A DNA stretch of 64,000 bases from assembly GCF_000143415.4 (NCBI RefSeq), contig NW_003314285.1, positions 66,311 to 130,310 on the forward strand. Reading direction: 5' to 3'. Below the pieces are notes generated by a model. The model was not told the origin of the DNA, searched no databases, and was given only the letters and a program-made list of their open reading frames with translations. The translations under genes and the position numbers were made by a program. The DNA is from Selaginella moellendorffii. Its lineage: Eukaryota > Plantae > Lycopodiophyta. Position 1 is the first letter of the stretch. Each line of letters starts with the position of its first letter. This document shows positions 1-64,000 of this stretch, piece by piece.

Positions 1-609
1 GGGGGGCGGTATGGGTTATGCACTGTGAGAAGAGGTTGAAAGCTTTATGATTGCTACAGATACCACTCTCAGTCATTTGTTGGAGGTAATTGGAGTTGGC
101 TGCTCGCCTAGAAGAGAGTAGTTGAATAAGAGTTCCTTTGTCCCAGTAGCCATGAACTCATCATCTTCACCCCTTAGGAACTACCTCATAGTCCTCCACA
201 CCAACAAGTGTGTCACAAAGTCTTGTCTCATGATTATACATGTCCAAGCTCACATGAAATACCACCACTTGGATAGATTCCTTGCTATATAGTACAAAGG
301 GATTAATGTGAAATCCCTAGATTTGTTGAAGCTAAGGGACATTTGGACTTGTATAGTGATGGCAGAGAAGTCAAGTGTGGATGTTTTTTAATCTGTGTTG
401 AAGAAGTCAATCATATTGCATTGAACAACTTGGATTTCTAGTAGCATGTCATCCTTAATGAGTTCTGAGAAAAGAACCTTGAAAGCTTGGTCAACTTTAA
501 TGATGGATGAAGCATCAATTAGGATCTGGAATCTTGAAGGACTTTGTCTTTCTAGGATGGCTGCGGCACCTTGTAGCCACTTGCATGACAACATGTTCCA
601 AATGCAAGT

Positions 610-860
610 TTGACAATCACTAATGGCATCCATATAACAACTCTTCTCAATATCTATGGCTGTTCTCTACTTCCATCCAACTTATCTCAAGTGCACTACA
701 AGAAAATCCAACATGGAAACCACACCATGCACCAAGATCTTGATATTATGTTAGATGTCTATGGGAATCATTATGTGATTGGCAAACATTTTGAGGATGA
801 TGTCTGTGTTGCCAACCACTTCCAAACCACTGGAGTGTGCCAAGTTGAGAGATGATGCTG
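610..860 (+). pseudogene. Possible degraded PPR fragment
   Basis: The ORF contains ITTLLNIYG and FEDDVCVAN, weakly resembling PLS-PPR motifs (TALLNMYGK, DVxVGN). The rest is not interpretable. Confidence 0.25.
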
Positions 861-2653
861 CTCTGGGAGCCTGAATTAAATAATGCTTATGCCCTTGAGG
901 AAGAGTTTTTGATCTGGACCTCCAAAAAGAATGCTCTGGGATGATGAATGGTTTGGGTGTTGATGATATGCACATCATGCTAAGGTGCCACAGGTAGGCC
1001 TATGGACTTGGCAAAAACCTCCAATTGAGAAGTGAAACCTAGTATACATTATAAAAGCTTATCAAAAGGGATTGGGATTGGAGTGCCAGCAATCTTTGTA
1101 AGAACCTCTTGTGGGACTTAAAAGAGTGTAGAAGGTAGTTGGAAAATCCCACTCTAAAATTTTGGTGAACATTTGGTTGTTGGATCCAAGGTTATGGCCA
1201 AGGCCATTGCAAATACCTTACATGCTTGATGAGGTTCTAGACACTGGTGTTGGATTTTGCTCACCATCAATATTTGGGGCTAATGGAGAAGCTTTCTAGC
1301 ACCCTCTAATCACAATAGCCACTTGATAGCCATCCTCTGCAACATAAACCGTGCTGACATGCATGGGTGTCTTCTTGTCTCGATGAAGGGGTCTTCAATC
1401 ACTTTTGCTCTAATAGGTTTTGGTATTTGTCTGCTTGTGGTGGAAGAGGCTTCTATTGGACATGCTGGATAGAAGGTGAAGCTTTGGGTGAAGCTTCCAA
1501 CATCTCCCTGTGTTATGCATCGTAACATTACAATGCAAGCATTACCAGGAATGAGGAGGGCATCTCAGTCTCTTGACCTGCTATAAGCAGCATGCTCTAA
1601 GCTCTTCAAGAAGCTTATTTTGCATTTGTTGCTATTGCTAGATGATCTCCTTATATCCTATGAGCTCCAACAACACCTTCTCAATCGCTGAGGGAACTTT
1701 GTCATTGCTGGACTGGACTAAAGCGGAACAGCGCATAACAATGCATGAGCTCTCTTTGAAGGGTGGGAGGAAAGCCTCTTCTACCTTGGAAATCCCAAGT
1801 TCTTAGAGAAGATCACACTCCAAAGTCTTAGTTGTAGTGAATGCCTCACAACACATCCAAAACTTTCATTTAAACATTTTCTATTGAAGATTTCCTTTGA
1901 GGCTAGAGATGAATATAGTGATGCCATGAGATTCATTGACAATGACTTTGTGCTAGACACACTCCTTCTAATAAGACCTGAACTACATTACATACTTTGA
2001 CATAGATTCACATGCTTTTTTCTAAGTCCATGAGTAAACAATTTGTTAGTCACTCCTAATTGAAGTGACTCTAGAAAAATGCCTTGAACATGGAGTAATT
2101 AACTCTGTCTACCTTTAAGAAAGTCTTTGCCCATGTTGTTACTCAGCCAATGAGCGATTATGAAAAGTTATAGAGTTTGTGATCATCCTCGACAATGCTA
2201 TTTGATATACAATATTGCTCAAAGTGAGTGACATATGTTTTAGCAGAGATGTTGCTATTGCTAAAGAAGTATAGTATGTCAATGCCTCACTGTAGAATGT
2301 GGATTTGCCTATGGGTGGCAAACTCCCTGACTCAGTATATATGGTGAATGATAAATCCTCTTGCTAGAAAGAGCAGTTTGATAATCTAGCTTGCGTACAA
2401 GTGTAGAAAATGTCCTCATATCCTAGGCATTGTAATCTCAAGCTGGAACAAATGTGAACCAGTATAAAGTGTCCAATGTACAGTAGATGTTGAGTTTTGG
2501 AAAATGCAATTCACTAAAAAACTCCAATTTGTATGAGAAGAGAGTATCCAAATGGGATAGTTCTAAATAAAGGAGTATCCTAACGTAGATTTCCCTAACT
2601 AAAATAAGTGTCACTCCTACAAATGCTAATTCCTCATAAAGAAAAAAGATATT

Positions 2654-3361
2654 TATAACACATTTTACTTGTAGCCAACTGGAAAAGGGGCAATTGTTTG
2701 ATGAGAAAGCCTTTAGTAATTATTTTATTCCCAAAAATTATAAGGATCCACAGTGATAATATATCTAAATTTCATCTTATGATTACATGCATTACATTCA
2801 CCCTCTTTTAGAGATGTCAATGTTTTTATTGATTATTGACTAACAACCCCTACTAAGTCAAGGGCAACTAGCACCGCTATTTTCACACTGAATTTACTAA
2901 TCCTTCCATTTGAACCCTTATTAAGCCAAGGGTAACTAAAACATCTATTTTTGCATTAAATTTACCAATATTTTCATTATGTAAACTAGTTATTTTATGT
3001 GAGGCAATTAGTCATCCACCCGTACTATAGTCCCATGGTGGATACCTTTGTCTATAAATACTCCACAAGAGGAAGGATATATGCATGAATGCAATATATA
3101 TAATTTCAAATTTAAGAGTAAGAATATATATATTTTGAAGGGTATATTATATTTTAAGTAGCCATTAATTAATAAAAATCAAACCCTTGTCATTTTCTCT
3201 GATACCACATGTAATGCACCTTATCTCTCTCCCTTTAAGATAACTGGGAAAAGGGCAATTACTTGATAAGAGAGACACTAGTGACTATTTTATCCCCCAA
3301 GGTTCTAAGGATCCATAGTGATAGTCATCCAAATTTCATCCCATAATCACCATATATTACA
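2654..3361 (-). mobile_element. TRIM-like non-autonomous LTR element
   Basis: Two similar ~140-150 bp terminal repeats (2654-2796 and 3210-3361), both ending ATTACA. PBS for tRNA-iMet (ctctgatacca, 3197-3207). PPT at 2797-2810 on the minus strand. Near-TSD atatt/atatc. ~410 bp non-coding interior. Confidence 0.75.
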
Positions 3362-5302
3362 ATATCTAGCTAAGAAAATGGGAACACTATCTTCCGGATG
3401 TCATGGCAATCACTAAGTAGGATATNNNNNNNNNNNNNNNNNNNNNNNNNNNNNNNNNNNNNNNNNNNNNNNNNNNNNNNNNNNNNNNNNNNNNNNNNNN
3501 NNNNNNNNNNNNNNNNNNNNNNNNNATATAAAAACAAAATATCACTCAAAAGGAATGAAAAAAGAAAATAAACTCCAAACCTCGAAATATCTTAAGATGA
3601 ATATGTTTTGATAACAATCTCTCAACTTTGGCCACAAAATTGAATGTAGACAGATTTGTTGGAAAGCCTAAACTCAAACAAAGAGAATGAGATAAAAATC
3701 ACGGACTGAGATGTCAAAATGCTCAAGAAAAACCAACTCAAACATCAAATTCTAGGCAAAGAGAAGGAGAACAAAGAAATGCACTCTTTAATATAAAAAA
3801 ACACTCATTTCTGGCATTAATGAAAGGCAAAAGCATGGCCGTGATAATCTCTATATGAATGGCACCTCCATTTTTCCCATAATCAAGCTAGAAAGTTGTA
3901 AACTTGAGCCATGAAGTGCTGTAAAATAAACATTGCTGCATATTGTGGCCTAGAGCAAATTGGCTGCCAAGAAAGGACTCATCAGAAAGCTTATCTTTAG
4001 ATCTACATGCCTAAAAAAGGATATTCCTAAATTAGTCCTAGAATCACAAGCTTGGAGTGCTAGAAATTTGGTGTGAAAATAGAGGAGCATGATGGCTAAA
4101 ATTTCTTCCATACAACTGAATTCTCCACAAAACAAAACATTCTTTAGCTTGTCAAAAAGAGGCCACCAAGTGCATTAACCCAAATAAAGAATAGCTAAAA
4201 TCAATGCTCTAATTGTAATAAATCTCCAGAAAATCGAGCAAAAAGAGGGTAATATGGAAAACTTATGCAAGATATGAAAATCTTTTAGTTTGCACTTTGG
4301 ATTCTTGAAAGTAAAGACCTTTATCCATCCTAAAGTCTCTAAAAACATGAATATAGCCACTAGAACTTGAGATCCCACTTAATCTTTCATGAAAACTCTT
4401 CATTCTCTCAAGAAAGTTAAACTAACTAGTTCATGCTAGAGTCAGTAATAGTTAGGGCATCTCTCAACCCTAACCACAGCTCCATGCCCTGCACACACAC
4501 TCATAGTTCCAAGTTCAAGTGCAAGAGAAAATAGGGTGAAACCCTAAACTCAAGCATATTCTAGAGACTTAAAAATATTTGCTATGAGCTGGAATTTAAG
4601 CTGTGAACACCAAATTGAGGTGGCAATGAGCTAGCACTGTAACAGCCTCAGATCCACACCTTCCTGGTAGCAAATAACAAATAAAGCTCAGAAAGAGCAA
4701 ACCTCAAATCCTATTAGTTTAAGGTTGAAATCCCATTATGTATAATAATGGGAATATACATTCCAACAAATACAAAGAAATGGCATATTTATATGTCTTT
4801 TTAATGTATTGGAAATGGTTCTTGCCTTGCAAGCTTTCCCATTCAAGCATGGAAGTTGAAGATTGTAGGTCTAACTACAACACCAAAATTAGATTAATGA
4901 GTAGATGATTTTCCTTCAATAGTGTAGCCACACTCAAGGCACCAATAGGAAATTCTGATCAAGGTCATTTTGACCCTTAGAACTCTATCCAAGTCCATCA
5001 ATCCAAAAAGTTCAAAAGCCTATCTTAAACTTTTCCATATTGGATATGCAAAGTGATGATTGCTATCCAAGATTCCATATCTATTACGTATATGGTTTAT
5101 AAGATTCCATCAAGACACCACCTGGAGAGCCATATAGAATTCTATCAAAGAATCTGGTGTCATATGTGATGATTGTTTTGCCATGCCATTTTGGAGTGAA
5201 TGCCTAAATAGATGACTCTTTACTTCAATTATTTAAAAATTATTGTTTAAATGGTTTTATTTTCTTAAACTATAGAACTTCATTCATAGAATATTATAAT
5301 TC

Positions 5303-5746
5303 TTAAAAACAAGTATCAAATAAAATTGGGGACAAGTTTATATGTGAGTTATTTTCTGAAAGCTCATCCCTTCTACTATGTTCTACTCGCAAACTCATTG
5401 ACCAATTATCTAATGTAACTATACCTCCTGGGTAGTAATTTTCAAGGCAACTAAACCATATATCATACACAGCCTCCTTGAAGTCATTATATGAAATGTA
5501 GTGACATTGCCCAATATTAAAGAAACAACCTAAAGTTCCAATTCGGGCATTATATAAACCTGGTACAAAATTATTATATGCATACTTATTCCACACTGTG
5601 GCTGCACATTTGCAATAGTTATTAGAGTTTGTTCCTATTCGTAATGTTCCAATACAATTTAAATAATATCCAGTAGAATAGGAACGAGCCTCTTTATAAT
5701 AAGCAGAAAAGCTCACTATGATAAAAGTGGACAGCCAAAATTTCAT
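5303..5746 (-). CDS. Small secreted cysteine-rich protein (147 aa)
   Basis: Intact intronless ORF in AT-rich DNA, with an N-terminal hydrophobic signal-like peptide (MKFWLSTFIIVSFSAY), 7 Cys and a TATA-like sequence upstream. Confidence 0.6.
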   Translation of the reverse strand: MKFWLSTFIIVSFSAYYKEARSYSTGYYLNCIGTLRIGTNSNNYCKCAATVWNKYAYNNFVPGLYNARIGTLGCFFNIGQCHYISYNDFKEAVYDIWFSCLENYYPGGIVTLDNWSMSLRVEHSRRDELSENNSHINLSPILFDTCF

Positions 5747-6574
5747 AGCTGATATAAATTAATAATTTTAATTAGAGAATGTTTTAGAGGGTTTATAAAG
5801 GCATATGTTTGTTGAAAAAATTTACCAAACGACAGTGGAAGGGTTTTTAGTCAAGGAAAGAGTTGTGAATAACGAAAGAAAACTTAATGAATAAAGACAA
5901 AAGTTTTTAAAATTAAAGGATTAATTTTTTTTTCTAGTAATAGCATCCATTTTTTCATCCATAATATCGTGAACTAAAAGGAATAATCTCCTATGAATTA
6001 GGGTTTATAGGCAAGGATAAGACTGTTTTTGAGGCACCTCCACCAATGATGACTTCACCTCCAATGAGTAATTTTCCTTTGAGAAACTTTCCCTGAATTT
6101 TCAAGATCATCTTGGCAAATGTAATTCCCTTTTCTTAAACTCATGCCTAGCTTGAAAGATGTGGCAGGAGCTCCTTTGAGTGATCAAACTCTGACTAATG
6201 CAAGCAAGTCTAGATCCAAGAAGGCCTTGGACAAGTTTGGCAAGAAGCTGAAAGTTGAGAACACTGGAGGCAAGAGGTGAGAGTGATGGTAGAAGTAAGA
6301 TGAAGAGCTTCCAAATCCAACAATGCTTACTTAGCTACTACTGTGGCACAGATTTTTCAAGGAGAAGATAGACAAAATTAGGCAAAAGCAGCTGGATGCC
6401 ATAGACCACTCCAGCAATTCAATTGTCTCCAGCAATTGTACAAGCACGACCAACTCATGTTTGGAAAGGTTGCTCAAGCTCCCACCCCTTGCAGAAGGTA
6501 TGTGTTCTAGAAACCGTGCAAACCATTTTTGGTTGTATCCAGGATGATGATGCTGCTGGGCCATCACTGGTTTT

Positions 6575-6995
6575 GCAGGAGCTCCAAGTGGACAAGGCAT
6601 GATTGTCAATCAAGGCCTGGTGTTTTGCTTGTTGACAAGACTATCACTATGATAGTTAGATTGGAAGTTGTTGAAGGTATAGGAATGAACATCATTCAGG
6701 CAGATATGAGCCATCAGTGTGGAGCTTGTTAGCTTTGACAAGGTGCTGACTTTATCTTGCTTTATATGCCACTCACCTCAGCCACCAAAGTGAACTTCAA
6801 CAATGAGATATTTGCAAAAGTGAAGAAAGGTGTTCATATTGTCAAAGTAATTAGAGATGGTGTGTCATTGATGAGAATTTACTAGTCCGAGTGACATTGT
6901 AGCTTAAGTATTTGGAGTTTGATTTTCTTGATTTTCTTCCTTATATGCAGGTATTTCCTGCTTTTCAGGCTGATCTTGATATGTTAACATCCTGA
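6575..6995 (+). pseudogene. D-3-phosphoglycerate dehydrogenase fragment (degraded)
   Basis: Fragments translate to GVLLVDKT, ADFILLYMPLTSATKVNFNNEIFAKVKKGVHIV and ADLDM, matching plant PGDH (ADFISLHMPLT...FAKMKKGVRIVNVARGG...AALDVF). Stops and frameshifts are present. Confidence 0.7.
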
Positions 6996-7914
6996 AAAAG
7001 GCATAAGCTAGTTTAGTACGGGTATATGATTGTAATGCTGCATCTAACATAAGTAAAGCATTCGTATTAAAATTAGGTTTTGAATTTAGTTTTCAAAGAC
7101 CCTATAAAAGTAGAGTTTCTATGACTTTGTATTCGAAGTGTTTAGTATAAATCTATCCTCTTATTCTTCTTTTTTTAGTATTTTAATAGTAATTTCATCA
7201 TCTTCCCTTCTCTCAACAACAAACACTAACAATTTAAACATTTATTATTGATGACTTCCCTAGATCCTCTTTTTCAGCTCTAGTCAAATCTTGAAAGTCA
7301 TGTCAAGTGTGAAGAAAAATCCAACACAACTCTTCACTCATGGCTTCAATATATACTTCAGCACTAAAATAACTTCTTAGTTTTAAACTGAAGAATGATA
7401 TGCTAGCAAAGTTTGATGGGTTCAAGTTCTATAACTTCCTTAACTAAGGTAGATTTTGGATTACTATGTAACTTAATTGATATTTCATTCTAATTTCTTG
7501 TGTGGGATTGATCAAATCTCTTTTACTTGGACTTCTCTTTCTTGGTTCTCTACCCTTTTGAGAATAATAATCATGTTCAATAGGATTTCAATCTTTATGT
7601 TCAACACTTCACTAGTATATTCAATGATAATGACTAGGAGTGCACTGCTATAAACAAATTGTAATAATCAGGATTCAAGTCTATATCCACCTACGCATTT
7701 GAGTTTTAGATGGTTGCCATTGATATTTTGTAAGACGATATAGCTTTTAAGGAATATTTTCATCCTGGCCTTTGTTAAATATTAAATATCTCATTCTTTC
7801 TTATCCAGATCTAACATTTCTCATAACATGGTGTTGACTATAATAATTAGTTGTAAAAACATCAATTGAAACACCATCATCAAACCTTTGTTCCTCATTT
7901 AACATTTTTGAGTT

Positions 7915-8170
7915 AATGAGCTGAAGAGTTGAGTTTGTGAATTGCACTCAATTTTCAATAAATAAAATGTTCTAGATGACACTTCTTATCCAAGAATTTA
8001 AATACTTTATGCCATAATAAGGATGTTTATCAAAATATAAAATAAGATAAGATTTATTTGCAAATAAAGTATCTTGTCACTTAAATCTGTACTATGTACT
8101 TTCTGGCTTTTAAATGTTAGATTTGTCAGAATTTAAAATTATTAAAGTTGAAATAAGACTCTTTTGCAAA
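7915..8170 (-). mobile_element. Fragment of the right subterminal region of the MULE family seen at 44080-44405 and 46470-46812
   Basis: Reverse-complement similarity, e.g. ttgtcagaatttaaaattattaaa and tatcttgtcactt. Confidence 0.6.
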
Positions 8171-8805
8171 ACCATATAACCATTTCAAAGGGAGAAAACA
8201 ACTATTGATATAAATTTATTACATATAAAAGAGAAATTTGCTTCTTCTTTAGAATACATTTTTGAGAGGTTTGTTGTAATATAGTGTTTAGAATTTATAG
8301 ATTTTCACTTGCACTTACATTCAAAGAACACACAAATGTCTATTGTAATTTTTCTTCCTGAGGTAGTAATTCAAAGGTTAAAAGCTGCAACAGTTGTCTA
8401 ATTACACAACACAACAAACCCACATAAAAAATAAAAATAGAGGATAATGAGGATAGTGATAATAAGTTGGAGATAAAATGATAGAGGGTGTAACAAATTG
8501 GGTGTAAAAAAATGACTTCCTACTTATTTTAGAAAATTGCAATTTCATAACTTTCAAGAAATGCTCTATACATTTTTTGGTTTTTGGTAGAAACAATAGT
8601 GATGATCAATATGATGGCATATATACTCTTACGACATATGATAACATCATACCTCTAAAAGATAGTCATGAAATATTTTTTAAGATGGTAAAGACAAAAA
8701 TGGAGATATACAAATATTATAGATAGTATTGTAAAAAAGCACTCTCAAGTATATAAAATAAAAAGTATGTCTTTTAATTAATTATATAAAGTAAGTTTAT
8801 ATTAA

Positions 8806-9121
8806 TGTAGCACATATGAATTTGGAGCTGAACTCCAAACCCATTACACTATGAAATGAGGGTCTGGTACATTCTCAATCTTACAAGCACTAACTCCCCA
8901 TATCTAGCACATGCATGCAAAACGATGTCAGATGGTGTCTAGTATAATCTTGGCATATCGATGGCCTAACATGAAGAGGAGGTTACCCCATTGACTAAAG
9001 TAGTATGAAACTTGGGCTTAAACCCAAGTTGGACACAGAATAAAAAGTGACATAACTTAGCAAGAAGCAAACTAATGTCTCAAGTGGTTGGCCATGCATT
9101 TCAACCACTATCCTTACTACA
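8806..9121. mobile_element. LTR (TGTAG...CTACA), paralogous to the LTR interrupted at 19057-19103/31374-31635
   Basis: TG...CA ends. It aligns continuously across the Sola-like insertion point and so serves as an empty site. A related sequence lies at ~60480-60675. Confidence 0.75.
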
Positions 9122-9199
9122 CATTTGGAGCCCCCTATAGCCCCTACCAGATAATAACAAACTTCACTCTTTTTCAACTAATTTATAGGATAGAAGTTA

Positions 9200-9595
9200 T
9201 ACTTCTAATTGAGTTGGAAATCCCAACTTTACGATTAACACTAAAGCATGAACTAAGTGACAATGAGGACTTGCAATTAATGCTCATTCAACTTGAGGGG
9301 ATGAATGAGAATCAATGTCAAACTCTTTAATATATAGAAACAATTCAATAGTAAAAAAAGCATAGATTTGATAAGAAATCTATAAAGGATTTCCAGGTTG
9401 CCGATTTGGTTATGAAATATGATAGTAAGATTGACAAAACATTCACAAAAAAGTTTCTTCGACAATAGGATGGCCCATATAAAATTCTTGAGGTCAAGAA
9501 TAATGGATCATACTTATTAGCAAATCTTGATGGAAAACAACAAAACATTTAAGTAAATGGATATAGGTTGAAAATGTTCTATGTTCAACTATAAT
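9200..9595 (+). pseudogene. Ty3/gypsy integrase C-terminal (GPY/F) remnant
   Basis: Translates to DLVMKYD...DGPYKILEVKNNGSYLLANLDG...VNGYRLKMFY with stops. Confidence 0.7.
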
Positions 9596-9711
9596 ACAAC
9601 ACTACTATTGGGTTGCAAACAACTTGCATAGGTTACAGCCATGTGGCTTGTTTGGGTGGGATTATGTAACAAGAAAAATTTCAGCCAAAAATGGCATACT
9701 CAAAGTCAAGG

Positions 9712-9730
9712 TGTATATATATAAAATGTG

Positions 9731-9770
<40 letters not shown>
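9712..9770. repeat. (TA)n microsatellite abutting the gypsy 5' LTR
   Basis: Seen directly. Confidence 0.95.
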
Positions 9771-10163
9771 TGTGAGGGCCAAGTGTACGGCTACGATGCC
9801 GTATACTAATATTAGCGTAGTGGATTTTGGTAGCCGTCGGATTGGTTTCAATCCGGACCACTCGCTCCTGTATATAAGCTAGGGTTTTTGGGCTAATTGA
9901 TATGCACATTTCTGTATTCCCTTTCCATATTCCAGGCACTCACATTGGTGGAGGAAAGGGGCACCTTTGATTGTCCCTGAGGAGTGCTTGGATTTGGGAT
10001 TTTGGTTTAGATCTAGCTTTTGCATCGTCTAGATCTAGCTTTTTCCATTTCCTTTCTTTTTTCTTTTGGTTTAGATCTAGCTTTTTGCGTTGTCTAGATC
10101 TACCATTTCCTTCTAGCTTTTTGTCATCTCTCTTCTTTTGCTCTTTCTTTTTCGCTCATCTTC

Positions 10164-11096
10164 ATGGCAGATCTGCAATCTCCTCCTTTGACTCTGGAGC
10201 AGCAGTTGGTACAATTGCTTGATGCTATGCGCTTGCAATTGAACAACCAAACTCAGTCGATGGCGGCGTTCACGGCACGTGGTACAACTCCTCCTGCTTT
10301 TGGTGCTAATCCTCGCGTTCAGCCGGAGTTCTTTCGCGGGAATCCTAGGGATGATGTGTACCATTGGTTCGATCACTTCACGGTGATTGCCACATATCAT
10401 TCTTGGGATGATGCTCGACGTTTGCGTGAGTTTCCCACGTGTCTCCAAGGGACGGTGTTGCAGTGGTACAATGGTTTGAGCGCAGCCACTCGTGGGGATT
10501 GGGGTGTTCTCCTGGACGTCTTCAAACGCGCCTTCAGCCATGCCGATGATTGTGATGATGCTTTCCAACAATTGCATCGTCTTCGCCAAGGGCCATCTGA
10601 GTCGGTGATGCAATTTGGCGTTCGTTTCCGAAGTCTTTTGCTTCGTGCGGAGCCAAATATGTCGGAGCGGATCAAGCTAGGAATGTTGTGGCCAGCACTT
10701 CGTCAAGATCTTGTCGGACTTGTGCATGCACTTGCTCCTGCCACCCTTGACGATGCTCTTCGCTTGGCACAATGTTATGAGACGTCGCCTCTTCCACTTC
10801 TCGCTGCACGTCCTTCTGCTCCCCTTCCTATGGGTGATGGTCCTATTCCAATGGAGGTTGATGTTGCTGCTGCTCGAGTCCAAGGACAAGCGCGAGGACG
10901 TGGTTGTGGCCGTGATGTTCGCTGCTGGGCGTGTGATGAAGTTGGTCATACTTATCGGCGTTGCCATTGTTTTCCGGATTGGCGACCTCCATTTTCTGGG
11001 TGGAGACCTTGGCGTCAGCAACGTCCCGTGGGTGCTGCTGTAGTGGAAGGTCTGGACACCGAGATGCATCCGGGAAACGAGGAGTCGCGCGAGTAA
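10164..11096 (+). CDS. gag: Gag (retrotransposon capsid, PMEVD motif, CCHC knuckle)
   Basis: 310-aa ORF with LRQGPSESVMQF, PIPMEVD and CWACDEVGHTYRRC. Confidence 0.93.
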   Translation: MADLQSPPLTLEQQLVQLLDAMRLQLNNQTQSMAAFTARGTTPPAFGANPRVQPEFFRGNPRDDVYHWFDHFTVIATYHSWDDARRLREFPTCLQGTVLQWYNGLSAATRGDWGVLLDVFKRAFSHADDCDDAFQQLHRLRQGPSESVMQFGVRFRSLLLRAEPNMSERIKLGMLWPALRQDLVGLVHALAPATLDDALRLAQCYETSPLPLLAARPSAPLPMGDGPIPMEVDVAAARVQGQARGRGCGRDVRCWACDEVGHTYRRCHCFPDWRPPFSGWRPWRQQRPVGAAVVEGLDTEMHPGNEESRE

Positions 11097-14000
11097 TGGA
11101 GGGACCTTGCGCGAATAAATCAGTGACCCCTCCATCTTTCTTTCGGGAATATCATCAAGGGGTTCACTCGGCACCGGTTCATCCCGTGTTTACTTTCCAA
11201 GCTCGTTTTTATAACAAGAGGTCTCCTATTATTCTCTCCGTGTTGGTTGATACAGGTTCGAGTTTATCTTCTATTGCTCGACCTGTTACCACACGTTGTC
11301 GTCTACACTTGCGTCGTGCGGCGGAACCAGTTTTCATTCTTTATGGCAACGGCCGTACACATGCATGTGCACGGGATGAGGTGGACCTGGTTGTGCGTGT
11401 GGGCGATCTCGAACTTGAGTTGCAGTCGTTGCGGGTGGTGCCGAGTCAAGCTTTTGACCTCATTCTTGGTATGGATTGGTTGCAGCGCAATCATGCCAAG
11501 TGTGACTTTGAGGCTTCTCCCCCTTGTCTCATACTTCCTTATGTTTCATCCATTCCTCTCACTTTCATACCTCTTCGTCCCTCTACTTCTACCTCTGCTT
11601 CCATTACTTTTGTTCCCCCACTCTTTCCTTCTGTGTTTCCATCTTGTTCTGCTTTTCCCTTTTCCGATCCCTCCGACGATCTTTGTGTTGCAGCAGTTGA
11701 CCGGCTCATGAAGGAGTATTCTGATCTCTTTGAATTTGACCTATCGTCTGGGGCCAAGATTGCCACATGTCATCCGATTCCAACCGGGGATGCTCGTCCA
11801 ATCAAGATTCCTGTTCGTCGTCGGTCACCTAAGGAGATCAAGATTTTACGAGCCAATGTCAAGGAAATGCTGGAGAAGGGTGTTATTCGGAAGTCGCGGA
11901 GTCCTTGGGCATGTGAACCTCATCTTGTGACGAAGTCTGATGGGAGTATTCGTTTCTGCATCGACTATCGCCCGTTAAATGAAGTGACGATCCCAGATGT
12001 GTATCCTCTTCCTCACACTGCTGATCTCTTAGATCGTCTGGGGCGAAGTCGTTGGTTCACCAAGCTAGATCTTGCTTCTGGGTATTGGCAAGTACCGATG
12101 GCCGAAGAAGATATTTCTAAGACTGCTTTTCGTACACCATTTGGTTTATATGAGTTCTTGGTGATGCCGTTTGGTTTGAACAATGCTCCCGCAACTTTCC
12201 AGCGGATGATGGACGAGGTTCTTTGCGATATGCCGGAAGTGACTGCTGACTTCATTGATGATGTCTTGATCCACTCGGAGGGGACGTGGGAGGAGCACGT
12301 TCGTGATGTTTGTAAAGTGTTGGATCGGCTATGTGATGTTGGTTTAAAGCTGAAGCGGTCAAAGTGCTTGTTTGGGTCCAAGGACACAACTTATCTTGGG
12401 TACTGTATTTCTCGTGAGGGTTTGCAAGTTGATCCTGACAAACTTGTGGCTGTTCTAAAGTTCCCTACTCCGAAATATGTGAATGATGTGCAGCGTTTTT
12501 TGGGTAAGGTGCAGTATCTCGGTCGTTTTGTGGATCATCTTTCCGATCGCACTACACCATTGCGAGCGTTGCTGAAGTCATCAACGTCATCTTTCATTTG
12601 GTCTCCGGATTGTGAGTGGGCGTTCGTGGATCTCAAAGAGCTATTGACGACTCCTCCGGTTTTGGCATATCCTGACTACACTCGACCTTTTATTTTGCGC
12701 GTGGATGCTTCTGACATTGGTCTTGGAGGTGTGTTGATGCAAGAGAGCTCGAGTGTGCCTGGTCAGTGCCATCCCATTGCATACATAAGCCGTATATTAC
12801 AACCAGCGGAGATGAACTACTCCACGACGGAGAAAGAGTGTTTAGCAGTAGTCTGGGGTTTCGAGAAACTTCATGCATATCTACATGGTTCTCGGACGTT
12901 ACTTGAAGGTGACCATGCTACTGTTACTTCATTATTGAAGCGGAAGAACCTGGTTGGTCGTACGGCTCGATAGGCTTTGAAGCTTCAGATATATGATTTC
13001 GATGTTGTTCATCGCCCAGGGAGTTCTATGGCTGATGCTGATGCCCTTTCTCGAGCTCCTCTTCCTTCTCCACTCACTTCTCATGTTTCTGACGAACCTG
13101 TTGTTCCAGCATCTGTGGATTTTCTAGATGAGGATTCTGTGCCGTCGGCAGTTGCTGTCCTTGACGTTCAGTGTCCACAGGGCGTAGAGCAAGATTTAAC
13201 TTCTCTTGATGAGGTTCGCGAGGCTCAAAAGATTGAGCCGTGGATTCGAAGGCTTCGAGATGGGTTTGAGAATCCTGCATCACTTGCTGATGACTTGCCT
13301 TTCCGGCATTTACATTCTCAATATCGCCTTGAAGATGGCCTTCTTTATTTTGTGGGGACGGATCCTGATGATCATTTACGGTTGGTGGTGCCTTCGGTGT
13401 TTATTCCACAGTTTCTCCATGCCTACCATGATTCTCCTGTTCTAGGTGGGCATATGGGACACTGTCGTGTCACCGAGAAGTTGCGCAGGTCTTTCTATTG
13501 GCCAGAGATGCGACGTGATATTATCCGATATGTGCGTAGCTGCGTTTGGTGCCAAGCTCGTAATACTCCCCCTTGTGCTGTGGAAGGACGGTTGGAGTCA
13601 ATTGCAGTTTCCCGTCCGTTTGAGTTGGTGGCGTTTGATCTTATGGGACCTTTTCCACGATCGACTGCTGGCAATGAGTATGTTATTATTGCTTCTGACT
13701 ACTTGACTCGTTGGGTGGAAGTTGGTGCTCTTGCTAGCGCCTCTGCAACTGCTGTTGGATACTTCCTCCTCAATCGAGTGGTGTTCCAGCATTCTTGTCC
13801 AGAGCGGATTCTTTCGGATAATGGTCCTGCATTTATGGCTGAGGTATTTCATGTTTTGACATCTCGGTTGGGGATACGCCACACTTTTACGAGTGCTTAT
13901 CATCCACAATCAGACGGTCTGGTGGAACGGCTTGTTCGGACATTCAAAGGGATGATTGCGAAGTATGTGAACTTTCAGCATTCGGATTGGGATGGTTATT

Positions 14001-14560
14001 TGCCGTCTCTTTGGTATGCCTATGTCACAGGGGTGCAGAGTTCTGTTGGTGCTTCACCATATAAACTTCTATATGGTCATGATCCAATATTACCAACAGA
14101 GCTGGGTTTACCTTCGCGATTGCCACGAGCTCCTGATGCTAGGTCATGGGATCAGTATTTAACAAGCATTCTTCCATTTGTCCGAGCAGAGTCTGCCGAA
14201 CACTTAGGCCACGTACAAGTGGGACAACAACGGCGCTACATCTCCCATCATCGTCCACCTGCGGAGTACAAAGTGGATGATTTGGTGTTAGTCCGCTTTC
14301 CCCATCTTACGGTACGTGGTTTATCTAAGGGGCTCCTTGCGCAGTGGAAAGGACCGTATCGGGTGTTGCGGCAAGTTGGACCACAAGTTTATGAGGTTCG
14401 GCATGACGTTCAGCAGGCCGATCCTCCGGAGATTGTGCATGTGCAGCGGTTAAAACGCTTCATACAAAGGGATCAGGAGCAGTTAATACTGTCTACAGAT
14501 CCGCCGATGCCTCCTCCTGACGTTCCTCCAGATCCTGGCCCATCTACAAGAGAACCCTAA
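10961..14560 (+). CDS. pol: Pol (PR-RT-RH-IN) in the -1 frame, interrupted by one TAG at 12971-12973
   Basis: LVDTGS protease; RT motifs LDLASGYWQ and FIDDVL; RNase H VDASD...EKECLA; integrase HHCC, DLMGP...SDNG...ERL; GPY. The stop replaces the conserved W of 'ARWAL'. Confidence 0.93.
11072..11078 (+). other. -1 ribosomal frameshift slippery heptamer G GGA AAC
   Basis: X XXY YYZ pattern in the gag frame just before the gag stop. Pol lies in the -1 frame. Confidence 0.8.
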
Positions 14561-15559
14561 CGGCCTTCCATTATTCCGAGAGGAGGGGATGATGTGAGGG
14601 CCAAGTGTATGGCTACGATGCCGTATACTAATATTAGCGTAGTGGATTTTGGTAGCCGTCGGATTGGTTTCAATCCGGATCACTCGCTCCTGTATATAAG
14701 CTAGGGTTTTTGGGCTAATTGATATGCACATTTCTGTATTCCCTTTCCATATTCCAGGTGTATTTAAATGGTGTATTTTTGCCACCATTTAAAAATATTT
14801 TCTTGTGTAACCTATGCATTCAACAATGGTCATCTAAATCTACCACCTTTAATACACCAATATTTATGATATCAACAACAAAACATAAAATGTAATCCAA
14901 AGACTATATAAAGAGGACCCCTAATGATATAAAGCATTAAAGCATTAAAGCAAGAGCTTAAGTTTTCTCTTTTAGTTTTTTCTTTAAGTGTTACTTCCTT
15001 GAAAAATAAAAAAATTAAGAGTTAATGGAAATCCCTCTCCTTTCTCTTTCTCTCAAGGCATAAAGCATGTAGAGATGGTGTGTTACTAACCACCAGCTTC
15101 AAATATGACGACCTCATGATGGCACAGAGAAATGTTTTAGAATCAATGAGATCTTTATTAACTCCTTCACCAAAAGATCTACTATTAATCATATTGCCAC
15201 TCTGCAAAATCTCTTTAAAGAAGCATATGGTAAGAATTTCCATGGGTGGACAATGCTTGATGATCATGCGGAATGCACCAATGGATCTTAGAAAGCACCT
15301 AGTGGTTTACAAAACATGGATCATGGAGGAAATCAATAGAGTCTTGCTATAGAGAAATGAAGTTTAGAATTTTTTTTCCTCCCTTGTCAATACCTCTTTT
15401 CAAAAATGATGCAACAAGAGAGAGGCAAGGACTTGTGATTAGTCTATAATAGCTATCCCTATGGTTATCGATTGAATCCTTGCACCGAAGTGTAGAAGTC
15501 AATCTGCTAAAACTAACCCAAAACAATTGAATAAGAGAAACATTTAATGAAAATGTATT

Positions 15560-18500
15560 ACTTTATTTATTTGCAAGATATATTACAAAATTTACAAAAG
15601 CTACTATGTAAGATTCCTAAAAGGCTCCCAAATTGATTTACAAGTTGGGTAACCTTTTCAGTTAATAAGATATTCCTTGCATGAGCTTGTCTCTGAAACC
15701 GAGAATCCATGATACTTCCAACTTCATACTCGGGTGCACCATTGACATCATCTGATGGTGGATGAATCTCTCCTTGGCAACGAATATTTATAGTGTATAG
15801 GGCAAAAAGATTGATATGAAAGATATTATAAACATTTGATATCTCTGCAGGAAGATTCAATCAATAGGATATATTACCAATCTATTTCAAAACCCAATAG
15901 AGCCCAACATATCTTAATAATAGCTTCCGGGACAAAGATCCCTTAACATTTAAATTTTAGGAAAATAGCCACACCTGATCTCCCATTTAATAGGATACAT
16001 CCCTGATATTGATCCTTGTCATATCAATACCTATCTTGAATATCCTCCAACTAGTCTGAACTAATTGCTGACATTGCCTAGAACTGAGCTTGATGACTCA
16101 ATGCATTTGGAACAATATTGTTTTTACTAAATTTATATATGATTTCAATATTGAATCTAGTAAACTTCTTTTATCAATAAGCCTACTTCAGCATAAGCTT
16201 TTGTTGCATTGCAAAGTAGCTTAGTGTATTATTATCTATAAAGCTTAGTGTATCTGCATAAATAGTGTCTCTAATGTTCCAATGCCGACACTATAACAAA
16301 CATCTCTTTTTCATGCATTGACCATCTTTATTGGGTTTTATCCAATTTCTTAGAATAAAATGTAACAAGACAACCACATCACTTTAGTATAACATCAATT
16401 GCATTATCATAGTCTTGTTTCATGGCATCTATAGCATAGCCAAAGGCATTACAATACACTTCAAAGGGTTTATCAAGATTTAGGATCCTAAGAACAAAAA
16501 CCATAATTAAGATCTCCTTCAACCATACAAAAGCATACTAACAAGTTGGTGTCTAATGAAATGGTATATTACCCTTTGTGAACTCAGTTAATGGAAGAGC
16601 AATACTTGCAAAATTGCGAACAAACGTGTGATAATATCTCGCCAAACCGAGAAAGGAACGAACATTTGATATAATAGTTAGGACTTCCAAGACTTCACAA
16701 TTGCTACCTTCTTTGGATCCACCTCAATTATGCCATTACCAACCATATGTTCAAGAAAGTTCATATATAATTATCCAAAAGCATATTTACTTTTCTTAAT
16801 ATATACATAACTTTTGAAACACTAGCTCTAAGTGTTTCAAATGATCCTTCAACATTTTATTGAAGATTAAAACATCATCAACTATCTATCATTGTACTAA
16901 ACATTGCCAAAGCATTACATAACCCAAATGGCATAATGAGAAGCTTATATAATTCGTAACAAGTCTTAAAGGATGTCTTCTCCACATCTTGATCTACCAC
17001 TTATATCTAATGATACTCAAACCACAAATCAAGTTGCATAAAATACTCATGCCTTTAAGAGTTGGTCCAACAAGTCAACAATGTCAGGCAATGGATAGCT
17101 GTTTTTTACTATAATCTTATTAAGAGCCTAATAATTGATATACATCCTTATGATACCATTTTTTTAATAAAATAAAGGACTAGCACTTTATAAAGTGACT
17201 TACTTGGTTGGATATGACTTTTGTCAAAAAGTTCTATGAATTGCTTCTTGAGTTCAGCCATCTCCTTGATGTTCAAATGATATAGAGCTTTTGTAGGTCC
17301 TAGAACAATCTTAATTTGATGATCAATCTCACAGCTAGGAGGTAGCTCTATTGGCAAATCCTTTATAAAGATATCCTAATTCTGCCCTAACAATCTTAAT
17401 ATTTCCCTTGGTATATGATCAACCCTATCACCGATTCAAATTAGGTCATTATTACCTTAGCTTCCATCATTTGAACCCAGAAGGTTAAACGTCCTTTCTT
17501 AGCTACTTTTTGAGTAGCTCTTGTAATTAGGAATTTAGCATCCCAATCCTTTGAAGAGTGCTTTTGCAATTGGAAGGATACATTAGGATGTCTTTTTGAC
17601 CTCAATACGATGCAATTTTGTCCAACACCATAAATCCTATTGATATATTTATTGAAAAAATCCATACCAAACACCATCTAAAAGTTTGGTATCTTCAACA
17701 CTACCAAATTCAATCTTTCTTTCCACTTGAATATTTTTATTAGAACATCACTTAGAAATTCTCTAGCTACTTACCCACCTTCTACAAATTGGAAGTATAT
17801 GAACGACATATACTCAGCTTTCAATCCTAACAACTTAACTAAGTCTTCAAATATCACATTGTGCATAGCTCATATATCAATCATCACTCGGATTCGGTGT
17901 TTGTAAACAAAACCTATCAGATACATCAATGGATCAGTACTTGCATTGATTGTGAGAAAAGCTTGAAGAAAGTAACTCATTTCCTCTTCCTCATAATTTG
18001 TATTAACCAATTCATCAACCCCTTCAACTTCACCACCACTATCTTCCCTAATAATATTATACGAGACTTTGTCTTATGCTTGTTAGGACATTTTGAGGAC
18101 CTATGTCCTACCTCTCCACAATAGAAGTAATGACCCACACTACTTGTTCCATTAAGAGTAAGTTTCATAGGTTGCTATTACTTGTACCCATGAGAAGGAG
18201 AAATAGAGGGCTTAAGACTAAAAGAAGTTGTTGATAGTTGCTAACCACCACTTTGTTAACCATTGCTTATAAACCTTTAGAGCAAAAGCTTCCTTCCACC
18301 TTCTATTTCTGATCACTTTATTTATTCCTAGAGTTTTTAATTTTGTCTGAAGTACTAGCATATAGCTGCTGATACTATTCCATAAGCAAGTGACTGAAGG
18401 CAACTTGTTGTGATACCTCCTTACACTTTAGGTATGTTTTCAATTTAAACTTCAAAACTTCATTGCGAGAAAGTGAACTCAAACCTTCCAAAAAATAACT

Positions 18501-19103
18501 TCGAGCATCTTCATCATTCATATTTTTAATCATAATGCACTTTTGAGCAAATGCCTTAATGTAATGCATAAGGTCCCCATGTTGCTTCAATTGCCACAAC
18601 TTTTAGTTTACCCTTTTTCAACACAAATTTGGCACCACCAAGTTTTGGCATGATTGCTAAGAAAGGACTATGCATATGCAACCTTTGTATGATCATCTAC
18701 GTCTGTTGCTATAAAATAGTTATTCATAATATAGACCCAGTCTTCCAAAACCTAATAATCCTATATACTTCTGAAATTGAGAGGTTTTGGGGGTTTGAAC
18801 TTTGAAACTCATGCAAAACTTCATTATCTTTAGAACTTGAAGAAAAATTCAACTACTAGGTTTTGCGGATTTTGCTAGTTTAGCTACCTCATCTTCTTTC
18901 TTCCTCCCTTTATTCTCCTTCTTCAATTTGTGAATTTCTTTCGTAAATTCTTGATCTCAATGTCTTGAGTTGATTAGAAAAGTCTTTGTGTATTGAGTTA
19001 GAAATTCCAATAAAAATTTGGATAAGAATCACTAAGATAATTCCTCTAATATAAGATATAACGCACCTAAATTTGGAGCTAAACTTCAAGCCTATTATGC
19101 TAC
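15560..19103 (-). mobile_element. Decayed chromovirus-type gypsy element; its 5' LTR is split by the Sola-like transposon (remainder 31374-31635)
   Basis: Remnants of gag (18375-18800), protease (~17880), RT (ELPPSCEIDHQIK, 16700-17357), RNase H and chromodomain (PEYEVGSIMDSR, ~15700). Degenerate PBS at ~19042-19053. Confidence 0.8.
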
Positions 19104-19531
19104 AAGCTCTATTTCGTTAAAGTGGGAATTGTCATTATCCCACTTGTAAAATAAGGTTTCCAAACCTTTATATAGTATATAAATATAACAAAATTCACAT
19201 GCCATTTTATTTTAAACAAGGAAATGTCTACTCAATCACTTCTCCTCCCCCTGCCACTGCTTCACCTCTCTCTTCTCCTTGTCATCGTCATCCAATTTCT
19301 TTCCATCCTTTTAATATTGGCTCAGTTGCTCCGAGTCTAGGTGGAGCCCAAGTCCCCATTCAATCTTTACTTTCCCCTTATTAATAAAACAACTTCATAG
19401 ACTTCCAATAACATGCTGTAACACTTCTAGTATAATGCAAATCCTCTCAAAGAATTGTCTTTTAATATTAATACAATGGCATGGAACCCCATGCCATAAT
19501 AAGTTACATTTTTAAATAAATACATACCATC

Positions 19532-20394
19532 TCAGACTGTTATTTTTTGCCTCCAACGCCTATACAATAATCTTGGAATTTCATCACTCTCCACACTATC
19601 AGGATTTAAACCCAATAGTAATGCCATCTCTTCTCTAATACGTCCACGCTCATGTTCAGTGGTCGAAGAACCCATCCGGTTGAGCAGATTATGGAGATGC
19701 GGATAGTGCTTGGCTAGACAATATACATGCCATAAATGATGACTGGTGTCTGTCCGATCAAATGGCTTCTGATATACCGTTCCATCTGCCATTTGGTTGA
19801 TTTCTGCAGCCACCTCCTGGACTGGCCGGTTCTCTATCACCATCGCTCCAAGACGTTTTGCAAGGTCCCCCAGAACATACGGTTTCTTCTCCCTAGTTTC
19901 CATACTGCAAGAGATGGGGTGCACTGCATATGTGTGCGTGTTCGCTGCAGTTTTAATCGGCGAGTCATCGATGATGAGGATTTCACTTGAGCTAGCAGTC
20001 CGGTTCATCGCTACAGCCTCTGGCTTGACGAAGATGGGCTTGCTACCCCTCACATGGACCATAGTCAAGCAATCCTCCTGCGTTAGGAGAAAGTCAAATG
20101 GTAATATTACTCGCGTCTGATCGTGCATCATCTGTAGCAACGTTAATGCATTGTGGCGCATCATGGATGTCCAAACTCCCAATTGCAAATTGAACCCGGC
20201 CCTCTGTTTTAAGTGTCGCATGGTCATTATTAGATCCCGCAGTTTCTCCCGTGTGATTAATGTGAATCTGTCTCTTTTGACCAACTTGCGACCGCAGGCT
20301 TTGGAGGGTGCAATGACATTCGAGGACGAGCCACGCTCATGGGAGAAAAGGACACCGTTTAGATCAAAAACGATACAGTACCTTCGCCGTGACT
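19532..20394 (-). CDS. FCP1/NIF-like HAD phosphatase domain (last exon of the cargo gene)
   Basis: Motif I DLNGVL, motif II GVWTSM, FVKP, motif IV IIDDSPIK...HP. Confidence 0.8.
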
Positions 20395-23300
20395 CTGAAA
20401 TGAAATGCGTCAGCATAAAAAATGGTACAAGTCAATTTTACCATCTACAATATTAGCGAATGTTGCTCCCGATGGTCGTTGAGAGGGTTTTGGTCGAGGA
20501 AACGTGAAGGGCGGAAATACTCTCCTCTGCAATGTGGGGTCAATCGCATCCGATGGCGTGTGGGCACATGCCATTTCAGCTGTAGACTCTGGTACAACTG
20601 GCTCAATAGTGGCATGGGGTGGTTCCGATGGCGTGTGATCACACGCCATTTCAGCTGGTGCCTCCGTTGGCAAAGTGGACATGACCGAACAGGCAGCAGG
20701 GGCGGTGTAGGGAGGTTCCAACGGCGCGTAGTCAGACGATTGGGCACACGTTGAGTCCGTTGGAAATGAGGATACGACCGGCTCGGCGGCTGGGGCGGCC
20801 TCATGTGGGTCCAATGGCGCCTGGTCACCGTCAGTTGGATACGTGGACAAGATTGACTCAGTGGTATGGGCAGCATCAAGTGGAGCGTGGTCAGCTTGCT
20901 TGGCGTTGATATGGATAGTAGCCTTCACCAGCTCTGATGACTCTTGCAGCCAAGTAGAGTCCACTGGCGGATCCATATGCATGTCCAAATATCTCCCTTC
21001 GATTGAGATGGTATCCTCCCGTGCTACTAAAAACAAACTCATTAGCACATTGAATCGACTATACTATATTTACCATCAACTGCTATTGAGGAACTAGGAC
21101 CGATATCACTTGGGCGCACTGCTGATTCTGAAGGATTGGACATACGTTTCGACCCTTGCTTGGCACTATCCTTCCTCGACACTAAAGGCTAGAGTTTGTA
21201 AATTCAACTGAATAATCTCTACTTACCATTTGCTCTGCGACCTACATGGACAATGTTAGAAATGGTAAAAGGTTAGGAATGGATGTATTATTATTTACCT
21301 GATGGTTTGTCTTGTATGACCTTCCTCCGCTGCTCTTTGGCCACCTCAGGCTGGCCATCGTCGTCATCATCGTCGTCGTCGTTATTGTGATCGTCACCAT
21401 TGTGAGGACCATCCAAGTCCTCTTCGTCCTCCTCTTCTTCGTCCTCCTCTTCTTTGTCCTCCTCTTCGTCCTTCTGCTCTTCCTGCTCATTATCTTTCTC
21501 TGGCTCCTCATCCCCCTCCTGCATTTCTTCCATAGGCTGCTCAGGCTGGATGGCTTGTTCTTCCAGGACCATCTTGGGAAAATCATCTGGCCGAGTCTCC
21601 ATCTCAAAATACAAGACATCCATAGCCTGTTTTAGTGCGTGACCTAGGACCGTATCCTCACCCGACTGTCTTAACATGGTTTCTGCACGTTCTTGCACCC
21701 TTCGAAGACGACGAGATGAGAAAAACATGGCCCTGACTTGAAAAGCTTCCCTCATCCATTGTACCTCTCCATTGAGATTGGGGAAGGGGAGTCTGCCATA
21801 GGAATCTGAGTCATGAGGTGGTGACTGCTTGCTTTCACTCAGCCCTTGATCTGCAATGAATGGCATGAGCACACATGCCATAACCGCGAGGCATTACCTA
21901 TCATCTTTTCGTTGCCCTTCTTCCTTTTCGAATCAAACGCCTCTGATCTCGACGACTGTCCAACGTGCTTTCGCTTTTTATGACCACTGTCAGTTTGAGC
22001 TTGGCTGGTGCTTGCCTGTTTTGCCTTTGAAGAAGTTTCTCCTGCAAGGAATGGCATGAGACCACACGCCATTGCAAATATAATTTGTACCTCCTTTTTT
22101 CCTATTGCTTGTCTGTTTGTCCTTCTTCGATGCGCCACCAGTGCGCTTTTCAGTCCTCGTGTCTAAATATTCACAACGATCTATAATCAAAATGGCGTGA
22201 GGCCTCACGTGACCTTACCTTGTGCAGGTTGTGAGCTCGGCCCAACATGGGTATCTTCAACAGTAGCTGTTAACGCCGTTTCAGCATCTGGGGGTGGCCA
22301 CGCTCCTGCATACAGAGCTTGTGAGATAACATTTAAACTTAAAGTGCGTACTCACCAGGTTCGCAGAGAAGATACTGTTTTTCTTTGGCAACTGTAATTA
22401 TATGCTCCATTGAAGTCACCTCTTCAATGGAGTTTGTCACCGCAACACACGGGACACCCTTGAGTAGTGCGGCTCGAAAGAATAGTCCGCCGCAGTTGTA
22501 CTCGACAATGCATTTGCCCTTGGAGTCGGAAGCAGGTGACCCACCCGCTATTGCGTTGAAGACCCAGCTGAGCATTTCCCATGCTGCACCTGGAGCTTTC
22601 TTTGGATTCGAAAGCTCCATAGCCGTCTTCAGTTCCTCAAGCACGGGTAAATTGACCTCCCTCAGATCAATTCGATTGGCCTTGTCGAACGAAGCTGGGA
22701 AGTCACTCCAGTCCCACTCTGCTGCAGGACCAATAACAAGGGCGAGTGTGAAGATGCGGACATTCGTCGGTATCTCCTCCTTAGCCATTATCCCATGGAT
22801 CTCCCGCATCTCCTTGCCTTTCAACCGAGCCTTCACCTCGTTCAAGGCCTTCCAGAACTTGTGATAGGATTCGGAGTCGTAGATCATATAGTGGACTGAA
22901 GATTCCACCTCCGCAAGTCCCACCATTAAGTCAATGATGGAGCTGACTTCGTCTGCATGAGTGATCTCCTCGTTTGTGAAGTCCATCACACAAAAGATGT
23001 TCTTGACCTGCTCATCTCCGCGGGAAACGATGCTCCTCCACCTTTGATCCTCATCCGAATTCACGTATACCCGGTAAGGTTCTCGATAGGCCTCTGCTGC
23101 GGGGTCGAGCTGTTTCTGAAGCCGGCGGTCGACATCCCTCTTAATGAAATTTGGATACTGATCCAACTTCTCAGCTTTACTTTTCGTGGCATCCCGCAGC
23201 AGATCGATGAACTTGGGGGCCCCCTTCACGTAGTCGTCGATGTCTTCATTTGACAACTCCAGCGCTTCCATCATCTCTTGCGTGGTGTCGATGCTCACCC

Positions 23301-25154
23301 TCTCCACGGCCACTTGCTCGAAGATCCAATCCTTCAATAGCGCACGAGCTCTCAGAGTCGTGCACAAGTCCTCGTATGTCACAATATGGCCGGGAGTCAT
23401 TTTGGTCTTGTTGAAGACTACCTCACCACGTAGAAGAGCATTAGCCACTGTCAGAAGGTCGTCGTCGTCTAGAGACCGCGAGAAACGTAAGGCGTTGAGC
23501 TTCAAATCATTGGGCTTCCGGCCGTCCTCCACACCCATTGAGTTTGGCAACTCCCCGTCATGGTACCTCCTCAGCACATCTACCCATTTGTCAAAAACAA
23601 CTTTTGTCGCGAGTAGAATGTTATGGATGCTGAGTGTGTCATTGACCCCCAGTGTTTTCGAGAGAAGACTCGAGAATTCCTGCAATGGAAATGGCGTGAG
23701 GCCACATGCTATGCCACATACAACGAGGCTTACCTGCCAGGCGCTAGTTGCTAGTGCACGTCCTTGTCCTGGTTTTTGTGGCTTCTTTAGTTGAACCCAG
23801 AGCTTCCGTGTTCGTGCCAATGTCTCGTGCAGACCCGATTTGTAGCACGTTTCTTGCTTGACATTCTGCGCGTGGGAGATGTATATGATAGATCGGAGGG
23901 GCGAGTTGCCTTTTATCAGGCGGACAACTCTTGTCTTGAAGACTTTCTTCACCTCCTCGCCCACCATAATATCCACAACTATCTCTTGCATCGCCAAGCT
24001 AGAATGCTGCCCGGAGACGGCATAGAACCGGATGTTCTGATCGTCCAACACCTTCCTATTGATCAAGTCTGGAAACCTCATCTCGCCCTTCATTTTTTGG
24101 TAGTAGGGGATCACGTCTGCGATGTCGGGTGTTACTGGACTTGCCAGCATCTTCTGCTTCAATTTCTCCACCCACTCATCAGATACTAGCCTGTGGTTGT
24201 ATTTGCTTTGGATGTCGATACAGCTCACGTCGATTGTATATACTTTGTTGGAATAGTAACAAGTACTATTATCTGCGACAATTTTTGCTGCCTCTTTTTG
24301 CTCTTTCTGCTCTTTGTGGCTCTTCTTTTTGGTGGGTGTAGTGTTCGAACCCGAGGCAATGGCATCACTGAGTAGCTTCTTTTTTGGAGCAGGAGAGTCG
24401 GACGTCGGCTTGAGCTTGACCACCCTTTTCTGCTTCGAGGTAGTTTCCAGATCGACCCCCTTCCCCTTTGCTTCGCGAACTGGAGTCACTCTCAACGGCT
24501 CAATGTTGGAATATAGTTTTTGAACATCGCCGTAGGTGAGGTCCGTGGATTCCATGTGATCTTCATAGACCCGCAGCGTCTTTGAAATTGTGGGCCTCTT
24601 GGACAACCTCTCCCTAGCTCCCTCTAGGAATTCCTCATAGCCGCTGCCCCCCTCCGGGAAGCCGCTAGGATGTGCAAGGTGGATCTTGAAGGCAGACGCT
24701 GTCTCTACCACAAGTGCCAGTCCATATTCTTGCATGGAACTGCATGGAGTGTCTGTCACTTGGATGAGGATCCCCATGCATTCTTTTCTCCCACCATCTG
24801 TGTTGTACAGCCTCAGATCCTCGCCTTCCATCCCGAAAGTCCAACTGGTGAGCTCCTCCCCCTTCTCTGCATCCACATTGACAGTGGCTGGAAGAAGAAC
24901 GCAATTCCTCGCCTGTTCAGAAATGCACAACAATTAGAGCTGACAGATGAAAAGCTAGTAGCTGGAAATAACGTGAGGCCACACGCCATTCACCACTGCA
25001 TCAGATGTCTTGAGGCTGCATCCTAAGATGGCGTGAGGCTACACGCCATCTGTAACCGGACTGCACTCGAGAGCCCAATCGGTGCATGCCAATGTTGCTA
25101 TTGAATGGCATGTGGCCTCATGCCATTTTCTACTTGGCCTAAAAGACTTACCAT
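19532..25154 (-). CDS. Multi-exon transposon cargo protein (~1643 aa): ParB/Srx-like domain + degenerate MTase-like region + acidic/Pro linker + FCP1/NIF-type HAD phosphatase
   Basis: Manual GT-AG splicing: 25154-25152, 24912-23734, 23679-22356, 22305-22219, 22162-22091, 22041-21898, 21850-21299, 21241-21227, 21181-21074, 21026-20442, 20394-19532. Total 4932 nt, in frame, no internal stop. Motifs: RFYAVSGQHSSLA (ParB-like); IVEYNCGGLFFRAALLKGVPCVAV (MTase motif I-like, weak); IVFDLNGVL, VWTS, IIDDSPIK (HAD). Confidence 0.8.
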
Positions 25155-26285
25155 TTGAAGCCGAATGGAGGCGTGACAACCGGACTCGCTGGCGAATGTG
25201 CACTGTGTGTGCAGCGGATCGTAGCAGCAAGGCTACTCTGCCACTTACAGTTGGAGAGTGGCGCTGAAATCTCCCGGGACGCCAAGTGGGCTGCGTGTGG
25301 GTGGCGGAGTGGGCGGCGGAGTTGGCGGCGAAGTTACAAACTGGGTGTGTCTTGAAATGGACACCGATGCACACGAGCGCGAGTACGAAGCAAAATGCAA
25401 AACCTAACCTCACACGCGCGAAATGTCACGACGGTTGGTAATCCCGCCACGTCATCATTCCTCGGACTTGGGCGCCACCATTAATTTCTGGATCGGCGCG
25501 CGCATGCGTGAAATCCAAAAGAAATCCGCAACGTCATCATTCCTCGGACTGCATGCACGCGAAATCCTAAAGAAAGATCATGATTGGGATATCATTTAAT
25601 ACCCTCGCTATATTTATACCATGCATGATTGGATATTCCAAAGCATCTTGTATTTCCAAAAATGCCAGATGTTCAGCTAAATAAATTGTCAGAGGATTTG
25701 ATGTGACGTTCAAGCGTGTGGGCTCATGCAATTTTGATCCCAAAAAATGCACCAAAAAATGCTCGGCGTCATTTGGCGTTATCTCTTGAATGGCGTGGGG
25801 CCGCATGCCATTTTCAGGAGCACATAGGAGTATATTCCTAGAATATTCTGACACGCGCGAGATTGTTTTGAGTTTCCTGGAGATCCAACCGTTAGATCGC
25901 AACTAGATTTTACAGAATGGTATACAATGTCCTTCTTGATGACCCTGCAAAGAAGCATCTCGATTGGACACCACATGAGACCACACGAGCCTTACAATGT
26001 TTCAGGGGCATTTGCCATAGATCCGACCGTTATTTTGCTCCAAGATTCTACAGTTTGGTGTGCATTGACCTTTCCATCGACACTGCAAAGGGACATCACA
26101 ATCAGATGCCGGATCACAAGAAACCAACTTCACTAACTCTGGTTTCACCAAGATCTATGTAAGGAGTTATGAAATGAAAGGACCCTCTCTATTGAAATGT
26201 GTTTATGGTCCTAGGGGCATTGTGACATATCAAAGGATTTTGCATCAAGTTCTGTATTTGCATGTTTATCAAGCTACTGAATTGC

Positions 26286-26316
26286 TAAACCCTAAACCCT
26301 AAACCCTAACCCTAAA
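26286..26316 (+). repeat. Short plant telomere-type (AAACCCT)n / telo-box tract
   Basis: ctaaaccctaaaccctaaaccctaaccctaaa lies in the divergent intergenic region. Confidence 0.7.
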
Positions 26317-27611
26317 CATGTGGCAAATGCTGCGTGAAGAAAGATGCCCTTTCTGGGCAAATGCTGTAAGAGGCAGATTCCGAGCAGATGTATCTCAGGC
26401 CAGTGAAGGGGACAAACGAAAGCTAGCTATAAACATGACGGGATGCAAATAGATTACTAGGCTGGTCCTGCGAAAATCAAAAACCATAATTGAAAACATT
26501 GAAAATGCAAAAAGAAAGGTTTATAATATTTTTGAATTTTAAGCAACCAAATGAATGTAAGTAGGGCATGTGTTTGTAAGTTTAAAAATGCCTCAACCAC
26601 TTAAATTCCCAAGTAAATAAAGCTGTTTCTATTTTTGGTACAGGTAAACTTTATAGCGTGTGGGCTCATGCAATTTTGAACCCAAAAATGCACCAAAAAA
26701 TGCTCGACTAGCATTATTCTTTGAATGGCGTGTGGCCTTATATTGCCATAAATGGACGTACACACACAGCATAATTATTCCTTTACATGGCGAATAATCT
26801 TGGCGCGGATCGCTGACATGGCATGGCAAAGTTCGAATCACTGACATGGCACAGCTGGATCGAGGCAAGGACATGATGTGACAAAGTTCAACCTCCGACA
26901 GCAAAGTCTAGAAGCTACTCAGTTTGAAATTTGTCAGAGGAATCATAAGATCTGGTTTGTCAGAGGATTTGATGTGACGTTCAAGCGTGTGTTATTTTTG
27001 AATTCTCGAACTCATTCCTAGGTCTATCATTTTTGTGCGCCGTGTTCTTGGTTCCGCTGAGCACAGTGAGCGCTGCTTGTGTAAGCGGCATTGTGAGCTG
27101 TGGTTTATGCGTCTACAAGCGGTTGCGGCATTGCGAGCGCCATTGCGAGCGGCAGTTTATGCGAGTGGCAGTTTGTGCGAGCGGCGCTACGAGCAGTTGC
27201 GGTGTTGCGAGCGGCGCTACGAGTAGTTGCGGTGTTGCGAGCGGCACTGTCTTTGGTGTGGCTACCGCTTCCTCTTGATATTCGGCACTTGTGCTTCCTG
27301 GTATGTTCACCATGGAATGGTTTAGGACCACATTTAGAAATGGCATGAGGCCACATGCCATCTTGGGCCCTTGCAATTTCATGGCTAGCGTATTGTCATG
27401 TATATTTTTACTTGCCTGCAGCTGTGTGTATATCAAGATGGCATGAGGCCTCATGCCAATTTTGTGAATGCGAAATTTCACGTGGGTGTCAATAGCATGT
27501 TTGAATAATGGCATGTGGCCTCATGCTATTGAGGTTGTTTGGTATGTTATGATTTAGGCCATTCTCCAATCATTTTTTGTATGGTCTTAACTTCTTTTCT
27601 GCACTTTCAGA

Positions 27612-30600
27612 ATGGCCTTCAGGGTTGGGGAAAAGGTTTACATTTTGAATGGTGGGAAGAGAGTTGCAAAAGGGACCCTTGTGTCTATGGATTGGAACTT
27701 TGTTATACACTGTCAAAGGCTTGGGGAAGGCAATGCTGCTGTATCAGTAGAGACTGTCTTCGATGGGAATGTGGTCGCTATTGAACGAGGAGAGATGGTC
27801 GTCGGGGTAAATGTTGTTGTTGCCTTGAAAAATCTGTAGAAGAAAGCAGATGTTGGGGACAGCGCAAGTGCGACGCATGTTCCCTCCGTGGATCTTAAGA
27901 ACCGTGCTACATGGATTCAGGCAAAGGTGTTTCTAAATAACCCCGAGGGGGAGGTGGTAGCTGAGGGCTTAGCCATAGTTGTCGATCCAAGAGATGCGGT
28001 TGCTAATCAAGAATTGGGCTGGGATGATATTGGAGTTGCGATTTTAGAGGTTGTTGACACAGAAGAAAACAGTCTGACTATTGGAAGCATTGTGCGGTGG
28101 AAATTGAGGCACTTAGTGTTTGAGAATGTGAAGGATTCACAATCAAACACCACTACAACTGATGACAGAACATCTCTTCATGGGAAAAGAAAGTACACCT
28201 TCCTAAAGCGCAGCCAAAGGGATCTGAGCAACGAACCGAAAAGGCAGAAAATGGCGATGGAGGTTCGAATGGTCTCGACAGTTGCTTGTTGCAACAGGAG
28301 GTGCTGTCAACATGCTGATTGGGATGCTATTGAAGAGGAGAGAGCAAGATACAAGACATTGTCCTGGAAAGCAGCTCGCAATTTTGTGTATGAGGCATTA
28401 CGGTCATCTGTTGATGCTTCAGAACATCAGGTGGGGGGCATGGTCTTCCAGAGGGGTTTGGTCTGCATGAAGGCATGGAGAATCATTTATGGAGTCCCTC
28501 GAACCACATTCTACAGAATCAAAACTGAGTTCGAGGAACAAAGGGTTCAACAGGCAGTCCATGGGAATGACGGTACGCACAAAACCAGGGGTCATGTTGT
28601 ATATGGAGAGGCAATCTTCAAGAGGTTTGTCGAGACATGTAGCGAGCAGCAACCACATAAAACCCACCTCTTGGAAGATGGAACACGAGACACCCAACGA
28701 GTTCTCCCTTCCATGTATACCAAGGGGGCCATATTGGAAGATGTGAATCGGGAACTCCAGAGTAATGGCTACAGGAAGCTGAGCCAATCTAGATTTAGTA
28801 GATTGTGGAGCAACAGGTTCAGGGATGTGAGTATAGGAAAGTACTCCAGCTTTTCAAAGTGTGACGAGTGCACTGCTATCAAAATGGCTTTGTCGAAGAA
28901 TTCTTGCAGCGCTCAAGAGCGAGAGACGTTGGTTAGAAGGCGGCTCGACCACAACATCGAGCAGAGAAGCTGCAGGACTGCATATTATCATAACAGGATT
29001 CTCTCCATGGAGAGACCTGACTCTTACCTCTGCATCATCCACGACAAAATGGACCAGAAAAAGACGTGCTTACCTCGACTCAATCCTGCCCCCAAGGCAA
29101 TCTCTTCATCCATGCAGCTGCCTGTGTCTCTGTTTGGCATAATCGCTCATGGGCATGGTGCCCAGAACTATGGGAACTTCTTTGTACCTTTATGGGGTGG
29201 CGGGGGTGCAAACATGATGATTGCGTCCCTAGCAAAACACTTAAGGTCTCTGCAAAGTGTGCAGACTGAGCTGAACGGCCAACCCTTGCATAAGGCCCTT
29301 GTCGATCGAACCCCATACAGGGTTCAGCTGGAGGAGGAGCAAAGGCTTGCAGTATCGCGTGGGGCCCCATGCCATCCCAGTGAATATGTTGGCCGTCAGA
29401 TTGTAGGGTTATCACGTGAGGCCTCATGCCATTCCGACGAGGCTGGTCGCCCGGTGAATGCACAGCCTCATCCAAACGAAGCAGAATCTCAAGGAAGTTC
29501 TTGCGGCCGATGTGGCCTTCCACCCCATCTTCTGCTCCAAACAGACAATGCTGGCAGTGAGAACAAAAACATGTACGTCTTCGCGTACTTAGCGATGCTT
29601 GTTGCCAAAGGCATATTTGAAACGGTTAAACTTGGCTTTCTCATGGTTGGGCACACTCATGAAGACGTCGATGCCATGTTCAGTCACCTGGCAGAGTCCC
29701 TCCGGCGATCCAATGTCCTCACCCTCCCACAACTCTACAATGAATTCCAAAATTGCATCAAAGGCACTGTTGAAGCTGCACTTGTGACAGAGGTTCCAGA
29801 CTTTAAGGGGTTTGTAAGAGGCTACATCAGGGATGGATCCGAAACGCTGATTGGCCACTCCAAGCCTCTTCAGTTTCATTTCAGCATGCATGACGGTGCT
29901 CCAGTGATGAGGTACAAGATGAGAGAATGGGACACAGTGTGGCTGCCAGTGGACGGCATTGAACTCTTCAAGAGAGATCCCATAACTGGGGAACCTATGA
30001 TTCCTCAGGGTTCCCCACGGCCGATGCACCCGGATGGACTCAAAGACCAGGAAAGTATAGTGGCCGGGATTAGACAGCATATTGCCTTCTGGAAGAGGGG
30101 GTTGGTGTTTGGTGGAGAATCCTATTTTAAGAGGTGCAAGCCTTTGCTCGAATACTGGGAAAAGATTATATCTGCTATCCAAAATGGGCCAGTTGTATAT
30201 GAAGAATTGGAAGAGTCCTTTTGGCCAGAACCCAGAGCACCAGATAGTAGCGGAACAATGTCCTCTGGAAATGCAGTGACAGATAACGATGTTGAGGATC
30301 ACTATTGTGAGCCGAGGAACAAGAAGCCGGATTCAGCATTCAATCCAGTACAGGTCTGCAAAGGAATGGTCGTGCTTGTCAGACCCAGTAATAAAAAACA
30401 AATGATATGGGTGGGGCGCTGCATCACTGATGCAGAGGAGGACGCGGAAACTAACTCCTTCAATGTAACTGTGGAGTGGTTCAAGCCAAGTTCCGGATAT
30501 ACGAAGGATTGCCTAGAAAAGAGATGGGTGCTGAATCCAAGGGATCCCAGCATGAGCATATCGGTGGATAATGTTGTGCATGGTTGGATGCGGAAGCAGA

Positions 30601-30753
30601 GTGCCACCATCACCTTGCCAGACCATGCAAGAGATGCAGCAAGAGCATTCATAACCCGGGTTCAAGGTGAGATTCATTAATATTCCTTTACTAAGTTTCT
30701 AATGTATTTTATTTCAAGGTGAACAATCCGAATCTGAATCAGAGGAGGCGTGA
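27612..30753 (+). CDS. Sola-like (DUF7869-type) DDD transposase with one in-frame TAG at 27837-27839
   Basis: Motifs CCNRRC, FSKCDEC, IIHDKMDQKK, LQTDNAGSENKN and FLMVGHTHEDVDAMFS. ORFs 27612-27839 and 27888-30680 share a frame. Predicted 5'UTR intron 27301-27610 and terminal intron 30667-30718. Confidence 0.85.
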
Positions 30754-31739
30754 TGGCATGTGGCCCTTTGCACTAGTATATCTTAATACCGGTCTGAGAA
30801 ATAGAATGGCATGTGCCCTCAGGCCTTTTACTAAATCACCTTTGAAAGAAATGCAAGCCTCTATGTCGTAAAAAAAAGGTACTAGAGAAATTCCTTAATA
30901 ATATGAATGTTATTTAGTTTCATGAAAATACACTAAGGGTCAAATGAGTTAAATGACTTCTCCAGACTAGCGCGGTGACTTTGTGTCCAGACTGAGTCCA
31001 TCTGGTTGTATAATAAATCTCATTGTCAAGGTGAACAAGCCGAATCTGAAGCTAAAGAAGAGCGATGGCATGCGCGCACACACTATTTGTTTGTTCATTG
31101 AGCGTGTGGTGAGCTTTCCAAGATGAACGTCATTCCTATTAGCCAGACATATAACTTAATGGTGAGAACATTTAGATATTATTCAATGTTATCTTTTTCT
31201 AACGAATCTAATTGTGAAGGTGTAGCAAGAGGCATTGCTAGTCACCATGCCCCAGATATGTCTAGCCCCTGGACAAAAAACATATAATTTCACGTCATTT
31301 TCAAATACTTGAAAATTTGTACCTAGTCCCATTTTACTGAATAAATCCCACTTTAACGAAATAGAGCTTCTACGAAATAAGGGTCTAGTAAATCCTATAA
31401 GCACCAACTCCCCATATCCAACACCTATATGCAAAATGGTGTCAGATGGTGTCTGATATGATTTTGGCATACAAGTGGCCTAATATGAGGACGAAGGTAT
31501 GCCACTAACTAGAGTAGTATGGAGCTTAAGCTTAGACCCAAGTAAAATGCAAAACAAATAGCAACATAATCCAATAGGACTAGCACAAGAGGGCTTGCCA
31601 AAGGGATCTAACTGTACCAATCTCCTATTATTATAGCAGTAAAGAGAGAGTGTCTGTAAGGATTGGTTAACAAATGTCTTTTGATTTTTTTATATCCAAA
31701 GTCACATTTGCAATAATATTATTATTGGGGAATAAACAA

Positions 31740-32205
31740 TGATAACCTTGGCAAACCTAGTTACTCTAAAAGTCTTTTACAATCTAGCAATAATAAATCT
31801 TGCTTAGTGCATGTGAATGTCCACTTTAGAATCTTAGTGCAAGGTGTTGATAAAGATGTAGCATATGCTTTCCCATTTTTCTGGCATTTAATAAATTCTG
31901 GATATAGGCAAGAAAAAACATTTTGAATGGCAATTGTGTATCCTCCACTTTCTATTATGACTATGTACTCATTTGCAAGTGCAATAATACATTTTTTGGA
32001 AAAAACCTCACACTCAAGTGTTTGAGTCAAACTTATTTCACCCTGCTTTTGTTTAGAGATGATAGTAATAAATTTTAGTGTCTTACCTTTTCTTGTTGGC
32101 CTCCTATACATCTCTGTGGGAATAATATCAGGTTTGTTGCTCATGTCTCTAACTCTCCTCTTCTCAAGATTGAAACCAAATTTCTCAAGGCTTTCAATTT
32201 CATCT
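31740..32205 (-). pseudogene. Inverted fragment of MULE transposase 3' end (SWIM region)
   Basis: ORF 31761-32144 is homologous to 42980-43360 and 45770-46180. Confidence 0.85.
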
Positions 32206-33926
32206 ACAACTCCGAAGCATCTTCAAAAGACAGTGCTCAAGGATTTTATCGCAAGCAGTTTACTTGATTCGGACTGCAAGAATACTCAACTGGATGAGGC
32301 TAGCTTGCGAGAGTTACTATGACACGTGCAACTTGCAACTAGCCTCAGAAGGTATGAAAATATTACTACATACTTTTCAATAATATCTCTCTTTTATTTT
32401 ATTTTATTTTATTTAGGATAAAATCTTGGATGTGTGAATCTCGAGAGGGGAAACTCCAATAAAAAATTGACTCAATCCTTGAACTAAAACAAACATATCC
32501 CTATGAGTTTATCCATGGGATTTTATTTCTAGATCAAGTTGTTAGTGAGCAAGAGCACCCCTTCATTTTCAAAATGTTTACTATAGGCCCCGCCTCTAGT
32601 ATGGATCTTGTTTCCCAAATGGATATGTTTGGGTCAAGTGACCTTGCTAATGCATGGGTACATTTTGACGGGGATGGTCCAAAGTTGAGTTGAGCTCATG
32701 AGTTGAGCTCAATTCAACACAAGTCAACTCAAGTCAATATAGTCAATAAGAAATATTACAAAGGAGATCTAAATTGAACAAATGAAAGTTCTAGCAAACT
32801 TTAAAATATTAAAATACGTAAATATCTAAGTTAAAAGTTTCTATAAGATTGAATTGTTTAAAAAAGACAAAGTTCATGAGAACCTATCTTTTATAAAACT
32901 ATATTATTTTATTATGACAACTATTACAGCTGTCATATTTGATTTGACTACTTAATATTTTGAATACTTTTACAGCTGTAGATACTATTCCTTCATTCAA
33001 AAGATTTTTTAGGGTTCTTGAGAAGATGGGAAGCAAGGAAAATACAAGATCTGTGAGTAAGAGTTGTAGTGCAAAGGAATGTGAGAATGTTAATTTTGTT
33101 TCACTACCACAATCTTCATATTACACTCCTGGTCCTTATTACCCATCTGGGAATGTAGAGACCACTATCACGATTGATAAAAATGCTCCTGTTACTTCTG
33201 AAACAACAGTCCAAAGCAAGAGAAATGAAGAAATGAACAGCACAAGGGAAAGCACCAAGAAATCTACTCCATAAAACTTTCCATGACATTTGTAATTTAC
33301 ATATTAATTCATATTAAAAACTCTATTGCTTGCCTATATCACAATCCTCTCATATGATAAGACCAAGGTATATTTTGCAGTGAATCCTCATTAAAATTTT
33401 TTGGGAATTGTTTGTAAATAATGATAAAAGAAATCAAAATCTTTTGAAAGACTCAAAAGTAATATCACATCAAAGAATCAACTTTATCTACATTTCCAAG
33501 ACTAAAAGGCAATCTCACATGAGAGAATGGTAGCGTGCCAACGTGCTCTACCACTATAATGTGGTCTATATTTCCTTGCAATTTATTTCCCTAGACATTT
33601 GGCATGTGTAGAAAAGAATTTATGTGTAGCAAAGTAGGATTCATCATAATGATAGAGCATGTGATAATCTAAAATTCTAGAAGCTCTTATGTTTACAAGA
33701 AAGCTATGATTATGAAGCCCCATTTCCAAAACTGACATTTAAAGAATCTGAGTATTGTCAGTGTCATAATAAATAAACCTCATTCCCAAGAATCTGAGTA
33801 TTGTCAGTGTCATAATAAATAAACCTCATTCCCAAGACTAAAACTTAGTATATAAACTATCTAGAAAAGTTATAGTCATTGTAGGTTTTTTGTTCTTCTT
33901 GAGCTCCTTAGAAGTTTATATTGAAA

Positions 33927-34363
33927 TGGCTCAAAGGAGACGCATTGCTAATCATACTTGGTCCCCCAGCATTTCATATCAATCTCCACCTCCATCCCCA
34001 AATTCTACCAACATTCCACCTTCACCTCCACATAACAATCCTTTTTCTACTGAGGGCTCTAGTGAAGCTGAATTAGAACTCCCTATATGTGAAATTCTAG
34101 ATCTTGCTACTAGAGAGGGATTGCCTCTAGCACTTCAAGAGCAATGCCACATGTTTTTGCAAGATCTTGCTCCTGACATGGTAGGACTACTTGAAAGCAC
34201 AGAATGCTATTACATTCGGTGTCCAATATGCTACTTTTTCTTGGACAAGACAAATGGCTCTATGGGTTTACAAACTTTTCTTGAGCACTGTAAGAATTGC
34301 CCAACGGTAGGTCTGGAAAATGTGCACGTGTGGATGTATAATAGATTCAAGAATGAGTTATAG
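33927..34363 (+). CDS. Small zinc-finger protein (CPIC-x-GLQxxxxH-x-H, zf-XS-like), MULE cargo
   Basis: Intact ORF from MAQRRR with a Pro/Ser N-terminus and CPICYFFLDKTNGSMGLQTFLEHCKNC...H. TATA-like sequence upstream. Confidence 0.55.
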
Positions 34364-34764
34364 ACACATACCCACTATCGCTTCATGGTGAGGAACAACA
34401 TCCCCTTGGGAAACACTGCATTGGCTAGTGCAAAATATGGGGTTTTTAGGCCACCCTATAGTGGAATGTAAGATTTAAAATTACTTTACTATACTATAGT
34501 ATTGTCACTATTAAAAGAAAAAATATAATAAAATGATATTAGTTGTAGGTAACATACCTTGTTCTAGAAGGTGCTATCATATCACATACAATTGTTTACA
34601 AAATGTTGAAGGAGGAGATGGCAACACACAAGCGCTACAAAGTGATGGTGACAAGTGAGAATGATAATCTATAATTATGGTATCTGACACTGACATTGAC
34701 ATCTGACAATTTTACTAACATCTGACACTTTCACTGACATCTAATATATAACAATCTTTCCATT

Positions 34765-37700
34765 TTATATAAGGATGCAATTAACTTTCTTCTGCCTCAT
34801 CATCAACATAATGATTTCTTTTATACTTCCTCCTATATTGGTATTGTGGGGAAGATTCACCTTGCATATGTTGAGCCATGGCTTCTGCATAGTCAGGGAG
34901 ACTTCCAAAGCCTCCAATTCTAGAAACTCCAAGTGACTGTGATCTATAAAATAGAATGAAATATATATTGAAATTTTAATAAACATAATTTACCTCCTTG
35001 AGGTTGAAGGCAACTCACAAAATCCTCTGAGCCAGCGTTTGAAGAAATGATGTTCTTCAATAGCAAACACCGACTTACCAGAGTCACGTGCTGCCTCCAC
35101 CATAGAACCGCTACCTGCTATGCAATCAATCACAACACCATCTGGTGGGCAATAGAGCTCAAGCAAGACTTGCATTGCCAATGGAGTTCAGAATCGGTAC
35201 CCTGGAAACCTGTTGCGGATCTGCTCATCCACAAGGTTGGGTATGATGTTAGTGGAACTGTCGTACCCAGGCAAAACACATGCTGCATGTTCGCTATCAC
35301 GAAACCCATCATGTGTGTTTTTGCAGAAGGCATGATAAGTCCATATTATAACCTGGAAAATAAAAATGTTTAGAAATTAGATAAAAATATAAAATACATA
35401 CTCACCTTTTCAAGCTTCCCTTGGACGCCCTTCGTATCAACGCCAATAGGATCCATGATGCACCCAGAAGAGAATGACTTGAAATGAACTTCTGCTGCGC
35501 ACGTCATAAGCTCATACATCTAGTTGGGGTCGTTCGGTAGGATGAAGATGACATGGCCAGCTTCGAGCATAAGTGCTTCGGACAATAGGAATGCATTGCA
35601 CAAGTGGTCAGGTGTGAGAAAGTTCCAATCCTCAACTTTCCCATCGATATCTGAAAGACCATCTGGAAAGTCGAAGAGAATGACTGGGAGCACGGGCCTT
35701 TGTATCTTTCGGCACCAACGGTTGAACTGGCAGCGTATATCCATGTTGATGTCGTCTCCCGTGAAAGATATCAATAATCTACTATAAGAGCCAATGAAGA
35801 TACCCACAATGCCTCGTTGTGTTATTGGGGACATAGGACGGACCTATAAAAGAGCTAAGTGAATGAAAAAAGTAATAAATAGTATGATACCGTTATATGG
35901 CGTGTTGTCGATGAGAGTTCCTCCAACTCCTCTTCACGAGCATCTCGTCGAGCTGGAATGAAATTACTACCAACAGTCATTGCTGCAAAAAACATGTATT
36001 ACCACCTTTAGTTTGTAAAATTCACTTTTGCTTACCTCGAGGTTCGACGTGATATTCTGTGAACCACTTGATCATCGTTATTTACTGGTAGAACCTGATC
36101 CGGATCTTGGTTGTTTGATGGTTGAATTGGAGCCTATTCCTGACTGTCTGGTGGTGGAACATGAACTTGATCTGGAGCTTCCTCATCCTCGTCTCCATCG
36201 TCATTTGCATTGCCATCGTTGCTAGCATTGATAATTTCCTTGCGATCTAGTGTAGAGGTCTCCTTCCCTAGGAGCTCCAACTCCCAAGGGCATTCTATCT
36301 TCCGTGCCTTTGGAACTCTCACAAACATTGTTGGGTACATTCCTCCATCCCTTATACCCTTTGCAACAAATCGAGTGCAAACTGGTGCCTCAAATGGCAT
36401 GCCTCTATATCGAAGATACCTGTAAACAATATATATTAAAAAAATAGTCTTAGAAATCATATTATACCTATAAGCTGCACGTCGCATGAAATAAGGTTGA
36501 CCATGTTGTCAATCATAAGTTGTTGTACTTGTAGACTTCTCTGGCAGCCACCCCTCTTTGATCCCTTCCAATGACGTGTTGATGTAGGTGTCGAAAGACA
36601 TGAATGTGCCATCTGGATCGTCACCAATGTGTGGTGCCAAGAACTTCTCACCTTCACTTATAGTTTGCGTGATGTAGACAGCCCTTATCATCATGTTCTC
36701 AAATAGTTCTGGCAGTCCTTTCTCTCTGTTCATCAAGTAGACATTGAGGAACTTCAGAGTCTCTATCTATTGCTTATATGAAAGCTTCGATTTTGCGATA
36801 TTGTAAATCATGTCATCTGGAGTTTTGTTCACTGCAAAAGTAACATATGCATAATTAAGAAAAATGAAGTGTAATAAATAACTTACATTCATGAGAAGAA
36901 ATTTTGGCTATAGTCTCTAGCCACTCCTTTGGCCTGCGATTGTCTGCAATGCATACTAGTTTCTTCAACTTTGAGGACTTTGCATGTTGAATTTTGTGCT
37001 CAATTTGTACAAACTCAGCTGAGAGCTCTTCCCAACTCTTCTCTGGATATGCAAGTTCATAAGCATCTTGCTTAACCTTCACCGAAGGCTAAAAACCAAA
37101 ACAATTAAAAGAGGCTTTTATAAAATAAAAGGGAAAGACATACCTTACACCACACAGCGGGCATAAAATTGATTGGGTTGTTGAACCAAGTTGTACCGTC
37201 ATTTCGAGTGCGTGAGTGCCGAACAAGTGTTGCGAGATCATCACCATAATGTTGGCGGATGTCATCCTCACTCAAGTCTGCCAAAAATCGAAGTTGCTCG
37301 ATGTCATGGACAAGATTTTGTTTTTGAACAGCGAACTGCCCAAGCCTACATTTAAACACAACAAAACAAGTTAAAGTGGAGTTAGAGGTAAAATTATAAA
37401 ACTTACGCATTGATCTTTTGGCAGGCCAAGATAAGTCTGTTGACATCCAAAGGTCCCCTCGCGTAGACATGGCCGACTGGAACGTTGATATGATAGACGG
37501 GATCATCGCGAAAATGATCGTCAATACACTTCATCCAAGCTCCATATCGGTGGTTACCGTCAATAATTTGGAACATTGTCCCCGCAAGCTGTCGAGTCTC
37601 AGGATGTCTGATAAGCATGTCATCAAATTCTAGGGACTTCCTCCTCCAAATAGGATCCCAGCTATTCACAATCTCGGGTGTGACAGTAATGATCTCTGTT

Positions 37701-38354
37701 GTTCCTGGCTTGCAAAAAGAGACTAGAAACATACCGATATTTGTTGCAAAGCCATTCTGTTTGAACAAGCTGTATATATCTGGGTTGACATACTTGGATG
37801 CTGTGTGGACAAGGTTCGTCTGCTGCAAACGGCAAAGGGGGATTTCTCTGATCAAGTCACAAGGGCCTGGCCACTTGAGCGCCTCAAGTGTTTGGTGAAC
37901 TGCTTTTTTCCTTGTCCGCATAACAGTCTCTTGGAAGCGCTTGTCCACCACGTTGTCAGGAAGGTTTGCAACTCTTTCAGCTCCAGGCTATTCCTCAAGT
38001 TCCCTATCGTGAACACCACTAGATTGCCCAACTTCAGGGATTTGCGTTGGTGGTGGTGGTGGTGGTGGCGAGGGCAGAGGCAATAGTGGTAGTGGTGGTG
38101 GCAATGGTGGTTGTGGCGGTGGCGGCGGGGAAAGAGGCAATAGTGGCAGTGGTGGTGGCAATGGTGGTGGTGGCGGTGGCGATGGAGGTGGTGATGGAGG
38201 TGGTGATGGCGGTGGTGGAGGTGGTGATGGTGGAGGTGATGGTGGTGGAGGTGGTGAATCTCTAATTAAATGTGTCTCTATTGTGCCAATGGACATGTCG
38301 ATTGTGATGTCATCGTCAGTGCCAAATTGACTTCTCGTGTCTTCTTGGCTCCAA
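34765..38354 (-). pseudogene. Multi-exon ParB-like + N4C/N6A DNA methyltransferase-like gene (beta-type motif order), MULE cargo, with nonsense codons
   Basis: Poly-Pro N-terminal part; FQIIDGNHRYGAW (ParB box); VILFDFPDG (motif IV position, ~35655-35685); TPLAMQVLLELYCPPDGVVIDCIAGSGSMVEAARDSGKSVFAIE (motifs X-I-II, ~35055-35190). Introns include 37346-37406, 37089-37143 and 36832-36886. In-frame stops at ~37989, ~36767, ~35521 and ~35189. The 5' end falls in a gap. Confidence 0.8.
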
Positions 38355-38577
38355 NNNNNNNNNNNNNNNNNNNNNNNNNNNNNNNNNNNNNNNNNNNNNN
38401 NNNNNNNNNNNNNNNNNNNNNNNNNNNNNNNNNNNNNNNNNNNNNNNNNNNNNNNNNNNNNNNNNNNNNNNNNNNNNNNNNNNNNNNNNNNNNNNNNNNN
38501 NNNNNNNNNNNNNNNNNNNNNNNNNNNNNNNNNNNNNNNNNCGAGAAAAACTGCCCGAAGTGGCTGGCCCGAGCTTG

Positions 38578-38657
38578 ACCTCGGGTAGTTTTGCTCGCCG
38601 AGGGGCCGAGGTTATTTGAATAACCTCGGCCCCTCGGCAAGCAAAACTGCCCGAGGT
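38578..38657. repeat. Near-perfect 39-bp-arm hairpin
   Basis: acctcgggtagttttgctcgccgaggggccgaggttatt-tg-aataacctcggcccctcggcaagcaaaactgcccgaggt. Confidence 0.9.
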
Positions 38658-38825
38658 GGGCAGCCCAAGCTTGACCTCGGCCAGCAAAGAAGCAATCAAG
38701 AAAAAAAAAGGGAAGCAATGGAATGGAAGCAATAGACTCAAAAAATGGAAGTGGAAGCAATCAAATCGAAACTCACCCTTGGTGGCATCTTTCCTCCCTT
38801 GATTTCTTGATCGTGCTAGATTTCT

Positions 38826-39150
38826 TGTGCGCTCAATCTCTCCCGCTCGCGCACTCAATCTCTCCTGCTCTTGCACTCAATCTCTCCGGCTCGCACGCTC
38901 AAACTTTCCCCCTCACGCGCTCAATCTCTCCCGCTCGCGTGCTCAATCTCTCCCGCTCGCGCGCTCAAACTCTCCCGCTCGCGCACTCAAACTCTCCCGC
39001 TTGCGCGCTCAATCTCTCCCGCTCGCGCGCTCAAACTCTCCCGCTCACGCGCTCAATCTCTCCCGCTCATGCGCTCAATCTCTCGATCTCTTGCGTGCTC
39101 AATCCCTTGATCTCCTTCGTGCTCAATCCCTTGATCTCTCGCGCGCTCCA
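38826..39150 (+). repeat. 22-bp tandem repeat (GCGCTCAAWCTCTCCCGCTCGC), roughly 14 units
   Basis: Seen directly, between the two divergent MULE genes. Confidence 0.92.
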
Positions 39151-40301
39151 CTCACGATGCGAACAGTAACCTAATCTTGGCAGCTACCCTAACCCTAATC
39201 CTGACAGCTGCTCTAACCCTAACCAATCTCTAATCCTGGCCGTTCATTCCGAATAACCTAAATCTCAACCATCACAATATCTTTGATCTTATTTTATCTT
39301 ATCATTATTATTATATGTAAATTATGCTTCTTTATTTTGTATATTTTAATGATGGTATAACTAGCACCTATCAACATTTCTGTTATTAGAGATATGATAT
39401 TATATTTTACAAATTATCTAGAAAGGATGCATTCTCATCAATATTTTGTACATATTTTGGAATCGTTACAAGAAATTTAAAGAGTATAAATAAGGCACGT
39501 TAAAATATGTTGTACTATATCCATCTATGAATGGATGAATCCTCATCCAGAAATTTATTTTGTGTTGTATTAGATCCTAAACAATAGGTACGTGCTTTAA
39601 ATGTCATTGAGCAGTGTTCACAATTATGGATAAAACTTGAGTTGTACTACGAATCAAATCTGTCATTGAAGAATAAGATTTGACAAGATTTATTATCATC
39701 TACCACTTAAAATTTGACAACTTGACATATCACACGTGCTGATAGTTAGATTGGATCTCTTGGTTTGACATATTATAGCAGAATGTCATTACTGGTATCA
39801 TTATTAACTATCAAACTTCACGTGCTAAAAATCTTTCCTTGGATCTATGTGTATACATGCATCAGACATCATAATAGATGACAGTAATATTAATACTGTC
39901 ACACTTACACATGTTAAATTTGTTATAGAATTTAAATTCATTTTGTACGTTGTCTTCTTATTACTCTATTTAAATTTCAATTATGTTTCACTATAGATTT
40001 TTACAAGTAGCATAAAGAGAGAGAACTCCAAAACTTATTGAGAAGGATGGAGAGGTTTTTTCTTCATTTTTGAGATCACCCACCTTTTTCATTCTCTCAG
40101 AGTATTGTTTCTGAAAGATTTTTATGTCGGCGTTTTGATCTTCGTCTTGGCTCTATTTCTTTAGAGGCTGTGATCCGCAACAACACCGGTATAGTTGCAT
40201 ACTTGGAGTTTCTTCTTTCTGGTGTGGGTGAGGGTGGACAACAATGGGATTTACAAAATTCCAAGTCGAAGGAGATTCGAGTGTTCGGATCTCTAGTCAA
40301 A

Positions 40302-43300
40302 ATGCCAAAATGCGCTCCAACAAAAGTGAATGTGAAGCAAGAGTCAGTCGTTATCCTCTCATCCTCTTCTAGTTCAAGTGGAGATGTCATGCTAGTGTCG
40401 ACGCCAAATTCACCAGCTCCAGCTCTAGCTCCAACTCCAACTTCAGCAATATTCAAAGCCGTTAGCAATGCTTTCCAGTTTTCACGCCTCTCAATCGACG
40501 TGAACTTGTTTTTGTATAGGCCTGTGAGTGAGCTTCCATCCTCCTACAATGGCAACATTTTCTTCGAGCTACCACCTCTTGTCAGCAGCACAGGTTTCAA
40601 ACGGAAGGGGATGGAAACTAAGTAGGATGTCCACAATTGGTGCAAGATCAAGACCACACACTTCTAACATTTTGAAGGTAGAGTGTCTATAGTTCATTGT
40701 GGCGGGCATTTTGATTGTGTGGATGAAGCATGCAATCTAGACCGCTCTAGAAACTCTATATTTTTCAAAGGGTCTGCAGTCAATCCTCCAGTCTGTGACA
40801 CCATTGCTGTTGGATTCAAATGTCGATTCTGCAAAAATGATCCTTTATGTCGTGCTATCTGCGAGGCCAAGATGTACTACTTTCTTCCACGGGATGGAGT
40901 GGCTGAAAGAGCTACAGTGCATGTTGGCACACATATGCATCCAATGCAGGAAGGGATACAAAGGAGTTCTCTCAACCGTTTCAAAGATGCTATACAGGAA
41001 GAGACTATGAGAAACTCATCTACAACTCCGAAGCATGTTCAGAAGACCGTCCTCAAGGATTTTATCGCAAATACCTTACTCAATCTAGGTTGCCAAAAGA
41101 CTCAACTAAACGAGGCTAGCTTGCAAGACTTACTACGAGGAGTACAACCTGCTACTAGCCTAAGGAGGTACATCCGTTATTTTTCATACATTATAATAAT
41201 AACTTTTTCTTACATTATATTGTTTAGGATAAAATCTTGGATGTGTGAATCTCGAGAGGGGAAGTTGCAATAAAAAATTGACTCCATCCTTGAATTGAAA
41301 CGGACCTGTCCATACGAGTTCATCCATGGAAGTTTGTTTTCAGACCAAGTTGTGAATGAGCAAGAGCGCTTCTTCGTCTTCAAAATGTCTACCATGGGCC
41401 CTGCCTCTGGCGTAGATCTTGTCTCCCGAATGGATATGTTTGGGTCCAGTGACCTTGCAAATGCATGGGTACATTTTGACCATATGGAGCATGTATCTGG
41501 TTGGACAACCATGGGAGCTCATGTGTATGATCCAAGGTAATTTTTATTCTTATTATATTAAAATTGTTATAATATTTATGTTTTCATAGGCTACGTTGTA
41601 ACTTAACAATTGCGACAGCAGAGTTTAAAGTACAAGACCAGATAGCACAAGAAATATTTTGGAAGTTCCTCTTTGATATTGTCCTAAAGTGGACTGGTAA
41701 GCCTGCAAAATTTCGTGGTTTCATGGCAGATGGGGCTGGTGCAAATTGGAATGGTATTCGAGCAGTTTTTTGGGAATGGTCAAGCATTGGAAGGTCGTGA
41801 GAGGACTTGTGAGTTCCATTGGGACCAGCACTGCCACCTTATCAAGCTAGAGTTTCAATCAATATTTAAGGAGTTGTGCAAAGAATGGCAGATTGCACCT
41901 TCTAAAGAAGAGCATGAGGCAAAAATAAACGAGATCCGAATGTGGTGGCGTGAAGATGGCCATACAGACGTAAGTTGCCTACCACAACTTGAGTTATGGT
42001 TAGGATGGTGGGAAGTTAGGATGTTCCAATGGGGACATCACTCTTTTTAGGTTGGTTTATATTTTTTCTTCTCCTTTTATTACCTTTTAATATTGCCTTT
42101 TCCATTAGGATCAACCACTTGAGGACCTCGCATACACCCCAACTGTGAATCTCTCCGAAAGTAAGTATTGGAGTTGGCGTTCCTCTGAGGCAGGGAAAGG
42201 GAAGATGAGTCTATATGAAGCCTGTCTATCAGATTCGATACGTGCTATAGAGCAATCTTCAAAAGCACTGGCATTTGAGGAAGGAAGATACATGGGAACA
42301 GGGCCTTCTGTTGAGATGTTACATGATAGGATGAAGAGAAAATTAACTCCACCTGCCCGAACAGTGGCAATTACAGTTGAGGAAGTGGTCCATGGCACAT
42401 CTATGGAGTACACTCCCCGAGCTTCTATTGGTGATATGAAGATTGTCTGCTCAAAGCGTCGTTTTTCCTTTGCTGGGGAAGATGTTGGTACGGACCTTGG
42501 AGCAAAAAGCTCTCACAGGCCTGATGTCAAGTACCATTCTGCTCCAAGACACCACTCTCGGACCAAGCCACCTCAAGTGGCTAATGAAGAGAGTGCATCG
42601 CAACAGGTTGAAATTGCTTACCGTAGCGTAGAGCCGAAGAAATGGGCAATCCGACACGTGCCAGCAGAATCGAATGTAAGGTGTGTGGGGATGCTTCCGA
42701 GGGGCAAGTGTTGGGCTTGGATTCATGGTGAAAAATCTTCTTCTGTTCCAGCCCCATGTTTCTATGGGGAACGAAAGCAAGCAGGATTTTCAAGATGGTG
42801 CTGGCTATATTGTTGCAACACTGACGCCAACCATACGAAGCGACTTGAAGACACTATAGTGACTAAACCTGATGCAATACCTAAAGAATGGCCGGTTGCT
42901 AATGGGGTCGCATTCACCTCGGATGAGATTGAAAACCTTGAGAAATTTGGTTTTAATCTTGAGAGGAGAGTTGGAGACATGAGTGACAGGAGCAGGATTA
43001 TTCCTACAGAGATGCACAGGAGGCCAGCATGAAAAGGTAAGGCAGTTAAATTTATTGGTAAAATAAACTTAGCTCAAACACTTGAGTGTGAGATTCTCTC
43101 CACGAAGTACATCACTGCACTTGCAAAGGAGTACACAGTCAAAACAGAAGGTGGAGAGTACACAATTGCCATTCACGACTTTCCTTCTTGCACATGTATA
43201 GACTTTACGAAGCGCGAGGAACATGGGAAGGCATATGCTCCTTGTAAGCATATGTACTACATCTTCATCAACATCTTGCACCAGGATCCTAAAGTGGATA

Positions 43301-43362
43301 TTCATATACACCAAGCAAGCCTTACTATTGCTGAGTTGCAGAAAACTTTTGGAGCTAATTAG
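40302..43362 (+). pseudogene. MULE transposase (WRKY/GCM1-like Zn domain, DDE core, C-terminal SWIM) with stops
   Basis: CGGHFDC...CRFC...HVGTHMHP; VHFDH; FMADGAGANWNG; RTCEFHW (CxxH); NLSES; CTCIDF...PCKHMYY (SWIM). Short introns and several nonsense codons. Confidence 0.88.
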
Positions 43363-43453
43363 ATTTCTCCAACACTATTGATGTTTATTCTCTATCAATA
43401 AAACTTATTATACTTTATATAATTAATAAAAATATACTTTTTCATTTCACTTT

Positions 43454-43906
43454 TCATTTTATATGCTTTCGAGTGTTCTTCTCGCAATACTGCCCATAGT
43501 ACTCGTATGTCTCCATTTCTATCTTTACCATCTCAAAAAAGATTTCATGGTAGTCTTTCGGATGCGTGATATTGCAGTGTGTCGCAAGAGCATATATACC
43601 ATCATACTGATCATTGCCATTATTTCCACCAGACGCTAGAAAACATATGGGGCACTTCTTGAAAGTGGCAGAATTACACTTTTCTAAAACAAGTAAGAGG
43701 GCATTCTTTTTCACCCAATTTGTTGCACCCTTTGTCATTGCATTTATCTCCAACTCATGATCACTATCCTTACTATCCTCTCTTTCATTCTCTTGTGTGA
43801 TTTGGTTATGCTGTGCAATGGGATAGTTATTGCATCTCCTATCCCTTGAGCCCTGACAATAAAGATTGTGAGAGTTAAAATTACCAACACTATAACTTAT
43901 AGACAT
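43454..43906 (-). CDS. Small zinc-finger protein (zf-XS/SGS3-like), MULE cargo; 5' end may be in gap
   Basis: CPICFLASGGNNGNDQYDGIYALATHCNITHPKDYHEIF. A decayed paralog lies at ~46270-46425. Confidence 0.55.
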   Translation of the reverse strand: MSISYSVGNFNSHNLYCQGSRDRRCNNYPIAQHNQITQENEREDSKDSDHELEINAMTKGATNWVKKNALLLVLEKCNSATFKKCPICFLASGGNNGNDQYDGIYALATHCNITHPKDYHEIFFEMVKIEMETYEYYGQYCEKNTRKHIK

Positions 43907-46900
43907 TTNNNNNNNNNNNNNNNNNNNNNNNNNNNNNNNNNNNNNNNNNNNNNNNNNNNNNNNNNNNNNNNNNNNNNNNNNNNNNNNNNNNNNNNNNNNN
44001 NNNNNNNNNNNNNNNNNNNNNNNNNNNNNNNNNNNNNNNNNNNNNNNNNNNNNNNNNNNNNNNNNNNNNNNNNNNNNATGGCTTCACATAGAATCTTATT
44101 TCAAATTTAATAATTTTTTAATTCTGACAAACCTAACATTTACTAGATAGAGTACAAATTTAACGAAGTGACAAGAATACTCTTTTTGCAAACATTTTAT
44201 TTTATGTTCTAACAAATGTCCCTATCATTGCATGTAGTAAATATTTAAATTATTAGAACAAAAAGTGTTCTTTAGAACATTTTTATCTATATAATATATA
44301 GAGAGTTATTAAATTATTAGGTTCGCCATAACCTTAAAATTTTAAAATTTATAATGTTTGTACTAAATTACAATTAAAAATTGAGCTCAACTATGGTCTG
44401 TGCCCCATTTTGACCATATGGAGTAGGTGGTGGGTTAGATAACCATGGGAGCTCATGTGTATGATCTGAGGTAGTTTTTTTTCTCATTATCTTAAAATGG
44501 TTTTAAGCATTGCCCTTTCCACAGGCTACATTGTAACTTGACAATTGCAACAGTAGAGTTTAAAGTACAAGACCAGATGGCTCAAGAAATATTTTGGACG
44601 TCCCTCTTTGACATTGTATTGAAGCGGATTGGTAAGCCTACCAACTTTCACGGTTTCATGGCAAATCGGACTAGAACTAAATGAAATGGTGTCCGGGTAG
44701 TCTTTGGGAATAGTCAACCCCTAGAAGGTCATAAGAGAACTTGTGAGTTTCATTGGGCTCAGAGCCTAAACTAACACTGCCACCTTATCAAGCCAGATTT
44801 TCAATTAGCATTTAAGGAGTTGTGTAAACAATGGCAGGTTGCACCTTCTAAAGAAGAACATGAGGCAAAAGTAAACAAGATCTGAATGTGGTGGCGTGAA
44901 GATGGCTATACTAACGTAAGTTGTCTACCACAACTTGAGTCGTGGTTGAGGTGGTGGAAAGTTAGAATGTTCTAATAGGGACATCACTCTTTTTAAGTTG
45001 GTTTTTCTTTTTTTCCTCTCTTTTTATTGCTTTTTAATATCATCTTTTTATAAGGATCAACCACTTGAGAATCTTGCATACACCCTAACTGTGAATCTCT
45101 CAGAGAGTAAGCATTGGAGCTGGCGTTCCTCTTGGGAAGATGAGTTTATATGAAGCATGTTTATCAGATTTGATATGCGTTGTAAAGCAGTCTTCAAAAG
45201 CCTTGGCATTTGAGGAAGGAAGATATATGGGAACAGAACCTTCAGTTGAGATATTACACGATCGGATGAAGAAGAAAGGATTCCACCAACATGAACANNN
45301 NNNNNNNNNNNNNNNNNNNNNNNNNNNNNNNNNNNNNNNNNNNNNNNNNNNNNNNNNNNNNNNNNNNNNNNNNNNNNNNNNNNNNNNNNNNNNNNNNNNN
45401 NNNNNNNNNNNNNNNNNNNNNNNNNNNNNNNNNNNNNNNAGTGCTAGCAAAATCAAAATCAAATGCAAAGTGTGTAGGGATGCTTTCGAGGGGCAAGTGT
45501 TGCGTTTGGAATCCGTGGTGATAAGTCTGCTTCTATTCCAGCCCTATGTTTCCATGGGGAACGAAAACAAGCAGGATTTTCAAGATGGTGTTGGCTATAT
45601 TGTTGCAACACTGATGTGAACCATACAAAGTGGCTTGAAGACACTATAATGACTAAACCTAAGGTAGTACCTAAAGAATGGCCGGTTGCTGATGGGGTGG
45701 TTGTGCTCACCTCAAATGAAATTGAAAACTTTGAGAAATCTAGTTTCAATCTTGAAAGGAGAGTTGAAGACATGAGTGATAAAACCAGAACTGTTCTTAC
45801 AAAGATGCACAGGAGGTTAGCAAGAAAAGGTAAGGCAATTAAATTTATTGGTACTATCTCCAAGCAAAAGCAAGGTAAAATAAACTTGGCTCAAACACTT
45901 GAGTGTGAGATTCTCTCCACGAAGTATATCACTGCCCTTGCAAAGGAGTATATAGTAAAAAAAAAACGTGGAAAGTACATAATTGCCATTCAAGACTTTC
46001 CTTCGTGCACATATCCAGACTTTACGAAATGTGAGGAACATGGGGAGGCATATGCTCTTTGCAAACATATGTACTACATCTTCAGCAACATCTTGCACTA
46101 GGATCCTAAAGTGGATATTCATATACACCAAACAAGCCTTACTATTGCCAAGTTGTAAAAAAATTTTGAAGCTAATTAGATTTTCTAGCACTATCGATGT
46201 TTATTCTCTATCAATAATATAAACTTATTATACCTTTTATAATTAGTAGAAATATTTTATTATTTCACTTTTCATTTCATATACTTGCGAGTGTTCTTTT
46301 CACAATACTGCCCATAGTATTTGTGAGTCTCTATTTTTGTCTTTACCATCTCAAACAATATTTCATGATAGTCTTTCGGATGTGTGATGTTGCAATATGT
46401 TGTGAGAGCATATATACTATCATAGTTATTTATTTTTTCCTTTCAAATGGTTATATGGCCTTATATAGAATCTTAATTCAAATTTAATAATTTTAAAATT
46501 CTAACAAACCTGACATTTACTAGCCAAAAAGCACAGAGTACAAATTTAAAGAAGTGACAAGAATACTCTTTTTGCAAACATTTTATTTTATATTCTAACA
46601 AACGTCCCTATCATTGAATATAGTAAATATTTAAATTATTAAAACAAGAATTGTCCTTTAGAACATTTTTATCTATATAATATATAGAGAGTTATGAAAT
46701 TATTAGGTTCACCATAATCTTAAAATTTTAAAGTTTATAATGTTTGTACTAAATTACAATTGAAAATTGAGTTCAACTCTTCAACTTGTGAGCTCAAGTA
46801 TGGTTCGCGCTCGTAGGATGAAATGGCTAGGCTGATCATGTTAGTGCTAAAGGATAATCAATTTAGATTGTGGATGATGATCAAGTTGTTTCTCCAGCAT

Positions 46901-48653
46901 TGAGACTGATATTTCCATATTGTCTATGGCATCTTGATAGCTGAAAGTTGCCCCAACAACTTCTAGAATATTGAGAGTGTTGGGTGTTATCCATGGCCTC
47001 TAGCTCATCCAAGAGCTAATCTACAATTGCTGAAAGAACAACAAACTCACTAAAATCTTAGTCCTTAAATAAAGAGGTTAAGGTGTTCACCGGAAAACTA
47101 CTTTTTATACACTATTTGGTTTATATGAGTTTTTCATGATGCTATTTGGTTTGAACAATGCTTTAACAACTTTCCAATGAAAGGTAAATGAAGTTCTTTG
47201 TGATATGCTAGAGGTGACTGCTAACTTCATCGATGATGTCTTGATCCACTCGGAGGGGACATAGGAGGAACATATCCATAATATTTGTAAGGTGTTAGAT
47301 TAGCTAAGGGAAATTGGTTTAAAGTTGAAGTAGTTGAAGTGTGTGTTTAGGTCCAAGGACACAATTTATCTTGGGTACCGTATTTCTTATGAGGGTTCGC
47401 AAGTTGATCCTGATAAACTTGTGGCTAGTCTAAAGTTCCCTACTCTGAAGTGTATAAATGATATGTAGCACTTTCTTAGCAAGGTGTAGTATCTTGGTCG
47501 TTTTGTTGATCATCTTTTTTATCACACTACACCATTACAAGCATTGCTAAAGTTGTCAATACCATCTTTCATTTGGTCTATAGACTATAAGCGGGTGTTT
47601 ATGGATCTCAAAGAGTTATTAACAACTTTTCCAATTTTGGCATATCCTAACTACACTTGGCTTTTTATATTGCATGTGGATGCTTCTAATATTGGTCTTA
47701 GAGGTATGTTGATGTAAGAGAGCCAGAGTATGCTTGAATAGCACCATCCCATTGCATATATCAACTGCACATTACAACTAGTGGAGATAAACTACTCCAC
47801 ACTAGAGAAGTGTTTAGCAATAGTTTGGTGGGGGTTTCAAGAAACTTCATGCATATTTATATAGTTCTTGGACATTACTAAAAGGTGATCATGCTGTCTT
47901 TACTTCATTATTGAAGTAGAAGAACTTAATTGATTATACTACTCAATGGGCTTTAAAGTTTTAGATATATTATTTTAATGTTATTCATCGTCCAGGGAGT
48001 TTTATGGATGATGCTGATGCTTTTTCTCGAGCTCCTCTTCCTTCTTTGCTCCCTTCTCATATTTTTAATGAACCTATTATTCTAGCATCTATGGATTTTT
48101 TGGACGAAAATTATGTGCTATCGGCAGTTGCTATACTTGACATTTAGTGTCCACAAGATGTAGAGCAAGATTTATTTTCTCTTGAAAAGGTTCATAAGGC
48201 TCAAAAGATTGAGCTATGGATTTAAAGGCTTCACGATGGGTTTGAGAATGTTGCATCACTTGCTAATGACTTGCAATTTTGGCATTTACATTCTCGATAT
48301 CACCTTGAGGACTGTCTTCTTTATTTTTGTGGGATGGATCTTGATAATCATTTATAGTTGGCAGTGCTTTCGCTCTTTGTTCCATGTTTTCTTTATGCCT
48401 ACCATGATTCTCTTGTTCTAGGCAAGTATATGGAACTTTGTCGTGTGATCGAAAAGCTATGTAAGTCTTTCTATTAGTTAGAGATGTGATGTGATGTTAT
48501 TTATTATGTAAGTAGTTGTGTTTAGTGTCAAGCTCATAATACTCCCCCTCGAGCTGTGGAAGGACGGTTGGAGTCAATTGTAGTTTTCTATCTGTTTAAG
48601 TTAGTAGTGTTTGATTTGATGGGGCTTTTTCCACAATCAACTGTTGGTAATTT

Positions 48654-49105
48654 TGTTGCAGATATGAGAGAGATTTTTGGTGTAGCACTAGTTGCAATAG
48701 TCTGCTGTTGTGGTTGTAAAAAGCCAAAGGGATTTAAATGTCATTGTTCTTGAGTTGGTACTATGTTTCTCACTCTAGAATATGCTATAGAACACACGAA
48801 TCAATTAGAAAGTAATTGAGACCTTTGATCCCTAAGAACATGCATGCAATAAGTATTGTGAGTAAAAATAAATTTGACATCACTAAAATACTCCAAGTCT
48901 TGAGCAAATAGATGTGCATTGATAGGCCAAAGTACAATAGAGATAGGGATAAGGGTCAAGTGCTAACTCTCCCCCTTAACTACTCCTATATGGTGGCAAC
49001 CACTACTTCTTCCTAAGTCCTGTTGTCAAGATTGTAACCTTAAGTGTCAAGGTTATAATCTTGACTATCAGGAAAATGCCCGAATACATGTTTAATTAGC
49101 TATGC
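48654..49105. repeat. Direct repeat (LTR-like) shared with ~61130-61535, bounding the nested block
   Basis: Both copies contain gggattt..atgtcattgttcttgagttggtactatgtttctc...ctcccccttaactact. Confidence 0.7.
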
Positions 49106-49233
49106 TTCACTCTCCCACAACTGAATGGAGCTCTGTCTCGAGGCTCCTACTGCTCTATCGTGTTGGTTGGCTTTGTTGGCATTGGATTTCCTACAAGTTC
49201 AACCTTGAACTTGTTGAGTCGCTAGTGAAACTC

Positions 49234-49429
49234 TGTAAACACTCCTGGGTTTGGTCTTCCCGGGAGGTCACCCATCCCAGTACTACTCAAACCCAAAGAC
49301 GCTTAACTCCAACTATCCCAAGACCCTTGACCGATTGGAAAAGGGGGTGCACTCTTGTTCATGGGCCCTTTCCCTCTATATTTGAACCCCATGGATCGTC
49401 TCTCAAGTCGTTCTCTTTGGTTGCTTACA
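49234..49429 (-). mobile_element. Cassandra-type solo LTR with 5S rRNA-derived segment
   Basis: TGTAA...TTACA ends, 5-bp TSD AACTC, 5S-like core at ~49255-49310. Confidence 0.85.
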
Positions 49430-50149
49430 AACTCCTCATCGTCGTCGTTTTCCTCGTCATGCTCACTTTCATTGTCATCTTCCACTGTTGTAGACTGCTT
49501 TGCCTTGAGAGTGTGGATCTCACTATGGAGCTCCATGTTTTCTTTAGTGAGCTGGTCATTGATGCATTGGTCTTCACACACACTATCCTGCTATGNNNNN
49601 NNNNNNNNNNNNNNNNNNNNNNNNNNNNNNNNNNNNNNNNNNNNNNNNNNNNNNNNNNNNNNNNNNNNNNNNNNNNNNNNNNNNNNNNNNNNNNNATCTT
49701 AGTGCTACAGATCTTGATCTTGATGCTCAGAGATACAACTGTAGGTGCTAGGGTTAGGGTCTTGCCCTATGCCATGGAGTGTCGAGTTTAAGTCCTTGTA
49801 ATAATTTTCTTTTATTTTCTCTATGTTGGTGTGGTAGTGTTGGAGAAGCTTGCTTTATGTTGGTCTTTGGCACGTTTATTGCTGAGTCTTGAGAGATTTT
49901 TTGGTCTCTAAGTCTTGTTTTTTGTTGAAGTTCTTGAAGTTGTTGTTTTTCTTCATGTTGAGTTCTTGAACTTGAAGTTTGTAAACCTTGAATATGTTAG
50001 GTTGAGTCTTCATAGTCTTGATTTCCTGATCTTCATACTTGAATTAGTTCTTGATGTTTTGTTTTTGAATTTCAAAGTTGAAACTTTCACTTCTTTCAAG
50101 GTTGTATTTCAACGTTTGAATTGTACGATTGCTATTTCTTGAGATTGTT

Positions 50150-53100
50150 GAGGTTAACAGTTTGGAGATGCTTACCATCAAATGTTGTGATTGTTACCAT
50201 TCCCAGATCTTTGAATTCTTGGATGAGGAATGGTCCTTCCCATCTTGACTTTACTTTAAAGCCAATTTTCTCAATGTTTCCTCAAAACTAAAATACTTGA
50301 TCATTGATTTTGAATTCTTCACTTTTCTTTAGTCTTCTTTTTTTGTCATAGTTAGCTTTTCTTCGAGCTTGAATGGCTTCAAGTTTCCAAATTGCTTGTA
50401 GTCTTTCTTTGTCAAGTTTTTCTAGCGTTACTAGTCTTTTCTTAGTTGATTCTTCTTGGTTGATATTGTAGTGTATTGCCATTTGCAATAAAGGAACAAT
50501 GTACTCAAGTGGTGTCAAGGCTTTTAAATTCTAGGTGAGCTTGAATGGTGTCAAATTTGTTGAAACCTTACATGCGGTTCAATATGCCCATAAGGCATCG
50601 TGGATGCAATCATCCCAATAGTTCTAATTTATCTTCATGATTTTCTTGAGGATATTCTTGAGTGTCTTATTTGTAAACTTTGCTTGACCGTTGCCTTGAG
50701 GGTAGTACAGTGTTGAAGTCTTGTGTTTGATAATGAATTCTTGAGTCAGAATCTTGATGGTTACATTGATGAAGTGTGTTCTTCAATCTGTGACAAGTTC
50801 TTAAGGTAGGCCGTATCTTGTATTGATATTTTTATAGATGAACTTTGCTGTATTTTTTACCATTGCAATCTTCATTGGTTAAGTTTCGGCCCATTTTATC
50901 AGGTAGTTAGTTGCTATAAGGATGTATTTGTTTCGCTTGGAGCTTGTTATAATTAGTCCAACAAAGTTAATCCCCATTGTTGAAATGGTTCCAGTGGTGT
51001 AATTGGATAAAGCTCTTGAGTTTGTTTTTTTAGTGCGTACTTAATTCGTTGACAAATGTCGCATTCTTGATAAAATTTTGTTGAGTCGTGCCAAAGTGTT
51101 GGCCACCAGAGTCCTGTTTGCAAAAAATTTTGAGCTATGATTTCTTCTACAAAGTGGCCTCCTACTTGCTCATAATGGGCTTTTTCGAGTAGATGTTGAG
51201 TTTCTTCAAGTTTTATATATTTTCATAGTATGCTGTCTTGTACTTAGTTGAATATGGTCTTGTTGTCAAGACAAATTGCTTATAGTAATTAGAGGTGGAG
51301 TATCGACTTGTTATTATTGCTATTGTAAAGTAGTAGTAGATATTGTCCGTCCATATTGGTGATATATGGATGCAAAGTATGTTGGAGTTAGAAAAGTCAT
51401 CCATGTTATGTTTCGGTTGTTTGCCAATTGTAATGCAGTTGAGGTGGTGGGATTGTTCATGTTGTTTTTCAGGTTTGTGAATAATCTCGAAGTTGTATTC
51501 TTGAAGCAATAAGAACTATCAGGAAATTCTACCAGTGATGATGGTCTTGTTGAAGAGGTGTAGAAGTGCTTTGTGGTCAACCATGATCTTGACTTTGGTG
51601 CCGAGTAGGTAATGCTGAAGCTTTTGTAGTGCATAGACCATTCCTAAGGTTTCTTGATGGTGGTGTAGTTCATCTTAGTTGAGTTAAGCCTTTGGGTAGC
51701 ATAATAGATTGGTCGATCTTTGAGGTTTTATTGTTGTTGAGAAAGTATTACTTTGATGGCATAGTCAAAGGTGTCGACTTGTATGTTGAAGTTTTTGTTC
51801 TAGTTTGGTTAAGTGAGTATTAGAGCTTTTATTTTCTTGAGCATGTCGAATGTTTGTTGATAGTATTGAATCCAGTTGTAGTGTGATTTTTGTTCAAAAG
51901 CTCTATGAGGGGTTTTGCAATCTTCACATAATCTTTGATAAAACATTGATAGTATCCCATTTTGCCGAGGAAAGATCATAGTCCAGTGATGTTTGTTGGG
52001 TGTTGCATGTTGATGATGGCAAGTGTCTTGGCTTTGTCCAGAATGTCTTCTTTGTAAACAATATGTCAAAGTAGGATGTTGGATTTGACAAAGGTAGACT
52101 TCTTGGGGTTTAAGGTGATGTTGTTCTCTCAACATTTGATGAAACATTTCTCGAGATGCTGGAGGTGTTGTCCTTTGCTATTGAAGACGCTGAAATCATT
52201 TATAAAAACTCACATGAAGTCGGTGAGGTAATCTCAAAATATGGTGATGATTCTCTAGAAAGTAAATAGTGCATTAGAAAGACCAAAAGGCATTCTTAGA
52301 TAAGCATAAACACCCCAAGGACTGATGAAGGCTGTTTTGTATTGATCTTTGGGTGCAATGTGAACTTGATTATAGCTGCTGAAGCCATTGAGAAATGAGT
52401 ACATTTCATATCCAATTACTACATTGAAAATTTCATTAGAAAATGGAATTGGGAAGGTGTCTTTCCAGACTACATTATTGAGCTTTTTGTAGTTGATGTA
52501 GACTCTGAATTTTCTGCTTTTCTTGAGAACAATAACAAATGGTGATAGCAATTCTAAGTTTTGAATAGGGTAGATGAAGCTAGCATTCTCAAGCTTGTCA
52601 ATTTCTTCTTTAACTTTCGTTTGCATGTTGGGGTTTATTCGATTACTTTCTTAGTATAATTTGAGGTAGAAGCTCGATTCGATGTATGTAAATCGTGAAT
52701 CTGTATATGACCAAGCAAAAATATTTATGCACCTATCAAGAAGATTGATTGTTTTTGTTTTGAAACCAGAGTCAAAATCTTTGGCAATGTAGAGCTTCTT
52801 TGGTTCATCTTTAGTTCTTAAGTCAATCTCTTTAGTTGGCTCTTCGAGGTTAAATGTTGATGTGAGTGAAGTTCCTTTTTGTTAATGTGTTGGATCTTCT
52901 TCAAGATTGATTTTTTGATTAATCAATTGGAGTTGTTCAAATTTGATTTCTGGTCGATCTTATTGCTTCTTGATTTTTGTTGGTGTGTTGATGGTTGTTG
53001 AGTTTTCTTGACTTGGGAATTTGCCTTCAAGGTTCTTTTCTTGAGTATCAAGATTTATTGTGCAATTTGTACTATTTTTCGGGATGACTTGGTTTATATC

Positions 53101-55780
53101 AACTTCATTGAGAGGCTTTAACTTTGGATATGCCTTCAAGATTTGTGCTTCGATTTGTCATCAAGAACTTCATTCCAATCATATTGTTTGATGATGGTTG
53201 AAATTTCTTTGTCATCTTCTTTGCTGTGCTTGTGGAGATTTGAGAGGCTTCTTAGTGCTCTCCCAGGGTAATTATGTTTTTTTGCCAGTATGTAATGATT
53301 TGTTAGTAGATTTTCTTTAATTTCTATATATATTAAATGTATTTACTTTGTTTAATGAGTAAATTTTTGTAATGCTTTGCATGATATTTGAATATTTGGG
53401 TATAGTCTTCAATGTCTTTTTTACTGCCTTATTTGATGCTCTTGAGATGTTCTAGGTGTTCCATTGTTGTGCTGCCAAGTTGATATTTGTCTTTGAATCT
53501 TTGAATCTTTTATTTGTAATCGAGTTTCTCTTCGAAGTTGTAGTACCATTTAAATGTTTTGCCTTTGAATGTAAAAGGAAAGAGAAGTGCTTTATTTTCT
53601 TGTTGCTAGTTAACTTTGATGATAAGGTTGAATTGTTGGAGATGTCTTTTTGCATCTTCAGTTTTACTTCCAGTGAAAATTGAATAGGTGATAATATTGT
53701 CATATGGTGTTGCTGGGTTAATGAGTATCGTGTCTATAATGTTGTTTAGAACTTGTTCTTCAGATGATAGTGGATACAATTGATAATTATCGATGGTGTA
53801 ACTTTTATATTCTGGAGTCTTTAGTAATAGTATATCTTCGTTTAGTTATAAATCTTTTATTGTTAAGTTATCTCCTAATTTTGTTGTAGTTGAGCGGCTT
53901 GATTCATCAACTTGTGTTGCTTGGTTTTTTTTGTTATAAGTGTTAAATATCGTCTTAAGGATTTCTTCTTGAGCTTGAGTTTTTTGCTATTTCTCTAGTG
54001 CTGAAGGTTGTTGGAGTTGTCTTCTACTTTATCAATTTTTTTTGTCATTGATCTTGCTCGCTCTTGTATCTTGAGTCGGGTCAGGTTTGTGCTTGTATAT
54101 TTAATATTGTGCTAAAGTTTTCTTGAGTTATTGTTTTCTTGAATTTGTTTTGTTGGATTTGTTGTTGTCTTTGTTTTATTATGTTCTTTTCGAAGAAATG
54201 TTATGTTGTTATAAAATTGTGTGGTGTAGATTAACACGATCTTGTGTGTTAGTATTTGTGTTGCTATGTCATACTCAGCTTAGTAAAGTTGATCAGTCAT
54301 TAACAAGGTTGTTAATCACCAACTTTGGGATCAAACAAGAGTGCATAGTATAGCTACTCTTTTTTCCAGTCCTTGTTGTGTTAAATTGTTATAAAGTAAT
54401 TATAACCTACCTCTAATTGTGTTGTATAAAGTCTTGCATGTTCTCACTATGAGTGTCTACATTCTTTAGTCGATAGTGATATTTAAAACGTCTGAGCTGA
54501 GTAGTGGTTGTATTTTAAGTGTTGTTGTCCTCGAGATTGTTGTTGAAACAGGTTTCTAGATTATTGATTCTTGTATTTTTCTATTTTCAATTATAGTCCA
54601 TACATCAAGATATAAATTCCAATAGATTTCTTTAGCTAATAGTTGCAGTGTTTGGGGGTGTATCTAATGTTCTTTTGCCCAAGTTCCTCTTCTTATTTTT
54701 TTATTTTGTAATTCGTGTATGGTTGTGCCGACAAGTGTAATATATCTGTCAAAGAATTGTCATCCAATGATTTCTTTGATTTGTTGTAGTAGAAAGGTTA
54801 GAAGTTTTTCATATATTCATTGTACTTTGTATTGATTGTAATGTTGTTTTTCTTCTCTTTGGCAAATATATTCTCAATCTAGATAGATGTTAAAAATTAG
54901 GAAAGTTCTAGGATGATTCTCCACATGTAGAGTTCAATTTTGTCTTGGTTTCTTACAAATGTTTCATAGTGGATGATAATTCCAGAGCAGACTATATGTG
55001 TATTTTTTGATTTTGTTAATCATAGACTTTGTTGAAGATTCTTTCTTGAATCTTGAGAGATAGATTCTTGAGTGTCCTTAGGAATTGTTTTGTTTCCTAC
55101 ATTCAATAATGCAAAGTGTCATGGTGTCAGTTTCTTCAATTTTGATGTCATCTTCTTCTAATTCAGGTTTATTACTGTCTTTCTTGTTTTTCTTCAATAT
55201 GTGTTTGTTGTTGTGCTTTTTCAAGTATTCTTGGACTTCTCTTGGGATTATCTTGATAATGACTAAAGTAAAATTTCAAAGTCATAATACTGGGTCAATG
55301 ATGATTTGGATTGTGGTGTTGTTGATGATTTCTTGAAGTTGGGTTTCAAGTTTTTGAGTTGATTCTTGACTTTGAATTCTTTGAGTTTGTGGAAGAACTT
55401 GATTTTGCTGGTGAGGCAATTTGATTGTTCTTTGTTATCTTATTTGTTGCTGATGAAGCGGTGATGTTTGCAGGTGTAAAGGAAGATAGCATTGAGGTTG
55501 TTTTTTTGTTGCTTCATTCATTATCGTAAACTTTCTTAACTCTCAAGATAACATTTCTGAGTGTCAAAAAAACTTTCTTGAATCTTGCAGTCTTAAGTGT
55601 TCTTGAATGTTAGTTGTAACTACATCAATTTTAGTGAAGACTGATGTATTGGTTTTCTGTCATCTTCAATAGAGTGGGTAGTTTTTATTTTGTTAGATTT
55701 CATTGAGATCTTCACGATTTCATAATCTTTATTTCTTTTTCTTCTCTTTGGTGTGTTTCTTGGCATTTCCTATTTAGATT
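50150..55780 (-). mobile_element. Decayed Ty3/gypsy internal region
   Basis: RT (YSFLNGFSSYNQV...YLRMPFGLSNA, 52255-52626), RNase H (LQEYNFEIIHKP) and integrase remnants, with many stops. Confidence 0.85.
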
Positions 55781-55813
55781 TTAGTTGTTTTTGAAATGTC
55801 TCTGGTTTGTTGC

Positions 55814-58800
55814 TGTAGCACATATGGTTTTGACCCTTTATCCTATGGTGATTTACTATAGGATAACCATGAAGTGGAACTTAAACCCTCTTTGTGCCAC
55901 GTGACATATGCCACATGTCACATGCCATGTGTCCATAGCACAGTGGTGTGGAACCTGAGTGTAAGCAACCAAAGGGAACGACTTGAGAAACGGTCCATAG
56001 GGGTTCAAATATAGAGGGAAAGGGCCCATGAACAAGAGTGCACCCCCTTTTCCAATCGGTTAAGGGTCTTGGGATAGTTGGAGTTAAGCGTCCTTGGGTT
56101 TGAATAGTACTGGGTTGGGTGACCTCCCGGGAAGTCCAAATTTAGGAGCTTACACTGAGGTTCAGGGCCTTGGGCCACTGAACGAAGGAACAGTGCCAAA
56201 CCCCCAAGTATGGAGCCAAGGAGTGTTGGAACTGGACCACGGAGCAACTAGGAATTCAAGTTGCTTAAGTAAGTGTCAGTAACATCCTGATGATGTCTCA
56301 AACCCAAGAGACCAATCCAAACCAAACCATAAAGAACATGTGGTATTGCGTAAAGCAATAAACCATCAAAAAGAACAACTAACCATCATAAAAGATCATC
56401 AATCATCTCATAAATAGAGAGATACATAATTATTATCGAAGAAAGAATCCACCATCTCGAAGAATGGCAAATCATTCTAGATCAATAATAATCAAGCAAA
56501 ACCTCTAACAAAGATAATCAATTATCCTAGATGATAGTCAATCATCATCAATGATTACGAGATACAAAAGTTAACATCAATAACGAAGCCAAGGAGCCAA
56601 AATGCCTTCCCCAACAACTTTTAACAAATGGAACAATAAGCACAAAGCTCAAAGGACCAAAAGCTCGAAGAAGCTTATACTCAACTTTTGCCTAATAATG
56701 ATCACAAGTCTTGCATGAACTAACTTCAATGCTAAAGAAGAAATCATGGTGCAACCTACAATATCTTCCTCAACACATCCATAAGCTAAACTTTATAATT
56801 CTAAAGCTAATGAAGAGCATTTCAGCATCAATCCAAAAGCTAAGCACAATGGAGGTATGCTTAACAAGTAATCACTAAACAATCCTCCATAAATCCATCT
56901 ACAGCAAGACGTAATTCACTTAATAACAAGGACAAAGAGAATCATTAATGATTGATATATCCCCAACTTAAATCCATAAGAACTCAAACATTCTAATATC
57001 GATCACTAACTCTTCCTCTCATAGAGTTAGCATAGTCCATGACTAAATCACTTTTTCAGGAAAAGCTAAGGCTCAACCCTACTAAACAATTTTGTCTAGA
57101 ACACAACTAACTCAACTTGCCACTCAGTTCATTTGAATATCAATATAGTTGCTAACTAGCAAATGCACGAATGCCAATAACACAGAGTTACAACCAAATC
57201 ATCAACACTATCTTCATCAAAACTAATGAAACTCAATATCAATTCTACAGAGAAACATTTCATTTCACTCAAATCTCAACATCAACACAAGGCATCACTT
57301 CAATGCCATCAACACCAGAATAAAGCTAGAAGAAAGCAAAAGTGAATCACCACTCAAAGCTCTTTAGCAACCAAGCTAGCCAAAGTTGAAGATACTTTAA
57401 TTAGTATCCGAAACCAATTCTTCAACAATACTCAGTGTCAGATAACATCATCAAGGAGTGATTCACCACATCTAAGACTCAATGAAATCCAACACTATGA
57501 ACTAAACACAACCAAATGATATCGACAAAGGTAGAATCAACATATCAACATAGAAAACCATGCAAGTCTAACAATACGATCCTCCACAACACCATTTGGT
57601 AAAGCAAGCCCATCACCGCTAAATCATCATTGAGCAAAGCAAGTGTCAAACAATCCTCAACAAAGTCTCTAAGCAATCATTACTTGTTGAGCAACTAATA
57701 ATCACTCTTTCAACTTGCCTTCACAAGACCCAAACACTAAACTCATGCCATCAAGTCATATACTTATCCAATAGTAACGTAATACTTCATGTACGAAATA
57801 TAGGTTTATGGACAAGCATGAACTAAATGACCACTTGAATCCAACTCAACCGAAATAAGCTCACTAATGTATTTAGCCAATAGCTCTAAACATGCCTTAA
57901 AGACGCTAACTATGTGATCAACACTTAGTCGAAACTAAAGTGAAGACTATGAGATAGACTCATATCAGTACACAACCTCCTCATAGACAAAGCTATAGTA
58001 CCAGTACCAACATCTCAACCTCAAATAACTAAGTTGGACATCACCATCCTCAACCAAGGTGCAGGGCCACCAAGACTAAGTCAAGATCAGTGAGAGCTCA
58101 CTATTCTCATAGAGTCTAATACAATGCAAGGTGCAACCTGCCACTAAGCACAACATTGTAGAAGAAAGGCACAAGGGTCACATTTCTTAGAAAAGTGCAA
58201 CAACCACTTTTCTATACCAATTCCAGACTCTATCCAACTTAATTGCTTTAGCCCCAAAAGTTAGCATCCCTTTCAGGCCGCATCATACAAACTATCTACT
58301 AAGGTCTAAGCCAACCGAAATCAACTCCAACCCCTTCTCTAATTTGTACTAGCTTACGAAAACAGAATGGTTTTCGAGCAAAGTGATCAACTGATCAACC
58401 ATTGGAAAAACTTAAGAAAATTTGTGGAAAATTTTCTATCCTAGAGAAAGAAAGACTTAACCAACTTCCTTCGACTAACAACTTCACATAAGTTCACCTC
58501 AACATAGATTCTCATGACCCAGCAATATGCTTAAGCATTGAACATCTTTGCCCATATAACTGACATCCAACAACATCTGCAAAAGGCAAAATGAATATCC
58601 AAGGCTTGATCACAAAGACCATATCTTTGGATATTCACATTTGCACTAACACTCTTCTTTAATCACTTTCAAGATCCAATGTGAAGCCTAAATATTAACA
58701 AGAAAAATGACATGGAAAATCAAGGTCTAAAGAGAATTCTTTGTCACTCAAAATAACAATGCCACTTTCATTAACACAAGTGCTAGTGATGTCAATGCCT

Positions 58801-60675
58801 CAACTACACACTTTCTCCATCCAACAATTTACTTCAAATGCTAACAGATCAACTAACAAGCCATAGCAAGTGAATGTTATAACCCTTTCCAACACTTTAA
58901 TGGGCAAACTCAAAGAAACAAAGTACTAACATAAACTTAGCGTAATGGACCATCACCAAGAATTCAGTTAAAGTAACTTTAATGCTACTTCATGCAAGTA
59001 AACTAGCTTCTCCATCAACCACTTTGGGATTGATCACATCGTTAACACGTTGCTCAATATCACATAGATATGATAAATATCACAATGAATTGATCATCAA
59101 TTGAGCAACACCATGAGCAACACTTATGTCATTATTTCAAAGGTTTATATAACTATTAAGTGCCAACTCAATTCGACAAAATGCAACATAAATGCCATAC
59201 TCCGCCGATAGAAATTTATAACACCACTAACTTTTGTTCATAACACAGATAAACTCATGCCACTCTCTTTCCGACCAATCTCAAAACTAATCTAACACTA
59301 AGCTACTCAAGGAGCAATAGCAAATTTCCCTGGAAAAGAATTGAGCATTGCAACCCAAGTCTTTAATAACAAACCGAGACAAAATGGTTTAGTGCTCCAC
59401 CACTATCCATCCCACAACTCACCACTTATAAGACCACCATAACCAATATGCATCAAGGTAGGGACTCTTGATTGCATAATGCGAACATAAGTAATGAGTT
59501 ACACCTCGTTGCAAATCATCTCTCCAAGAAGAGAAAATGATTTACATATTTGATCCTTCGTCCTCAATGACTCTCTTTTCGGTCTCATCTTTGACTAAAC
59601 CTCAAACTTGCATTCGCACTGCCTTCAGTCCAATCCAAGAAAAGTTTATGAGAAAACACGACAATGATTACTTGAATCAATAGACTCATCCCTATAGTCT
59701 TGATTGATCCACTTGTAACCATGTCTAGGAAGGATCCACTAGTGCCATGTTAAACAGCTATAGACCAGCATATTGCCACTCATAGCAAACCCAGGGAAGG
59801 TTACTTTCACCCATGGTATATGGAGCAACTCATGGAACCACTGGAACCATCAATAGGCTTACATTAATCTTGCCAACTCAAAGTGCAACCTTGAGTTGCT
59901 AATGTGCCTTACGAGCCCAAGCACAAACTGGTGCAAATGGAACATCTCAAATCCATTTTATGAGCCCAAGCGCAAGCTCACATAATTTGGTACAAAACGG
60001 TAACCAAATCCATACCCAAGGAACAATTGCGAAGCCCTTGCACCAAACTTGTACTCACTCGGATCATCATTTTCATCTCTGCATATGCAATGAGATTAGT
60101 TGCCCAATCTCATTAAATAGTACTCGCTGAGACTCTTCCTCTGATACCAAATATAGCGCACGTGGTTTTGACCCTTTATCCTATGGTAATTTACCATAGG
60201 ATAACCATGAAGCGGAACCTAAACCTTCTTTGTATGCCACATGTCACATGCCACGTGTCCATAGGACAATGGTGTGAAACCTGAGGTTCAAGGCCTTGGG
60301 CCACTAAATGAAGGAACGGTGCCAAACCCCCAAGCATGGAGCTAAAGAGTGTTGGAACTAGACCATGAAGCAACTCCTGAGCATGCAACCCAAGGAGTGA
60401 AGGGATAGGAGCTTGGAGCAACTTGAAACAATCCTAGAGCAACCAACATCCCAATCCCAAGACCAACACGCAAAACAAAGTCAAACGGAGTTTGGTGCTA
60501 TTTTAGCATACCGGTGGCCTAACACGAGGACATGGGTACTCCATCAGCTAGCATGGTGTGGAGCTTGGGCTTAGACACAAGCTAGATGCAGAACAAAGAC
60601 AGACATGCAAGCAAAAGCTGGACTATGCCTCAGGTTAGTCGGCCATGCCCAACCCTACCACTATCCCTACTATAC
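55814..60675 (-). mobile_element. Highly decayed LTR retrotransposon (gypsy-like) with related LTRs starting at 55814 and 60152
   Basis: Direct repeats begin tgtagcacatatggttttgacc and tatagcgcacgtggttttgacc. PBS tRNA-iMet ctctgatacca at 60139-60149. Faint RT and protease remnants. Confidence 0.7.
55960..56154 (+). mobile_element. Cassandra-type solo LTR with 5S rRNA-derived segment
   Basis: TGTAAGC...GCTTACA ends, TSD CTGAG, absent from the sister LTR at ~60280. 5S-like agttaagcg...agtactgggttgggtgacctcccgggaagtcc at 56082-56137. Confidence 0.9.
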
Positions 60676-62649
60676 ATTTGGANNNNNNNNNNNNNNNNNN
60701 NNNNNNNNNNNNNNNNNNNNNNNNNNNNNNNNNNNNNNNNNNNNNNNNNNNNNNNNNNNNNNNNNNNNNNNNNNNNNNNNNNAAAGGGCATGATAGCGAG
60801 GGTGTTTGGCAGACACGGTAACTATCATCTAGTGAATATTGAGGGACCAAGCTCAATATCGCAAGGGTTCCCAACACTAGCAAGTGCAAGTCAACGAATG
60901 AGTTTCTCTAACCAGGTCAAGTATGCTTGACTAAATAGACACTTAGGAATTCCTTCCTTATGCTCATCTGGTCAAGTGCACATGTGAGGACCAGTTTCTC
61001 AACTAGCTTAGGAGGAGATTGATAACGGGTCCAGCAATACTAACCTCCTGCCATCGTGGCAGTAACGAAAGAATATCCAAAAGGACTGGTCGAGAGGTAA
61101 CTTTAGATACCTGAAGTCACATTCGCGATAGTTGCATAGTTGTAGAAAGCTAGAGGGATTTTGATGTCATTGTTCTTGAGTTGGTACTATGTTTCTCACC
61201 CTAGAACATGCTATCGAACACACAAATCTATTAGAAACTAACCTAAGACCTTTAATCCCTAAGAAGGCTCATGCGAAAAGTATCATGAGTAAGGATAAGC
61301 TTAACATCATTAAAACACTATGAGTCTTGAGCAAATGGATATGCATTGATGATAAGCTGGAGTACAATAGAAATAGGGATAGGGGTTGAGTGCTTACTCT
61401 CCCCCTTAACTACTTTTATATGGTGGCAATCACCACTTCTTCATGAGTTCTAATTATCAAGATTGTAACCGTGAGTGTTAAGGTCGTAATTCTGACTATC
61501 AGAAAATGCCTGAATGCATGGTTAATCGGCTGTGTTTTAGACTACTTGACTCGTTGGGTAGAAGTCAATGCTCTTGCTAACACATCTGCAACTATTGTTA
61601 GATACTTCCTCCTCAATTGAGTGGTGTTTTAGCATTCCTATCTAGAGTAGATTCTTTTGGATAATGGACCTATATTTATGGCTAAGGCATTTCATGTTTT
61701 GATATTTCGGTGAGGGATATGCCATACTTTCACAAATGTTTATCATCCATAGTCAAACAATTTAGTGGAACAATTCATTCGGACCTTCAAAAGGATGATT
61801 GCAAAATATATAAACATTCAATATTCAAATTGAGATGGTTATTTGCCGTTTCTTTGGTATACGTATGTCATAGAGGTGTAGAGTTCTATTGGTGTTTCAC
61901 CATATAAACTCTTATATAGTCATGATCTAATACTACCAATAGAGTTGGGTTTACCTTCGTGATTGCCATGAGCTGCTGATGCTAGATCATACAACAATGG
62001 CACTACAACTCCTATCATCGTCCACTTGTGGAATATAAAGTGGATGACTTAATGTTAATTCGTTTTCCTAATTTTACGATACATGGTTTATCTAAAGGGC
62101 TCTTTGCTTAATGGAAAGGATTGTATCGGATGTTGTGGCAAGTTAGATTGCAAGTTTATGACATTTGGCATAACATCTAACATGTTGATCCTCTAGAAAT
62201 TATGCATATATAATAGCTGAAACGATTTATACAAAAGAATCAAAAACAACTGGCACCACTTACAGATCCATCAATGCTTCCTTCTAATGTTCCTTTGGAT
62301 CTAACCCATTTACAAGAGAACCTTGACAGTCTTCTATCATTCCAAGAGGAAGAGATGATGTGAGGTCCAAATATACAGTTAGGATGCCATACACTAATAT
62401 TAGTGTAGTGGGATTTTAATAGCCATTGGATTGATTTCAATTTGGACCATTCACTCCTGTATTTAAACTAAATTTTTAGGCTAATTGATATATACATTTT
62501 TGTATTCTATTTCTATATTCCACACACTTACAAAATAACATCAAGCATTACTGCATACAATATTTGGTATGTATGTGATGCTTCCACAAAGATGCTAAGT
62601 GTGGAAGCATCACCCAAGCGCAAAGCTAGTTTGATTCAACCTAGCAGAA

Positions 62650-62835
62650 AGATATCATTTTCTGGAACTCCATGATCACCCTCTATGGTCAGAATGGTCA
62701 CAGTAGAGAAGCTCTACACTTTCAGAGACATGGTTCATGCTGGCAATGGAGTGGAGTGGAGGAGTGCTCTCTCCGCATGCAGCCATTTTCGGCCCATAGA
62801 TATTTCTTGAGCAAGACTATGGAGTTTCTCCCACG
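62650..62835 (+). pseudogene. PPR fragment
   Basis: DIIFWNSMITLYGQNGHSREAL, followed by a frameshift. Confidence 0.55.
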
Positions 62836-63484
62836 ATCAGGCACTACATTTGAATCATCGATCTTCTGGCGAGAGGTGGATGACCGTCAGCTGCTTGCGA
62901 AGCTCAAGGCAAAGCTGGGAAAGCAGCAGTAAAGACTTTAGCGGAATCTCGAGCTCTCCAGCAAGTTGGAGATATTTTTCTTCTTGTTGGCGATTCCAGT
63001 ACAATAGTGTTGCTGCCATTGCTGCTGAATGATTCTCGGCTTGGATGAAAAGCAGGGGAGGCCACCTTTTTGAGTTTTGAAACTCTCGACTAGCGAGTTC
63101 TACATCATCTTCTACTTCTACTGCCGGACGACAAGTTTGATCATGCAGCTTGTATATCGAACACAGCAGTGCATATGGTCTCTCGGGATCCAGCTTAAAC
63201 GCTTGATGTGCCGCTCGTCCTCCCCTCTTGGAGTCCTTGTACGCTCCCAGCAATAACGTCCACACCAGTGGCCCCGGCATACATCTGCCACAGCAAGTTT
63301 CCACAATCCCGGCTACAATCGATCTGCCAATTCCGCGTTCTGGCACATCTCCACAAGATCTCCACATAATTTCTGGAAGCATCCGTGCAAAAAAGACCAC
63401 GAAAGGAAGAGAAAGATAACACCATCAAACATCCATAGCTCGCTCTCTTTCTTTCATTTGATCAATGACCAATCAAACCATTTT

Positions 63485-64000
63485 TTAGATATTATCAAGA
63501 TCATCATCGTTGTGGAGCTTCCAAGCGCTTGTTCTCGCCGCCTCGCTCGGCTCAAACGGCATGCTCACAACGAGCTCCTCGCCCTCGTCCGCTCGACCAG
63601 ATCGTCCCAGCAGATCCACCAAGCACCAGAAATGACTTGGAGCGAACTCTTCGCCATAGTCCTCCCCAATCGACACGAAAAACTCTCGACCCTCGTTGAT
63701 CCATCCCGCGTGACTACACGCTGATAGAACACCCACAAATGTCACATCGTTGGGATGACCTCCCTCGAGCAACATCTCCTCAAAGAGCTCCAAAGCTTCT
63801 TTGCTATGCCCATTTTGGGCGTATGCCACCACCATTGCATTCCACGACACTATCGTTTGCTCCAAGAGACCATCAAAGATCAACCTTGCTATTCCAAGTT
63901 TCCCGTGCTTTGCGTACATGTTCAGGAGCGCAGTCCCAACGGAGGGATCATCTGCAAGTTTACGATCCTTGACACAGGCGTGGATCTCTTGTCCTTGGCT
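63485..64000 (-). CDS. PLS-class pentatricopeptide repeat protein, C-terminal part (possibly pseudogene)
   Basis: MYAKHG...IVSWNAMVVAYAQNGHSKEALELF...FVGVLSACSHAG...CLVDLLGRSG...MPFEP. An E-domain-like remnant (WTLLLGAYK...KLDPE...YALLCSIY) lies at ~63150-63280. Confidence 0.85.
   Translation of the reverse strand, partial: SQGQEIHACVKDRKLADDPSVGTALLNMYAKHGKLGIARLIFDGLLEQTIVSWNAMVVAYAQNGHSKEALELFEEMLLEGGHPNDVTFVGVLSACSHAGWINEGREFFVSIGEDYGEEFAPSHFWCLVDLLGRSGRADEGEELVVSMPFEPSEAARTSAWKLHNDDDLDNI

What the first reader, a model, noticed from the sequence alone, without database searches (positions are those of the whole stretch)
21851..27610. Palindromes sit preferentially in introns, symmetrically in both genes
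Seen: four short introns of the cargo gene (21851-21897, 22042-22090, 22163-22218, 23680-23733) each hold one palindrome, filling ~40% of the intron. The first intron of each divergent gene (24913-25151 and 27301-27610) holds three. Four more copies are tolerated in frame within linker-like coding sequence (20554, 20629, 29355, 29412). Inference: there is selection to spread binding sites along the element without disrupting protein. Alternatively the motif acts as an RNA hairpin in splicing or was involved in intron gain.
Basis: seen in the sequence. Interest (0 to 1): 0.8.

Follow-up and report, generated by a model that had tools for sequence, protein, structure and literature searches.

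The report
Transposon parks its palindromes in introns
A 12-kb plant jumping gene carries 22 copies of its own 22-letter DNA palindrome, ten of them in predicted introns, and these are likely docking sites for a protein the element makes itself, placed where they do not disturb its proteins; related elements do the same with entirely different palindromes.

Summary
22 palindrome copies lie inside a 12.3-kb Sola1-like transposon (19104-31369) and none in the rest of the window. Ten sit in predicted introns, which are 9% of the element (p 7e-7; 1e-3 against other non-coding DNA). Splicing is predicted, not shown. The divergent cargo gene encodes a ParB-N fold, a beta-class DNA amino-methyltransferase fold that likely lacks its catalytic motif, and a NIF domain. 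Related transposons carry their own, different palindromes (24 of 80 loci, 0 of 80 shuffles), including in introns, but there introns are no richer than other non-coding DNA. No covariation or strand bias supports an RNA stem. One motif intron predates the motif. In 3 of 4 short introns the palindrome supplies the branch-point-like sequence. Best reading: self-recognition sites, as in VANDAL/VANC. The Sola1-ParB-methylase design is published for Ectocarpus, and the scan noted it in two other genomes.

The parts
19104..31369 (.). Whole DNA transposon, 12,266 bp, Sola1-like, with ~25-30-bp terminal inverted repeats (AAGCT...AGCTT) and a 4-bp target duplication (19100-19103 and 31370-31373)
   Evidence: Inverted repeat I19; ends and flanks read; contigs of X3 and X13 start at 19104, and X13 runs on into other DNA there
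19532..25154 (-). Cargo gene, predicted 11 exons, 1644 codons: N-terminal region, ParB-N-like domain, helical region, beta-class N4C/N6A methyltransferase fold (likely inactive), acidic and Pro/Ala linkers, C-terminal NIF/HAD domain
   Evidence: Exon model; NIF Pfam E 1e-5; Atlas leads; model pLDDT 68; VIA Z 9-11 to beta-class methyltransferases and Z 7-8 to ParB-N folds
27612..30754 (+). Transposase gene (DUF7869), predicted exons 27612-30667 and 30720-30754. This copy has a stop at 27837-27839 where laid contigs of other copies read differently.
   Evidence: Pfam DUF7869 E 6e-43; homologues at 28-42% plus one at 97%; variant table; last intron
24913..25151 (-). Cargo intron 1 (predicted, after the ATG), three palindromes at 24968, 25028, 25105
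23680..23733 (-). Cargo intron 2 (54 nt, in frame), palindrome at 23691 supplying CTCAC with its A at -18; position conserved in distant homologues
22163..22218 (-). Cargo intron 4, palindrome at 22192, 5 nt from the donor; not at the branch position
22042..22090 (-). Cargo intron 5, palindrome at 22051 supplying CTCAT with its A at -16
21851..21897 (-). Cargo intron 6, palindrome at 21860 supplying CTCAT with its A at -16
22306..22355 (-).
   Evidence: four acceptors keep the frame; 22306 chosen by length and branch-point spacing
20395..21298 (-).
   Evidence: (alternative acceptors exist for introns 7-9)
27301..27610 (+). Predicted 5'-UTR intron of the transposase gene, three palindromes at 27340, 27438, 27508; not forced by a reading frame
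30668..30719 (+). Predicted last intron of the transposase gene, no palindrome
20553..20649 (-). Two in-frame palindromes (20553, 20628) in a duplicated 75-nt unit of the Pro/Ala linker of the cargo
29354..29432 (+). Two in-frame palindromes (29354, 29411) in the variable insertion of the transposase core
25711..26746 (.). Four intergenic copies (25711, 25790, 26653, 26725), two pairs from one duplicated segment
30753..31086 (.). Three copies 3' of the transposase (30753 overlapping the predicted stop, 30806, 31065)
19476..19497 (.). One copy 3' of the cargo gene

Best explanation
The 22-bp palindromes, found 22 times inside this transposon and not elsewhere in the window, are likely double-stranded DNA binding sites for a dimeric protein that the element encodes, most likely its ParB-methyltransferase-fold cargo protein, and they accumulate in predicted introns and other non-coding DNA because coding DNA tolerates them only in loose linkers. 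Steps. Shown: the copies, their avoidance of coding DNA, and a different palindrome in each related family. Predicted: the introns and the protein folds. Inferred: binding and the identity of the binder. Speculative: the purpose, namely that the bound protein marks the element as self and counters host silencing in the manner of VANC, by occupancy or recruitment rather than by methylating DNA, since the catalytic motif appears lost. In 47-54-nt introns the site likely fits by letting its right arm double as the branch point.
For: Placement: 10 copies in introns, 8 in other non-coding DNA, 4 in CDS, though CDS is 65% of the element (p 5e-6 for CDS depletion). In 13 related loci, 2 of 94 copies lie in 33 kb of transposase CDS, both in linkers of L020. 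Family-specific palindromes occur in 24 of 80 related loci vs 0 of 80 shuffles (loci are partly redundant), with unrelated sequences. They lie in transposase introns of L020, L046 and L023. In L080, 6 copies lie in a non-coding gap inside a divergent ParB...NIF cargo gene and 4 between its first recognisable exon and the transposase. DNA-type symmetry: the central four bases, which cannot pair in a hairpin, are self-complementary in 14 of 22 copies and in 5 of 12 family consensuses (about 1 in 16 expected). No covariation (154 of 500 shuffles as high); hairpins are stronger on the sense strand in only 6 of 15 copies. Cargo folds: ParB-N and beta-class methyltransferase; both kinds recognise palindromes as dimers (established knowledge, recalled). 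Precedent: inverted-repeat arrays beside ParB-domain accessory genes in Plavaka elements (10.1101/2025.02.11.637652, passages); VANC motifs in introns (PMC5735166, passages).
Against: No binding data. A cargo homologue was detected in only 4 of 80 related loci (L078 and L080, which are one element, L072 and L032). L039, L046 and L010 have palindromes with no detectable cargo in 5-10 kb upstream, which fits a transposase binder or cargo loss; the profiles used were weak. The ParB signature reads SGQHS without the arginine of GxxR (motif recalled). Branch-point overlap in 3 of 4 short introns (p about 0.005, post hoc) shows an RNA-level constraint too. The family looks CHG-methylated in one sample (inference), so any protection is incomplete or stage-specific.
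Confidence: 0.5

Rival explanations
1. The palindromes are binding sites for the transposase itself, which would activate or synapse its own copies as reported for AtMu1 transposase and Spm TnpA; the cargo is incidental to them.
For: Palindromes accompany the transposase in 24 of 80 loci, several with no detectable cargo upstream. The transposase N-terminus has a weak TNP1/EN/SPM match (E 0.004, below the cut-off). Transposases and TnpA bind clustered family-specific motifs (10.64898/2026.08.24.746577; abstract and part 1 of 3 of the main text).
Against: The loci were found with the transposase, so the association is built in, and most contigs are too short or decayed to show a cargo. The palindrome is absent from the terminal repeats, with the nearest copies about 300-370 bp inside. 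In red algae the arrays lie beside the ParB-domain gene.
Confidence: 0.25
2. The motif acts mainly in RNA: a hairpin that carries or masks the branch point and so tunes splicing of the cargo and transposase transcripts.
For: In introns 2, 5 and 6 the palindrome provides the YTNAY sequence with its A at -16 to -18, the distance seen in all six motif-free short introns (-15 to -18). All four short-intron copies face so that CTCAY is on the sense strand. The copies can fold at up to -14 kcal/mol.
Against: 12 of 22 copies are outside introns, and six of the ten intronic ones are in long introns away from the 3' end. No covariation; pair 9:14 is unpaired in 10 of 17 distinct copies; no sense-strand bias. 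In L020 and L046 the intronic copy is not at the branch point.
Confidence: 0.11
3. The copies have no binding function: a duplication-prone palindrome spreads by local copying and is merely purged from coding DNA.
For: Several copies are local duplicates, and relatives often hold them in tandem arrays. CDS avoidance alone follows from purifying selection on protein. In relatives, introns are not richer than other non-coding DNA.
Against: Dispersed single copies share only the 22 bp and a few flanking bases. Each family independently keeps a dyad of 16-26 bp. Fitting 22 bp into 47-56-nt introns four times is not expected from drift (4 of 6 copies in the cargo body, p 1e-4).
Confidence: 0.1
4. 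The palindrome, or a small unit carrying it, created the introns (introner-like intron gain).
For: Introns 2, 5 and 6 share the palindrome and a similar acceptor at the same spacing. Introns 4-6 lie in a low-complexity linker where their age could not be tested.
Against: Intron 2's position is old. Of 16 homologues aligned (17-27% identity), 4 span it without the 18 residues, 9 end within about 30 residues of it and 3 begin just after it. L080 has an intron there with no palindrome. The 5' halves of the motif introns are unrelated.
Confidence: 0.04

Closest known systems
Sola1-1_Ec32 of Ectocarpus (PMC12477816; passages, supplement rows)
   Same: Sola1 DNA transposon with a 4-bp TSD and AA...TT termini, carrying on the opposite strand a gene with a ParB-like domain and an N4C/N6A methyltransferase domain; proposed to bind and modify its own sequence.
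   Different: Brown alga; 21.5 kb, 282-bp TIR, 1104-aa cargo. The main text has no occurrence of 'palindrom', and the passages seen name no NIF domain. Here the cargo is 1644 aa, adds NIF, and appears to lack the methyltransferase catalytic motif. No sequence comparison was run.
Plavaka PAG3 (ParB + 2OG oxygenase) of Bostrychia and other red algae (10.1101/2025.02.11.637652; passages)
   Same: Transposon accessory gene with a ParB domain and inverted-repeat arrays beside it, proposed as parS-like self-binding sites.
   Different: EnSpm-type transposase; oxygenase as effector; tandem arrays adjacent to the gene rather than single copies dispersed in introns and linkers.
VANDAL/VANC anti-silencing system of Arabidopsis (PMC5735166; passages)
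   Same: Family-specific motifs concentrated in introns, intergenic and terminal non-coding parts of the element and absent from the coding probes tested; motifs change between families.
   Different: Mutator-like element; 9-bp non-palindromic motifs in same-orientation tandem repeats; no homology to VANC was tested or is suggested; binding and demethylation are shown for VANC and not here.
Spm TnpA / AtMu1 transposase self-activation (10.64898/2026.08.24.746577; abstract and part 1 of the main text)
   Same: Element-encoded protein binds clustered family-specific motifs.
   Different: Motifs are 10 bp and terminal; here they are 22-bp dyads along the whole element.
Bacterial ParB/parS and phage ParB-methyltransferase fusions
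   Same: ParB-N fold (Z 7-8), ParB_N + N6_N4_Mtase architecture (Atlas leads at 0.79), long palindromic sites.
   Different: Eukaryotic spliced gene; GxxR arginine and DPPY-type motif apparently replaced (motifs recalled); no ParA.

Membership tests
Sola1 DNA transposon | Terminal inverted repeats with a 4-bp target site duplication | tested here: met
   4-bp TSD listed for Sola1-1_Ec32
Sola1 DNA transposon | Sola1-type DDD transposase (profile or tree placement) | tested here: inconclusive
   DUF7869 E 6e-43 with conserved HDKMD, DN and GHTH motifs. No Sola1 reference or profile was run; the DUF7869-Sola link is recalled. Bao et al. 2009 is not held.
Transposon ParB-methyltransferase accessory gene (Ectocarpus type) | ParB-like plus N4C/N6A methyltransferase domains, on the strand opposite the transposase | tested here: met
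   (best E 1.4e-3); divergent layout also in L080
Active beta-class N4C/N6A DNA methyltransferase | Catalytic motif IV (D/N/S-P-P-Y/F) | tested here: not met
   The first core strand ends D-F-T-N. The four homologues that reach it keep D without PPY. The assignment of this strand to motif IV is inferred from the fold match and a recalled motif; no residue-level structural alignment was printed.
Active beta-class N4C/N6A DNA methyltransferase | SAM-binding motif I (FxGxG) | tested here: inconclusive
   Reads EYNCGG here and EYGCGG in P0018: recognisable but altered
ParB/parS clamp | ParB-N fold | tested here: met
   VIA Z 8.3 PadC, 8.1 Pnob8-like, 7.3 KorB
ParB/parS clamp | GxxR CTP-binding motif | tested here: not met
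   SGQHS is conserved in the family instead; motif recalled
ParB/parS clamp | Specific binding to and spreading from the palindrome | not testable with these tools
   Needs EMSA or ChIP
VANDAL/VANC-like anti-silencing system | Family-specific motifs enriched in non-coding parts of the element | tested here: met
VANDAL/VANC-like anti-silencing system | Mutator-type transposase and VANC-family protein | tested here: not met
   The transposase is DUF7869 and the cargo has ParB/methyltransferase folds. It may work like VANC but is not a member.
VANDAL/VANC-like anti-silencing system | Accessory protein causes sequence-specific hypomethylation in trans | not testable with these tools
   Needs transgenic expression and methylome data
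Introner-type intron-generating element | Recent, near-identical introns at positions empty in relatives | tested here: not met
   Introns are unlike each other outside the motif and acceptor; intron 2's position is old. Introns 4-6 not testable. Definition recalled.
Structured RNA element | Covariation and strand bias | tested here: not met
   (paralogous copies of one short motif; low power)

The most novel reading that the evidence does not exclude
A land-plant transposon lineage runs a eukaryotic parS/ParB-like self-recognition system: a ParB-fold protein with a dead methyltransferase and a NIF phosphatase-like domain loads at family-specific palindromes along the whole element to shield it from silencing. 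The same palindromes are dual-coded as branch points of the introns in the protein's own gene, so the DNA address and the splicing of its reader are tied together.
Probability: 0.15. Interest if true: 0.8.

Novelty: new variant of a known kind. Interest (0 to 1): 0.52.

Why it matters
The published ParB-domain transposon accessory proteins are predicted to bind their own element, but the passages I read show no binding test, and one states that VANDAL is the only transposon known to bind and modify its own sequence. This family supplies an explicit 22-bp candidate site, and relatives supply a dozen different ones. That gives ready-made cognate and non-cognate pairs for binding tests and for studying how a protein and its site diverge together. 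If the cargo binds, plants have a second, unrelated self-recognition system of likely bacterial origin. The overlap of site and branch point would be a compact case of one sequence serving in both DNA and RNA.

Tried and rejected
No genome is held for this window, so no permutation across family copies was possible. No RNA holder listed. X20, only guessed to be RNA, runs unspliced through introns 21851-21897 and 24913-25151; it may be DNA, so I count it neither way. No splice joint was listed in the runs laid. Word-index searches for cargo homologues found none; HMMER over the representatives found 18, of which 16 were aligned (P0020 and P0023, multi-stretch hits, left out). Viral contigs: no cargo relative. 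Single-sequence fold failed (pLDDT 33). PDB sequence searches gave one spurious hit and none; Pfam saw no domain in the ParB-methyltransferase part. tblastn of the cargo and its homologues against the 80 loci gave no hit at E 0.01. L072 has a divergent NIF remnant and 11 palindromes but is too decayed to map introns. The window's own motif is absent from the 80 loci (three stray hits at 5 mismatches). The depth peaks of run X2 over the introns were considered as a binding signal and rejected: they also cover a motif-free intron and track the absence of CWG sites (rho -0.83, overlapping bins). The second lay showed too few variants to test selection on the motif. Intron ends for L020 and L046 were off by one base and were corrected with no change of class. 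Literature searches found no paper on palindromes in introns of Sola or ParB-methyltransferase elements. The library is partial, Bao et al. 2009 is not held, and the bioRxiv supplements of the Bostrychia paper, which may describe the arrays, were not seen.


Full report
The element. The finding lies inside a 12,266-bp DNA transposon at 19104-31369 with short terminal inverted repeats and a 4-bp target duplication. It is multicopy: low-coverage runs assemble it as contigs that start at the same left end. The right gene is a DUF7869 transposase (E 6e-43), interrupted by one stop in this copy. The left, divergent gene reads as 1644 codons once ten GT-AG introns of 45-239 nt are removed; some acceptors have alternatives. 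The host is a plant by its telomere-type repeat and Streptophyta look-alikes. Earlier scan notes on this genome call it Selaginella, which I did not test.

The observation. There are 22 copies of ATGGCRTGWGGCCWCAYGCCAT in the element at up to 6 mismatches, 0.4 on average in 200 shuffles, and none in the rest of the window. Ten lie in 1053 nt of predicted intron, four in 8023 nt of CDS and eight in 3190 nt of other DNA. That gives p 7e-7 against the whole element and 1e-3 against other non-coding DNA, or 2.5e-3 without the unforced 5'-UTR intron. Copies are not fully independent, as some are local duplicates. Splicing is predicted only. The best support concerns intron 2: of 16 homologues aligned, 4 span the position without its 18 residues, 9 end within about 30 residues of it and 3 start just after.

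The cargo protein. With that alignment the model reaches pLDDT 68. Its C-terminal part matches beta-class N4C/N6A DNA methyltransferases (VIA Z 9-11, rmsd 4-5 A; Foldseek ranks them first but at E above 1e-3). Its N-terminal part matches ParB-N folds (Z 7-8), and the last exon encodes a NIF domain. The strand that should end in a DPPY-type motif ends DFTN, and the four homologues that reach it also lack PPY, so I infer a pseudo-enzyme; the motifs are recalled. The ParB signature is SGQHS. L080 shows the same divergent ParB...NIF gene.

Relatives. Among 80 loci found with the transposase alignment (the best 80 of 263), a de novo search finds a palindrome repeated at least three times in 24, against 0 of 80 shuffles. 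The loci are partly redundant. The palindromes differ between families. In 13 loci chosen for a clear motif, 2 of 94 copies lie in 33.3 kb of transposase CDS, 4 in 1.3 kb of intron and 88 in 37.9 kb of other DNA. Coding avoidance is therefore general, while introns (3.05 per kb) are not clearly richer than other non-coding DNA (2.32). Three of eight transposase introns hold a copy (L020, L023, L046). L020 repeats the window's pattern with another sequence: intron, linkers in frame, and 3' end. In L080, 11 copies of a third palindrome occur in 10.5 kb (0.23 in shuffles): six in a non-coding gap inside the cargo, four just upstream of its first recognisable exon, and one 3' of the transposase. 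The intron matching intron 2 has none, so that intron is older than the motif.

DNA site or RNA stem. There is no covariation above shuffles (154 of 500), and the innermost stem pair is unpaired in 10 of 17 distinct copies. Sense hairpins are stronger in 6 of 15 copies. The central four bases are self-complementary in 14 of 22 copies and 5 of 12 family consensuses, which matters for a DNA dyad and not for a loop. One result points to RNA: in introns 2, 5 and 6 the right arm provides YTNAY with its adenine at -16 to -18, the spacing found in the six motif-free short introns. Random placement gives this in 3 of 4 with p about 0.005 (post hoc). The simplest reading is packing, since a 22-bp site in a 47-54-nt intron survives if it takes over the branch point. 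A regulatory role is not excluded.

Mechanism. Most likely (0.50) the palindromes are sites for the ParB-methyltransferase-fold cargo, which marks the element as self and likely opposes silencing by occupancy or recruitment. The transposase as binder is the main rival (0.25), because several relatives have palindromes and no detectable cargo. A mainly RNA role (0.11), neutral spread (0.10) and intron gain (0.04) follow. Binding, the binder and the purpose are all untested.

What is known. Sola1-1_Ec32 of Ectocarpus has the same divergent ParB-methyltransferase gene (PMC12477816; passages and supplement rows). Red-algal Plavaka elements have inverted-repeat arrays beside a ParB-domain gene (10.1101/2025.02.11.637652; passages). 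VANC binds family-specific motifs in introns and other non-coding parts of VANDAL (PMC5735166; passages). TnpA and AtMu1 transposase bind clustered motifs (10.64898/2026.08.24.746577; abstract and part 1 of the main text). PMC4738411 (passages) describes ParB-fused and inactive transposon-borne adenine methyltransferases. PMC9033089 and PMC5751038 (passages) added only that Sola occurs in moss and lacked a Pfam domain at that time. Two unreviewed scan notes report similar plant elements with palindrome arrays, one in the first intron. My ten searches found no account of single copies dispersed in short introns, of the branch-point overlap, or of a methyltransferase-dead, NIF-fused cargo.

Verdict. 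A real feature, and a new variant of a known kind: it works like VANDAL/VANC or the algal ParB accessory systems, without being a VANDAL. Interest 0.52.

Noticed in passing
window 21820-22380, run X2: Differences seen only in X2, and not in X1 of the same sample, fall mostly at or next to CAG/CTG sites, and contig depth falls with CWG density (rho -0.83). This likely reflects long-read miscalls at methylated CHG, hinting that the family is CHG-methylated. The library type is not on record and the error pattern is recalled.
   Followed up: partly
window 19000-31500: This copy differs from other copies mostly as T for C and A for G, as expected from decay of methylated cytosines, and has a stop at 27837-27839 in the transposase; it is likely an aged copy of a younger family.
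   Followed up: partly
window 26285-26317; L046 about 3830-3870; L039 about 3040-3060: Plant telomere-type repeats lie between the two genes here and upstream of the transposase in two relatives.
   Followed up: no
window 30752-30774 and L020 4152-4171: In both elements a palindrome begins at or overlaps the transposase stop codon.
   Followed up: no
window 19532-20394; L080 1734-1931; L072 2257-2394: The NIF domain keeps DLNG in place of the usual DxDxT in all three elements (usual motif recalled), so its phosphatase activity is uncertain but the variant is conserved.
   Followed up: partly
window 25660-25920 and 26630-27010: The intergenic region contains duplicated segments of itself, and other copies skip 25685-25913.
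   Followed up: no
window 10098-14560, with related pieces near 47094-48130 and 61533-62524: Gypsy-type retrotransposon gag-pol frames flanked by direct repeats, with further partial copies in the window.
   Followed up: no
window 31760-32670, 40668-46780 and 8000-8740: Fragments of another repeated element with zinc-finger-like frames, in both orientations.
   Followed up: no
window 38578-38657 and 38780-39150: A near-perfect 39-bp-arm hairpin next to a 22-bp tandem array.
   Followed up: no
L039 1782-2302 and 8396-8904: Long inverted repeats enclose a transposase and six palindromes with no cargo gene detected.
   Followed up: partly
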